From Octopus sinensis (taxonomy: Eukaryota), in NCBI RefSeq assembly GCF_006345805.1, contig NC_043014.1, positions 27,094,001 to 27,158,000 on the forward strand: a stretch of 64,000 bases of DNA. The letters run 5' to 3'. Shown here piece after piece: positions 1 through 64,000 of this stretch. The notes below the pieces were generated by a model. The model searched no databases. It was not told the DNA's origin and was given only the letters and a program-made list of their open reading frames with translations. Numbering within the stretch: the first letter of the stretch is position 1; every line of letters starts with the position of its first letter. Both the position numbers and the translations under genes were made by a program.

Positions 1-17
1 GCTGGAAAGATATCAAG

Positions 18-532
18 TCAGTCAGGAATAGGCAGAATTTTCCAATTCTTCAAAATATATTTATACATATGCATGCAACCACTGAAAATTTCTGAACTGG
101 AGTTCAGTAGAGAGTTAGGGAACTTAGATCTAAACAGGGTCTGTGCTCTTTCAGCCAAACAAAGCCTACATTTAATCAATCCATTCACATAAGGTATGGA
201 TTTCTCAATTACTTTCCATTTTATCACATGCAGTGTTTCGTTATCTTTCAAAGTCCATACATAGCTAGCCAACTTAGTAGCTTTACTTTTGTCCCTATGT
301 CGGAAGGAGGCTATTTGATTGGCATAGCAATTTTTAAATTCACCTTCACATAAGCCAATATAGGTCTTCTTATCAGTTGTATTATTATTTAGGGTTGCAG
401 TAACTTCTGCCTCATATATGATAGATTTATTCATATGTCGATGGTCAAGTAGACAGGATCCTGGATTGCAACAATCACTACTGGATTCAGGCTCTTGGTA
501 TTGACCATATGCAATGATACTCTTCATATTGG
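18..532 (-). mobile_element. Penelope-like element (PLE) fragment: C-terminal GIY-YIG endonuclease region
   Basis: ORF 18..527 reads KKTYIGLCEGEFKNCYANQIASFRH...LASYVWTLKD...IKWKVIE...CRLCLAE...LLNSSSEIFSGCMH, the typical PLE GIY-YIG plus C-x2-C/H tail. Confidence 0.85.
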
Positions 533-599
533 AGTATTCAGAAACATCTTTTATGTTCTGAGTTCAGATCACATTAAGTATGACTTTGTCTCTCAACAT

Positions 600-750
600 A
601 CCACTCAAATACTAGGAGTCATTCACTTTTCCAGCAACTCACAAATACAGGAAAATATTTAATAGGCATTCTGTAAAATTATCATATAGCTGCTGCCCCA
701 ATACGAAGAGTATCATTACACATGATCAATACCAAGAGCCTGAATCCAGT
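600..750 (+). mobile_element. Inverted piece of the same PLE (RT-endonuclease linker)
   Basis: + frame from 631 reads PATHKYRKIFNRHSVKLSYSCCPNTKSIITHDQYQEPESS. 698-750 is the reverse complement of 480-532 (53 bp, 4 transitions). Confidence 0.8.
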
Positions 751-849
751 TTCAACTTGACCAAAGATGTATGAATAAAACTATCATAGATGAGGCAGAA
801 GGTACTGAAGCCCTAAGTAATGATAGAACTGATAAGAAGACCTGAGTGG

Positions 850-990
850 ACTGGAGCAATATGAAATAAAGTGTCTTGCTCAAGGACACAATGCATATCT
901 GTGTGGGGTCAGATATGCTCACATGCTACCTGATATTGAACTTGCATTATGAGCTGAGTGCCCTAACCACTAAGCCACGTGCATTTACAA
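850..990 (-). mobile_element. tRNA-derived SINE with CORE/V-like central block
   Basis: ctggagcaatatgaaataaagtgtcttgctcaaggacacaa matches 60793-60835; decayed tRNA-like head (ctaaccactaagccacgtgc) at the right end. Confidence 0.7.
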
Positions 991-1029
991 TTAACATACA
1001 AATAATTATAATTATTTCTAACATTAGCA

Positions 1030-1235
1030 GAAAACCAGAAATTTTGCAGGAGGGAAATCACTGATTGCATTGACCCCAGTACAGGACGATAACTTTATAT
1101 TATTGACCCTAAAATAGGTGAAAGCTAAAACCAATCTTGACAGGATTTGAACTCATTGCAAAATGTTGTAACTAAATACTGCAAAGTATTTTGCTCTGCA
1201 ATCTAAAATTTCTGCCAATCCACTACCGTCATGGT
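1030..1235 (-). mobile_element. tRNA-derived SINE, Meta-domain-like family (decayed)
   Basis: attgaccccagtac...ttgaccctaaaatagg...atttgaactc; same family as 33700-33915 and 56030-56235. Confidence 0.6.
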
Positions 1236-2326
1236 GGTGGTGCTGGTGGTGGTGAGGAGGAGGAGGAGGAGGAGGGGGAGGAAAGGGAGGGAGGGTGAGG
1301 AAGAGGAAGAAATTGAGCAAACTGAACCCCAAAACAAATAATGTAACCATAAAAAGGAAACAACAACAATATCAACAACAATGATATAAAGACTAACTAA
1401 GCTAAAAGATATCATGTGGTTGCAGTAAGAAATAATTGGCAATCTTCCAGAATGTTCCATAACAGGTAGCAGGCAGTGCTGCTTGACTGTCATCCATACA
1501 TAGTTACTCACACACATGCACTCATGCACATACAGACAGACAGACGTGTACAGATGTATAACTACACTTTGAGATAAACCAATACAGATACAGACATACT
1601 TTTGCACACTCATGCAAAGTGAACCACACATATACACACATTTGGGTATATACATATATACACTTAGTCTCACACACACACAGATTCATATACATATATA
1701 TTAACATACACACACACACACATATTTATATACAAACAGAGATAGAGAGAGAGAGACTTATGAGTATTGATTCAAGGAGTTATGTACACAACTATGCATA
1801 AGATACAAATCCACACATTTACAAACTGACATACAGCTGGGTACTGTAAACTAAATACAAACAGAACAAATATAAACAAGCAGACATACACACACACATA
1901 CTGAAATACTCATGCATGCAATGTACATACAAACACACACACACACACACAGAAATAAACACACTTTGTAGACACATTAACTACAAAAATATTGTAAATG
2001 GAAACAAATATATACATAAATGTATACGCAAATATACATAGACACATGCACTAAAAATATACCCATGCACTTGGAGTTGCTCTCCCACCCATGTTTTGCA
2101 GGAGAAATTTAGTATAAAACTTTTAACACAAAATTTCTCAGCATTGTGCATAAGTTACATCTCTGATTTTTGTGAAGTTATGAAGTTATAAGGTGCAAAT
2201 TATATATGAACAAATATGGTGTGTATGTGTGTGTGTGTATTTATATATGTGTGTGTATGTGTGTATATATATATGACTATTCTATATATATATATATATG
2301 ACTATTCTATAGAATTTTGAACTCAC

Positions 2327-2380
<54 letters not shown>

Positions 2381-3149
2381 TGTGTGAGTATGTGCATGTT
2401 TGTATGTCTATCTGTCTCTATATATGTGTGTGTGTGTATGTATATGTATGTGTAAATATGTGTGTGTATATATGTATGTGTGTGTGTATGTATATGTACA
2501 TATGTATATTATCTCTATATATATCATATATAAATATATTTATAAATCCTAAATATATATATACTATCTCTACATATAAATTGTCTCTCTCCTGCTTCTC
2601 CATGTCATTTCTCTTCGTGATTCTCCTGTCTACTGAATCACCATTACTATCCTGCTGATCTGCATTGTCAGTTCTCACTTCTTACTCACAACTCTCTTTC
2701 CCCATACTCTCATGCAACTAAAACCCACCCACCCACACTCTTAGTCCCCTCTTTCCCACTCTTTTCCATCCACCTCATACCTTGAATGTCTACCCTGACA
2801 CCTCATCATCACTATTTTTATAATTTCCAGCTCCACCTTAATCAGCCCACCTCTAAAATGTGAGCAGTCATGTAGCTCATATACTGTAAGAAACCTGTTC
2901 TGCTCTGATCTCTTCTCTTCTACATCAACCCATTATCTCCTAACATAAACTTTTCTTCTTAAAGCTCTTAGTCATGCAAGCTGGCATGGAAAAGAATCAC
3001 CCAGTCCATGTTGCAAAGTGGTTGGCATTAGGAAGGGCATTCAATCATTGAAGCCATACTAAAGCAGACACTGGAGCACAATGCAATCCTTGAACCCATC
3101 AGACCCTGTAAAATCATGCAACCCAAGCCTGCATGGGATATGAACATTA

Positions 3150-3350
3150 AACGGTGCCCATCATATTCTATTATCTGTTGCCATCATTGCACAAGAAGCT
3201 CAATTTCATGCTTATGCCATTTGGCTGATTTGGAAACAAAATATCCCTTGCACCCATTTTCAATCTCATCCACAATGTTGAACCCCCATCTGTGCAGGAA
3301 ATAAGCTATGGATTGGCAAAGGTGGTAATCTGATGGTGCAAGGTCTGACC
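3150..3350 (-). mobile_element. mariner transposase fragment
   Basis: ORF 3184..3366 reads SDLAPSDYHLCQSIAYFL...EIENGCKGYFVSKSAKW, containing the mariner (S)PDLAPxDYHLF motif. Confidence 0.75.
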
Positions 3351-3368
3351 AACTTTCAATATACACAA

Positions 3369-3422
<54 letters not shown>

Positions 3423-3429
3423 CGCATAG

Positions 3430-3600
3430 TTGCATTTTGTTTGTCTTTACATTCTGAGTTCAAATACTGCCGAGGTCGACTTAGCCTTTTGTCCTTTCAG
3501 GGTTGATAAAATAAGTACCAGTTAAATACTGGGATTGATATAATAAACTTACCCACTCCTCTGAAACTGCTGGCCTTCTGCCAAAATTAGAAACCAATAT
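3430..3600 (+). mobile_element. Meta-domain-like SINE 3' part
   Basis: ttctgagttcaaatactgccgaggtcgacttagccttttgtcctttcagggttgataaaataagtaccag. Confidence 0.7.
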
Positions 3601-4072
3601 ATATAAATACACATACACACACATATATAGATATAAATTTATGAAAATAATTATCCTGTCCAATTAAGGAAAAAATAAAGAAAAAAATCTTTAAACATAC
3701 ATCCAAGCTGTTTCCATTTTTACTTTTTACCTATGTGTATGTGTATGTGTGTGTATTATATACATGCATACATAATATATATTATGTATTAGATAGCTGG
3801 ATGGATAGACAGACAACATTTAGTACAGTTGTTACAAGTCAATGACTCAGCAGTCAGGATTTTCTCTTGTTTTTCTTTTTTAATTAATTAATGGAAAACC
3901 TGCACTTCTTATCTATCTCTCATCTTTATTAGTATACTATTGTGGTACTTGTTTCCCCTAAATGTTGTTGTAGTGATGGTAGCTGTGATCATCGGTTATG
4001 GTTATTGTTGTAGTGGAGATGGCTGTATCTGCAGTGGTGGCAATGGTGGTAATTGGTTGTAGTTGTTGTTGT

Positions 4073-4142
<70 letters not shown>

Positions 4143-4239
4143 GTGTAGATATATATATATAATATATATATATATATAATATATATATATATTTGTGTGT
4201 AGATATATATATATATATATAATATATATATATATATAT

Positions 4240-4415
4240 CATCATCATCATCGTTTAACATCTGCTTTTCTTGCTAGCATGGGTTGGACGATTTGACTGA
4301 GGTCTGGTGAACCAGATGGCTGCACCAGACTCCAATCTGATCTGGCAGAGTTTCTACAGCTGGATGCCCTTCCTAACGCCAACCACTCTGAGAGTGTAGT
4401 GGGTGCTTTTATACA
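4240..4415 (-). mobile_element. RTE LINE 3' tail
   Basis: (cat)n-cgtttaac...gctagcatgggttggacg...cagctggatgcccttcctaacgccaaccactc...gtgggtgc; recurs many times in the window. Confidence 0.85.
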
Positions 4416-4430
4416 TACATACATGCAGTC

Positions 4431-4462
<32 letters not shown>

Positions 4463-4843
4463 GCATATATATATGCATTCATGTATGTATATGTACATGC
4501 AGGCATTCATACATACACACATTCATACACATACATACTTATACACACAAGCACAATTGCATATATGCATGCAAATATAGCCAAACATAAATCAATAGGT
4601 AGATAGTGAAATACAAAAACCAATGACTAGATCAATAGCCATGCTGAGTGATATATGAATATAAAACCAGTAATACTGTAAAGAGAATGGAAAAGAGATA
4701 TGAACAGATTAATAGATGGGCAGACATAGATATGTTTGATAAACAGATTGCCACATAAATAGAATTAGCTGTATATGAATGACAAGTTTGGCAGATATTT
4801 GTGTGTGTGTATGTGTGTGTACATATATATATATATATATATA

Positions 4844-5671
4844 CTAAGGGGGTATCAAAAAAGGACTAGTTATGTTTTTATAAAAAAATAACTTATTAAC
4901 CTAAGTTTTAACAATATTTCCTTCGAAATAGTCACCTTGTGTGGCAATACACTGGCCCCCAGTGTTCCTACCACTTTTGGAATCCAGCCTGGAAGTTGAC
5001 TTCCATAAACAAGTCTTCTGCAATTCACTCTTACTCTTGACAGTAGTGTTAAAATGATGACCTTGGAAAGAGATGGAAGTCCACAAGAGCTAAATCTGGT
5101 GAATAGGACAAGTGCAGAAGCAATACCATGTTGATTTTGGCAAAAAGCTTATGAGTGAGAAGAGCTTGGTGACAGGGTGTATTGTCATCATGAAGAATCC
5201 AATTCTTCATCAGCCACAGATCCAGTTGCTTTCACCAAATGTCCTCCCTCAAACACTTCAAAACATCATCGATTGTCCTCTAACGATCCTCATGCACAAA
5301 CTGATGAACTTTCTACACATTTCCTGGTGTGATATTCGTGGTAGGTCTTCCAGATTGTTTATCATCTTAAGAAATGTTCTTCCACTTTTGAAGCACCTAT
5401 GCCATTCGAAACATTGTGTACAACCCATTGCTTCATCATCATAAGCTTGCTGAAGCATTCCCAATGACTTTGTAGCAGGCTTCCCAAGTATAACACAAAA
5501 TTTTACATTGGCTCTCTGTTCCTGTCCATGACAAAAATCACAAACTACACATACATGTAATCACAAAAACACAGCGATGTCACTTGACATACTACTTCAT
5601 GAATATCACTGCTAGTTCTCACTGCGTATGCAACTGAGTGCTGCCATATGAGAACTCTTTGATACCACGTG
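4844..5671 (-). mobile_element. Internally deleted mariner element with both TIRs
   Basis: ggtatcaaaa at the left end and tttgatacc at the right end, flanked by TA. Decayed transposase pieces: QGDYFEGN; MGCTQCFEWHRCFKSGR (HTH region). Confidence 0.8.
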
Positions 5672-5749
5672 TATATGTGTGTGTGTGTGTGTATAACAGC
5701 TGAAACTACACTCATATGAATCTAGTGAGGAATCCAATAGCACCTCTTG

Positions 5750-6290
5750 TTTAATCTATAGCAAAACTGATAATATCCATAGAGTGATACATAATACATA
5801 ATATTTTTTGCCAGTAGCAAGCAGAAGGTAATATTAATAAGCATTATTGTAGCTGTAAGAGTAAATTAGTAGGTCCACTTCAAGGACAATACCTCAGGAA
5901 AATCCTAGTTTATAGATGTACAGTAACAGCTGACAGTATTTTAGTTATTACATAAGATCATGTTCTACTAACTTTAAACAAAAATTATGTAACGATCTTT
6001 CTTCATTCAAAAATAGGTAAAAATATGAATTGCATAAGTTTTAGTAGGTTCATCTGGACTTTAAAGGATAGGGATACTGAATATGCTATTAAATGGGTAA
6101 TTATTAGTAGCACTTCACCATATACTATTGGGAATTCAAGAGGTGGTCTGTGCTTGGAAGAAATATTTCATATTTTTGCCTCTATTATTAAATTATGGAA
6201 AAGAACTAACAGTAAATTGCACACATTCACTGAGAAAAATATTTAAGTATTTTCTAAATAAAGATTTTTAATTAGAAACCACATAGAAGG
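5750..6290 (+). mobile_element. Second PLE GIY-YIG fragment (decayed)
   Basis: ORF 6025..6246 SRFIWTLKDRDTEYAIKWVIISSTSPY...GLCLEEIFHI is homologous to ORF 18..527; upstream frames give PLQGQYL...LVYRCTVT. Confidence 0.75.
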
Positions 6291-7594
6291 GCACAAAATT
6301 TATCCTAGTCTAATAATCGCAAATTTATTTTGGTTAGATTTTAACAAATTCACACTAAATGTCACAATTATATTTTCTATTTTTTACTTTTTTGTGAATT
6401 GAGACAAAATATGATTAGAATTTCAACTTACTTTATTCATCTCAATTAATACTAGACTTCTAATATTAAAAAAAGTGTAAAACTTTATTGATTACCCAAA
6501 CCAAAACAATATTTCTTCTTTCTTTCAATACCTTTTAAATTTGTCCATTTATCTTATATGGTAACGTACTATCCTCATTATGAGTGGTCAGTGATGTGAA
6601 TACATCCTGACCTAATTAAGTTTTTTTTTTGTTATCTACTGTCAAGTGTATAAAGTAATCAGCCAGAGTGGGGAAAGTTCTCAGATGGAACTATAATGGT
6701 CTAGTCTTTATGACCGAGACAGGCTCCCTAGTTTGCCTTGGTTGTGAAGACCAAGGGATCAGCTATGGTCAGACCTGCAGAGAGATGGATGCTGTCAGGT
6801 TTACATGCCATCATAACACTATATGATGAACAAGCCAGAAAATAAATAGCAATATGGATAGATAGACAGAGAGAGACAGAGACAGACAGACAGACAGACA
6901 GGCAGGCAGGCAAACAGACAGACAGACAGACAGATAGACAGATGCAGAGATACAAATTAAAGGATAAATTGATAGATACAAAGAGAGTAAAATAAAAATT
7001 GAAGGTGAAACTATGAAGTCAGTGTCTTCTTTTACAGTTAATTTTGTAGTTTTATTATATATTTTGAATTTCAAATTATGAGTGCAGTCCCACTGCTTGG
7101 CACCATTGGCTAGTGTCTTCTACTATGGCCCCGGTCTAACTGAAACCTTGTGAGAGGAGTTGGTAGGCAGAAATTGAAAGAAGCCTGCAGTATATGCATA
7201 TGAGTGTGTGCATGTGTGTATGTGTTTGTATATGTGTAAGTGTGTGTATGTTTGTGTCTCATTTTCTGGCATTGTGTGAAAATTGTAAATGAATCTTCCT
7301 GTCATACAAAGCAATGTCATTCATTTCCAATATTCTTCATACTTAGCTAAGGAGAAATGTTGCCTTGGTTAGGAACAAGTGTGGGTTGACAACAGGAAGA
7401 GCACCCAGATAGAAAATTTGTCTCTATAAACACCATCCGACCCAGGCAAGCATGGGAAAGTAGACTTTAAAATGACGATGGTATGTGTATGTATTACTGT
7501 GCATGTGTGTATGTACATACACACACACACACAGAATGCAGACAAGTATTTGTGTACATGCATGTGTGTGTGTGCATATGTATATATATATATA

Positions 7595-8792
7595 CCAGCT
7601 TAAGGTGACCCGCTCTACGTGCGGGTAAGAGTGTGGTTGTTATTTTCTGTTGCATCCTTTCAGCACGTAAAAAGCACCATCCGAACGTGGCCGATGCAGC
7701 GCCGCCTTGACTGGCTTCTGTGCTGGTGGCATGTAAAAAGCACCAACCAATCGTGGCTGCTGCCAGTGCCCCTACCCCCGTGGCACCTGTGCCGGTGGCA
7801 CGAAAAAAGCACCCACTACAGTCACGGAGTGGTTGGCGTTAGGAAGGGCATCCAGCTGTAGAAACACTGCCAGATCAGACTGGAGCCTGGTGCAGCCTCC
7901 TAGCTTCCCAGACCCCGGTCAAACCATCCAACCCGTGCTAGCACGGAAAACGGACGTTAAACGATGATGATGATGATGATGATTCTCCCTCTTTGTTTCT
8001 CTCTCCTTTCTCTCTCCCTTTCTCTCGGACTTACTCTTCCTTTCTCTCGGACTCTCCTTCGCTTTCTTTTACTGTTTGTCTTTCTCTATCTATCTCTCTC
8101 CCATTTATAAACAACAAAAGATCTTGAGTAAGTTGAGAAAGAAAGTAGTTTGAAAGATCAATCATAAATATCAGGCAGTGACAACGGAAAGGTCTGCTTC
8201 AAGGCAGAAAGCAAAACACTAACATTTAAAAGGGACAGACGAACTTGTGAGCTGAATAAAAATAAAAAAATATTGGAAACCAAAGTTTGAAAGGATAGAA
8301 TCTGAGGATAGTAGAGTCACCATGGCACGCATTTCTTAACGACGGACAGTAATATAGTGGCAGTTTAACGGCTGGCGTAAAATTTTGAACTTGATGTAAA
8401 AGAAAATTCCTAAACACTAAGCTTTGAAGTGATTCTTTCTCATGACAGTAGACTCACCATGGCAAAAAGTCAAAACTTCTTCATCATGGACGGCAACACA
8501 TTGACGATTTAAAGGCTGGCACAAATTTTTTAGCTTCATGTAACAGAGAATTCCTAAACACCCGCTCCTGTAAATTTTAATCCCCTTCAAGCCCCATTTA
8601 GACCTCTTTTCACATTTTGCTTAATATAACCCGATTTCATTCGGGTCTACTTGGGTCACATTTTATAAGCTGAGGAATTTTGTCCTAGAGGTCACGCCTT
8701 TCATTTGAGGAAAAAAATAGTTGCCATGCAAACTCGCCAGCACTTTTAACATAGGTGTGCATATTTTCAGCACAACCGACCACATAATGCAC

Positions 8793-8842
<50 letters not shown>

Positions 8843-8920
8843 TTATATATATGTATGTGTGTGTGTGTGTACGCATTATATATACAAATGTATACAAATT
8901 ATATATATATATATTATATA

Positions 8921-8960
<40 letters not shown>

Positions 8961-9682
8961 TAAATTAGAGATAAAACCATTATTAGGCAAATCAAACAGT
9001 GAAAAACATAAACGAAAACATAAAAATAAAAATATAATGTACAAAATATATAAAATATAAAATTTAAAAATTTAAATTATTTAAATTTAAAATCAAAATT
9101 ATTAATTTATATTTATAATTCTTTTTTTAAATATATATAACTATCAAAAAGTATTAAAAAGTTTAATATACATATTCATATATAGAACACACACACACAC
9201 ACACACATATATATACATTTACCCAATAAATATCTGATTCATAATATTTGTTCTCATGATTGTGTGGTGGTGGTGGTGGCGATGATAATTCTGTCTATGA
9301 ATGCAGACAGACGTAGAGAGAGAGAGAGAGAGTGTGAAAGTGCTGTCAAAGGCAGTGAGGGGGAGATATAGAACGCTGTTTGACGACGTTATAAAGAGAA
9401 AGTGAAGGGGAGTTAGACGCTGTTAAACGTTATATATAGAAAGTAATGGGAAGAGAGGAAAGAGAGTGAGTGACGGAGGAAGACAGATACATAAAAGAGT
9501 GAGAGTAGACTTGTCAAAGTGCGTTTTTGGCCCTAGCAACGACACAGGTATCCTCACCTCATTTTACATGTCCCTGTAAATTTTGGAGTCAATCCGACGG
9601 GATCTAGTGGCCATTAACCCGTTCTCAATGCCAAAACCAGACAAACAAACAAACTTTTTGCATTTCAGATTTATAATATAGA
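7595..9682 (-). mobile_element. Non-autonomous Helitron (~2.1 kb) with nested insertions
   Basis: On the minus strand it starts TCTATATTATAAATCTG at 9682 (preceded by A) and ends in hairpin acccgc-acgtaga-gcgggt followed by ...CTGG at 7595 (followed by T): 5'-TC, 3'-CTRR, A|T insertion site. Confidence 0.7.
7645..7985 (+). mobile_element. RTE LINE 3' UTR/tail nested in the Helitron
   Basis: Repeated gtggcacgtaaaaagcacc modules, ggaagggcatccagctgtagaaac, (gat)n tail. Confidence 0.85.
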
Positions 9683-9749
9683 TATATATATGTACACATA
9701 CATGCACACACAGAAATACACACAAACACACATACACACACATATCATC

Positions 9750-10020
9750 ATTATATGCAAAGATGCATGGCCTAGTTGTTCGGCTACTGCACTCATGATC
9801 ATTAGATCGTGGGTTCAATTTCCTGACTGGGTAGCATGTTCTGTTCTTGAGCAAAATACTTCATTTCACATTGCTCTCATCCCACTTTCGATCAGCAGGT
9901 AATGTTGGCCTACTTACCTAGCCATGGGAGTGGTGTCATTTGAAGGTTAAAACAATGCAAAAGCACATTGTGATCAGCAATGTGTAACAACATCTGATAA
10001 CCTGGTCAGTCACATAGTTA
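9750..10020 (+). mobile_element. tRNA-derived SINE with CORE/V-like block
   Basis: A-box-like tggcctagttgtt, B-box-like gggttcaattt, then ttgagcaaaatacttcatttcacattgctc. Confidence 0.65.
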
Positions 10021-10424
10021 CATGATACATATATACTTTCAATAGTTTGACTTTTTCACTGTTCATTTTTCCACCTTTTGCTTTTTATCCTTCCATCCAT
10101 CCACTTTCCATTACTAGTCTTATAGGACAGTTTCCATTGTGTTTCTATACATTTGTCTTGTCTTAGAGCCGCACAGACTTTATTTTGTTTGTATATTCAC
10201 ATTTATATGTTGTTTGTTTTCATCACTGTCCTCAATGTTTGCGTGCTATTCCCAACAGCTTTTTACTGTTGATGCTGCCAAAAATGAATAATATTATCAT
10301 TAAAAGCATGAAATTGTAATGATTTTTTTTGGATGATAACTGACAAGGAAAGAGTACGTTCATCTCTTGTGTGTAGAATTTCCATTCATTCTTTGTCAAG
10401 CTTCTGCTCAACTTTTGAAACATA

Positions 10425-10471
<47 letters not shown>

Positions 10472-10472
10472 G

Positions 10473-10870
10473 CACAGGCATGGCTGTGTGGTAAGAAGCT
10501 TGCCTTCCAACCACATGGTTCTTGGTTCAATCCCACTATGTAGTACCAAAGGCAAGTGTCTTCTGCTAAAGCTTCAGCCGATCAAAGCTTTGTGAGTGGA
10601 CTTGGTGTATGGAAAATGGAAGAAACCTGTCATACATATATATATATATGTGTGTGTGTGTCTATGTTTGCAACCCCCACCATCGCTTGACAGCCAATAC
10701 TGGTGTTTTTATGTCCCCATAACTTAGCAGTTCAGCGGAAAGAGACTGATAAAATAAGTACTAGGCTTACAAAGAATAAATGTTGTGTTGATTTCTTCAA
10801 CTAAAATCCTTTGAGGTGGTATCCCAGTACAGCCAGAGTCAAATGACTGAAACAAATAGAATGATAAAAG
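10473..10870 (+). mobile_element. Composite tRNA-derived SINE (head, CORE-like block, internal microsatellite, tail)
   Basis: ggcatggctgtgtggtaagaagcttgc...ggttcaatcccact...ggcaagtgtcttct...(TA/TG)n...ttgacagccaatactggtg...aaatgactgaaacaaa. Near copies at 41745-42150 and 50688-51050. Confidence 0.85.
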
Positions 10871-11260
10871 AATATATATATGTTAAAGTGATAGGGAGGA
10901 GATGGATAATATGAACAGACAGACATACACAGACTGATCAACACTTACATAGAGAAAAGTTGAGAGACTAATAGATTAGAATGCAAATGTATGTATAGAT
11001 AAGAAGGTATCAAATAAACTACATGCAGAGGGTGAAGCATTTAAGCATTCAAGCATTCATTAAATGGATACCAAAGACAGGAATCTTGTTCCAGATAAGT
11101 TTCAGTGCAGACAGGTGGTAATTAGAGATTTCCTTTCTCCCCTTTCTTTCGCTACTGCAATTAGGATACAATCATTCATATATATTGAAGAACATAAGAG
11201 CAAATGGAACAGTTTACATGCACAAAAAAACACAGGGATATATGGAATATATATGTGTAA

Positions 11261-11291
<31 letters not shown>

Positions 11292-11300
11292 TATGTACAC

Positions 11301-11337
<37 letters not shown>

Positions 11338-11367
11338 ATACACACATATATGTACACACATATATAT

Positions 11368-11410
<43 letters not shown>

Positions 11411-11699
11411 ATACATATATATATATAATATATATATATATATAATATATATATACATATATGTATACACACAATTATATATATATTTACGCACACACAA
11501 ACACACACACACACACATATATATACACACACACACAAAAGAAACACATGGATATATGGAATATAAATGAATATATACATATATTCAAACAACGAAAAAA
11601 ACAGAGAAAGGAGAGATGCAACATTAAGAACATTCCCTTCATCAGTTGTTCCCTGTTTTATCTTTATATACATATACATATATATATATATATATAAGC

Positions 11700-11905
11700 A
11701 AGAAGTTGAGATTATAAGAGATAATGGTGTCATTGAGACCCAAAGGTCTCAAAACTAACTTTGACTTAATTTTTCCTCTCACACTGTCTCCGATGAAGGG
11801 ATATTATTATCAATTAATATTCTACAAACAGCTGTAAGACCTTCTATCTATAAATGCTCTAATATCTATACAGCCTTGGTTTTTTTTATCTCATTATGCA
11901 AAAAA
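11700..11905 (+). mobile_element. PLE-type terminal repeat fragment with a degenerate hammerhead-like motif (11786-11840)
   Basis: gtct-CCGATGA-agggatatt...aatattctac-AAAC-agct-GTA-agac. The same family lies on the minus strand at ~47800-48260, downstream of a GIY-YIG fragment. Confidence 0.55.
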
Positions 11906-11908
11906 TTC

Positions 11909-11944
<36 letters not shown>

Positions 11945-12121
11945 CTGTGTGTATATATATATATATGCATACATATATATGTATATATACATATATGTAT
12001 ATACACATATATACATATACTCTTTTACTCAGTTATTTGTTTCGGTCATGTGAGTGTAGCCATGCTGGAGCACCACCTTTTAGTTCAAGAAATCGATACA
12101 CACACAAATATATATGTAAAC

Positions 12122-12505
12122 AGTGGAGGTGCAATGGCCCAGTGGTTAGGGCAGCGGACTCGTGGTCGTAGGATCGCGGTTTCGATTCCCAGACCAGGCG
12201 TTGTGAGTGTTTATTGAGTGAAAACACCTAAAAGCTTCATGAGGCTCCGGCAGGGATGGTGGTGATCCCTGTTGTACTCTTTCACCACAACCTTCTCTCA
12301 CTCTTACTTCCTGTTTCTGTTGTACCTGTATTTCAAAGGGCCGGCCTTGTCACTCTCTGTGTCACGCTGAATATCCCCGAGAACTACGTTAAGGGTACAC
12401 GTGTCTGTGGAGTACTCAGCCACTTACATGTTAATTTCACAAGCAGGCTGTTCCGTTGATCGGATCAACCAGAACCCTCATCGTCGTAACCGACGGAGTG
12501 CTTCC
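12122..12505 (+). mobile_element. Well-preserved tRNA-derived SINE
   Basis: A box tggcccagtggtt, B box ggtttcgattccc, CpG-rich body; a decayed relative is at ~20850-21120. Confidence 0.85.
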
Positions 12506-12746
12506 CACCATATATGTAAACATATATATATATATACAAATCTATATATACATATATATATACATAAATGCATATACACACACACATACACACACACATA
12601 CACACACACACACACACATACATACATGCATACATACATATACAGTGAATGAAGTATAAGAATTTCGGTCCTTACCTCCTATATAAATCTATACATATAT
12701 ATACATACATATGGATACATATACATACATATATATACATACTTAG

Positions 12747-12789
<43 letters not shown>

Positions 12790-12939
12790 CCTATTTATAT
12801 ATACACATATATATATATACACACATATATATATACACATATATACATATATATAACATCTCTGTTAATACTTTCACTATTATATGGTTTCAATTTCAAT
12901 TACTTTCATACATATTAATTTCATTTCTCTTACCTTCAA

Positions 12940-14350
12940 TATTTATTTATATGCATGTTTGTATATGTATATATCTTTACACACACACACATATATATAT
13001 ATATATATGCATACACACGCACACGTTTAAACGCATGCACACACACATACATTATTTGTATCCAGGTGCACGCTTTTTGGTTGAGGGATTGATGGAGTTC
13101 GATTTTTTTGGTGTGGGTGGTCGTGGTTCCGCAGGCGCGCGCCTGGGGAGCGGCCAGCCCCATATGCGTGCGTTGTCTGTTTGTGTGTCGTGTGTGTGTG
13201 TGTGAGTATACATACATGCACACGCGTACACATACATACCTACATACATACACGCACACACACTTACACACATACATACATACACACATACACACACACA
13301 TATACATACATACACAAGACATACATACAGACACACACCTATACACTCACACATACATACATACACACCCACATACACACGCACACACATACATACACAC
13401 ACACGCACACACGCATACATACATACATTACGCCCACACAACTCCAGAGGAAACCCCACGCAATACACACACATACATACATACATTCATACTTTCATTC
13501 ATACATACATACATACATACACACACACACAAACATACACAGACACACACACATACATACATACACACATACATATATACACACACACATACACACATAC
13601 ACACACACATACATACACACACACATATATGCACATACACATATACATACACACATGCATACACACACACACATACATGCATGCATGCATACATACATAC
13701 ATACACACACACACATACACACATACACGCATGCACACATACATACATACATACACACACACATACACGCATGCACACATACATACATACACACACACAT
13801 ACATACATACACACACACACACTTCCACACATACATACATACACACATACACACGCATACATACATACATACACACATACATACACGCACACACACATAC
13901 ACATATCCACACACACATACTTACATACACTCATACGGACATACATACACACTCACACATACATACATACACAGGCACTAATTCACATACACACCGACAC
14001 ATACATACACACAACATATACCTCCACGCACACGCACACATACACATACGTACACACACATACATACGCACACCAAAACATGTGCACACATATGCACGCA
14101 CACGCGCAAAAAGAAACTCAATGCACATACATACACACGCACACACACACAAATGAACCCATACACACATCCCATACAGCACACAACCATACATACACAC
14201 ACACAATTATACATATATGCACGTACAAGCACACACACACACATACACTTAGTTAAGCACAGTTACTCGCCATACACACAAAAAAACGCACACGTACACA
14301 CACACATACTACAACAAAACACACACACGATACATATACATGCACACACA
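12940..14350. repeat. Long compound (CA)n/(CATA)n/(CACATA)n microsatellite array with a short GC-rich interruption at ~13060-13190
   Basis: Direct reading; source of the His/Thr/Tyr/Ile and Val/Cys/Met pseudo-ORFs. Confidence 0.95.
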
Positions 14351-14559
14351 CATACCTCCCTGTTTCTGACCTGCCTTCCTGACTTGCTAGGGTACCACCA
14401 CACCACTCCTTTAATTCTACTACTGCCTGCCACTAGCCATTGTCCTCCATACACACACACGCACACACACACACACACCCTTGTCATCTCGCACATTCCT
14501 TCTTTGATTCAGCTCTCCTGTTTTTAAAAACATGTTCCTCCCTTTTCACCACTTCCGTC

Positions 14560-14770
14560 TTTTCAGTATGTGACCTCGTGAAGACTACCTGCATTTTTTT
14601 TCCCTCTGTCCTCCCGCCTCGGGATCTTTCTTTCTCCTATGTTTCCGACAAAGAGCTCCGCTCAAAACGTCATACCCTCCTTCTTCCCTTCTTTCCTGAG
14701 CATCCAATAATACTTTATTTGTTCCACATCCTCGCGTTGTTGTCTTTTTGTTTTCTTGTTTGGATTAACT
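14560..14770 (+). mobile_element. PLE-type terminal repeat fragment with a degenerate minimal hammerhead (14641-14675)
   Basis: gttt-CCGACAA-a-GAGC-tcc-GCTC-AAAA-CG-TC-atac; same layout as 56438-56473. Confidence 0.5.
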
Positions 14771-14804
14771 TTATATATATATATATATATAGATAAAACC
14801 GCCT

Positions 14805-15012
14805 GACTGGCCCTTGTGCTGGTGACACGTAAAAGCACCCACTACACTCTTGGAGTAGTTGGCATTAGGAAATGCATTGCTTGACATTAACTGTAGAAAC
14901 TCTGCCATATCAAGATTGGAGCCTGGTGCAGCCATCTGGTTCGCCAATCCTCAGTCAAATCGTCCAACCCATGCTAGCATGGAAAGCAGACGTTAAACGA
15001 TGATGATGATGA
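14805..15012 (+). mobile_element. RTE LINE 3' tail
   Basis: gtaaaagcacccactacactc...ccaacccatgctagcatggaaagcagacgttaaacgatgatgatgat. Confidence 0.85.
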
Positions 15013-15051
<39 letters not shown>

Positions 15052-15075
15052 TATATATATATTTATATATATATG

Positions 15076-15919
15076 TAAAATTAAATAAGGGTAGAAATTG
15101 ATATTAATCAATTAAAACCAGTAGCTTAGCATATTTTTAAAAAATCCGAAGACAAAAAATGATGCTACATACAAAATTTAGAGGACTGACTACTAAAAGT
15201 GGATAACCTATATGCTAAACATAGACGTCAAATCGCCATTACCATGAAGAATGTGTTCTCAAGAAAAATCTCAGCAAAAAACTAAAATGTAAGAATAAGC
15301 AAGGCAAATGAAAATATATGAAATAAAAAACGATTACCTATGTACCAATTGGTTTCACTTGTTAATATTTACGTATATGGATACGTAAACATCTGCAAGA
15401 TCATCATCATAGTCTGTCGTTTACAAAATACAATTTCCAGAACTAGACACAGAATGCTCAACCGAAATCCAGCATGTATAAAGTTCTACAAATTATATTT
15501 AGATGTATCTTTTCAAATGCCCTCACTTTGGCGCACTGAAACTGGAAACTACTCTGGAGTTAATGAACTACAGCAGTGAATTTACAGGTTAAAGAACATT
15601 TTTTATATTTAAAATTAAATAAGGGAAGAAATTGATATTAATCAATTAAAACCAGTGGCTTAGCATATTTTTAAAAAATTCGAAGATTAAAAATTGTGCT
15701 ACATACAAAATTTAGAGGACTGACCACTGATGATCTTGCAGATGTTTGTGTGTCCATATACGTAAATATTAACTAGTAAAACCAATGGTACATTGGTAAT
15801 CGTTTTTTATTTCATATATTTTCATTTGCCTTGCTTATTTTTACACTTTGGTTTTTTGCTGAGATTTTTCTTGAGAACACATTCTTCGTGGTAATGGTGA
15901 TTTGCCGTCTATGTTTAGC

Positions 15920-15924
<5 letters not shown>
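15076..15924. repeat. Rearranged A-B-C-A-B(inverted) repeat
   Basis: 15076-15194 is directly repeated at 15610-15728; 15209-15406 is the reverse complement of 15728-15924. Confidence 0.85.
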
Positions 15925-15944
<20 letters not shown>

Positions 15945-15950
<6 letters not shown>

Positions 15951-16292
15951 TATGCAAACATGTATATAAATACATATTAAAAGTAATAGAAATGAAACTA
16001 TTATATAGATACATAATGAAAGTAATTGAAATTGAAACCATATAATAGAGAAAGTATTAATAGAGATGTTATCATTTCACTTTTGACACATAACAGAGAA
16101 AGTGTAAGAGATTGCTCAGGGCTTGAATTAGGTAAGAAGTTGAAAATTTTTTGGGCCCATGGCAATACATGGACCCTATGTAAGGCATATATAAAATTTG
16201 AATGAAACCCATTGTGTAGTTCTTAAGTCTTAGGGATTCACACAGATAAACAAACACATAGGCAGACACATTCTCAGTTTCATATATTAAGA
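15945..16292 (-). mobile_element. 5' part of a non-autonomous Helitron-like family
   Basis: Minus strand begins TCTTAATATATG; related copies at 17650-18010 (-) and 12855-12935 (+). Confidence 0.55.
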
Positions 16293-16609
16293 TAAACACA
16301 TATATACATACATATACATATGCATATATACATACATATATATAAATACACTCACACACACATAAATATACTTACATAAAAATACATATACATGCATGTG
16401 TGTGTGTGAGAGTTGAAACATCTCAAGTGTAACTGTCCGAAATGGTCGTGACTTCTGGTTCTTGACTGATGAAAGAAAGCCAAGAATGTCCCACTTGTTT
16501 TGCCTGTCCTTCTAATTGTTGCTTTTCTTGTCTGCCTTTGTGTCATCTATCTGTCCAAATGTTTAAATTGCATTTTTGTTCCAATTTTATATATATATAT
16601 ATATATATA

Positions 16610-17180
16610 CGTGAGAAGACCAGGCAGGACAAGTGAGTCCAGCCCACTTATGCATGCCTTTCCTCCCTTGGACACACAAAGACCTGTTGAGGCAAGCGAA
16701 GTTGATATCGAACCTCATCCGACGACAGGCACCCATGCCAACCCCCTTTGATTGCGAAGACCTGTTGGGGCAAGTGAAATCGAAATCGAAATTGAAATCG
16801 GAATCGGAATCGAAATTGAACCAATCCTATGACTGGCACCCGGCAGATGCCAGGACCCCTGGACTGGTGGTACGTAAAAAGCACTATCCGAATCGTGGCC
16901 GATGCCAGTGCCGTCTTGACTGGCTTCCGTGCCGGTGGCACGTAAAATGCACCAATCCGACCGTGGCCGTTGCCAGCCTTGCCTGGCACCTGTGCAGGTG
17001 GCACGTAAAAAGCACCCACTACACTCACAGAGTGGTTGGCATTAGGAAGGGCATCCAGCTGTAGAAACATTGCCAGATAAGACTGGAGCCTGGTGCAGCC
17101 TTCTGGCTTCCCAGATCCCTGGTCGAACCGTCTAACCTATGCTAGCATGGAGAACGGACGTTAAACGATGATGATGATGA
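16610..17180 (+). mobile_element. RTE LINE 3' UTR
   Basis: gacctgttg..gcaag, (gaaatc)n, tandem gtggcacgtaaaa-gcacc modules, (gat)n tail; similar to 60520-60640. Confidence 0.85.
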
Positions 17181-17304
17181 TATATATATATATATATATA
17201 TAAGATCAGCAACAATTTAGATTCAAATGAATATGGTACTTAATTTAGAGGCATCAGAATTTTGTATAGTGTTACCCATAAAAATTTGTGGGGTGATAAT
17301 AATA

Positions 17305-17414
17305 AAAAATAAGCAACAAGAATGATACCGGTAATTTAGTACAATTGTTTCATACTACATGTAGTATGAAACAATTGTACTAAATTACCGGTATAATTCT
17401 TGTTGCTTATTTTT
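17305..17414. repeat. Loop-less palindrome, 55-bp arms, 1 mismatch
   Basis: Centre ...catactaca|tgtagtatg... at 17359/17360; arms carry GAAACAATTGTA. Confidence 0.95.
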
Positions 17415-17491
17415 GTATATATATATATATATATATATGTATATGTATATATATATACATTTAATGAAGTGTAAGGATTTCAGTCCTCACC

Positions 17492-17540
<49 letters not shown>

Positions 17541-17571
17541 TTTACTCACATATGTATTCATACATAGATAT

Positions 17572-17643
<72 letters not shown>

Positions 17644-17649
17644 GACAGA

Positions 17650-18010
17650 CAGACATACAAACATGTATATAAATACATATTGGAAGTAATAGAAATGAAA
17701 CTAATATATATAGATACATAAAGAATGTAACTGAAATTGAAACCATATAATAGTGAAGGAATTAATAGAGATGTTATTGTTTCACTTTTGACACGTAATA
17801 TGGAAAGTGTAAGAGATAAGAGATAGCTCAGTGCTCGCATTAGGTAAGAAGTTGAGAATTTTTTTGCTCATTACACTGCATGTACCATAAGTAAGGCATG
17901 TATAAAATTTGAATGAAATCCGTTGAGTAGTTCTCGAGTTTTAGGGATTCACACAGACAGACAAACACACAGACAAGCAGACACACATTCTCAGTTCTAT
18001 ACATTAAGAT
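17650..18010 (-). mobile_element. 5' part of a non-autonomous Helitron-like family (second copy)
   Basis: Colinear with 15945-16292 along its length; minus strand begins TCTTAATGTATAG. Confidence 0.55.
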
Positions 18011-18263
18011 AAAAATATATGAATACTAAAAATATACTTGGACATATAAGTATATAGATTTATAAACATACTAATGATATAATATAAATAAAAGTAATAG
18101 TGGAATATAGATAAAAACGTTTTTAAAAAAGTTTAAAGTATGGTATAGTAATAGGCATTAAAAACAGTTTTGGGTTACAAGTTAGAAGAAATACAGTGTT
18201 CCAACGATCGTTTCTGGAGCTCATTCATCTGAATTACAGATGAATCTTAAGATTCATTTCCAG

Positions 18264-18334
18264 TGAATGGCCACTTCATCAGGGAAAAAGAAAAATGATG
18301 TTTACGCTAGATATGCATTCAGTACTTTATAAAG
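18264..18334 (+). CDS. Host gene candidate exon (71 nt): EWPLHQGKRKMMFTLDMHSVLYK
   Basis: ttccag|TGAATG...TATAAAG|gtatga; phase 2 in, phase 1 out, matching the next candidate exon. Confidence 0.55.
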
Positions 18335-18395
18335 GTATGACAAAATTGGATGCTTTCATAGAAGAGTGGATATAGCTATATAAATTATGGAAATT

Positions 18396-19230
18396 TATGA
18401 GGGCTGATGGGAGTAAAATTAGATTGCTTACTTTCTTTCTTAAAATTTATATCTGTATTGGTGATATATTGTTGTGCACTTTTGGAATTCGGCCTGGAAG
18501 TTGTTTTCCACCTTCTGCAATTCTCTCTGGATCTTGACAACAGTGTTAAAATGGTGAGCTTTGAGCTGCATTTTAATCTTGGGGAAGGGATGGAAGTCAA
18601 CAGGTGCTAAATCTAGTGAATAGTGTGAGTGCAGAAGCAATATCACATTGTTTTTGACGAGAAACTCATGAATAAGGAGAGTTTGGTGACAGAGTACATT
18701 GTCATCATGAAGAATCCAATTGTTCATGTTCCACAGATCTAATTACTTTCACCAGATGTCTTCCCACAAATGCTTCAAAACATCACAGTAGAATTCTTGA
18801 TTGACAGTCTAGACCTTGGAGATGAATTCTCAATGCACAATACCACATTTCTGGGAGTGATGCTTGTGACAGGTCTTCCATGGCCACTACTCCACTTTTG
18901 AAGTGCTCGTGTCACTCAAAACCTTGTGTACAACCCATTGCCTTGTCACTGTAAGCCTGCCAAAGCATGCTCAATGTCTCCCAAGATTAACACAAAATTT
19001 CACATTGGCTCTTCATTCCAACTTCTTGTCCATGACAAAATCACAAACTACAGCATACAGATGATCATAAAAAACACAAATTTTATAACTTGTGAAGTAA
19101 ATACAACCACATCACTCAGCACACTACCTATTGAAGGTTACTGCTAGCTCTCACTGCTCACGCAAACATGTGCTACCATCTGTTGGTGCACTAAAGAACA
19201 AGTCCGGGAACTTTTTGATACCACCTCATA
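18396..19230 (-). mobile_element. mariner relic
   Basis: ORF 18440..18727 WILHDDNVLCH...SLDLAPVDFHPFPKIK; TIR gaactttttgataccacctca+TA at 19208-19230. Confidence 0.85.
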
Positions 19231-21339
19231 TACTCATATTTTGAGTCATATTATTCCTGTTTGCATCACCATACCTTCTATATAGGTTTATAAACGTGTG
19301 TGTGTGTGTGTGTGTATGTGAGTGTATCCCATAATAATTTAGAAACTTTCAGAGGACATGAAATAATACATTTGTATTGGTGGAATTCAAAACAGATAAA
19401 GCTATAAATAATAGCATGTAAAAATTGGGTTAAAAAAGCTTTGGATGGACAAAGTCAAAGGTTCTGTGTGTGTGAATGTGTGCATGTGTGTGTGAGAGAG
19501 AGATATAAACAGCATCCTAGATTCTAAGCCAGAATTTGAAACCGAGCCTACATTTTTTAACAAGTTCCTTATTATTATTGTTATACTTGAGGATGGTCAT
19601 ATTTTGCTAATTAAGCACACATGTTATGTATTTGATCTTCACCTCAGCTTTATTATTTCAGTTTCTTTGCCAAAGCTCTTTCCTTACACACCCTGTGACC
19701 ATTTCAGTGACTTTCTAACCCATGTGTCTCCCTTTGTTCTTTATTATTGTTCTCCGCCTTTGCACTCAGAAATTTATGAGAGTCAAATTTAGATCAGTTC
19801 TATTGTTTAAGGGACTATTTCAAGTCAAGCTCAGGTTAAAGCAGATAGAAGATGGAAAATCCTTTGTTTAACCTTACCTAATTTAGTTAGAAAATATATA
19901 AATACAGAACCCAAAATTAATTCTAACTCTTTGGTCACTCATCACCAAGCTAAAAAGAACCTTTTTTGCTCCCTTCACTCATGGCTTTTCAAAGAGGGAG
20001 CATTTAACTTTCACTCCCTATACTTTGTCAACACAAAGAAGTAGACTCTCTTACCCTCTCTCTCTCTCTCTCGCTCTCTCTCCCTCCTTTTCAGATATTC
20101 ACACACAGACACAGTCAAACACACAAATATGAAGTGGTCTTGCAGTGGATTCTCTCCTAGCTGTCATCCTACAAGACACCTACAAGAGTTGTCCTCTTGT
20201 AAATGTCATGTGTCACATTTACTTGAATTTAGAGAGGACAGCTGTGTATGCATGCATGTGTGGGTGTTGGTGAGTGAGAGTGTGAGTTTGTGTGTATATG
20301 TAGGTGATAAGTGTTAGAATGTTTACATGAGTGTTTTTGTGAGTGAATGTTCATACATATAAGAGAGGGTATGTGAAGTGCACATATTTGTGGGTGTACT
20401 TGTGCATATTAGCTTATGCTTGCAAGTATCTTTATGCATGTGTACTTATTTATATATGTTCTGTCTCTCCTTCTTTCCATGCCTTCTCTCTCTCCCTTTC
20501 TTTCTCTGTGTGTGTGTGTTCTCTTTCTCTTTTTAATCTATAATAAATTTTTGACCTGCCACCTACTTTGTAGCAAGGTTGTGAAGGAAAGCATCTTGTT
20601 TTGTTCATCATCCTTGAAATCTTAAGAAGTTCTTGCAGATATCATGACCATTTATAGCATATGAATTAAGGATTTGTATTCTCTCCCCAAGACTGGTTGG
20701 TATGTATTCTGTTGTTCTTCTGTATGAAGATGAAAGTGCAAACTCCTTAGCAGTGATCCGTAGATGTCCTGTTTCTCTTGTATTTTTCTAACTACATTGG
20801 TGTCCAGATGGATGGACAGACAGATAATCATATGTATGTAAGACAACCCAGTGTGACTGAATGGTTATGAACTTAGCTTCACAATCATGCAGACTTGGGT
20901 TTGATCTCACTGATTTGCATTTTTGGCAAATGCCATTTTCTGTAACCTCTGTTCAAATTTTACCTGTAATTCAAAACGGAGGGTCTTGTCACACACCATG
21001 TGTCACACTAATTCTATCTGGGAATTATGTCAAGAGTGCATGTGTCTGTAGAATACTCAGCCACTCACACATAAATTCAGGAGCAGGTAATTCAGTTCAT
21101 CAAACAAACTGAATACTCACCATTGAACAATGGAGATACACAGAAAAAATTATATATATATTATATATTAAACAATGATGTATGCACACACACACACACA
21201 TATATGAATACATATATACATATGCAGATGTATATATACACAAATTATATATATGAATACATACATACATATGTATATATATACATACATATATTTGGCA
21301 TTATGTTGTGCTTGAGAAGAAGACCCATCAATCCAAGCA

Positions 21340-21610
21340 AAATTGCAGTCAGATATTGGTTTCACACAAATTGGCACCTGTGCTGGTGGCATACAGAACC
21401 ACTCTGGTGTCATGCAAATGGCACCCCTGCTAGTGGCACGTAAAAGCACCCATTACACTCTCAGAGTGGTTGATGTTAGGAAGGTCATCCAGCTGTAGAA
21501 AACCATGGCAAATCAGACTGGAGTCTGGTGCAGCCTTCCAGCATGCCAGCCCAGTCAAACTGTCCATCCCAAACCAATATGGACAACGGATGATAAATGA
21601 TGATGATGCA
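21340..21610 (+). mobile_element. RTE LINE 3' tail
   Basis: gtggcacgtaaaagcaccc...aggaaggtcatccagctgtagaaa...atgatgatgat. Confidence 0.8.
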
Positions 21611-21654
21611 TATACACATATGTGTGTGTGCGTGTATGTGTGTGTAAATATACA

Positions 21655-22497
21655 TACAACATGGTATCAAAAAGTTCTCGGACTAGTTCCGTAGTGCTCC
21701 AACAGATAGCAGCACATTGTTGCATGAACAGTGAGAGCCAGCAGTGACCTTCATGAAGCTGTGTGCTGAGTAACATTGCTGTTGTTACTTCGCTAGTTAT
21801 AAAATTTGTGTTTCTGTTACCATGTGTATGCTATAGTCTGCAATTTTGTCATGGACAGGCAGTTGGAATAAAGAGCCAACTGAAAATTTTGCATTAAACT
21901 TGAGAAATCTGCTTCAGCAAGCTTATGGCAATGAAGCAATGGAAGAGTCCTTCATCTCCATAACCAAAGAAGGCACAACAGAGCCGCTGCTCAATCAAGA
22001 GCATGGTCATCGTTTTTTCGGCATCCATGGTATTGAGTATTGAGAATTCCTCCCCCAGGGCCAGACTATCAATCAAGAGTTCTACTGCGACGTTTTGAAG
22101 CATTTGAGGGCGGACATTCAGTAAAAGCAACTGGATCCATGGAACATGAAGAATTGGATTCTTCATGATAACAATATACCCGGTTACTGAGCTCTCCTCA
22201 TTTGTGAGTTTCTCACCAAAAACATGATATTGCTTCCACACCTGCCCTATGCAGACTTCCATCTCTTCCTCGTGAGGGAAATGCAGCTCAAAAGGTCACC
22301 GTCTTAACACTATTGCTGAGATCCAGAGCAAATCACAGACGGTTCTCGACTCACTTTATGGAAACCAACTTCCAGGCTGAATTCCAAAAATGGCAGGAAT
22401 CCTGGAACCGGCATATTGATGCACAAGATGACTATTTTGAAGGAGATGATGTTAAAACTTAGATAAATAAGTTATTTTTTATTGAATATAACTAGTA
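21655..22497 (+). mobile_element. mariner relic, opposite orientation to the other two copies
   Basis: TIR tggtatcaaaaagttctcggactag; pieces IVFFGIHGIEY.EFLPQGQTINQEFYCDVL, WILHDNN, DYFEGD. Confidence 0.85.
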
Positions 22498-23379
22498 CAT
22501 AGATATGTACATATGTACATGCATGCAGGCACACACACACACAGAAGCTTACACACACACACACGCACATACATACACATGCATACATAAAAAAGAAAAT
22601 TTCAACAAAAGATACAACAGTGTTTTATCAATAGCACAAAGGAGGAAAAATTTCTTTTTCATTTTGTTATATATATTTTTTACAAAACTTCTGAAATAGT
22701 CAATATGAATGATATAATGATAATCATCATGAATATGTGTACAAAAAATATATATAAAAAACAATTTCCGTTAGAAATTAAAAATAAAAACGAACAAAAA
22801 TGATATTACAGAATAGTTTTGATGTTTGATTTATATTAAAAAAGAGAAACCTTTTATAGGCTTTTAAAACAGTCAATACTAACAATCTATAAATGTAGAA
22901 AGTAGAGCAATTGCAGTGGAAGACATGCAGTAAGATATTGTCAGTCTCAACATTACATTTTTAGCTTTTGATATTTCCTTTGTAATTTGTCAGTTTATTT
23001 TAATACTTTTCCTTCTTCTTTGTGATGTACTGAAATAGATAAATGACACGTGTGTGTTGGTGTGTGTACACACACCAACACACACATACATATATCTATA
23101 CATATTAAAATACCTGTAGGATAAACAAAAATAATGATAATAAATAAAGGAAATAATAGCACATTTTTTTTACCTACTTTCATAATAATCAATTATAATG
23201 CGATAGAAAAAAGGTATGCAAAAATATGGAACAGCTTCAACAAAATATTTACGGAAATCAAATAATTTTTAGTTATTTATGTATTAGTTTTATTTTTTAT
23301 TGTGTATTGCAGCAATTAATATTTATTTATGTAAAGGCACAAAACTATGTGGAAAAATTAGGCCAACTTTGTTTATACT

Positions 23380-25385
23380 GAGAGCAGTCAATATTGATTT
23401 CGTTACATTGGCATTAGGGTCGATTTTACCAGTAAGAGTATGTAGGCATAGTTGATTGAATCAACTTGAGTACATGTCTGGTACTTTATTTTTGTTAATG
23501 CCTTCCGTAGGGATAATAGGCTAACCTTACATCTGTGTATTTTGAACTCTGAATGCAGAGACCAAACTGTATGACTAGAAAAGAAAGTATTTAATCTCAT
23601 ATATTATTGTGTCACATACTTATTTAGTGTGGTAAGTATTAAATATTAAATTCAAAATACTTATGGAGTGAGGACAAAGACAATTTTAGCTCAGTGAATG
23701 ACTAATGATTAATTTTATAATTGTGGGCAAATATGGAAGGAACATGTTTCAGCCTTATTAGATCTTCTGCAAAGCATAAACTTTAGCATACCAGCTAATA
23801 TAGTGATAAAAGTATCACTAAATTGAAATACAATATTGCACTTAGAAAAATATCAACTTGAGTTAATATTTCAGAGTTGCCATCTGCATAAAAACCAATA
23901 GTTTATGTTAACATTTTTAATATGGAGAGTATCAAATATCTAATTAGAAATACTTATGCTGCAAGGAAATACATCAACTGTGTGTCTTTGTCTGTGTTTG
24001 TTCCCACTACAACTTGATAACCGGTGTTGGTGTGTTTGTGTCCTCATAAAGTAGCAGTTCAGCAAAAGAGACTAACTGAATAAATACTAGACTCTAAAAA
24101 CAAAATATTAATTTTAATGATTAAGACAGCAAGCATTGTTAGCATGCTGGGCAGTGTTTTATCCATTATGTTCTGAGTTCAAATTCTGTCAAAGTTGATT
24201 TTGCCTTTCATCCTTTTGGGGTCAATAAAAGAAGTACCAGTTGAATGAACACTAGGATCACTATAATCAACATTGCTGTGCCAAAATTTGAAACCCATAT
24301 TGTTTTAATGATTTTAGCAAATATCTACGTGTTTTTGTTCAACACATCTCCTCAGTAAACCATATATTTTGCCGTACTTGCTGAAAGAAATTTGTTTTTA
24401 AGCATTCAGTTTTCTTTCTCAACATTCTGAGCTCAAATCTTGCCAAAGTACTGACAATACACCTTATTTTTAAAGTTGAAATATTTTCCCAATTTGTAAA
24501 ATTAAAGATTCATTATTTTTCATAACATAGATGTGCCCACACAAGGTTTTGCATGTTTTCTATTTCCCTCAAGCACTAGAAAAGGGTTACTCACCTCTAA
24601 CATGATATCATTATCATTATTTTCTCACCAACTAGTCTCTTTACAGTGCCCTTAGTTATTTCCTATCTTCATTAACTTGATGCAGTGCTAGATTTTGATT
24701 TGATGTAGACATTAACTACATGAGGCTTAGAAGAGCCCCTGTTAGAAAAAATTATACAAGGCTTTTTAATAATTTTTAGGTACCTGCAATATGTGAAGCC
24801 CTAACTTGTCTTGATTAACTTTGAGAGCGGTCAATATTGATTTCATTACATTGGCATTAGGGCCAATTTTACCAGTAAGAGTATGTAGGCATAGTTGGTT
24901 GAATCAACTTGAGTACACGTCTGGTACTTTATTTTTGTCCAATCCCATTTCATACTGTGATTATCTTCTTCTTTAATTCATATTCAACATACATCTAAGA
25001 TAATGCCCAATAATTTCTTTCTTTCTGGTGTAATATTAAAAGATAAGTTAAGGTGGAGAGCTAGCAAAATCATTAGCATGCCAGGCAAAATACAATAATA
25101 ACGATAACCAATTACATCCCCTTAGATTTTTCTAATTGTTGAATTGTTCAGTCATAAACTCCACACACAACATGGACAAAAAAATTCTTCTTAAAAAAAT
25201 ACATATTTAAATAAATTCTAAATATATATATATATACACACACACACACATATATCTGTGTGTCCTTGTGTCTGTGTTTGTTCCCACTACAACTTGATAA
25301 CCGGTGTTGGTGTGTTTATGTCCTCATAAAGTAGCAGTTCAGCAAAAGAGACTAACTGAATAAATACTAGACTCTAAAAACAAAA
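23380..25385 (+). repeat. Local imperfect tandem duplication
   Basis: 23380-23494 matches 24823-24937, and 23978-24105 matches 25256-25385. The pairs share private variants (actaactgaataaatactagactc). Confidence 0.8.
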
Positions 25386-25507
25386 AGTAAGTGCTAGGGT
25401 CGATACATTTGACTAAAACAAATTTTTCAAGACAGTAACCCCAGCAGTCTAATGACTGAGACAAGTAAAGCTATGCTTGTGTCTTTTTCTTTTTCACTTC
25501 TCTGCAG

Positions 25508-25547
25508 ATTTTAAGGACAGAATATCAATACATGAAAGTTGTGGCCA
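25508..25547 (+). CDS. Host gene candidate exon (40 nt): (D)FKDRISIHESCG(Q)
   Basis: ttttcacttctctgcag|ATTTTAAG...GGCCA|gtaatc; phase 1 in, phase 2 out. Confidence 0.6.
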
Positions 25548-25760
25548 GTAATCTTTGCTGCTTGTCATTTCATGTGTAGATTTTATTTGGCAAAGTGCAG
25601 GCAGGCATGGCTGTGTGATTAAGAACCTCCCTTTCAAGCCACATGGTTCTGGGCTCATTTCCACTGCATGTCACCTTGGGAAAATGTCTTCTATAACCAC
25701 AGGCTCACCAAAGTCTTGTGAGTGGATTCAATTGAAAGACACTGAAAGTGGCTCATTTTT

Positions 25761-25793
<33 letters not shown>

Positions 25794-26689
25794 TTGCAAA
25801 CAAATGTCATCATTTAACAAATTAGCAGCCTTCATTTCCAAGTTTTCAGGAAAACATGTCCAGTCATGGAGAAACATTACTTTGTTTGAAAACAGAAGAA
25901 AGTTCATGACAGGAAGGGCGTCTGGGCATAGAAAATCTACCCCAACTCATCCTATCTGACCCATACAAGTATGGGAAAGTGGTCATTAAAAACAACAATG
26001 ATAATGATGATGATGAATATATCTCACAAGTTGTCAACTTGCTGGTGATGTGTTTAATTTCTTAGTTTTCTTTAATCCTTGTCAAGTTACAAACTCCTGA
26101 CAAGCAGAAATGCCACCGATTATAACAGGTCAGATTTGAACACAGAATTGGAACAGCATTGCTAGGCTTCCCTTCTGACAATCCTGCCAATCCACTGCTG
26201 AATGAAAGACAAAATAATACATCAGTGAAATTTGAACAGACAGAATCTATACGGCAAAGGGTTCTATCTGATGATCAAGCAATCCTTCCAATTTACCTGC
26301 CCTCTTGAAACAGTAGTCTACTGGTGTTAAATTAAATGACTATATATGCCTGTCTCTGTACATTTGTGGCAGTATGCCAATGTGAGTAATTAATATTAAA
26401 TAAGTATATACAACAAGGGAAATTACTTGCAAAAATCATTTGAGCTTTTATCAATGATTTATCAGTACTTCCGTATGTAAATGGTAACCATGGTTAGTGG
26501 TTGTCATTGTTGTTGAGTCCCTGATCATCAGATCATCCCTGACCAAATAGACATGACCATCTTGTTTGTGTTTTCTTTTTTTTTTTTGGTGGGGGTTGAA
26601 GATATGACAACATTCTGTGAAATTGTTTAATGTATGCTTCTTTTTTTTAAGATACAAGGGTATGATTTGAGGGAGATTTAGCTATTTCT

Positions 26690-27290
26690 AGAAGGTCGAG
26701 TGTTGGTAGTGAATGCTTGGTGGTGCTGTATGTAGCAGTGGTCGTGGTGGTGGTGATAATTGTGTGTGGTAGTGGAAGGTGATGAGGTGGTGGTGGTTGG
26801 AGTGGAAGCTGGTGGTGTGTGTGTGGTTGAGGTGTGTGGCAGTAATGGTAGTGAGTGGTGATGATGGTGGTATTTGTGTGTTTGCGCATATGTGTGTGTG
26901 GTGATGGGTTTAGTAGGTGTATGATGCTAGTAGTGTGTATGTATATGTGTATGAGATTAGCAGTGATACAGTGTGTGTGACTGTGGTGGATGTGTGGTGA
27001 TGTGTTGTGTATATGATGGTGGTAGTATGTATAGTAATGTATGGCATACAAGACGGTGGCAGTATGTGAATGTGGTAGTGAGATGGTAGTTTATGTGGTG
27101 GTATGTGGTGTGTGTGTATGTGTAGCGCTTGTATGTGTATGGTGCTGGTGCATGTATGTGGTGTTTTATGGTAGTGCATGTCTGTGAATAAGTATAGTAG
27201 TGGTACCGTGTATAGTGCTGTGTGTGTGTGTAGGATGTTGTTGTAAGGTGGTGTGTGTGCAGTTGTATGTGTATGTGTTTATGTGTCTAT
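26690..27290. repeat. GT/GGT-rich low-complexity tract
   Basis: Direct reading; gives His/Thr-rich pseudo-ORFs on the minus strand. Confidence 0.9.
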
Positions 27291-27356
27291 ATTTTAGTGA
27301 TGGTTTGAGAAAACAATAGTCGTCTGTCTCATCATTAATACATCAATTTCCTGTAG

Positions 27357-27417
27357 AAAGAAATTAGGTTGGAATGAGCTCTCTCTTTCTGTTGTAAACA
27401 AAGATTCCAGATTATTG
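27357..27417 (+). CDS. Host gene candidate exon (61 nt): KKLGWNELSLSVVNKDSRLL
   Basis: atttcctgtag|AAAGAAA...TTATTG|gtaaaa; phase 2 in, phase 0 out. Confidence 0.65.
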
Positions 27418-28320
27418 GTAAAATCTCAGTGAATTACCTTTCTGAGTGCTGCTGTTTAGCCCCAGGTCAGCCTTCATTGAGAACAGCATTGAGCAATGTT
27501 ATTCTAGGCATACCTATATTTTTAAGTATATCTGGAACTACATTAAAATGGAAGAATGTGATTCAAGGGAAATTTGGTTATTTCTAGCATGCTGTCCGGC
27601 CATGTAAAGGTTCTGAACCCCTGCTGACTTTGTATTTTCCTTTCTCCTTTGATTGAGGGTAACAGAGGTTCTCACCAAGCATTGGTTCATTATCTGTTAC
27701 TGTATTTCTGATAGCTGTTTTTGTTGTTTGGTCCCAGGCCAGCCCTGGTTGATGTAAATTTATAATCAAAGGCATTCCAACCATAACCATCCAATCATAT
27801 TTTCATACATAATGTATTGCTAGGATCACATTAACTAATGTCCCTTCCTCTTTCAAGATAGTGGGATGTAACTTGAAAGAGATTTGCCTGTTATTTTAAC
27901 AACAATGTAAAGACCGCTAGGTGCTAGTGTGCATACATTGTATGCAATAGGACAGTCTTGATGCATTGCATGCAGTATTGTGCAGCCATTTTACAATGTT
28001 CTCTTATGTAAACAATGAGTTTGGGGCAGATAGGAGTTAAAAAATGAACTTACCTGCTATGGTGCATAAAACATTACAAGCATTTATAATAGGTTAACAA
28101 ATCTACTTTATTCAATGAATTTAATAATTTGCTGTAATTTAATGTCTGTGTGTAGTACACACTGAACACAAACCCCTGACTCTACTAGGAGGTGTCTTCC
28201 AGTGAATGAGGAATACTCTACAGAGTCAATCAATCTCTAAGAAAAAGCAAACAAATCTTACACAAATCATATTGTACAATTTTAAAATAAGGCAGGACAT
28301 ACTGGATAATGCATTTTTCT

Positions 28321-28352
<32 letters not shown>

Positions 28353-28912
28353 TGTATGTATGTAGTATGTATGTATGTATGTATGGATGGATGGATGGAT
28401 GGATGTATGTATGTATGTATAGTATGTATGTACGTACGTATGCATGCATACATGCATGCATGTATGTATGCATACACTCATAAACAGAAGAATCAAGTCT
28501 ATTACTGGATGAATATTTGATTTATCTCAGGAGGCTGAAAGATAAATTTTATTTTGATAGGATTTGAACTCAGGGTGCAGATAGCCAGAATAAATACCAC
28601 AATGTATACTATATATACACTCAAACATCTGACAATTTGCTGCAGTATAGTTCTGGATATACAAAATTATGGGATGACCACAGGTAGAATGTCTTTGATT
28701 ATCAGGTTCATTCAATCAGGTTCTTTCATTATCAGGTTCATTTAGACTTGGGAGCTAAACAACAACTTTATGCATTTCACTCTAATTACATATTGATAAG
28801 CTTCTGGTCAGCCATTCATCTATGACAAAGCCCTACGGTGTCAGCAAAACTCCAGGAGTCATGGGCAACCTCTTTCAAAATGTGGGCTAAATGAGACATG
28901 CTTTATTATTAG

Positions 28913-28939
28913 GTAGGCTACATTACTAAAAAAATTGAG
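28913..28939 (+). CDS. Host gene candidate microexon (27 nt): VGYITKKIE
   Basis: ctttattattag|GTAGGC...ATTGAG|gtatgt; phase 0/0, joins the flanking exons in frame. Confidence 0.55.
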
Positions 28940-31065
28940 GTATGTTTTCCTTTGGCATGCCATTCAGAAAGTATCATAGGCCACATTTTTCCCATATCTG
29001 CTTTAGCATTAGACATTGGTTGCTGTCTTGACTTCTGCAATAAAAGTAAACTCCAAGCAGACATAAACAAACAAACACTGGTTATTAAGCAGTAGTGGAG
29101 GACAATCACAACACAAACACAAAGATACACATACACATAGATATATCCATACATATATACATATACTTGGCAGGTTTCTTTCAATTTTCGACTACCATAT
29201 CCACTGACAAGGCTTTGATCAGCCCAGGGCTATAACAGAAGACACTTGCCCAAGGTACCACACAGTTGAGTTGAAATTGGAACCATGTGGTTGAGAAGCA
29301 AATTTCATACCACACAGCCACTCTGGCACCTATATAGAACATCATCTAATGTGACTTTTCCTTGAGACAACAGGGTATGATATGAAGGAGACTTGACTGT
29401 AATTCTAACAGGCTATGCAACCACACCAGAGACTGCTTCACTGACTTGAATTATTCAAGTAAAGTTGTGTAAGGTTGTGTTGTTAAGTGTAGATATGTAG
29501 GTGGTTTGATGTATCATATATATATCATCCATGGTCAATATAAAAGTGCAAATGGTTTGTGATTAGAATAGGAAGTTGAGTGATCTATTATTGATGTAAA
29601 AGTGTGAATTTTAAAACTTGTTCGATGGATTATTGATATTTTGGTCAGGCTGATTTTAGCTGCATGTTGTTACCCATATTTAAGTTAAGTCTATCAGAAG
29701 TTTTCAAGGAAACCGTTTCTTTATACACAAACATTACAATGATTATAATGCTTATTTGCCATGGTTTATATTACTGATTACCAACAGTGAGTTATGTTGG
29801 CTAAGAATTAAATAGCTACATCTTCATGTGGATGGGAGGCGAGAATAAAGAATGTCTTGTAGCCATGCCTGAAGATGTATTCATAGTAGACAAGTGATTT
29901 CTTTTTAACCCAGCATCAGATGTTTGGCCAAGAATCCTGTTCGCCTGTCTTCTCTGGAATCTCTCCATCTCTGCTATGTCAGTGCACATGTTTTACATGT
30001 CTTGTCCCTCTGCCCACAAGAGCTTGCCATGAACAGGGCCAGCTCAAGGTACCACTAACTCAAGCAGTTGCTCGTGGTCCAATGTGCTTTTTAGTCTACA
30101 TTTTCAGTTTTTCTCCTTGTGAAAGTTTTAAAAAATTATACTTGTAAGGGTGCTGAGGTTCAGCTTGCCTGGGCACCAGCAACCCTAGGGCCAGCCTTGG
30201 CCACAAACCTCAATGTAAAGCCATGTTTTAGCAGGAAACTCAAGGAAAATTCCATCAATCATATGGTTGTAGCTAAAATACTATTGGTCAGAATTCAGGG
30301 CAAATCACCTGATATGTTGTGGTCTATTTCTCATTACTGAGCTGATGCAGTTTCAAGTTTAAGCCATGCTACAAGTCTATAACTGATGTAGTTGATGTGA
30401 TCTAGCACAGTATTTTATGGGTATTTATTTCATTGGTCCTACAAGATTAGGGGACCAAGTTGACTTTAATGAAATTTGAACTCCTAGCAGAAGGCATCAA
30501 CATAAAAGTCCCCAAAAGCTTGCAGCGCTATGTTGTCCTTCAACCTGGTTGAAGTTGTAACCAGTTCTCACTCAAACCCCACTCTACCTATGGAAAATTG
30601 ATGGACATACAGCATAATGCCACCAGAGTTGCACTAATCACGAAAAAATGGATGGTCATGCAATAAAGCCTTATTCAAGACTGACCTGGTGCTAACCAAT
30701 AAACCTTAAATAATTTCCCCCTCACATGAAGCTAGAGGTTAGTAAATGAGAGCTTGTGATGTTCATGCTGTTCGGTTATGAGAATAAAGGGAAACTGACC
30801 AGAACAGTGATAAAAATGTTCGTCAATTTTTTACATAAAAACAGAGGAAGGCTATCTTAGATGTTTTAATACTTTTAGAAGGAGTATTAATCTTTTCTAC
30901 TCAAGGCACAAGGCCCGATTAGAAGGAGCATTAATGAATTACGCTTGCCAGTAGCTTGGCGCAACTTCTATTTTACTGCAAACCATAAATAGCATTATCT
31001 CATTATCCATCAATTAACCCTTACCTCCTACTGTTGACATCTAACTTCTGACCTTCCTTTTACAG

Positions 31066-31160
31066 GCAACATGCAAACAGGTGATGGAGCACATTGACCG
31101 TTCACTCAAAGCAGTCTATGAAGGGGCAGATAACTCTACATTGAAACAAAAGAAGGCGCA
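31066..31160 (+). CDS. Host gene exon (95 nt): ATCKQVMEHIDRSLKAVYEGADNSTLKQKKA(Q)
   Basis: ccttccttttacag|GCAACA...GCGCA|gtaagt; phase 0 in, phase 2 out. Confidence 0.85.
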
Positions 31161-33308
31161 GTAAGTTTGACACATGATTTTATTTATCTGTTCATACAAT
31201 AGGTTCAGTGTTATTGTTGGGGATTAACGTTTTTACATGGGACTTTCTGCTTCACATCTATCGTACGTTTGTTTGTTTTTCGCTTGTTTCCTGCTTGTCT
31301 GAAATATTTGCTTTCCCTCATAATTCTGTCAGCTTGCTTGTATAAGTGTGCATACACTTGCACACACATACATATATTGAAAGAAGAACGAGCGCATGCA
31401 ACCGAAAGATGAGTAAATAGGGAGTGGTTCATATTCTTTGAATGAATAAATGTATGTATTGAGTTCGTACTTTTGTTTTTCCGTTTTTGACAACTCGCCT
31501 ACTAATATAGTTGGCAGTAGTCCAGCATGTAACCAAGTTTTCTCTTGTCAGAAGCCTGTTCAGCGGCCTGCATGCCTGTCCGTAAATATATCTATTCGTG
31601 ATATAGTTTGTTGATTATTACTGTTACTACATTAAAACTATTAAAATAACAATAATAACAACCACAACAAGCAACCTCGCCATCAAACTGCACCCTGTCG
31701 TTTTCTTTTTGTTGTTTTTTTTTTAATAGGGATTTAAGGATAAGCAACAGCAACGAATAGTACTGTAAGAATAACGAGTCCTTTCACAGTCGTTCGACCT
31801 ATGGAAAATTGATGGACATACAGCATAATGCCATCAGAGTTGCACTAATCACGAAAAAATGCAGCCAAAACTCCCTCAAATCAAACCTGGGATCGCCTTA
31901 AAAAGGGCTCAGATACTTGGAGGAAAATGGGGAGGGGGGAACAGGGTTATAGCTGGAATACTTTTGATCAAAGGTTTATTTGATTAGGGATACCTGGGGC
32001 TAAACAACAACAATAGTAAAGCCATTTGACAGTCATTCGCTCTGCTATAATTAGCAGCTAAATCCCTCGGATTGCACATTACTATCTTACAAAGTGAAAG
32101 GGCACATTAAGTTTTGTAGTCCTGGATATACCAGCAAAATGGATGGTTACTCTGGAATATGTTTAATCATAGGTCTGCTCCATCAGAAGTTGACCTGAGG
32201 TTAAATAACCACAACTACAACAAAACACATACAAAATAGCTAAAACAAATGTCCTCTCTTGGCCCATTCTGTAAGCTACAGTTAAAAAAACATTATCTCT
32301 ACCATCATCACAACCACTACTTCCACCGACCACACCGTCGTCAATATCACCACAACCACAATGTTACAAACACTGCCACCACAAATATCACCACTTCAGT
32401 GTTCCAGGCATCTTCCCCACCATTGACAACACCATCACATACACAATGCAACAATCACTACTGTCACCACCACATGTTACAACCACCTTCATTAACACTG
32501 TTACAGCCATTATAACCACCACCACCACATTTCTATAGTAATCCCTAACCTTCTGCTGCCTACATATCACTTATTATGAACCAAAGAATGAATATCTATG
32601 CAGTCATTTCATATTCTAGAAATAGCTGTCAAATCTCCCTCAAGTCAAACCCTGCCATCTTCATAAAGGAGGACATATTGGAAAATATGTCAGAAAAAGA
32701 AAGACTGGATCACCAATGATGGAATGTCTTTGATTATAGGTCTACTTGATCAGGACTAACCTGGGCTTAAAATAAAACCCAGCACCACACATATATAGTT
32801 ACTTACTTCTGCTCACCTCTAAAAAGCAGATTTAGTTTAAGAGACATACACTTTCATCAGCTATAAAGACCTGTACGCACAATAATATCATTATGTAGCT
32901 GTTATAAATTAACCGGCTTTTGTTAATTGGAGTTAATTGTCACATTGTTTTGTTGGGGAGGGGGGCCATACCATAGTCTAGAAAGACAGTGAAAGTGGTG
33001 GGTTGATGTTAACTGATATTGCTAGGAATAAACTTTAACATATCATTAGAACCGCAAACAGAATGCTTTGTGATATTTATTCTGGCCCTGTATTTTCTGA
33101 GTTCAAATTCCACTATGGTCATCATTGCTTTTTATCTTTTGAGGATTGATAAAATAAAGTACTAGTCTAGCGTGATGGCTTGGCAGGATTGTTAGAGCAA
33201 TGGACAAAATACTTTGTTGTATTCGTTTCAGGGTCCTTGGATTCTGAATGACCAGGTAGGTGTAGTGAACTTGTCTGTATCTAACTGAAAAGATGGTGTT
33301 TAAAATAC

Positions 33309-33502
33309 CTGAATTAAAGCTGTATGAAACCACTTTTGTGTTTTTCCACAAAAATTCCACAAGTTTTTCATTCTTGTCAATGAAATCACCAGGGGTCATT
33401 TGTTGACCTAATGGTGTATATTCTCCCAAGTCCAATAAAGAATGGGTCAACCCATCAAAGAATAATTTAAGATTCTTATAAAATATTGAATCTGGTGAAA
33501 AT
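33309..33502 (-). CDS. Candidate antisense exon (194 nt): FSPDSIFYKNLKLFFDGLTHSLLDLGEYTPLGQQMTPGDFIDKNEKLVEFLWKNTKVVSYSFNS
   Basis: Non-repetitive open frame bounded on the minus strand by a long T-rich tract + catgcag| and ttcag|gtattt; no partner exon found. Confidence 0.4.
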
Positions 33503-33699
33503 CTGCATGTTATGAATGAAACAAAAAACAAAAAGAAGAGTTTGTAGAAAGTCAAGTAATTCAGTTGTAAAGAGTAAAAATTCTAACATTTTGTACTCCT
33601 ACTCTTCAAAAAAGAGTAGAATAGGGATCAGCATGTTTTTTGTGATGACCCTTTTTTAATTCTTTCACATATTCCCATGGCCCACATGCATATTATATA

Positions 33700-33915
33700 T
33701 TCTTTTCTACTCTAGGCACAAGGCCCGAAATTTTTGGGGAGGGGTTCAGTCGATTAGATCTACCCCAGTACGCAACTGGTACTTAATTTATTGACCCCAA
33801 AAGGATGAAAGGCAACGTTGACATCAGCAGAATTTGAACTCAGAACATAAAGACAGACAAAATACCACTAAGTATTTTGCCCGGCGTGGTAATGTTTCTG
33901 CCAGCTTGCCACCTT
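33700..33915 (-). mobile_element. Meta-domain-like tRNA SINE
   Basis: ccccagtacgcaactggtacttaatttattgaccccaaaaggatgaaaggcaacgttgac...atttgaactcagaac. Confidence 0.8.
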
Positions 33916-34029
33916 ATACTATATCATATATTACATATAAGATAATCACCACAGATACCCAACCCTCATTTCCATCACTAGTGGAGCAAATATTTAACAA
34001 ATTTCACTTGTCATTCATCAATGGCTAGG

Positions 34030-35090
34030 GAGATTCATAAATGGGCTCTCATGAAATTAGTTGAAAAACCATGTTCTTGATATCAGAAAACTGTCCCAAT
34101 TTAGCATGCAAATCTGTCAAAAATTGCTTATCTATGGACCGTAACAGTCTTTTGTCTCCTGGTTCAGTGACTTCATGTCACAGTACGCCATTGCAGCATG
34201 AGCTGGTAGAGTTCCCCATGACTCATGCTCTACCTATTCTGGTATGACCACAGGTTTGGTAATTTTTTCCCCCACACTTTTCTCTACATCACCAACCTCT
34301 TGGCATCACTTTTAACAATGCCCATTGTTTTGCAACTGATTGTAACACTCATTCCTCTACATCTTCTTCAACCAACTGCCAGACACATGCAACCTAAGCA
34401 CCTTACACCAAACCTGCACTAACTCCATGAATAGAGATCTTGAAAATGCTCTCCAATTGGGATATTGCTAATCTTGAGTCCTTCAGTTAAAAAGTGTAAT
34501 CACAACGTATATGCAAGAAAACTCTCCAAATCATAAACAGCACACAACTAGAATCCTCAAGGTTGTAACAAATGCAACACTTTGCCATCATTGAGGATCA
34601 CTCCTGGTGAATACATATCATCATCATAGCATAATTTGGATGACAAGGATTGGTCTTCTCCTTGAGAATACCCAACAATTATAAAATTTCTACAAAGTGA
34701 GATGCACCATAAAGCACTGTTCCCTCATCTGAGGCTATGATATTGTTACATCTTTGGTCACATCCAAAGAAAAACCACACCAATGATTGGTGTCACTCTG
34801 ACCCTCTCCTGCTTTTACTTTTGTCATAACAGTTGCTTCTGCTTCTCAGTGTTGGCTATTCTTGCTCCATCCTCTACTTAGCCCCCTCCCCAACTCATTC
34901 ATGTCTTTTCCTCTTATGAGTGTATCCACTCATCTCCACCCTGGCCACTGCATCCAATCTTTCTTCTAAACATACTCCTCTGGAATCTCTTTCCCACACA
35001 AGGTGATTTACAGTCTTCAAGAGGAACATCAACCACATTGGTCCTACAAGCAATGGAGGGTGGGAATGGGCTTTAAAAACCATGAATAAA
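34030..35090 (+). mobile_element. Heavily decayed CR1/L2-like LINE RT region and 3' end
   Basis: Frameshifted remnant of the xSGVPQGS..PTLF..YINDL region near 34235-34290; boundaries uncertain. Confidence 0.4.
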
Positions 35091-36428
35091 GTCCCTTCTT
35101 CCAGAACAAACCAATGAAAGCACTAAAAGCTACTTCTTAGAACCCTTACAGTCGAATGCAAACAATGCATGCATAATATGCATAAACATCTTTCAAGCAT
35201 TTTTGTTGTTGTTCATATAAACTGACAATCTCTGGTCATCCTCTCATAAATGCCACTTTTCTATTATTGTTGTTGTTGCTGTTATTATATAAAAGCAGTA
35301 AGTGGCAGAATCATTAGCATGGCAGACGAAATGCTTAGCAGCATTTCATCCATCTTTACACACTGGGTTCAAATGCTGCCAAGGTCAACAAAATACTTGA
35401 AGAAATGTTTAGAAGCATTTCTTCCAGCTCTTTACATTCTGAGTTCAAATTCTTCAGGTGACTTCACATTTCATTCTCTCAAGGCTGATAAGATAAAGTA
35501 ACAGTCATGTATAGGGGTTAAAATTATCAACAAAGCCCTCTCCCTATACCAAATTTTGAAACCATTATTGTATTACAACTTAGTATGAAGAGGAAGGGCA
35601 GTATGCATGACATTATTTTCAAGGTTTTTGAGATTGGTGATTGGAATGGAGGAAGTTATCCAGTTTAAACTGGACACCTAATCTCAATGCTAGTAACAGA
35701 CTGAACTCTTCTAAAGGTACCAATGGACCAAATGGTATCAGAGTGACATATAAAAAACAAATTCTGTGACAGGCTTCTACACAGTTTCCATTTACCAAAT
35801 TTTACTTACATGACTAATCGAGCCAAGTCTATGGTAAAAATATTTGACGAGGATGCTTCGAAGTGAAATTGAACCTAAAACTTCACAGTTGAGTCTATCA
35901 GCAACTTCCATGTGAGAATATGCCTTTATCAACTAGACCATCTATCAGCTGGAAATATTTTTTCTTCATGTCTTGTTATTAAATTTGATAATTTTCATGT
36001 TTTGTATTAATTTTATTCCTGTTAATGAGGTTGTAGCTTTTTATTGTTTAGCTCTGTGTCCAAGTAAGCTTTGATCTCATAGACCTATGATGAAAGATGA
36101 TTTAACCATGAGTAGCCTAAATTGTGTTTCAGACTTAGTGTCTCTAGGATCACATTATCCAATGTGTCCTTCTTTCACAAGACAGAGCATGTGATTTGTG
36201 AAAGATTCTGGCTGCTGTTTCTAACAGACTGAATGACTGTTCAGAGACTTCCTCATCCACTGATTAATATTTTGTTCTGTTGCTTTTCTCTTTACTAACT
36301 TATTTTCATCATACCTTGTCTTTCTCTGTCTGTCTGTCTCTCTTTTTCTCATACTCAGACTTTCTCTCTCTGCCTCTTTCACTCTTTCTTTTTCTCACTT
36401 TCTCCCTACCTTTCTCTCACTCCATCAG

Positions 36429-36580
36429 AGTTCTTCGGAAACACAGATTGGAAACATTGGCTAAGCTAGGCGTTGCTGACCCTGAAATTGGCTCTTCAGC
36501 AACACTTCCAAGTTCCGAATCGTGTCGACACAGACCAAAGACCTTCCCTATGTCACAAACTCTCGGTCGAACTGGTGCAG
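36429..36580 (+). CDS. Host gene exon (152 nt): VLRKHRLETLAKLGVADPEIGSSATLPSSESCRHRPKTFPMSQTLGRTGA(G)
   Basis: Long CT tract + ccatcag|AGTTC...GTGCAG|gtacat; phase 2 in, phase 1 out. Confidence 0.85.
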
Positions 36581-36954
36581 GTACATATATGTTTTTTTTC
36601 TTTTTATCTCTTTCGTTTCCTAAAAGAATTCAAGAATAGCTCCATCATCATCACCACCACCATTATGAGCATCATTAATCCATATATAGAATGCTAAATT
36701 CATGCCTCAGTTAGCAAAATATCAGACAACATTGAAGAAGCAGTGTAGTGTAAGTGCATTGTGGGTAAAATGTGGGCACTGGTGAATACATGTGGAGACA
36801 GTTAGGGAACAGTGTGGATCAAGTATATGTGAAATGTGTAGGTTACATACAGTGTGTGTACAGTATGGGAACATTGTGAGTACAGTGGTTATAGTGAGAG
36901 CGAGTGCCTGATGTCTCTCTTCCCATATGGCAACAATAAAAGAGTGATGGAATC

Positions 36955-37345
36955 ACAGACAAGACTTCAACCAAGTAGTAGATAATATCAAGGATCCACT
37001 GGTAAAACCTCAGCCTTGTAGCATTTTACATCAAAGACTCAATGACATGACCTCAACCATGTAACAACTGATAGCAATGGATTCACTGACAAGATTTCAA
37101 CCATGTAGTAGATAACGTCAACAGACCTGCTGACAAAACCTCAGTCATGCAGCATTTTACATCAAAGACTCATTGACATGACTTCAACTGATAGCAAAAG
37201 ATTCACTGACAGAACTGGAGCCATGTAATTGTTAACATTAATAAACTTACTGACAGGATTTGAGCCACACCCATTGACAAAACTTCAGCCATGTAGCAAT
37301 TAATAGTAATGGACTGAGTAATAGATCTTGAGCAATGTAGCAACC
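36955..37345 (+). repeat. Degenerate minisatellite (~130-bp unit built from ~40-bp subunits)
   Basis: gacaaga(c/t)ttcaacca.gtagtagataa and gcattttacatcaaagactca each occur twice about 130 bp apart. Confidence 0.75.
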
Positions 37346-37399
37346 ACTCAACAAGTGGTCACTTTTCTACCTCAAATTTAGTACTTATATTACTTATAT

Positions 37400-37578
37400 T
37401 AAATATCTCAGCTATTAGATAGTTTTTAAAGGTGGAACTTGGAGTAGATAAAATTATAAATAATAGCATGTAGTATACTGGGTTAAAAACACCCTTAGAT
37501 GGAAATCATCAAAGGCTGTGCATTGGATTCAAACCCACATAAACATGGTTGATGTTCTAACCATTATACCAAAGCAGC
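37400..37578 (-). mobile_element. Decayed tRNA-derived SINE whose 5' end is the LTR insertion site
   Basis: Minus strand: A box tggtataatgg (37571-37561), B box ggtttgaatcc (37535-37525). Confidence 0.55.
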
Positions 37579-37580
37579 AC

Positions 37581-37858
37581 TGTGGTGTATGCAAGAGATT
37601 CGAAATAAAGGCACCTACCTTCTCTTCACTCAGATGGAGACCCTTCAGCGGTAATGGATCCTTCAACACAGCCCGACCCGAACGCTAGAAATAGCAGCTG
37701 CTTCTCCCAACCTTAACAACGTGCTGGCCCGTCTTCCTCGCTTGACGACTGCGATCGAAAAGGGCCAAATGCCACCCTACCAGCGCACGCGTCACTGCTG
37801 CCCCTTCCGGTCAGCCCCAAGTTCCGATCAGCTCCCCAGCTGCTGACATCATCCCACG
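37581..37858 (-). repeat. 3' LTR
   Basis: About 20 substitutions versus the 5' LTR by manual alignment, no indels. Confidence 0.95.
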
Positions 37859-37889
37859 CGCCACCCTGATCTTAAAGATCACAATCTCT

Positions 37890-40555
37890 CTACTCCATGT
37901 TGTAGTCCACCATCCAACCGGGAGGGCGCCTTGCGCATTGAGATCTTCTGAAGCTAGGCACCTCATTCTCCCCCTTTCCACAATCGTCGTCTGTCGAAGC
38001 GACAATCCTGCAAAGGTCCAAGACGTGTCGCGGCATTCCATCCACGGAGACGTTGTTTCTGGAATTGACCGGCGTCACCATTCCTCTGCTCCATTGAGAC
38101 ATACAGCGCGCCTTCGGTGGCTTTACCCAGACTTCCTCCCCTATTTTCACACAAGCGGGTCCCTTCTCTTCCTCGTGGCCCTCCGGCGCTTTACTCGAGT
38201 GCCTCCATTCATATTTAAATACAGCTCTCTGCGGCACAGATTCTTCAGCTTGTCCAGATCGGGGAGACAATTTGTACCAAAAAACTGCTTCAGGCGGCGA
38301 AATGTGCCCTCTTTTCGCTATGACCTTGACTGTCCGATGGTGCCTTTCTACGACCCCGTTGTCCATTAGCAGTTCTTCCGCGGGACCTCTCTCTAAAAAT
38401 ATCCCATTCAAGATCTGCGCGCAATCTCATCAGCAATGCCCGTTCTCAACTCCCTCCAAATGGCCAGCCAGCCCAGCCCGCAGTCGACCATGGAGAGATA
38501 CATTCCCTGACGGTAGTGCGTCACATCCACAGCTAGCCTTTTCCAGTTGTGCTCCACCGAAAGGTTTCCCTGCTCATGCCCACATGGAGCAAGGTCAATG
38601 GACTGACACCTGTTGCAGCTCCCGACCACTTTCTGGATGCTTCTCCTAGTGAACGTCACCATCAATTTTCTTCGCCAGATTCAGGGTCCTGTCAACACCC
38701 AAGTGATGCATAGCATGCAATCTCTTCAGTTCAGTGTCATCCAACCGACACGCCCCAGCTATCTCTTTCCGGGCCTCCCCTGGTTCCTCCAACCATGCCC
38801 TTTTCACCCTGGTCAGTGCGTCCACCCTGTTTTTCTCCAAAGGCATGAAAATCACGTTCAGCTTCAGTCTGAACTCGGCAATCAATTCTCCTAGAACTCC
38901 TAGACTGCGCTTCACCAACATCTCCGTGGCACCTTTCGTCCGAACTCTCCTTTCACCGGTAATCACCGATCCTACCCAGCCAAGCACAGTGGCCGAAGCC
39001 GTCCGGATTTCAATTATTCGCAGCCCCCATTTCAGGGCCAAGTTCACCCCTTTCAGCACCACGTCTAATTCGGCGACATTGATGTGGTTGAAGTCATCTG
39101 CTTTCCGAAGCCTGGCTGCGTCCTCCACCGCAGTGCCTTCGATCACCAACACAATCCCTATCGCTATACTGCTAGCATCACACCAGACGATACCACATTC
39201 CGTCTTGGGCACGTACCAGTTCCCCCTGACTGGGTCTTCCGCTCTCGTCCTCTCTAGGATTTCCTGCATCATCGCCACCGTCCCTTCTCCCACCTTGTCG
39301 CCCCAACTCTCCCCCTCCGCTCATCTCTTGGTGTAACTGCATGCCGTGCGCAGCCATCCAGCAATCAGGTAGTGACCAACCAACTTCCCACACACCAAGA
39401 ACAGCTCTCCCCTGCTGACACTGGAACTCAGCTCTGGGATTTCATTCCCTCTCCGGAACACCAATTCACCCGATCTATCTCTTCACAGCTTCAGCCCCAG
39501 TGCGGCTTCCTCTTCCATCGACTCTGGTGGCTTTGCAATCAGTCTGAACTTCTCCAGATGTCTAACTACCTCGTTGGCTGGCACTACAGTTTCGTCCACC
39601 AAAATGTTGTCAATGTAGGAGCTGGTGGCCTTTCTAATCTTGCCGTCTTTCCCTAGGACAGACTTAAGCACTGCCACCATGATCTTCGGAGCGGAATTCA
39701 GTTCGAAACCCAACCTGGTTAAGCAGTACGTCCGGCCTTTGTACCGCACCAGCTGATATCGCCACAGTTTATCGCTCACATGGAGCTACAAGTATGCCGA
39801 TTTCAAGTTGACAATCGTCGCTACCTTGGTCGACTGTCTCCATGCATTTAACGTCTCGCCACAAACGTCCGTCGCCTCACCTCCCGTGTGACACGATATA
39901 TGCTGGTTTAGCTCCCTGAAGTCCGGCACCAGTCTGACTTTTCCCTTCGTAGGCTGCACCACCGCCATCAGGGGTAGCACTTCGCCCGCTACCTCCTCCT
40001 CCCAAGGGACAAGGACCTTTCCTCGATCCACCTCTCCACCTCGGCTTCAAACTCGACCCTGGCGTGGCTTTTCAGGATATGCTGGTAGCAGCTCACTCTG
40101 TTTTTCAGCATCGGGGGCTCGTCCTACCATCGACACTCAATCGTCCAACGCTGACCATCGAACGCCGCCTGAAAATCTTTGTCCTTGATGGTGTAAGTGG
40201 CACAGTCCCTCGCGGGGCTCTGCTCTCTCTGGCAACCCTGACTCACAGTGCACCTCGCCCCCACGCTTCCAAACATGACCTCATCTCCCACAATACTGAC
40301 GCCACTGAGGCGGTTGATGGCGTCCATCCCCATCACCACATCAACCCCATCTATCACGCGTTCAGCTACAATTACATGCAGCCTTAGCGTCGCGCCGCAC
40401 ACTACTATCTCTACCTTGCTGCTGCCTTTACAACGGATTTCGCTGCCGTCGACCGCCCGTACGCTACTTGCCCCGTTCCATTTCTTCGTCACCCTTGAAG
40501 TCACAAGGGTGGTCTTGCAGCCCGTATCCACGAGGGCCTTGAACGTCTTCCCTCA
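37890..40555 (-). pseudogene. pol: pol (protease, RT, RNase H, integrase), disrupted
   Basis: PR FKALVDTG; RT YCLTRLGFELNSAP and YIDN (from YIDD); RH VWCDASS...HINVAELD; IN H-x3-H...CNRC, LAVDVT, and LLMDNGVVERHH with the D..E spacer deleted. Confidence 0.9.
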
Positions 40556-40589
40556 GCCTCCACATCAATTAATGCAGCGTCTCCAAAAT

Positions 40590-41344
40590 CGCCTCTACTC
40601 GTTTGCGGGAAATGTTCGAGAGGCAGCAACTTCCCTGCAGTCGTTTCCCTGGTCGCAATCACAGGCGATGTGCCCTGTCTGCCTGCATCGATAGCAAACG
40701 GGCCCCGTTTACATACACTCCCTTGCCATGTGTGGCCCCTGACATCTAAAACACCCACCTGAGAACGGCCACTGTCATTGCACGGTAGGCTTCCGCACGT
40801 CTTTCTCCGGCAGTTGGCCGTCTTTACGCACCTCTGTCACCGCCATTGCTATCGCCTTCCACCCAGAGTGTCGCATCAACACACGGGCTTGAGTCACAAG
40901 TTCGCTCAGCGCCATCTTTTTACTCCCGGCCAATTATTGTAGGTGAATCCCTACATCATCGGGGAACCCATTTACGAACGCCAGTCACGCTGCTCTCTCC
41001 AGCCCTTCTCCTGTAAACCCAGCCAGCGTTGCTTACCTTCGAACTTCTGCCGCGTATTCGTCCACCTGTCCTCCCGTTCATCTAATCGTACCCAGCTTGG
41101 CAAAAGCTGTGTAGGCATCCCTCAGACATTGCTCTATCTTTTCCTCGCTCAGACATTCTTCCTCGTCCATCTCAAGATATAGCGTCAACGCGCTCCCTTC
41201 CAAATACAGCGCCATAAGACTTGCCACATAGCTTACACCTTGCAGTCTTGCCACCAGCCTGATTTTACGCATCCAGGCCACTACATCGCCTTCTCTATTA
41301 AAGGGTCTGATGATGTCGCTGGCGATCCTGATTTTCGCTTCCAT
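40590..41344 (-). pseudogene. gag: gag with two CCHC zinc knuckles, disrupted
   Basis: Starts MEAKIRIASDIIRPF; knuckles CFRCQGPHMAREC and CYRCRQTGHIACDC with an in-frame TAA between them. Confidence 0.85.
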
Positions 41345-41367
41345 CGTGGTGACGTCTTATACGGAGT

Positions 41368-41379
41368 GCCGAAATAGCT
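41368..41379 (-). other. Non-canonical primer-binding site candidate AGCTATTTCGGC
   Basis: Directly abuts the 5' LTR; reverse complement GCCGAAATAGCT equals nt 1-12 of metazoan tRNA-Phe(GAA) as I recall it. Confidence 0.6.
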
Positions 41380-41657
41380 TGTGGTGTATGCAAGAGATTT
41401 GAAATAAAGGCACATACCTTCTCTTCGCTCAGATGGAGACCCTTCAACGGTAATGGATCCTTCAACACAGCCCGACCCGAATGCTAGAAATAGCAGCTGC
41501 TTCTCCCGACCTTAACAACGTGCTGGCCTATCTTCCTCGCTCGGCGACCGTGATCGAAAAGGGCCGAATGCCACCCTACCTGTGCGCACGTCACTGCTGC
41601 CCCTTCCGGTCAGCCCCAAGTTCCGGTCAGCTCCCCAGCTGCTGACGTCATCCCACA
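41380..41657 (-). repeat. 5' LTR
   Basis: TGTGG...CCACA termini; homologous to 37581-37858. Confidence 0.95.
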
Positions 41658-41744
41658 AGCACTTCATTAGTAAGAGCAACACTTTGAAAATAGATGGAGA
41701 AAATTTAAAGTGTTGGTTGGAATAATGGTTAGAATTTCTGTCTA

Positions 41745-42150
41745 GGTGCAGGTGTGGCTGTGTGGTAAGAAGCTGCCTTCCCACCCATATGGTTCTGGGT
41801 TCAGTCCCACTGTGTGGCACCTTGGGCAAGTGTCTTCTACTACAGATTTGTGCCAATCAAAGCCTTGTGAGTGGATTTTGTAAATAGAAACTGAAAGAAG
41901 CCCATCATATATATATAGATGTGTGTTTTTGTGTGTGTGTGTATCTGTGTTTGTTCCCCCCCCCCCACTTAACAACCAGTGTTGGTCTGTTTATGTCCCC
42001 ATAACTTAGAGGTTTGGTTGAAAGAGACTGATAGAATAATTACCAGGTTTTAATAAAGATAAGTCCTGGGGTTGATTTATTCAACAAAAAGTTCTTCAAG
42101 GTGGTGCCCCAGCATGGCCACAGTCTAATGACTGAAACAGATAAAAGAAG
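41745..42150 (+). mobile_element. Composite tRNA-derived SINE
   Basis: gcaggtgtggctgtgtggtaagaagct...gggttcagtcccactgtgtggcaccttgggcaagtgtc...gtctaatgactgaaaca. Confidence 0.85.
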
Positions 42151-42405
42151 GTAAAAGTAAAAGAATCAGGTTCTCAAATTTGGGTTTGAATCCCACAAAG
42201 GAACCTTCAACTTTCTTTCCATTCAAGGGAATTTTTTAACCCAATATTTTATTTGCTGTTATTCATAACTATAACAACTTCAATTTCCCTGTTAAAGATA
42301 ATTTACTTCATATCTCTTCAAGCTTCTAAATTCTTACAGTCTCAGCTGTTAGTTTATAATCTGAACTAAATCTTTAATCCTGTCTTATTTCATATTGTTT
42401 ATCAG

Positions 42406-43694
42406 GTTTGACAAAAGTACAGCGAAGGAGACATGCTCCGCCACCCCCTCCACCTAGACGGGAATCACTGCTCTGTGAGAACAAAAGTGAACCGGGGACA
42501 CCACTGACCCCACAAACACCAATTACGCCCTCGTCCACACCACAGACTCCAATCACACCTTATGCTCCTCCACCACCAGCTTCAAGCCCACCTGTTACTC
42601 TGCCAACCACTGCTGAAGTTGCTGAAACTGCTGATGGCAATGTATTGGAAACAAAAAGAGCAGAAGACCGAGAGGGAGGAGTAGGTGAAGGCACACCATC
42701 CAAAGGGACGTCTGGCTTCAGCAGAGAGGAAGATATGACAGCTGCTGTTGCACCAGCAACAGCAATAACAGCAAGAACAACTTCACCCTCATCGTCATCG
42801 TTGTCATCGTCATCATCGTCGTCGTCAACGACAACGATCAATTCACCGGCGGCAGCAGCAATAGTGCAACCCACTTCACCAGTGGCACCTCCACCAGTGC
42901 CACCACTGGTACCTGCGTTGCCGCTGACAACAGCATCAACAACAACAGCAGCAGCAGCAGCAGCAACCAAGACAACACCGCCTCCTCCACCACCTCCACT
43001 ATTACCACCACCTCCTCCTCCACCACCACCTATGCCACTATCAACGACATCAACAACACCTCCACCAACACCACCCCCACCTCCACCACCAACACCACCG
43101 CCCCCTCCACCCCTGCAGTCATCATTGGCAACGGCAGCAGCAGCAGCAACAGCAGCAGCAGAGATGAGGAGGAGAGAACTTGCCGAGGCATATAAAACAA
43201 CGACGTCAGCTACAGCATCACCAGCAACAGCAAGATCGGTGATGGTGTCAGGGTCTTCCACACCTCCGCCACCACCTCCACCACCCCCACTAACACTACC
43301 ACCACCTCCATCAATGACTCCGCCTCCACCACCGCCACCACCACCACTGACAACTTCTGCACTCCACTACCACAATAGTCACGACCACCTTGGGGAAGAG
43401 CAGAGCTGTGATCGGCGACGGAGGCGAGCTTCAGCTGGTGATGATACCACTAACACAAACACCACAACTGCCACACTGTCAAGTAGCGACAGCTATCCTG
43501 GCAGTAGTGGTTCAATCTCCAGTGACTGCCTTGGAGATAGTTGGGTCTTGCAAGCTGTTGAACGGATCAAGAAAGATGCAAAGATCAATGTTCGTGAGAG
43601 CATCCTTGCCCTGCAAAGTGTTGTCCAATATTTCAAGGAGACGGTGCCCGATATTGAGGACCTCTGCTCTCAGGCTTTGGCAGTCATTACAAAG
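42406..43694 (+). CDS. Host gene large exon (1289 nt): Pro/Ala/Ser/Thr low-complexity region followed by a helical segment
   Basis: tgtttatcag|GTTTG...ACAAAG|gtaaga; open for about 430 codons, GC-rich relative to the flanks; phase 1 in, phase 0 out. Confidence 0.9.
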
Positions 43695-44339
43695 GTAAGA
43701 TGTGGTTTCAGCTTCCATGAAAATCATCATCATCATCATTAACAGAGCTTTTATGATATAATAATGCAATCATTGTCAACCATCATCACAGCTGAGATTA
43801 ATAGGATGTTTATATCAAAGATATCCTATATTTATTATCATCATCATCTCACTGTCCAGTTTTTCCATGCTTGAATCACTTGGACAGAATTTACTGAAGC
43901 AGATTCTATACAAACAGATGCCCTTCCTGTCACTAACCCTCATCAGTTTCCCTGTTTCCAAGCAAGGTTAATATTTCTCCATGGCCAGCTATGTTCTCAC
44001 AGAATATTGGAAATAAATGACAATAACTGTATGACAGTGATAATCATTTATAGCTATTACGCAATGCCAAGACAAGGACACACACATACACACACTCATA
44101 CATATATGCATACATACACACACACACATATACATACAGGCATGTGTGTGTGTAAACTTGATGTATTGAGTACTCTTATCTTCCATTGTAAATTCAAACA
44201 TTTCTGCTTACCAGGTTGAGTCAAAAATCTTTTTCATATTTCAAGCTTTAATTAATATTTCAAACAAATTATATACAAAAAGTGCTTATTCTTCATATTC
44301 TATTGTCTGTTGCCATTACTGTGCTAGAAGCTCAGAGAA

Positions 44340-45033
44340 ATGAAGATTTGATTCAGTTTTTCTTAAACGAGAAAAACTTTGACCAAGATCCAAAAGGTAA
44401 CAGAAGAAATGACAGATGATTATGTGCAAGACCCTTCTGAAGTCCCAAGTGTTATGCATAAAACTGTCATGGTTTTAGGGGTTATCAGCAAGGAAGGGCA
44501 TGTGATGCCTCCTTACATCTTTCTACAAAGCCTTAGAGTTAATTCTGCCGCCTACATTGATGTCCTGGAAAATAACTGTTAAGCCTTGGATAGACAGTGT
44601 ATGTAATAGAAGGCCATATGTGTTTCAGTAAAACTCTGCACTATCACACATGGGTCTAGTAAAATAGGAATGGATGGCTGAAAATTTTCATGATCACACA
44701 ACCCCTAACATTTGACCTCCTAATTCCCCAGATCTCAATCAATAGGACTGTTACATGTGGAGCATTGTTGAGAGAGAGGTCAATGAACATGCCCATAACA
44801 CCAAAGATTCTTTGAAAGCTGCCATAGTCAGAGTAATGTCCAAAATGAACCAGGACCACTTGATTCAAGCATGTAGATGATTTAGATCTCATATAGAAGC
44901 AGTTGTTGAAGCTGAAGGTGGCTTTATTGATAACATTATAGAAAAGAAGGTTTATTTTTATCTTCATAGCATTTTTTGATGTATATATATATCAGATTTA
45001 TAAATCTGTCTTCAAATATCTTACGCACCCTGT
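44340..45033 (+). mobile_element. Tc1/maT-like (IS630-Tc1-mariner) transposase 3' half
   Basis: VMVLGVISKEGHVMPP...YIDVL...PYVFQ...PPNSPDLN...VEAEGGFI across frameshifts; terminal caccctg. Confidence 0.8.
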
Positions 45034-45529
45034 GTGTGTGTGTGTGTATATATATATATTTATATGTGCATGTGTGTGTGTGTGTATTTTTGGGTGTCTT
45101 GACAATCAATGCTGGTGTGTTTACATCCCCATAACTTAGTAGTTCAACAAAAGAGGCCGATAGAATAAGTGCCAGGCTTACAAATAATCATTCCTGGGGT
45201 CGATTTGTTTGACTAAAGGCAGAGCTCCAGCAAGGCCATGATCGATTGACTGAAACAAATAAAAGAATAACAGAATATATGTTTTACATACGGACATACC
45301 TCACCCTACATTGTTAATTGGTTCCAGGAGACACGACTTAAGTTGTTTTGTGACTTAAATCAAATTAACTTGCCTCCTAGGCTAGACTAGGCCAAATTTA
45401 CTTGTCTCTAGGCTAAACCAAAAACAACCATTCCCAGTTCTGTACTTTATTTCTGAATGCATTTTCAATAATACATGGTTAATAAAAACCTATTTTAAGC
45501 TTACAAACAAATAATTATTATCTTTTAAT

Positions 45530-47030
45530 ACAGTACAGTAAAAAAAAAAGTAATCTAAATTTATGAATACAATTTGGTGGTGTTTACCATACATTTACCA
45601 GTTTATTTATGAATGTGGTTTGCAATAAGACAAGGTAAAATAAAAGCCTTTTTTAAGCTTAAAAAACAAATTCAGTAATTATTATTATTTTGCAATAGTA
45701 AAAAAAACTAAATTATTTAAAATTTACCAACACATACATACAATTTCATGGTTTACATCATGGATGTAGATGGCTGTGGATCGTCGACATGATCAACTGA
45801 CTCTGGCTGTTCTTGTTGTTCAAGAACAAGTTAAAAACTGGTTGTGAGTTCCTTGAACTGTCTTCTTTTCCTCAAAGATTACATTATAGGGAGCAAAGGC
45901 TTCATGACAAGCCCCCATAACCTTGGAAAAGTGTTGATCATTTGGATTCATATCCTTGAACATATAAAGACCTTTTTCAATATATGGAAATGCTTGCTAC
46001 ATTTTCTTAATGGTAAAGTGATGTGGCTCAGGTTCAACTTCCTCTTCTTCTTTATTTTTCTGCTCCTGATGCTCATTCATCAGGGGCTGCTTGTCTTTTT
46101 CAAATAAATCTCTGAATTCCTCCTCCTTCAAATCCATTTTCAGTTCTTTGCTGGCAACATTATCAAACCCCTTAAAATCATTCAATTGCGGCATAGCTTC
46201 TTCCATACGCCATTCATAACCGTGCTCTGTATATCATTCCATGCCACTGCTATGTTCTGTACAGCCTTGTAGATATATCTCTTCCAAAAGTCATGGAATA
46301 TGATGGACTTGTCAAGATCAGTTACAGCTATTGCTTGCCACAGCATACGCTTTATATAGTAATGCTTGGAGATAGCAATTATTCTCTGATCCATTGGCTG
46401 CAGAAGAGGCATGATGTTCAGTGGGAGGTATACGAGTGTAACGTTGGGATCAAAATCTACAATGTTTTACTGGTGGCCAGGAGCATTGTCTAAGATAAGT
46501 AAAACCTTAAAGGAATCCCCTTCTCCTTACAGTATTTCTTTGCTGCTGTTGCTGTTGGAATAAAATGATTGAAGGACCAATCTTCAAAAACAACGACAGT
46601 AACCCATGCTTTTGAATTAGCCATCCATATAACAAGGAGAGATGCCTTGGTTATGTTCTTCAGGGCATGGGGGTTGTGTGCATGATACACAAACAATGGC
46701 TTTAAATTAAAATCTGCACAATTACCTCCCAACATAATGGTTACACGTTCTTTTGAGACCTTGAAGACTGGAATAGTTTTCTCCTCCTTAGAAATGAATG
46801 AATGGTCTGGCAATTTTTTCCAATACAACCCAGTTTCATCTGCATTGAAAATCTGTTCGAGAAGAAACCTGTTTTCTTCGATGATTTTCTTTAATGCATT
46901 AGGAAATTCTGCTGCTATTTGTTCATCAACTGATACACTTTCACCTTGCTTCTTAATGGAGTGATAACTTCTTCGCTCTTTAAATCTCGTGAATCAACCT
47001 TGACTTGACTTCATTCTACATCTTTCTCAT
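45530..47030 (-). mobile_element. pogo/Tigger-like DNA transposon relic
   Basis: QIFNADETGLYWKKLPDHSFISKEEK...KERVTIMLGGN...DNAPGH...LLQPMDQRII across frameshifts. Confidence 0.9.
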
Positions 47031-47212
47031 CGGACACATTGTCTGCGTCTGATTAGTATTTGCCAGGGAAGGTCATCGCTCTCATCTCTAGCCTTATGGG
47101 ATAAACACAGACCTGAGTTTCTGGGTAGTTATATATATATGTGTGTGTGTGTGTATGTATATATATATATATATATATATATGTTTATATATGTATATGT
47201 GTATATATATAT

Positions 47213-47504
47213 ACGAGAAAGAAGCAACAAGAATGGATTGGTTTTTAGTACAATTGTTTCATACAAAGACAGGCTTTATTACAAGTTGCAAAAATTGCAG
47301 ATATATCTGCCTCTAATGGAACTATCTCCAATATCTCATGAGTATAACCTCACCCACTAAGATGTCTAGAGAACTCAAATGTATTTTAGCTGATGAGTAC
47401 GAGACACTTTTATCTGCTGCAATTTTTGCAACTTGTAATAAAGCCTGTCTTTGTATGAAACAATTGTACTAAAAACCAATCCATTCTTGTTGCTTCTTTC
47501 TCGT
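47213..47504. repeat. Perfect 88-bp inverted repeat (47213-47300 / 47417-47504) with a 116-bp spacer
   Basis: Arms are identical by manual comparison; both strands encode ERSNKNGLVFSTIVSYKDRLYYKLQKLQ in the ORF track. Confidence 0.95.
47385..47474 (+). ncRNA. Type I hammerhead ribozyme candidate
   Basis: Stem I TTTTAG/CTAAAA; CTGATGA at 47390-47396; long stem II (GTAC/GTAT, GAGACA/TGTCTT...); GAAA at 47457-47460; palindromic stem III ACAATTGT; GUA site. Confidence 0.7.
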
Positions 47505-47882
47505 TTATAATCACCCCACATAACTGTATGGATAACACCATATAGTTTTTCTGGTGCATCTAAGTTAAATACCACATTCAAGTAAATTCATTGGAAGTTA
47601 CTTGAATCTTAATTGCTTTGATTGTATATATATATATATATATATATTTATATAGGTTATAAGAGGTAATGGTGTCATTGAGACCCAAAGGTGTCAGGTA
47701 ATGCTGAATAAGTGCTATAGATGAACCACAGTTAAGTTCCAGGTTTGGTGAATAAGAGGTTCAACATTGGTCATATGTTAGCATGTGAATATAATTTTTT
47801 TTTCGTAATGAGATAAAAAGTCAAGGCTGCGTAGATTTTAGAACATTTATAGATAGATGGTCTTACAGCTGTTTCCAGGATA

Positions 47883-48235
47883 TCTCATATATAAACGGCA
47901 TTTGTCTGTGTGTGTGTCTGTGTGTCTGTTAGGTTGTACCCTCACCCTGACCACGGCTTTCATTCAACCGATTCTGATGAAATTTATACCATAATGAATG
48001 TCATAATTCAAAATTAACGCAGCGAAAACTTTGAAAGTTCCCCAATTCAGAAAAAATCGATAATTCGACATGGGTTCGAGAAACAAACACAAACAGACTG
48101 TCTAGGGGACGCAACTCGACCTTTTAACTCTCAAAAAAAAATTTACCTAATTTTTTTTTCATTTTTTGGCTATATCTCTAAAATGTTTTATATATTTCCC
48201 TTACAAACCCGAGCAACGCCGGGTGATACTGCTAG
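47883..48235 (+). mobile_element. Complete 353-bp non-autonomous Helitron
   Basis: Starts TCTCATATATAAAC after an A; hairpin acccg-agcaacgc-cgggt at 48207-48224; ends CTAG followed by T. Confidence 0.85.
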
Positions 48236-49074
48236 TTTATTATATCCCTTCATCGGAGCTGGTGTGAGAGGATGGTTAAGAAATAGTTGATTTAGATATG
48301 ATATAAAATAGAGAGTGAAGTTGAGGAAATAAAAGAAAATAGATGTGAGATATGTAGGGATATTGCATTTGTAGATCCATTTTTTTTTTAGGCAGAATGG
48401 TATACATATAATATTCCAATACCTTATGAGTAAAATCCAGTAGTATTTAAAATTGCTCATTCCAAGTGTAGAGTTTACACAGTGTTATTGAATCCAGGGT
48501 TGTGTTTAAAGTGACCTAAAAATAGGGAGTGTATTAGTAGGCTCAAATCAAAAACCCCGGAAGAGAGGAATGGAGAAAGAGAAAAAGAAGAGAAAAAAGA
48601 GAGAAGAAAGTAAGAAGAAAAATAACAAAATAATATAATAAAAAATAAAAAACAGGAAGAGAGGAATAAAGGAAAATAAAGATATATATAAGGGAAAATG
48701 TACCATTTAGTGGTCAGTGGAGATAATTTGAAAGTAGGAGATAAAGGGTGATAGAGAGAAAAAGGTATTAAAGTGTAAGAAGATAGAAGGAAGTGGGGTG
48801 GTAATAAAAGGTAAAGGAGTGACACATGTAGTGATAGAGTCTAAGTGATGGGGTAGAGATAGGGTTAGTAGCAAAGAATGAAGAATGAAAAATTAAGGTT
48901 TGGCAGGTCAGTGCTTAGTAATATAAGAAAATATATATGTGAAGATGTATACATATGTACATATTAGACATGTATATATATATTTATACAGATGTTTATA
49001 CATATCAATATCTACATCAACTCTTAGTCAATACACTTGCGCACCCACATATATGTGCATCTGCATGTATTATC

Positions 49075-49275
49075 GCCCTGTATACGCAGGTATATATACC
49101 TATTTCTTTACTACCCACAAGGGACTAAACACAGAGAGGACAAACAAGGACAGACACACAGATTAAGTCGATTATATCGACCCCAGTGCGTAACTGGTAC
49201 TTATTTAATCGACCCGGAAAGGATGAAAGGCAAAGTTGACCTCGGCAGAATTTGAACTCAGAATGTAAAAGCAGA
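49075..49275 (-). mobile_element. Meta-domain-like tRNA SINE
   Basis: gtcgattatatcgaccccagtgcgtaactggtacttatttaatcgacccggaaaggatgaaaggcaaagttgacc. Confidence 0.85.
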
Positions 49276-50203
49276 TACCTTGCATACCTACATACATTCA
49301 CACATACATACATATACGCATACACACATTCATACATATACACGCACATATGAATGGATGCACGTACACATAAATATAATTAGATGGTTGTGATGAGTGA
49401 GGAATTAGATTGGGATTAGGAGTTAGAATGTAGATTTATAGGGTTATTGGGATTACCTAAGGGGTATTGTGGAAATGTAGTGTATGGTCGTTTAGGCATT
49501 TGGATTTGTGGTAGAATTTGAATGTGTGAAAAAAGCAGTGGTTGCATGTGCTTAGTGCCTCATTATGTTTATTTAGCAGTGCTGGAGAGTTGTGCTTTAA
49601 TATGTGAAGTGCCTCTATCAGGCAAGGTTTGCAGGTTGAGCGTTGACCTCGGCCAGTCAGGTAGTATGTGTTAATAATAATAATATTACAACAAAAGGAT
49701 GATTGAGACCTCGATATTATGTAAAATAGAGAAATTTATCTATAAATATGATATGTGACTATTAGTTGGTTGTCATAATAAAACTCAGAGTTTCAGATGC
49801 CGGGGCTGAAGTCTGCTCTAGCATCTCATCAGTTATTAAGAATTTATTAAGGAAGTGGAAGAAAAAAAAAGATAGAAAGCTGTATGTCACATGTGAGCAA
49901 GGAGAGAGAGTCAAGGAGGAAGAGTGAGAGAGAGAGAGAAGGAATGGTGAAGGGGAGAGAAGAATTAGAGAAAGGATGGGAGAGAAAAACAGAAAGGAAG
50001 AATAACAAGAGAGGGAGATAGAATAGAGATAGGTTGTAGAGTGTGCATTAAGATAAAACTTACTTGGAAATGGATGCATGGCGTTTGATTATATAATAAT
50101 ATAAATAATATATATATATGCATATATACACACTCACATGTACACACCTACATATATATATGTATATATACATGCATATATGGGTAGAGGATGTCATGCA
50201 TCC

Positions 50204-50242
<39 letters not shown>

Positions 50243-50687
50243 AACAGACGTGTGTGTGTGTGTGCATGCACGTGCATGTGTGCGTGTATGCATGTGCGTG
50301 GGTGTGGATGTGTACCAAAAGAAGTTATTTGATGGCATTCTTTTGTTTGAAGCAGGAAAATTGTCAACCGATCAAATGGTGGATCATTTGATTGTTCATT
50401 AATATCCATAAAATTTTTTATTTCTTTATGATTTGGAGAGAGCAGAGATTGAAAGAGAGGAGAAAATGAAAAGGCAACATTTGCTTGGAAGTGAGAGCAG
50501 AAAGTAAGAGATGTATGTGTGTATATGAAATGGAGATGTGTGTGTGAGAGAGAGAGTGAGTGAGTGAAGGTGTGTGTTGTAATGCATGTATTTTTTGCAT
50601 GTATGTGTAAGTGGCACTCACTTGCTTTCTCTCTCTCTTTCATACACACACACACACAATATCTTTCATATACATGTACATAAATAC

Positions 50688-51050
50688 AGGCACAGGAATG
50701 TCTGTGTGGTAAGTAGCTTGCTTACCAGCCACACGGTACCAGGTTCAGTCCCACTGCGTAGCACCTTGGGCAAGTGTCTTCTACTATAGCTTCAAGCTGA
50801 CCAAAGCTTTGTGAGTGGATTTGGTAGACGGAAACTGAAAGAAGCCCGTCATATGTATATATGTGTGTGTGTGCACATGTTTGTGTGTTTGTGATATCAG
50901 TGTGTTTACGTCCCCGTAACTTAGTGGTTTGGCAAAAAGACTGATAGAATAAGTACTAGGCTTACAAAGAATAAGTCCTGGGGTTGATTTGTTCAAACTA
51001 AAGGCAGTGCTCCAGCATGGCCACAGTCAAATGACTGAAACATATAAAAG
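50688..51050 (+). mobile_element. Composite tRNA-derived SINE
   Basis: Same head, CORE-like block and tail as 10473-10870 and 41745-42150. Confidence 0.85.
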
Positions 51051-52924
51051 AATAAATGCATATGCATGAAAGAGAGGAGAAAGTGAAAGATGTATGTACG
51101 TGTATATGAAATGGATGTGTGTGTGTGTGTGAGAGAGAGAAAGAGTGAGTGAAGGTGTGTTGTCATATATGTATTTTTTTGCATGTATGTGTAAGTGGCA
51201 CTCACTCAGTCTTTCTCTCTGATTCACACACACACATTTTTCATATACACATACATAAATACATACTTTTTCTATATATATGTGCATGTGAGAAAGAGAG
51301 AGCAAGTGACTGTATTTCATCATAACATATAGAGAAATGGGTGTTTTTTAAGGTAAACACTCATATAGAAAATGTGGTGTCGTCATTGTTGTCATCATGT
51401 TATAAAATGTTTATGATAGTTGACTTAAAGAAAAGATTACAATGTAAAATTTTTGTAATGCAATGAAAATAAAGTATATTTGGTAGTTGTAAGATTACTG
51501 AATCTTTTGATACCCCATACATCAAAATCAGCAACTCAGTTTTTGAATGCATAAGTAAGATACACACACACACACACACACCTACAAACTCTCTTTTATA
51601 TATATGGAATGTGTGGGGCTATTCATGTATGGAAGAAAAGGAAAGATATTATTTATAGTGTATTGTTTGAGTATGTTGGTAAAGTTTTAATAAATTTTAA
51701 TACAGTGATTTGAAAACAAATATGAAAACGCTTTACCTTTCACTTGTTTAACATCTGTTGTTATTGTAAAAGTTTTCACTGAGCATACAATAGTTATATG
51801 TATGCGTTAAGTGATAGGAAGAAATGAAAGAAGAAAGTATTAAAATTTTGTCTCCCCTACTCTGTCCCTGTCTCCCTCTCTCTCATTTCCTGTATGTCTG
51901 TCTCTTCATATCTTCTCCCCTTCCCTGATACCAGTCACCTCATTATGCCTCATTTCCCTGAACCTAACACTTTTGCACCCCTCTCTGTTTTATCATGCAT
52001 TCAACACTTGGAAAGTTGTCATGTCCTAACAGATCCTCTCTGCTCATTGATGTCTGTTTGTTAACTGCTTTACAGAGAATGTTACCTCATAGTACCAGCA
52101 GACAAAATGGAAAGGTGTTGCCTCAAAGGATAGCGAGGGAAATACGCTGAAGAAGCCACTCTGATTCACAGGGCTCACACTTGCACACAGTAACCTCTGC
52201 CCCAATAGCGGTGAGCAGGGATATAGCCCCAAGAATGCTGGAGATAAACTTGTCAGAGAGTGACTATGGGTGCATCTTATTGTGGCAGCAACACAAGAGA
52301 AGTTGCCTTGTCTTCTCCAAAACTTAAGTGCCCTCCATACGTAATTTCTATTCATCAAGGGCAACATGGTGGACAGTTTATTTAGAAGAAGTGATGGCCA
52401 GAAGACAAAAGAGGAGATAGTATGAGTGAGTGTGGTGGAGGAAACAGAACAATAGGATGAAGAAAGACAGTGATAATATTAATTAATTCCTTTCTATTTT
52501 TTAAATGCAAGTTAAACCTCAGTAGGTGAAACTAAATATTCCTGTTGGAATATTGAAAAGACACTGCAAGTGAGAGGTGTCTACTCAGTCTCCTTTTTTG
52601 ACCAACAAAATCATCAAGTAATCCTCTATACTGGGATCATTAACTCTGGTAGCAATAATAGTCAATTCTCTTTTGAATCACTCTCTTCTTCCTTGTATTA
52701 GGACATGGCACATTACATAATGTAACCCTAAATAACAAGATGGGATGGTCATGGCTGGAATGCCTTTCATCATAGGGACAACCTAGTAGTTAAATAAGGA
52801 AAGAGCCCCCATGCGGTCACTAGATCTACTAAAGCAGCAACCAAATCTCTCTCAGACCATACCCTACCTTATTAATTTAAAAAGTGACATATTGAGTAGT
52901 GTAGCCCTAGATACCCCAAACAGA

Positions 52925-53505
52925 TGAATAACAGACAATATGGCAAGTGAAATCAAAATCAAATTCGACAACTGGCATCCGTGCTAGCTGGGTGCAAAGA
53001 GCTCCAAAAGAGCACCATACAAGGGTGATCATTGACAGAGGGGCTAACTGGCTTCCGTGCCAGTGGCACATAAAAGGGCACCATTTGAGTGTGATCATTA
53101 CCAGCGTCGCCTTACTGGCACTTGTGCCCGTGCTTGTAGGGTGCCAGGAGCACCATCTGAGCGTGATCGTTGCCAGAGCAGCCAACTAGCTCCATGCCGG
53201 TGACACGTAAAAGGGCACCATTCGAGTGTGATCGTTACCAACGTCGCCTTACTGGCACCTGTGCCAGTGGCATGTGTAAAAAGATTCGAGCAAGGTTATT
53301 GCCAGTACCGCCTGTACCGGTGGCATGTAAAAAGCACCCACTACACTCTCAGAGTGGTTGGCGTTAGGAAGGGCATCCAGCTGTAGAAACTCTGCCAGAT
53401 CAAGATTGGAGCCTGGTGCGGCCGTCTGGTTCACCAGCCCTCAGTCAAAATCGTCCAACCCATGCTAGCATGGAAGGCGAACGTTAAACGATGATGATGA
53501 TGATG
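52925..53505 (+). mobile_element. RTE LINE 3' UTR with several tandem ~50-60-bp modules
   Basis: Repeated (g)tggcac(a/g)taaaagggcaccatt.gagtgtgatc units, then the common tail and (gat)n. Confidence 0.85.
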
Positions 53506-54086
53506 GTCATGACTAGACTACCTTTTATTCTAAGTCTGCTTGAGACCAAACAAGAACAACATAGTCTTGAGTAGCTTTATGTTAGCTTTGGAATTTCTAT
53601 AGGTTAAGTGAAAACACTAAACATCTATAGTAAGCAGGTAATTGGGGTAAGTTACCCTACTAAAAAACACAAACCAAACTGGATACTCACCTTGTAAGTG
53701 GTAAGCAGGTAATTGTGGGTAGAACAACCTGTTAAGCACACACTGAACTGGATTCCCACGTGTGTGTTTATAAACCCAGCTTGTTGATATTTAATATTAT
53801 CTCCCAGATCAGTATTGAAGTACTGTCAGACGGGATTAGCAGACAGTAAAAACTAAATATACGTTGTATAGTCGGATAAATCATTGACAAGAAACATCTA
53901 TCAGGCGACACCGATCCCAATGGAAGGCATAGTAAGTGAGGTGACCGACGTAGCTCGGTTGATGATATTTCTTAAACATATTTAATATTTTTGTAATGGC
54001 ACATATAAGGCATCGTAGCGTAGCGGTTAATTTTTCGGGCGATCTGTTTTCAATTCCTTGTCGCGTGATTTTAAGTTTGAAATCGG

Positions 54087-54260
54087 TATAAATACGGAAC
54101 ACGCTTGTCGTGTCAGTACACTGTTCTCTTTCTTTCATTTCAAGCATGAAAAAAAAAAAAAAAAACTCTCTTATTCGCAAGGAAGACTGATCGGAAGTTG
54201 TGATACTAGTTCTATTCTAAGTGGAAGTGCTTCATTTCCTACTATGAAGTGGCTCCAGAG
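54087..54260 (+). promoter_or_regulatory. Candidate intragenic promoter and first exon
   Basis: TATAAATA at 54087-54094, TCAGT initiator at 54113-54117 (A 28 nt after the TATA T), ATG at 54244, donor AG|gtaacc at 54260/61, inside a CpG-retaining region. Confidence 0.45.
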
Positions 54261-55306
54261 GTAACCGGCTCTTCGAAGTCTTTAATACTTTACACCTACC
54301 ATATGTGTGTACATACACGACGTACCCAGTCACAAACGTTCTCATTGCTTCGCCTTGTTTACTCCCGAACTATATTCTTAGTTTTTTTCTTTTATTTTTA
54401 TAAATTTAAATGTCTGACTTTTGATTAACATCATGTCTGATTACCAAAGGAAAAACACCATGTCACTTGATGTCAGACATCGAAATACACGCAAACACAG
54501 ACTCAGTTCGTGTATATCGATCCAACGATGGGTATGTTCGTGTATAATCACCTCGTGCGTGTAAACACTATCATTGGGGATACCGATGTTATTATATGCT
54601 CACCATCCATTGCTGATTATGTGAGACACGGGCAAAATCTACCTTTTTATCAGCTTAGTTAAATTTCTTCTGTGCGGTCAGAAGAAATTTAATGCGGTCT
54701 ATTGCAATATTTATGTAATAGACTAATATTGGAGGACAAGATCGCCAACTCAGATACTTTGCAGTACAAGATCTAAGATCAAATCAACAATGCTCAGTGA
54801 CCGTCACTTGTGATGATTTGGTGTTGTGCATTGCATAGGCAGAGGAAGAGAGAGAGCGGGTTGAAAAGATAGAGGTCAATGATAAAATTGTTAAATAGGT
54901 ATACGAAGTTGTCTTTTATTTAACAAACAAATAGGCCCCACGGTTAGACCACAAGCTTTCAAGTAGCTGGGAATGAAACCAAACTAGTTGGCTTTGTTTT
55001 TTATTAAAGAAACATCTGATTTCTGGGCTCTTCAATGTTCTATAATCTAACCATGGAGTTATCCCCCGAGATGAATCAATGATTTGCACAATGTCCATAT
55101 TCACAACCCTACAGTCATTGGACAGTACCTTAACTTTCACTTCTACCATGCACACAGTGTGAAGAAACGGATTGTTCACTGCCATTTTTTTTAGTACTTA
55201 TTCTATTGGTCCTTTTTGCTAAACTGCTACGGGATGTAAACCCACCAACACCGGTTGTCAAGTGGTGATAGGGACAAACACAGAAACAAAGGAAGGCACT
55301 TGTACG

Positions 55307-55365
<59 letters not shown>

Positions 55366-55420
55366 CATACATACATATATATACGTATATATATATACAT
55401 ACATATATATATGTACATAC

Positions 55421-55482
<62 letters not shown>

Positions 55483-55486
<4 letters not shown>

Positions 55487-55853
55487 AAATAAATGAAAGA
55501 ATGGAGTTGAACGACAAATTAACAAAATTCCTTTATTTTCAACAAATGTTTCGAAGGCTGCATATTCCTAATTTCGAAGGAATAAGGAGTGCATTATGCC
55601 GCCTTCTCATCAGGAAAAACTTTTAGGTGACTGCCCACACAGAGCCCATAGCTATGGGCTCCGTGTGGGCAGTCATCTAAATGTTTTTGTGCATCTTGAT
55701 GCTAACATAAGTTCCTTGTTTTTCCTGATGAGAAGGCGGCATAATGCACCCCTTATTCCTTCGAAATTAGGAATATGCAGCCTTCGAAACATGTCGAAAA
55801 TAAAGGAATTTTGTTAATTCGTCGTTCAACTCCATTCTTTCATTTATTTGTAT
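55483..55853. repeat. Nested fold-back: ~137-bp outer arms (55483-55620 / 55718-55853) plus a loop-less 30-bp inner palindrome (55622-55681)
   Basis: Outer arms differ by 3 substitutions and one 2-nt indel; inner centre is cccatag|ctatggg. Confidence 0.95.
55712..55808 (+). ncRNA. Type I hammerhead ribozyme candidate
   Basis: Stem I TTTTC/GAAAA plus TTCCTT/AAGGAA; CTGATGA at 55725-55731; stem II GAAGGC/GCCTTC, extended; GAAA at 55786-55789; palindromic stem III ACATGT; GUC site at 55793-55795. Confidence 0.8.
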
Positions 55854-56029
55854 TTAAAAAAAACATACAAATTTCCACACGATAGCACGTGATCTCTGCC
55901 CTAGGCATGTAGCTTCAACCGTGTTTTTCTGACGTGAATTTGCTACCCAGGTATCGGTTAACCGAATTATCCATAATAAGATAATTCTTTCAACTACTCA
56001 ATTATATATATATAATTCCCACAGGAGGT

Positions 56030-56235
56030 TAAACATAGAGGGGACAAACAAGAACAGACAAAGGGATTAAGCCGATTACATTGACTCCAGTGCATAATTG
56101 GTACTTATTTATTCAACCCCGAAAGGATGAAAGGCGAAGTTGACCTTGGCGGAATTTGAACTCAGAACGTAACGGCAGAAGAAAAACGACTAAGCATTTT
56201 GCCCGGCATGCTAACGATTCTGCCAGCTCACCACC
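56030..56235 (-). mobile_element. Meta-domain-like tRNA SINE
   Basis: ccagtgcataattggtacttatttattcaaccccgaaaggatgaaaggcgaagttgacc...gcccggcatgctaacgattctgccagctcacc. Confidence 0.85.
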
Positions 56236-56243
56236 TTACATTC

Positions 56244-56274
<31 letters not shown>

Positions 56275-56284
56275 CATACATACA

Positions 56285-56316
<32 letters not shown>

Positions 56317-56349
56317 CACATATATATATCTGCACACTAGCTTAAAAGC

Positions 56350-56560
56350 CATCCGATATACATATTCGTATATGACGCCATGATAAATCGTTAGCCACTA
56401 CACACATTTTTTTTCTCAACTTGTTTTTTCTGTGTACCTTTCTGTAGAAGAGCATAGGCTCGAAACGTAAAAGACTTTTTCTATTCCTGAGCGCTATACT
56501 AATACATCTGTTTGTTTTGTACACCACCTGTCTTCGTCTTTTGTTTATTTCATAAACTTT
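56350..56560 (+). mobile_element. PLE-type terminal repeat with a minimal hammerhead-like motif (56438-56473)
   Basis: cttt-CTGTAGA-a-GAGC-atag-GCTC-GAAA-CG-TA-aaag; core position A6 is T. Confidence 0.55.
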
Positions 56561-56649
56561 CCCTATATATATATATTTTCATTTTCATTTCATCTAGTTT
56601 CAGCTCACGAGCTGTGGCCATGCTGGGGCACCGCCATTATATATATATA

Positions 56650-57660
56650 TATCATCATCATCGTCATTTAACATCCACTTTCCATGCAGGCTTGGGTTGG
56701 ACAATTTAACTAAGAGCTGGCAAGCCAGAAGGCTGCGCCAGGCTCCAATCTAATCTAGCAAAGTTTTTACAGCTGGATGCCCTTCTTAACACCAACCACT
56801 CTGTGAGTGCAGTGGGTGCTTTTTACTTGCCAACTACATGAGGGCCAGTCATGTGGTACTGGCATCGACCATGCTTGAAAGGTGCTTTTTACATATCACA
56901 GGCACAGGGAGCCAGTCAGGCGGCACAGGAACAGTCACGCTTGAATGATGCTTTTTGTGTGCCAATCAAGCAACAACAATAACTTCACTTAACATGTTTT
57001 CAGAAGCGCAGTTTATTGCCCAATGATTAAAGTGTACTCTTAAATGGGCCAGTTATGCTTCACTGGCATAGGCCATAGTTATGGTCCCACTTGGCTTCTC
57101 AAGCACAGCATATCTCCAAAAGTCTAGGTCACTTATCACCTCCATGACGCCCAGTGTTCAAAGGTCGTGCTTCACTACCTCATCCCAGGTCTACCTCTTC
57201 CACAGGTTCCCTCTACTACTAGGGTGTGACACTTTTTCATACAGCAGTCATCATCCATATGCAACACGTGACCATACCAGCGCACTCGTCTCTTTTGCAC
57301 ACCACATCTGATGCTTCTTATGGCCAACTTTTCTTTCAGGATGCTTACACTCTCTCGTGTATGCACACTGACATTACACATCCAGCAGAGCATACTATCT
57401 TCATTCCTTATAAGCATGTCCTCAGCAGTCATGTCCCATGTTTCACTGCTATGTAGCATGGCTGCTCGCACACATGCATTATGCAGTCTACCTTTTACTC
57501 TGAGTGAGAGGCCCTTTGTTACCAGCAGAGGTAGGATCTCTCTGAACTTTGGCCAGGCTATTCTTATTCTAGCAGCTACACTCTCAGAGCATCCAGCTCT
57601 GCTACTGACTTGGTCGCCTAGGTAATGGGAGCTATCAACTACTTCTAGTTTTTCCCTCTG
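56650..57660 (-). mobile_element. 5'-truncated RTE LINE (RT C-terminus + 3' UTR)
   Basis: ORF 57175..57471 LHSSETW...RRVRWYGHVLHMDDDCCMKKC...GRGRP; homologous to 59800-60360. Confidence 0.9.
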
Positions 57661-57788
57661 GCATATGACAGAAGCTGTTTTCTACCCATTTTCAGTATTT
57701 ATATATATATATAAATATATGTAGGTCCCAGGTTGAGTCAGGGTTAACCACAGTAAATAAGGTACTCAATACATAGCAGAGTAAATTA

Positions 57789-57918
57789 ATTTATTTTATA
57801 GACGGAGCTTCTACAGGACTAGAACTGTTTCATTCAAAAGAAATCATCAGGAAGCTTCCTGATGATTTCTTTTGAATGAAACAGTTCTAGTCCTGTAGAA
57901 GCTCCTTCTATAAAATAA

Positions 57919-57920
<2 letters not shown>
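57789..57920. repeat. Loop-less palindrome, 66-bp arms, 1 mismatch
   Basis: Centre caggaag|cttcctg at 57854/57855; arms carry CTGATGA-N12-GAAAC-N7-GTC. Confidence 0.95.
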
Positions 57921-57953
<33 letters not shown>

Positions 57954-58609
57954 CATATGTACATACAAACACACACATATCTCCCCCTCACCATTTTCTA
58001 TCTGTCTGTCCCTCCCTCTCCCTCCTTTACTCTCTCTCGCTCACACGTAATCATCATCCATCGTTCCTTTCCTCACATGATCTTTCTTTTCCCTCAATCT
58101 CTTGTGCAGTTCGGATGTATTTGTACCTGTCTCCTCTCTTTTTCTCTTTTCAAAGCATCTTCTTCAAGCGTTCACCAATTTTACCTCGACTGTGCCTAAT
58201 GGCCCTCCTAGTTTGTATTCATGTCATTTGGTTTGTTGTATGTCCTATATTTGTTACTAACTTTCACCCTCTGCAAATCCCAAATCCTCAATTTTTATAC
58301 TGCAGTTCGCAGGAGCAACTGCTTTCAAAGTCTTATCTTGTTGTTTGAATGCTTGAAATAAGGAGTAGGACAGCCAACAACTGATGAAGGGTCGTTTTTT
58401 ATGTTACTTTGTTTTCCATTCATTTCTCTCGCTTTTTGCGTACCCAACATTATTTTCGTATTTCATGTTTATTGATACTTTTGTGACATCCTGTATCAAT
58501 ATATGCATAGCTATATACATATATATATCTATGTATGTACAAATGTGTGTGTGTGTATATATATGTATGTATATATACATATATATACTATATATATATA
58601 TATCATCAT

Positions 58610-58840
58610 CATCATCATCATCATCGTTTAACGTCCGTTTTCCGCGCTAGCACGGGTTGGATGGTTTCGACCGGGGTCTGGGGAGCTAGGGACTGCCCCA
58701 GGCTCCAGTCTAGTCTGGCAGTGTTTCAACACCTGGATGCCCTTCCTAACGCCAACCACTCCGCGAGTGTAGTGGGTGTTTTTTACGTGCCACCTGCACA
58801 GGTGCCAGAGGGGTCTGGCATCGGCCACGTTCGGATGGTG
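58610..58840 (-). mobile_element. RTE LINE 3' tail (CpG-rich, young-looking)
   Basis: (cat)n-cgtttaacgtccgttttccgcgctagcacggg...ggatgcccttcctaacgccaaccactcc. Confidence 0.85.
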
Positions 58841-58960
58841 ACACACACACATATATATAGTAATAATAATAATAATATTAGGGAGTAAATCCAAACTTAC
58901 AGGGAAAAATTAGTAGTTTTATCTCTAATTTAATATAATATATATATATATATATATATA

Positions 58961-60640
58961 GTCAACTGCTACAAGGGTAAAGTGATACTCTAGATAGAAA
59001 TAACTACAGGGGTAATAAATTACTGGATCAGGTGATAAAGGTCACAGAGAGGGTCATAGCCCAACTCATTAGGGAGAGAGTCTGCTTAGATGAGATGCTG
59101 TTCGGTTTTGTTCTGGGTAGAAGCACCACTGATGCCATGTTCCTGGTTCAACAACTGCAGGAGAAATACCTAGCTAAAGATAAACCCCTCTACTTAGCTT
59201 TCATGGACTTGGAGAAAGCCTTTGACAGGGTCCCCCGATCCCTTATCTGGTGGGCGATGCGGAAACTGGAGATTGACAAATGCTTAATAAGGGCTGTACA
59301 GGCCCTATACAGAGAGGCTGTTTGTAAAGTTACGATTGGCTACGAATATAGTGAAGAATTTTGGGTAGAAGTAGGGGTCCACCAATGTTCAGCCCTCAGT
59401 CCCCTTTTATTCATCGTAGTCCTCCAGGCAATAACAGAGGAATTCAAGACGGGTTGCCCCTGGGAGCTTCTCTATGCTGATGACCTGGCCCTCATTGCAG
59501 AATCACTACCGGAACTAGAAAATAAATTTTGGGTGTGGAAGCTAGGTTTAGAATCAAAGGGCCTTAGAGTCAATGTAGCAAAGACCAAAGTTATAGTAAG
59601 TAGGAAGGCAAACTCACCACACACCCCATCAGGTAGGTGGCCCTGCTCAATCTGTAGAAAAGGTGTAGGTAGAAGCTCCATAAGATATACCCAGTGTAAG
59701 CTATGGATGCATAAGAGGTGCAGCAACATGAAAGGAAAATTAACCAAGATAACTTTCATGTGCGGTAGATGCACAGGGGCAATAGACACCACAGATACTC
59801 AGAAAATAGATTCCATCACACTCCAGGGGAAGAAACTAGAAGTAGTTGATAGTTTCTGCTACCTGGGTGACCAAGTTAGTAGTTGGGGTGGATGCTCAGA
59901 GAGTGTTACCAATAGAATAAGAATAGCCTGGGTAAAGTTCAGAAAGCTTCTACCCCTACTGGTGACAAAGGGTCTCTCGCTCAGAGTGAAAGCTAGATTG
60001 TATGATGCATGTGTGCAAACTGTCATACTTCACGGTAGTGAAACATGGGCTGTGACTGCAAGGGACATGCATAGGCTTGAAAGAAATGAAGCTAACATGA
60101 TCAGCTGGATGTGTAATGTCAATGTGTACACACGACAGAGTGTAAGTGTCCTGAGAGAAATGCTGGACATAAGAAGCATTGGATGTAGCGTGCAAGAGAG
60201 ACGTTTACGCTGGTATGGTCATGTACTACTGATGGATGAGGAGAAATGTGTGAAGAAGTGCCACTCCTGGAAGGAATCCGGGGTAGAGGTAGACCCAGGA
60301 AGACATAGGATGAGGTGGTCAAGCATGACCTTCGAACGTTGGGCCTCACAGAGGCAATGATGAAAGACCGAGATCTCTGGAGATATGCTGTGACTGCGAA
60401 GACCCGACAAATAACATGAGATCATGGCTGTTTCCTGCACCAGCCTCACATAGCAGCCCCAGCCCATCCAAAGTACCTTGGATTGCAGGACGACCTGCTG
60501 TGCTTACCTTGGATCGTAGGGTGACCTGCAGTGCTTGAGGAGACCTATTGAGTCAAGTACATCAACATCAAATAAAAATCAAATGGAAATTGTAGTTGTG
60601 ATACCTGTGCTGGTGGCACGTAAAAAAAAAAAAGCAATAT
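58961..60640 (+). mobile_element. 5'-truncated RTE-clade LINE: RT with an embedded PHD-like finger, plus partial 3' UTR
   Basis: ORF 59032..60360: FGFVLGRSTTDA, DLEKAFDRVP, GVHQCSALSPLLF, LYADDL, N.AKTKV, Cys/His finger at 59644-59772, YLG, LRWYGHV. Confidence 0.95.
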
Positions 60641-60644
60641 CCGA

Positions 60645-60910
60645 ACGTGGCCAAGGTTGTTTATGGAAGGCCAGCAGTCGCCCATGAATACCAGCCTCCC
60701 CCTCCACGCCACCAGTGTTTTCCAAGGTAAAAGCAAACGTTGATACAGCTTGGCACCTGTGATGTCGCAACTCATTTCTACAGCTGAGTGTACTGGAGCA
60801 ATGTGAAATAAAGTGTCTTGCTCAAAGACACAACACGCACCCCAGTCCGGGATTCGAACTCACGATCGTAGGCTCGACGCTCTAACCACAGAGCCATGCG
60901 CCTTCACGGT
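60645..60910 (-). mobile_element. tRNA-derived SINE with CORE/V-like block
   Basis: Minus strand: A box tggctctgtggtt, B box gagttcgaatccc, then gtgtctttgagcaagacactttatttcacattgctccag. Confidence 0.85.
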
Positions 60911-60949
60911 GGAGGGACAAACACACAAATATATACATATATATATATA

Positions 60950-61105
60950 TATTCAACAGGCTTCTTTCAGTTTCTGTCTACCAAATCCACTCACAAGGCT
61001 TTGTTCAGCCTGAGGCTATAGTAGAAGACAATTGCCCAAGGTGCCACACAGTGAAACTGAACCAGGAACCATGTGGTTGGGAAGCAAGCTTCTTACCACA
61101 CAGCT
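60950..61105 (-). mobile_element. Composite SINE head
   Basis: Reverse complement of gctgtgtggtaagaagcttgcttcccaaccacatggttcctggttcag...ttgggcaa. Confidence 0.8.
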
Positions 61106-61510
61106 TATATTTGAGGTTCCAATGAAGCTATAAGGTGTTACTCACTGCACTCAACTGAGTCCACTGGATCTTTCAATAGGAACAGCTGTAAGCTAATGAA
61201 GTCCATAAGATAATTGTTTATTCCTTTGCCATCTCATTTTCTTATATGTGAGTATGTGTAAATATATATGCATGTATTATTGTAATTTACAAGAAAAATT
61301 TTCATTCTAAACTATTCTTTAATATTATCTGTTACTCTTTGAAAATTTGTGCCAATTTTCATAAAACTGCTCTGAAAATCTTGTTTGAATACCAAACTTT
61401 GCATATCAATCATTTGCAATTGATAAAACAGTACCAGTTGAATGACTAAAACTAGTAAAATGCGAAAATTCATGTAACAATTTCAGTGCATTTTTAAATA
61501 GCTAAAATAC

Positions 61511-61562
<52 letters not shown>

Positions 61563-61603
61563 TATATATAGTGAATATATAATGTTTTGTTTCTTTGCTA
61601 TAG

Positions 61604-61762
61604 TTACATGGCCCAGATGCAAATATTCTCGCAAAGGATTTACTTACGGCTCTTGGACATGTGGAAGAGGTTACCGTATTGTGTCGACAAGAAGATCACC
61701 ATTTCACAGAAGAAGCAAATAGGAAATTGTCTAAATACCTTCAGACTGTTATCACAGAACTG
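61604..61762 (+). CDS. Host gene exon (159 nt): LHGPDANILAKDLLTALGHVEEVTVLCRQEDHHFTEEANRKLSKYLQTVITEL
   Basis: tttgtttctttgctatag|TTACAT...GAACTG|gtatgt; phase 0/0, continues the helical segment of the large exon. Confidence 0.8.
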
Positions 61763-62039
61763 GTATGTATATAATATATGTAATGTATATATATATGTAA
61801 TTTATGTATAAGTTCACTTTCCAACCACTTTTAGGTTCAGTCTCACAGTGTGATATCTTGGGCAAACATTTTCTACCATAGCCCTTGCCAACCAATGCCT
61901 TTTGAGTTAATCTGGTAGACAGAACCTATGTGGAAGCCCATGATATATTTTTTTTTCTCTTTAGTTTTAGCTCAGAGCTATGGCCATGCTGATGCACCGC
62001 CGTTTTGCTATGCTGTTATTACTAAGAGCCTCCTCTAAT

Positions 62040-62405
62040 ATGTGGCACTTGATGAAAAATGGAGTTTGATATAGCTACCCTCATTTGCACCTCTTGCCGT
62101 GAGGTAGATTCATCTGGGACTCTCGACAGGAGGAGGTCTGCTTTGATTTAAAAAGCTCTACATCTACTTTGTGCAAGTGCCTCAGACTCTTTGGGAGAAT
62201 ATTAAAAAGCTGTGGGCCCTTGAAACCCAGGCTGTTGCAATAACTGGTCCTGAACCGTGATGGTGTTGCTGGGATCTTTGGCACTATGCAGTGTTGTCCC
62301 GTTCTAGCATTGGTGTAGCTTTTAATGCCAAAATTTGGCATAATTCCTTCCAGGATCTTCCAGATATATATTACTGCATACCTCTCCCGTCTTCTGTCCG
62401 GGGAT
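62040..62405 (-). mobile_element. CR1/L2-group LINE C-terminal fragment
   Basis: RRRERYAVIYIWKILEG..PN...GPQLFNILPKSLR...FKSK in ORF 62081..62446. Confidence 0.8.
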
Positions 62406-62434
62406 GTATATATATATATAAATAATAAAAGATG

Positions 62435-62596
62435 GATAGATGTCAATTCATTACAGCTGTTTCCAATGAATATTTTAATTGATTAATGAGTACATTATAT
62501 TTTTGTCAATAAAACTGTTTTCTTCAGACGATATAATGTACTCTTTAATCAATTAAAAAATTCGTTGGAAACAGCTGTAATGAATTGACACCTATC
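62435..62596. repeat. Inverted repeat, 66-bp arms (4 mismatches), 30-bp spacer
   Basis: 62435-62500 versus 62531-62596; arms carry GAAACAGCTGTA and the spacer has CTGAAGA on the minus strand. Confidence 0.9.
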
Positions 62597-63099
62597 CCTC
62601 GTTTGTTATTTCTCTATTTATGATTCACCTCTCTTGGAACTGTATATTTAATAAAATGTGTGTTTCTGAATTAGCTGATGATATATTCAGTTAATTGTAT
62701 ACATAACCTGAATATCTTTCTGCCTGTACTTTGGTACCTATGTTTCTATTTATCAGTAGCTGCTGTATATGCATTTTAATTCTGAACCAATCCAGTGCGT
62801 TGCCATTTAAGTGCCCTATTCACCTAAATCTTAATAAATATGTGTGCATGCGTGTGTGTGTCTGTGTGCCATCCTGTCTGTGTTTGTCTTCCACCACCAC
62901 TTGACAAGTAGTGTTAGTTTGTTTACATCCCTGTAACTTAAAAGTTCAGCAAAAGAGAAAAAAAGTGACCGATAGAATAAGAAATACACTTAAAAAATAA
63001 GTACTGGGGTCAATTTATTTCACTAAACCCTTCAAGGTAGTGCTGCAGCATGGCCACAGTATAATGACTGAAACAAGTAAAACATAAAAGATGCCTACA

Positions 63100-64000
63100 G
63101 TCTATGAATAATGTTTGGTGAAATCGTTTGTATGCCAGATAAAATGCTTAACAGGATTTCATCCGTCTTTATGTTTTAAGTTCAAATTCCACCAAGGCTA
63201 TCTTTGTCTTTCATCCTTTCAGGGTCGATGAAGTATCATTTAAGCACTGGGGTCAATGTAATCGACTAGGCCCCTGCCCCCAAATTTCACGCCTCGTTCT
63301 TCTAATAGAAAGTATTATTTTGTATATTTGATAACTTTATTATTCAGTTCATTGAAGGCAATCAGCTGATAGTATTGTTATTGTGCCAGACAAAATGCTT
63401 AGCAGCAACCAAAAGCCACCAGCTTCAACTTTGCCTTTCATCCTTTCAGGGTTGATGAAATATATACCAGTTAAGCACTGGGGTCAATATAATTGACTAA
63501 CCCTTCCCACCAGAATTTCAGGCCTTGTGCCTATAGTAGAAAGGATTATTTAATTCATTGAATGTTTCATACAATGAAGGGGCAGGTTTTTCGCAAAGAA
63601 ACAATGATTTATCATTCCAGTTTGGATGATAACCAAGGAAACAAGTGTTTAAGGATATAAATTTGAATTTACAATCTGAGGTATGTATGTATGTGTATAC
63701 ATACATGTCTATAATACTTGGTACACACACAGTTATGTATACTCATGTATTGAGTTCTGTTTTTCTGGTTTCTTCCACCAAACCAATGATATATATGCAG
63801 CATATAAGGAAGTGAACTGGCAAAATTGTTAGCATGCCAGGTAAAATGCTTTGTGACATTTCATCTGAGTTCAAATTCTGCAGAGGCCATCTTTGCCTTT
63901 GATCCTTTCAGGGTCAATGAAATAAGTGCCAATTGAGCACAGGGGTTGATCTAATCAACTTGTCCCCTCCCACAAGACTGCTGGTCTTGTGCCAAAACTT
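63100..64000 (+). mobile_element. Three decayed Meta-domain-like SINE copies in the same orientation
   Basis: tttgc/gtctttcatcctttcagggt(c/t)(g/a)atgaa cores at ~63200, ~63430 and ~63895. Confidence 0.75.

What the first reader, a model, noticed from the sequence alone, without database searches (positions are those of the whole stretch)
41368..41379. Primer-binding site complementary to the 5' end (nt 1-12) of tRNA-Phe: possible priming by a short 5' tRNA fragment
Seen: the sense strand after the 5' LTR reads AGCTATTTCGGC actcc..., with no TGG and so no canonical 3'-CCA PBS. Known (from memory): metazoan tRNA-Phe(GAA) begins GCCGAAATAGCTCAGTTGG. The match is 12/12, begins at tRNA nt 1 and ends exactly at the LTR edge, so a 12-nt 5' fragment would have its 3'-OH placed to start minus-strand synthesis. 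Copia and Ty5 use an anticodon-cleaved tRNA-iMet half and Tf1 self-primes with an 11-mer; I know of no described priming by a D-arm-cleaved 5' fragment. I found no self-priming complement in the LTR. The mechanism is inference.
Basis: partly seen in the sequence, partly recalled or inferred. Interest (0 to 1): 0.85.

Follow-up and report, generated by a model that had tools for sequence, protein, structure and literature searches.

The report
Retroelement primer site matching tRNA-Phe's start
A decayed 4-kb retrovirus-like jumping gene in an octopus genome, and relatives from Hydra to insects, carry a 12-base primer site complementary to the first 12 bases of phenylalanine tRNA rather than to a tRNA's 3' tail, which points to a way of starting reverse transcription that I could not find described.

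Summary
On the minus strand, AGCTATTTCGGC (window 41379 to 41368) directly follows the 5' LTR of a 4,077-bp LTR retrotransposon (37581-41657) with 278-nt LTRs and a 5-bp target duplication. Its complement equals nt 1-12 of human tRNA-Phe(GAA) and of fly tRNA-Phe, both read from papers.

The site is not peculiar to this copy. I found the same 12-mer, or a close variant, at 44 junctions in relatives.
- **Named hosts:** Octopus, Argonauta, cuttlefish, Aplysia, a bryozoan, a leafhopper and Hydra carry the tRNA-Phe type. A crab carries a variant.
- **Position:** the site always sits just before gag. At eight of the nine junctions with mapped LTR pairs, including the window's, it directly abuts the LTR end.
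- **Extent:** conservation stops at base 12, which is where a mature tRNA's 5' end would lie.
- **Alternatives absent:** no TGG-type site was seen, and no element carries a self-priming complement.

The best explanation is that the 5' end of tRNA-Phe anneals here and is cut after nt 12 to give the primer, much as Tf1's RNase H makes its 11-nt primer. The pairing and conservation are shown. The cut and the priming are inferred.

Four variant 12-mers have unknown partners. The octopus tRNA-Phe itself could not be read. I found no prior description.

The parts
41658..41662 (.). Target-site duplication, upstream copy (AGCAC on +, GTGCT in element sense)
   Evidence: The same 5 bases flank both LTR outer edges. 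5-bp duplications are also seen in relatives L061, L006, L062 and L063.
41380..41657 (-). 5' LTR, 278 nt, TG...CA termini
   Evidence: Direct repeat D12, 93% identical to 37581-37858.
41368..41379 (-). Primer-binding site: sense AGCTATTTCGGC, complementary to nt 1-12 of tRNA-Phe(GAA)
   Evidence: Sequence read. tRNA-Phe letters come from papers. The same site is present at 44 junctions in relatives.
40601..41344 (-). gag (broken: about six in-frame stops)
   Evidence: ATG ORF 41344-41078. tblastn with the intact gag of relative L002 covers residues 6-251 at 43% identity. The relative's gag has a CCHC zinc knuckle.
37890..40552 (-). pol (broken: about nine stops and at least one frameshift), encoding protease, reverse transcriptase, DUF7047, type-1 RNase H and integrase
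   Evidence: ORF pieces. tblastn with the intact 986-aa pol of L002 covers residues 50-977 at 58% identity. Domains of the relative are from Pfam, PDB hits and fold matches.
37859..37884 (-). Polypurine-tract region: short palindrome followed by a G-rich run directly before the 3' LTR
   Evidence: Sense strand reads ...GTGATCTTTAAGATCAGGGTGGCG | LTR. The same arrangement is seen in relatives from Hydra, Aplysia, cuttlefish and crab.
37581..37858 (-). 3' LTR, 278 nt
37576..37580 (.). Target-site duplication, downstream copy
   Evidence: AGCAC on the + strand, identical to 41658-41662.

Best explanation
The 12-mer is the minus-strand primer-binding site of a compact (about 4 kb) retrovirus-like LTR retrotransposon.

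**Proposed mechanism**
- The site pairs with the first 12 nucleotides of mature cytoplasmic tRNA-Phe: the acceptor-stem 5' strand, U8, A9 and the first three bases of the D stem.
- DNA synthesis has to start at the LTR edge, so the primer needs a 3'-OH on tRNA nt 12. The annealed tRNA must therefore be cut between nt 12 and 13, or a pre-cut 12-nt fragment must be used.
- The most likely cutter is the element's own RNase H acting on the RNA duplex, by analogy with Tf1.
- Plus-strand strong-stop synthesis would then copy the 12-nt primer and run off at the tRNA's 5' end. This would explain why the site is exactly 12 nt long.

**Shown:** the complementarity, the position, the clade-wide conservation with sharp limits, and the absence of other primer sites.

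**Inferred:** that tRNA-Phe is the partner in molluscs, the cut, the enzyme that makes it, and the priming itself.
For: 1. **Match to tRNA-Phe.** Exact 12/12 complement of human and fly tRNA-Phe nt 1-12, taken from papers, placed flush with the LTR end.
2. **Found at every gag start examined.** At all 40 gag N-terminus matches in the fetched loci, a 12-mer of this kind lies 0-260 nt upstream. One search found 27 directly; the other 13 are at the positions listed. The chance of such a motif in a 330-nt stretch is about 1.6e-4 (my arithmetic). In total there are 42 junctions in 35 distinct contexts, plus two more.
3. **Sharp limits of conservation.** The LTR's last three bases and positions 1-6 and 10-12 of the site are the same in 34-35 of 35 contexts. 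Position 9 is the same in 32 of 35. Positions 7-8 vary. From position 13 on there is no conservation (0.5 bit or less). The conserved block ends where tRNA nt 1 ends.
4. **Identical site next to unrelated LTRs and leaders.** The hosts are Octopus (window, L001, L002 twice), Argonauta (L062), Aplysia (L006), a leafhopper (L060) and Hydra (L061). Single-base variants occur in a cuttlefish (L003) and a bryozoan (L005; C to T in a CpG, which still allows a G:U pair).
5. **No room for another site.** In several relatives the gag ATG follows the 12-mer within 0-3 nt.
6. **No self complement.** Upstream pairing is no better than shuffled controls at 29 of 29 junctions. None of 38 elements holds a sense-strand complement anywhere.
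7. **Precedents.** Tf1 uses an 11-nt 5' RNA primer released by RNase H cutting an RNA duplex (Levin 1996, cited in PMC4600332). Copia and Ty5 use 3'-truncated tRNA primers (PMC10886601).
8. **The pol has the needed domain.** Its fold is a retrovirus-type RT-connection-RNase H.
Against: - No cephalopod, cnidarian or crustacean tRNA-Phe sequence could be read with these tools. Identity with the human and fly sequence is assumed for them.
- Four other 12-mer types occur, differing at positions 7-9 (one also at position 6). Their partner RNAs are unknown.
- One variant sits in a young copy in a crab (L063). The fly tRNA-Phe would not fit it, so the partner is not always this tRNA-Phe, or decapod tRNA-Phe differs.
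- No 12-nt tRNA-Phe fragment, no cut and no strong-stop cDNA has been observed.
- A 12-nt fragment is shorter than the 16-35 nt range given for tRNA fragments (abstract of PMC7515703).
- Part of the junction set was collected with a motif search, so the profile is partly circular. The gag-anchored test offsets this.
Confidence: 0.7

Rival explanations
1. The site binds, and is primed by, another trans-acting RNA whose 3' end happens to carry the same 12 bases as the start of tRNA-Phe. Candidates would be a dedicated small RNA, a tRNA-derived SINE transcript, or a different tRNA in some hosts.
For: Variant 12-mers exist whose partners are unknown. One is in a crab, where the fly-type tRNA-Phe would not fit. 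The window's element lies next to tRNA-like SINE sequence.
Against: The commonest type equals tRNA-Phe nt 1-12 exactly. Its conservation stops at the base that pairs with tRNA nt 1, as expected for a mature 5' end. Identity from Hydra to octopus and an insect requires a partner as conserved as a tRNA. No such other RNA is known to me, and the window has no Rfam or tRNA hit.
Confidence: 0.1
2. The 12-mer captures tRNA-Phe, or plays another cis role such as packaging, dimerisation or translation control, without providing the primer. Synthesis would start by some other route, for example from an uncut tRNA through unusual chemistry.
For: Nothing here shows priming directly. The leader is so short (0-40 nt) that several functions may overlap in it.
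Against: The site's 5' edge coincides with the LTR end at eight of the nine junctions where LTR pairs were mapped, the window's included; at L060 the LTR match stops 70 nt short. The U5 end is defined by where minus-strand synthesis starts. No alternative primer site exists: no TGG-type site in the window, no canonical tRNA-Phe 3'-end site in the window or the loci then held, and no self complement.
Confidence: 0.1
3. Tf1/sushi-type self-priming: the 5' end of the element's own transcript folds back on the site.
For: The site has a Tf1-like length (12 versus 11 nt) and lacks TGG.
Against: No complement with up to 2 mismatches occurs in the window. The best pairing in the 400 nt upstream, G:U allowed, is no better than shuffles at 29 of 29 junctions. 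None of 38 elements holds a sense-strand complement with up to 1 mismatch. LTRs of different families are unrelated, yet the site is identical, which self-priming does not predict.
Confidence: 0.02
4. Chance resemblance in a decayed copy.
For: The window's copy is old and broken (LTRs 93% identical; stops and frameshift).
Against: 44 junctions in relatives carry the site, including copies with 99-100% identical LTRs.
Confidence: 0.01

Closest known systems
Tf1/Tf2/sushi-group self-priming (S. pombe Tf1; Levin 1995, 1996)
   Same: A short (11 versus 12 nt) primer site without TGG that pairs with the 5'-terminal bases of an RNA. A cut at the end of the RNA duplex is needed to create the 3'-OH. 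In Tf1 the RNase H domain makes it (title cited in PMC4600332).
   Different: Here the partner is not the element's own transcript. It is a trans RNA identical to the start of tRNA-Phe. The elements are retrovirus-like, not chromovirus-like.
Copia / Ty5 / fungal Copia-type priming by 3'-truncated tRNA (anticodon stem-loop; Kikuchi 1986, Ke 1999)
   Same: A 5' piece of a tRNA, not its CCA end, supplies the primer (PMC10886601).
   Different: Those sites pair with the anticodon stem-loop region of a roughly half-size fragment and are reported only in the Copia superfamily. Here the site pairs with nt 1-12, the cut would be in the D stem, and the gene order is PR-RT-RH-IN.
[quoted passage not shown]
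   Same: Same position directly after U5, and the partner is again a host tRNA. A 12-nt length is within the 8-18 nt range quoted for retrotransposons (PMC13524379).
   Different: The opposite end of the tRNA is used. There is no TGG, and the canonical tRNA-Phe 3'-end site is absent from the window and from the 61 loci held at that point.
Odin retrotransposons / lokiretroviruses / Retroviridae (RT-tether-acquired RNase H-IN)
   Same: gag-pol only, with no env. Integrase and RT are closest to retroviral ones. The fold matches foamy-virus and HIV RT with connection and RNase H.
   Different: Odin was reported only in sea anemones, after a screen that included 1,710 protostome genomes (PMC9040795). 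Placement of this clade in a tree with those groups was not done. That paper says nothing about primer sites.

Membership tests
LTR retrotransposon (generic) | Two LTRs with TG...CA ends, a target-site duplication, gag-pol between them, and a purine-rich tract before the 3' LTR | tested here: met
   278-nt LTRs, 5-bp duplication, broken gag and pol on the minus strand, G-rich tract at 37859-37884.
Canonical tRNA 3'-end primed elements | Site starts with TGG and is complementary to the 3' CCA end of a tRNA | tested here: not met
   No TGG between the LTR and gag. The tRNA-Phe 3'-end site is absent from the window and the 61 loci held at that point.
Tf1/sushi self-priming | Site complementary to the first bases of the element's own transcript in the 5' LTR | tested here: not met
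Tf1/sushi self-priming | RNase H-dependent cut of the RNA duplex that releases the primer | not testable with these tools
   Needs biochemical or cDNA-end data.
Copia/Ty5-type truncated-tRNA priming | Site complementary to the anticodon stem-loop region of a tRNA; Copia gene order (IN before RT) | tested here: not met
   The complement is tRNA nt 1-12. The gene order is PR-RT-RH-IN.
Retrovirus-like pol (Retroviridae / Loki / Odin type) | RT followed by a connection or tether domain and a separately acquired type-1 RNase H, then integrase | tested here: met
   Pfam finds RVT_1, DUF7047, RNase_H/RVT_3 and rve in that order. The AF2 model (pLDDT 73) matches foamy-virus PR-RT and HIV-1 p66 over 660-900 alignment columns.
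Retrovirus-like pol (Retroviridae / Loki / Odin type) | Phylogenetic placement inside one of these groups | not tested
   No comparator sequences could be fetched. Only a rough within-clade tree was made.
Troyka / Kuafuorterviruses | CG...CG termini and 3-bp target duplications | tested here: not met
   TG...CA termini and 5-bp duplications, against the description in PMC12440569.

The most novel reading that the evidence does not exclude
An unnamed clade of 4-kb retrovirus-like retrotransposons, widespread in animals, has given up priming from the tRNA 3' end. It would start reverse transcription from the first 12 nucleotides of a tRNA, cut in the D stem by the element's own RNase H. This would be a third class of tRNA-dependent priming. 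The variant sites would track different tRNAs or host-specific tRNA-Phe sequences. Standard primer-site finders, which look only at tRNA 3' ends, would miss all of it.
Probability: 0.45. Interest if true: 0.9.

Novelty: new variant of a known kind. Interest (0 to 1): 0.8.

Why it matters
- **Mechanism.** Primer choice is a defining step of retroelement replication. The recognised options are a tRNA 3' end, an anticodon-truncated tRNA (Copia group only) and self-priming (PMC10886601; PMC4600332). A site that pairs with a tRNA's 5' terminus would add a new option and would link the Tf1-type cut to tRNA use.
- **Annotation.** Pipelines search only the last 12 or so bases of tRNAs (PMC13524379). 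These elements would therefore be scored as lacking a primer site.
- **Host defence.** Work on tRNA fragments as retroelement repressors centres on 3' fragments that pair with the primer site (abstract of PMC7472051). Here 5' fragments of tRNA-Phe could play that part.
- **Scale.** The clade is large, with 684 pol relatives at E of 1e-10 or better. It is compact, closest to retroviruses in enzyme folds, and apparently unnamed.

Tried and rejected
**Searches that found nothing**
- tRNA genes in the window and in all loci: none.
- Rfam families in the window: none.
- Canonical tRNA-Phe 3'-end site: absent from the window and the 61 loci held at that point.
- A second recurrent stretch complementary to other parts of tRNA-Phe near the site: nothing consistent.
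- Relatives in IMG/VR: none.
- The Oratosquilla locus L004: no junction found, probably a 5'-truncated copy.
- Supplementary tables of PMC13524379, which might have given invertebrate tRNA-Phe 3' ends: not held.

**Literature**
- Searches for the 12-mer and for descriptions of 5'-end tRNA primer sites found only tRNA-Phe primers and probes. None described such a site.
- Searches for the variant 12-mers found no tRNA.

**Classification**
- Troyka/Kuafuorterviruses rejected on termini and duplication length.
- Odin membership is left open.

**Tree**
- A rough RT neighbour-joining tree shows the site types interleaved. It carries no support values, so I draw no firm conclusion from it.

Full report
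**The observation**

The + strand of the window reads GCCGAAATAGCT at 41368-41379 and TGTGGTG... from 41380. Two 278-nt direct repeats, 37581-37858 and 41380-41657, are 93% identical. All recognisable coding pieces between them lie on the minus strand.

In element sense the order is:
1. 5' LTR (41657 down to 41380), ending ...CACCACA.
2. AGCTATTTCGGC.
3. 23 nt of leader.
4. The gag ATG at 41344.

There is no TGG in that stretch. The 12-mer occurs once in the window.

The outer edges of both LTRs are flanked by the same 5 bases (37576-37580 and 41658-41662). This fixes the limits of the element at 37581-41657, 4,077 bp.

**The tRNA**

Papers supplied the sequence:
- Two papers print human tRNA-Phe(GAA), which begins GCCGAAATAGCT followed by CAGTTGG (PMC11706605; PMC10505166).
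- Two Drosophila papers print 5' probes for tRNA-Phe that end ...GAGCTATTTCGGC (PMC7038984; PMC6542536).

Nt 1-12 are therefore identical in human and fly and are the exact complement of the site. The pairing cannot extend further. tRNA nt 13 is C opposite the LTR's last A, and the tRNA has no base before nt 1.

No tRNA gene is present in the window or in any locus I fetched. The cephalopod tRNA-Phe is thus assumed, not read.

**The element and its clade**

The window's copy is old and broken. Its gag carries about six in-frame stops. Its pol carries about nine stops and at least one frameshift.

Its closest relatives are in Octopus sinensis and O. bimaculoides. One O. sinensis relative (L002, 5841-10102) is 4,262 bp long:
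- LTRs 99% identical.
- A 251-aa gag with a CCHC knuckle.
- An overlapping 986-aa pol with protease, RT, DUF7047, a type-1 RNase H and integrase.

By sequence, the nearest solved structures are retroviral integrases and the HIV-2 and foamy-virus RTs. No Ty3/Gypsy RT appears in the 60 rows shown.

An AlphaFold model of a full-length relative (pLDDT 73) matches foamy-virus PR-RT and HIV-1 p66 over 660-900 alignment columns. The architecture is therefore a retrovirus-type RT-connection-RNase H, with no env.

The clade is large. A pol search gave 684 relatives at E of 1e-10 or better, mostly on contigs of about 4 kb from ENA, Logan and JGI. Named hosts include cephalopods, gastropods, a bryozoan, crustaceans, a sea spider, a leafhopper and Hydra.

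Mapped elements are 3.9-4.3 kb with 5-bp target duplications; the decayed bryozoan copy (L005) maps shorter, about 3.2 kb.

The clade is not Troyka/Kuafuortervirus, which has CG...CG ends and 3-bp duplications. Its relation to Odin is open. Odin was reported only from sea anemones.

**Conservation of the site**

I collected junctions from 11 loci in named genomes and from 51 metagenome loci fetched with a pol alignment.

At all 40 gag N-terminus matches found by tblastn, a 12-mer of this kind lies 0-260 nt upstream. One search found 27 directly. The rest are at the positions listed.

In total there are 42 junctions in 35 distinct contexts, plus two more. Counts by column over the 35 contexts:

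| Columns | Result |
|---|---|
| Last three LTR bases | One base in 34-35 of 35 |
| Site positions 1-6 and 10-12 | One base in 34-35 of 35 |
| Position 9 | One base in 32 of 35 |
| Position 7 | Split 18/17 between two bases |
| Position 8 | All four bases occur |
| Positions 13-30 | No conservation (0.5 bit or less) |

The 12-mers as they stand, with their counts:

| 12-mer | Contexts |
|---|---|
| AGCTATTTCGGC | 16 |
| AGCTATCGCGGC | 7 |
| AGCTATCACGGC | 4 |
| AGCTATCTAGGC | 2 (plus the crab copy) |
| AGCTATCCCGGC | 2 |
| One-off variants | 4 |

The first type is the one found in Octopus, Argonauta, Aplysia, the leafhopper and Hydra. The cuttlefish and the bryozoan each carry it with a single-base change. 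The LTRs and leaders of these elements are otherwise unalignable.

At eight of the nine junctions where LTR pairs were mapped, the window's included, the site starts at the first base after the LTR. The exception is L060, where the 100% LTR match stops 70 nt before the 12-mer.

**Rivals tested**

- **Self-priming.** It predicts a complement of the site at the transcript's start. The best pairing in the 400 nt upstream, G:U allowed, is no better than shuffled sequence at 29 of 29 junctions. None of 38 elements has a sense-strand complement with up to one mismatch anywhere.
- **Another primer site.** This is excluded by lack of space. In several relatives the gag ATG follows the 12-mer within 0-3 nt.
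- **A second contact with tRNA-Phe.** No recurrent one was seen.

**How it most likely works**

*Shown:* a trans-acting, highly conserved RNA must pair with these 12 bases. The start of tRNA-Phe fits exactly. The conserved block ends where a mature tRNA's 5' end would be.

*Inferred:*
- Gag's zinc-knuckle domain opens the acceptor and D stems so that nt 1-12 anneal.
- The tRNA is cut after nt 12, most plausibly by the element's RNase H on the RNA duplex, as shown for Tf1's 11-nt self-primer (Levin 1996, cited).
- RT extends U12 into U5, which sets the LTR end.
- Plus-strand strong-stop synthesis later copies the 12-nt primer and runs off at tRNA nt 1.

That last step would give a site of exactly 12 nt without the modified-base stop that, from general knowledge of retroviruses, limits copying of a 3'-end primer. 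A pre-existing 12-nt fragment is an alternative source of the primer.

**What does not fit yet**

- The four other site types have no identified partner.
- The site types are interleaved on a rough RT tree.
- One type sits in a young crab copy with 100% identical LTRs (L063). The fly-type tRNA-Phe would not pair with it at two positions. Either decapod tRNA-Phe differs, or the clade switches among tRNAs that share their first three bases and nt 7-12.
- The Argonauta copy has an LTR ending ...AAG rather than ...ACA, yet the site follows at once.
- In the leafhopper locus the LTR match stops 70 nt before the site.

**Comparison with what is known, and novelty**

A 2024 survey by a Repbase curator lists two tRNA primer types: the tRNA 3' end, and the anticodon loop, the latter only in Copia (PMC10886601). 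Self-priming is the third known route. The Odin, Troyka and Kuafuortervirus papers do not discuss primer sites. A recent metazoan survey searched only the last 12 nt of tRNAs. Full-text searches for the 12-mer and for relevant phrases found no description.

The library does not hold subscription journals or Repbase Reports, so an earlier mention cannot be excluded. I class this as a new variant of a known kind: tRNA-dependent priming from a new end of the tRNA.

While thinking, I several times wrote sequences of cellular tRNAs from memory (tRNA-Phe and a few others). No virus, toxin or element sequence was involved. None of those letters went into a tool call, a note or this report. Every tRNA letter used comes from the window, the loci or the cited papers.

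Noticed in passing
window 37859-37884 (minus strand); also L007:3960-4005, L008:3950-3985, L061, L006, L003, L063 just before their 3' LTRs: A short palindrome (in the window's copy, sense GTGATCTTTAAGATCA) followed by a run of G lies directly before the 3' LTR. It is conserved from Hydra to octopus and crab. It is presumably the plus-strand primer region, with a hairpin.
   Followed up: partly
L063:4974 (Petrolisthes manimaculis); L007:141; L008:135; L010, L011, L014, L021 and others: Four further 12-mer types differ from the window's only at positions 7-9 (one also at position 6). One sits in a crab copy with 100% identical LTRs. Their partner RNAs are unknown.
   Followed up: partly
L020:55 and L020:4116; L010, L012, L018, L019, L021, L028: Many metagenome contigs of about 4 kb are circular permutations of an element, or hold two junctions one unit (4,061 nt) apart. 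This is expected from collapsed LTRs, tandem copies or circular forms. I could not tell which.
   Followed up: no
window 37515-37580 and about 41700-41760: The two flanks of the element hold inverted copies of an 18-nt motif. The downstream flank has A-box and B-box-like tRNA features, so it looks like a tRNA-derived SINE, although ARAGORN and Rfam call nothing there. A related SINE-like family (D10) recurs at 3432, 24151, 33075, 63154 and 63843.
   Followed up: no
L002:881-2754: A second, internally deleted element of a different family (248-nt LTRs, 95% identical, 1.6 kb apart) lies 3 kb upstream of the intact one. It keeps the same 12-mer at L002:1123.
   Followed up: partly
L062:3625-8031 (Argonauta hians): A young copy (LTRs 351 nt, 100% identical, duplication TCAGT) whose LTRs end ...AAG instead of the usual ...ACA.
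   Followed up: no
L032:224, L021:3607, L036:1508, L022:469: The gag start codon follows the 12-mer within 0-3 nt, so the leader is almost nil. Where a packaging signal would lie is unclear.
   Followed up: no
window 41726-41950 and 50670-50893; many sites at 1500-17700 and 55200-55550: A 200-nt repeat next to the element recurs 8.9 kb away at 79% identity. The window is rich in degenerate 8-14-nt periodic microsatellite-like arrays (families D1-D7).
   Followed up: no
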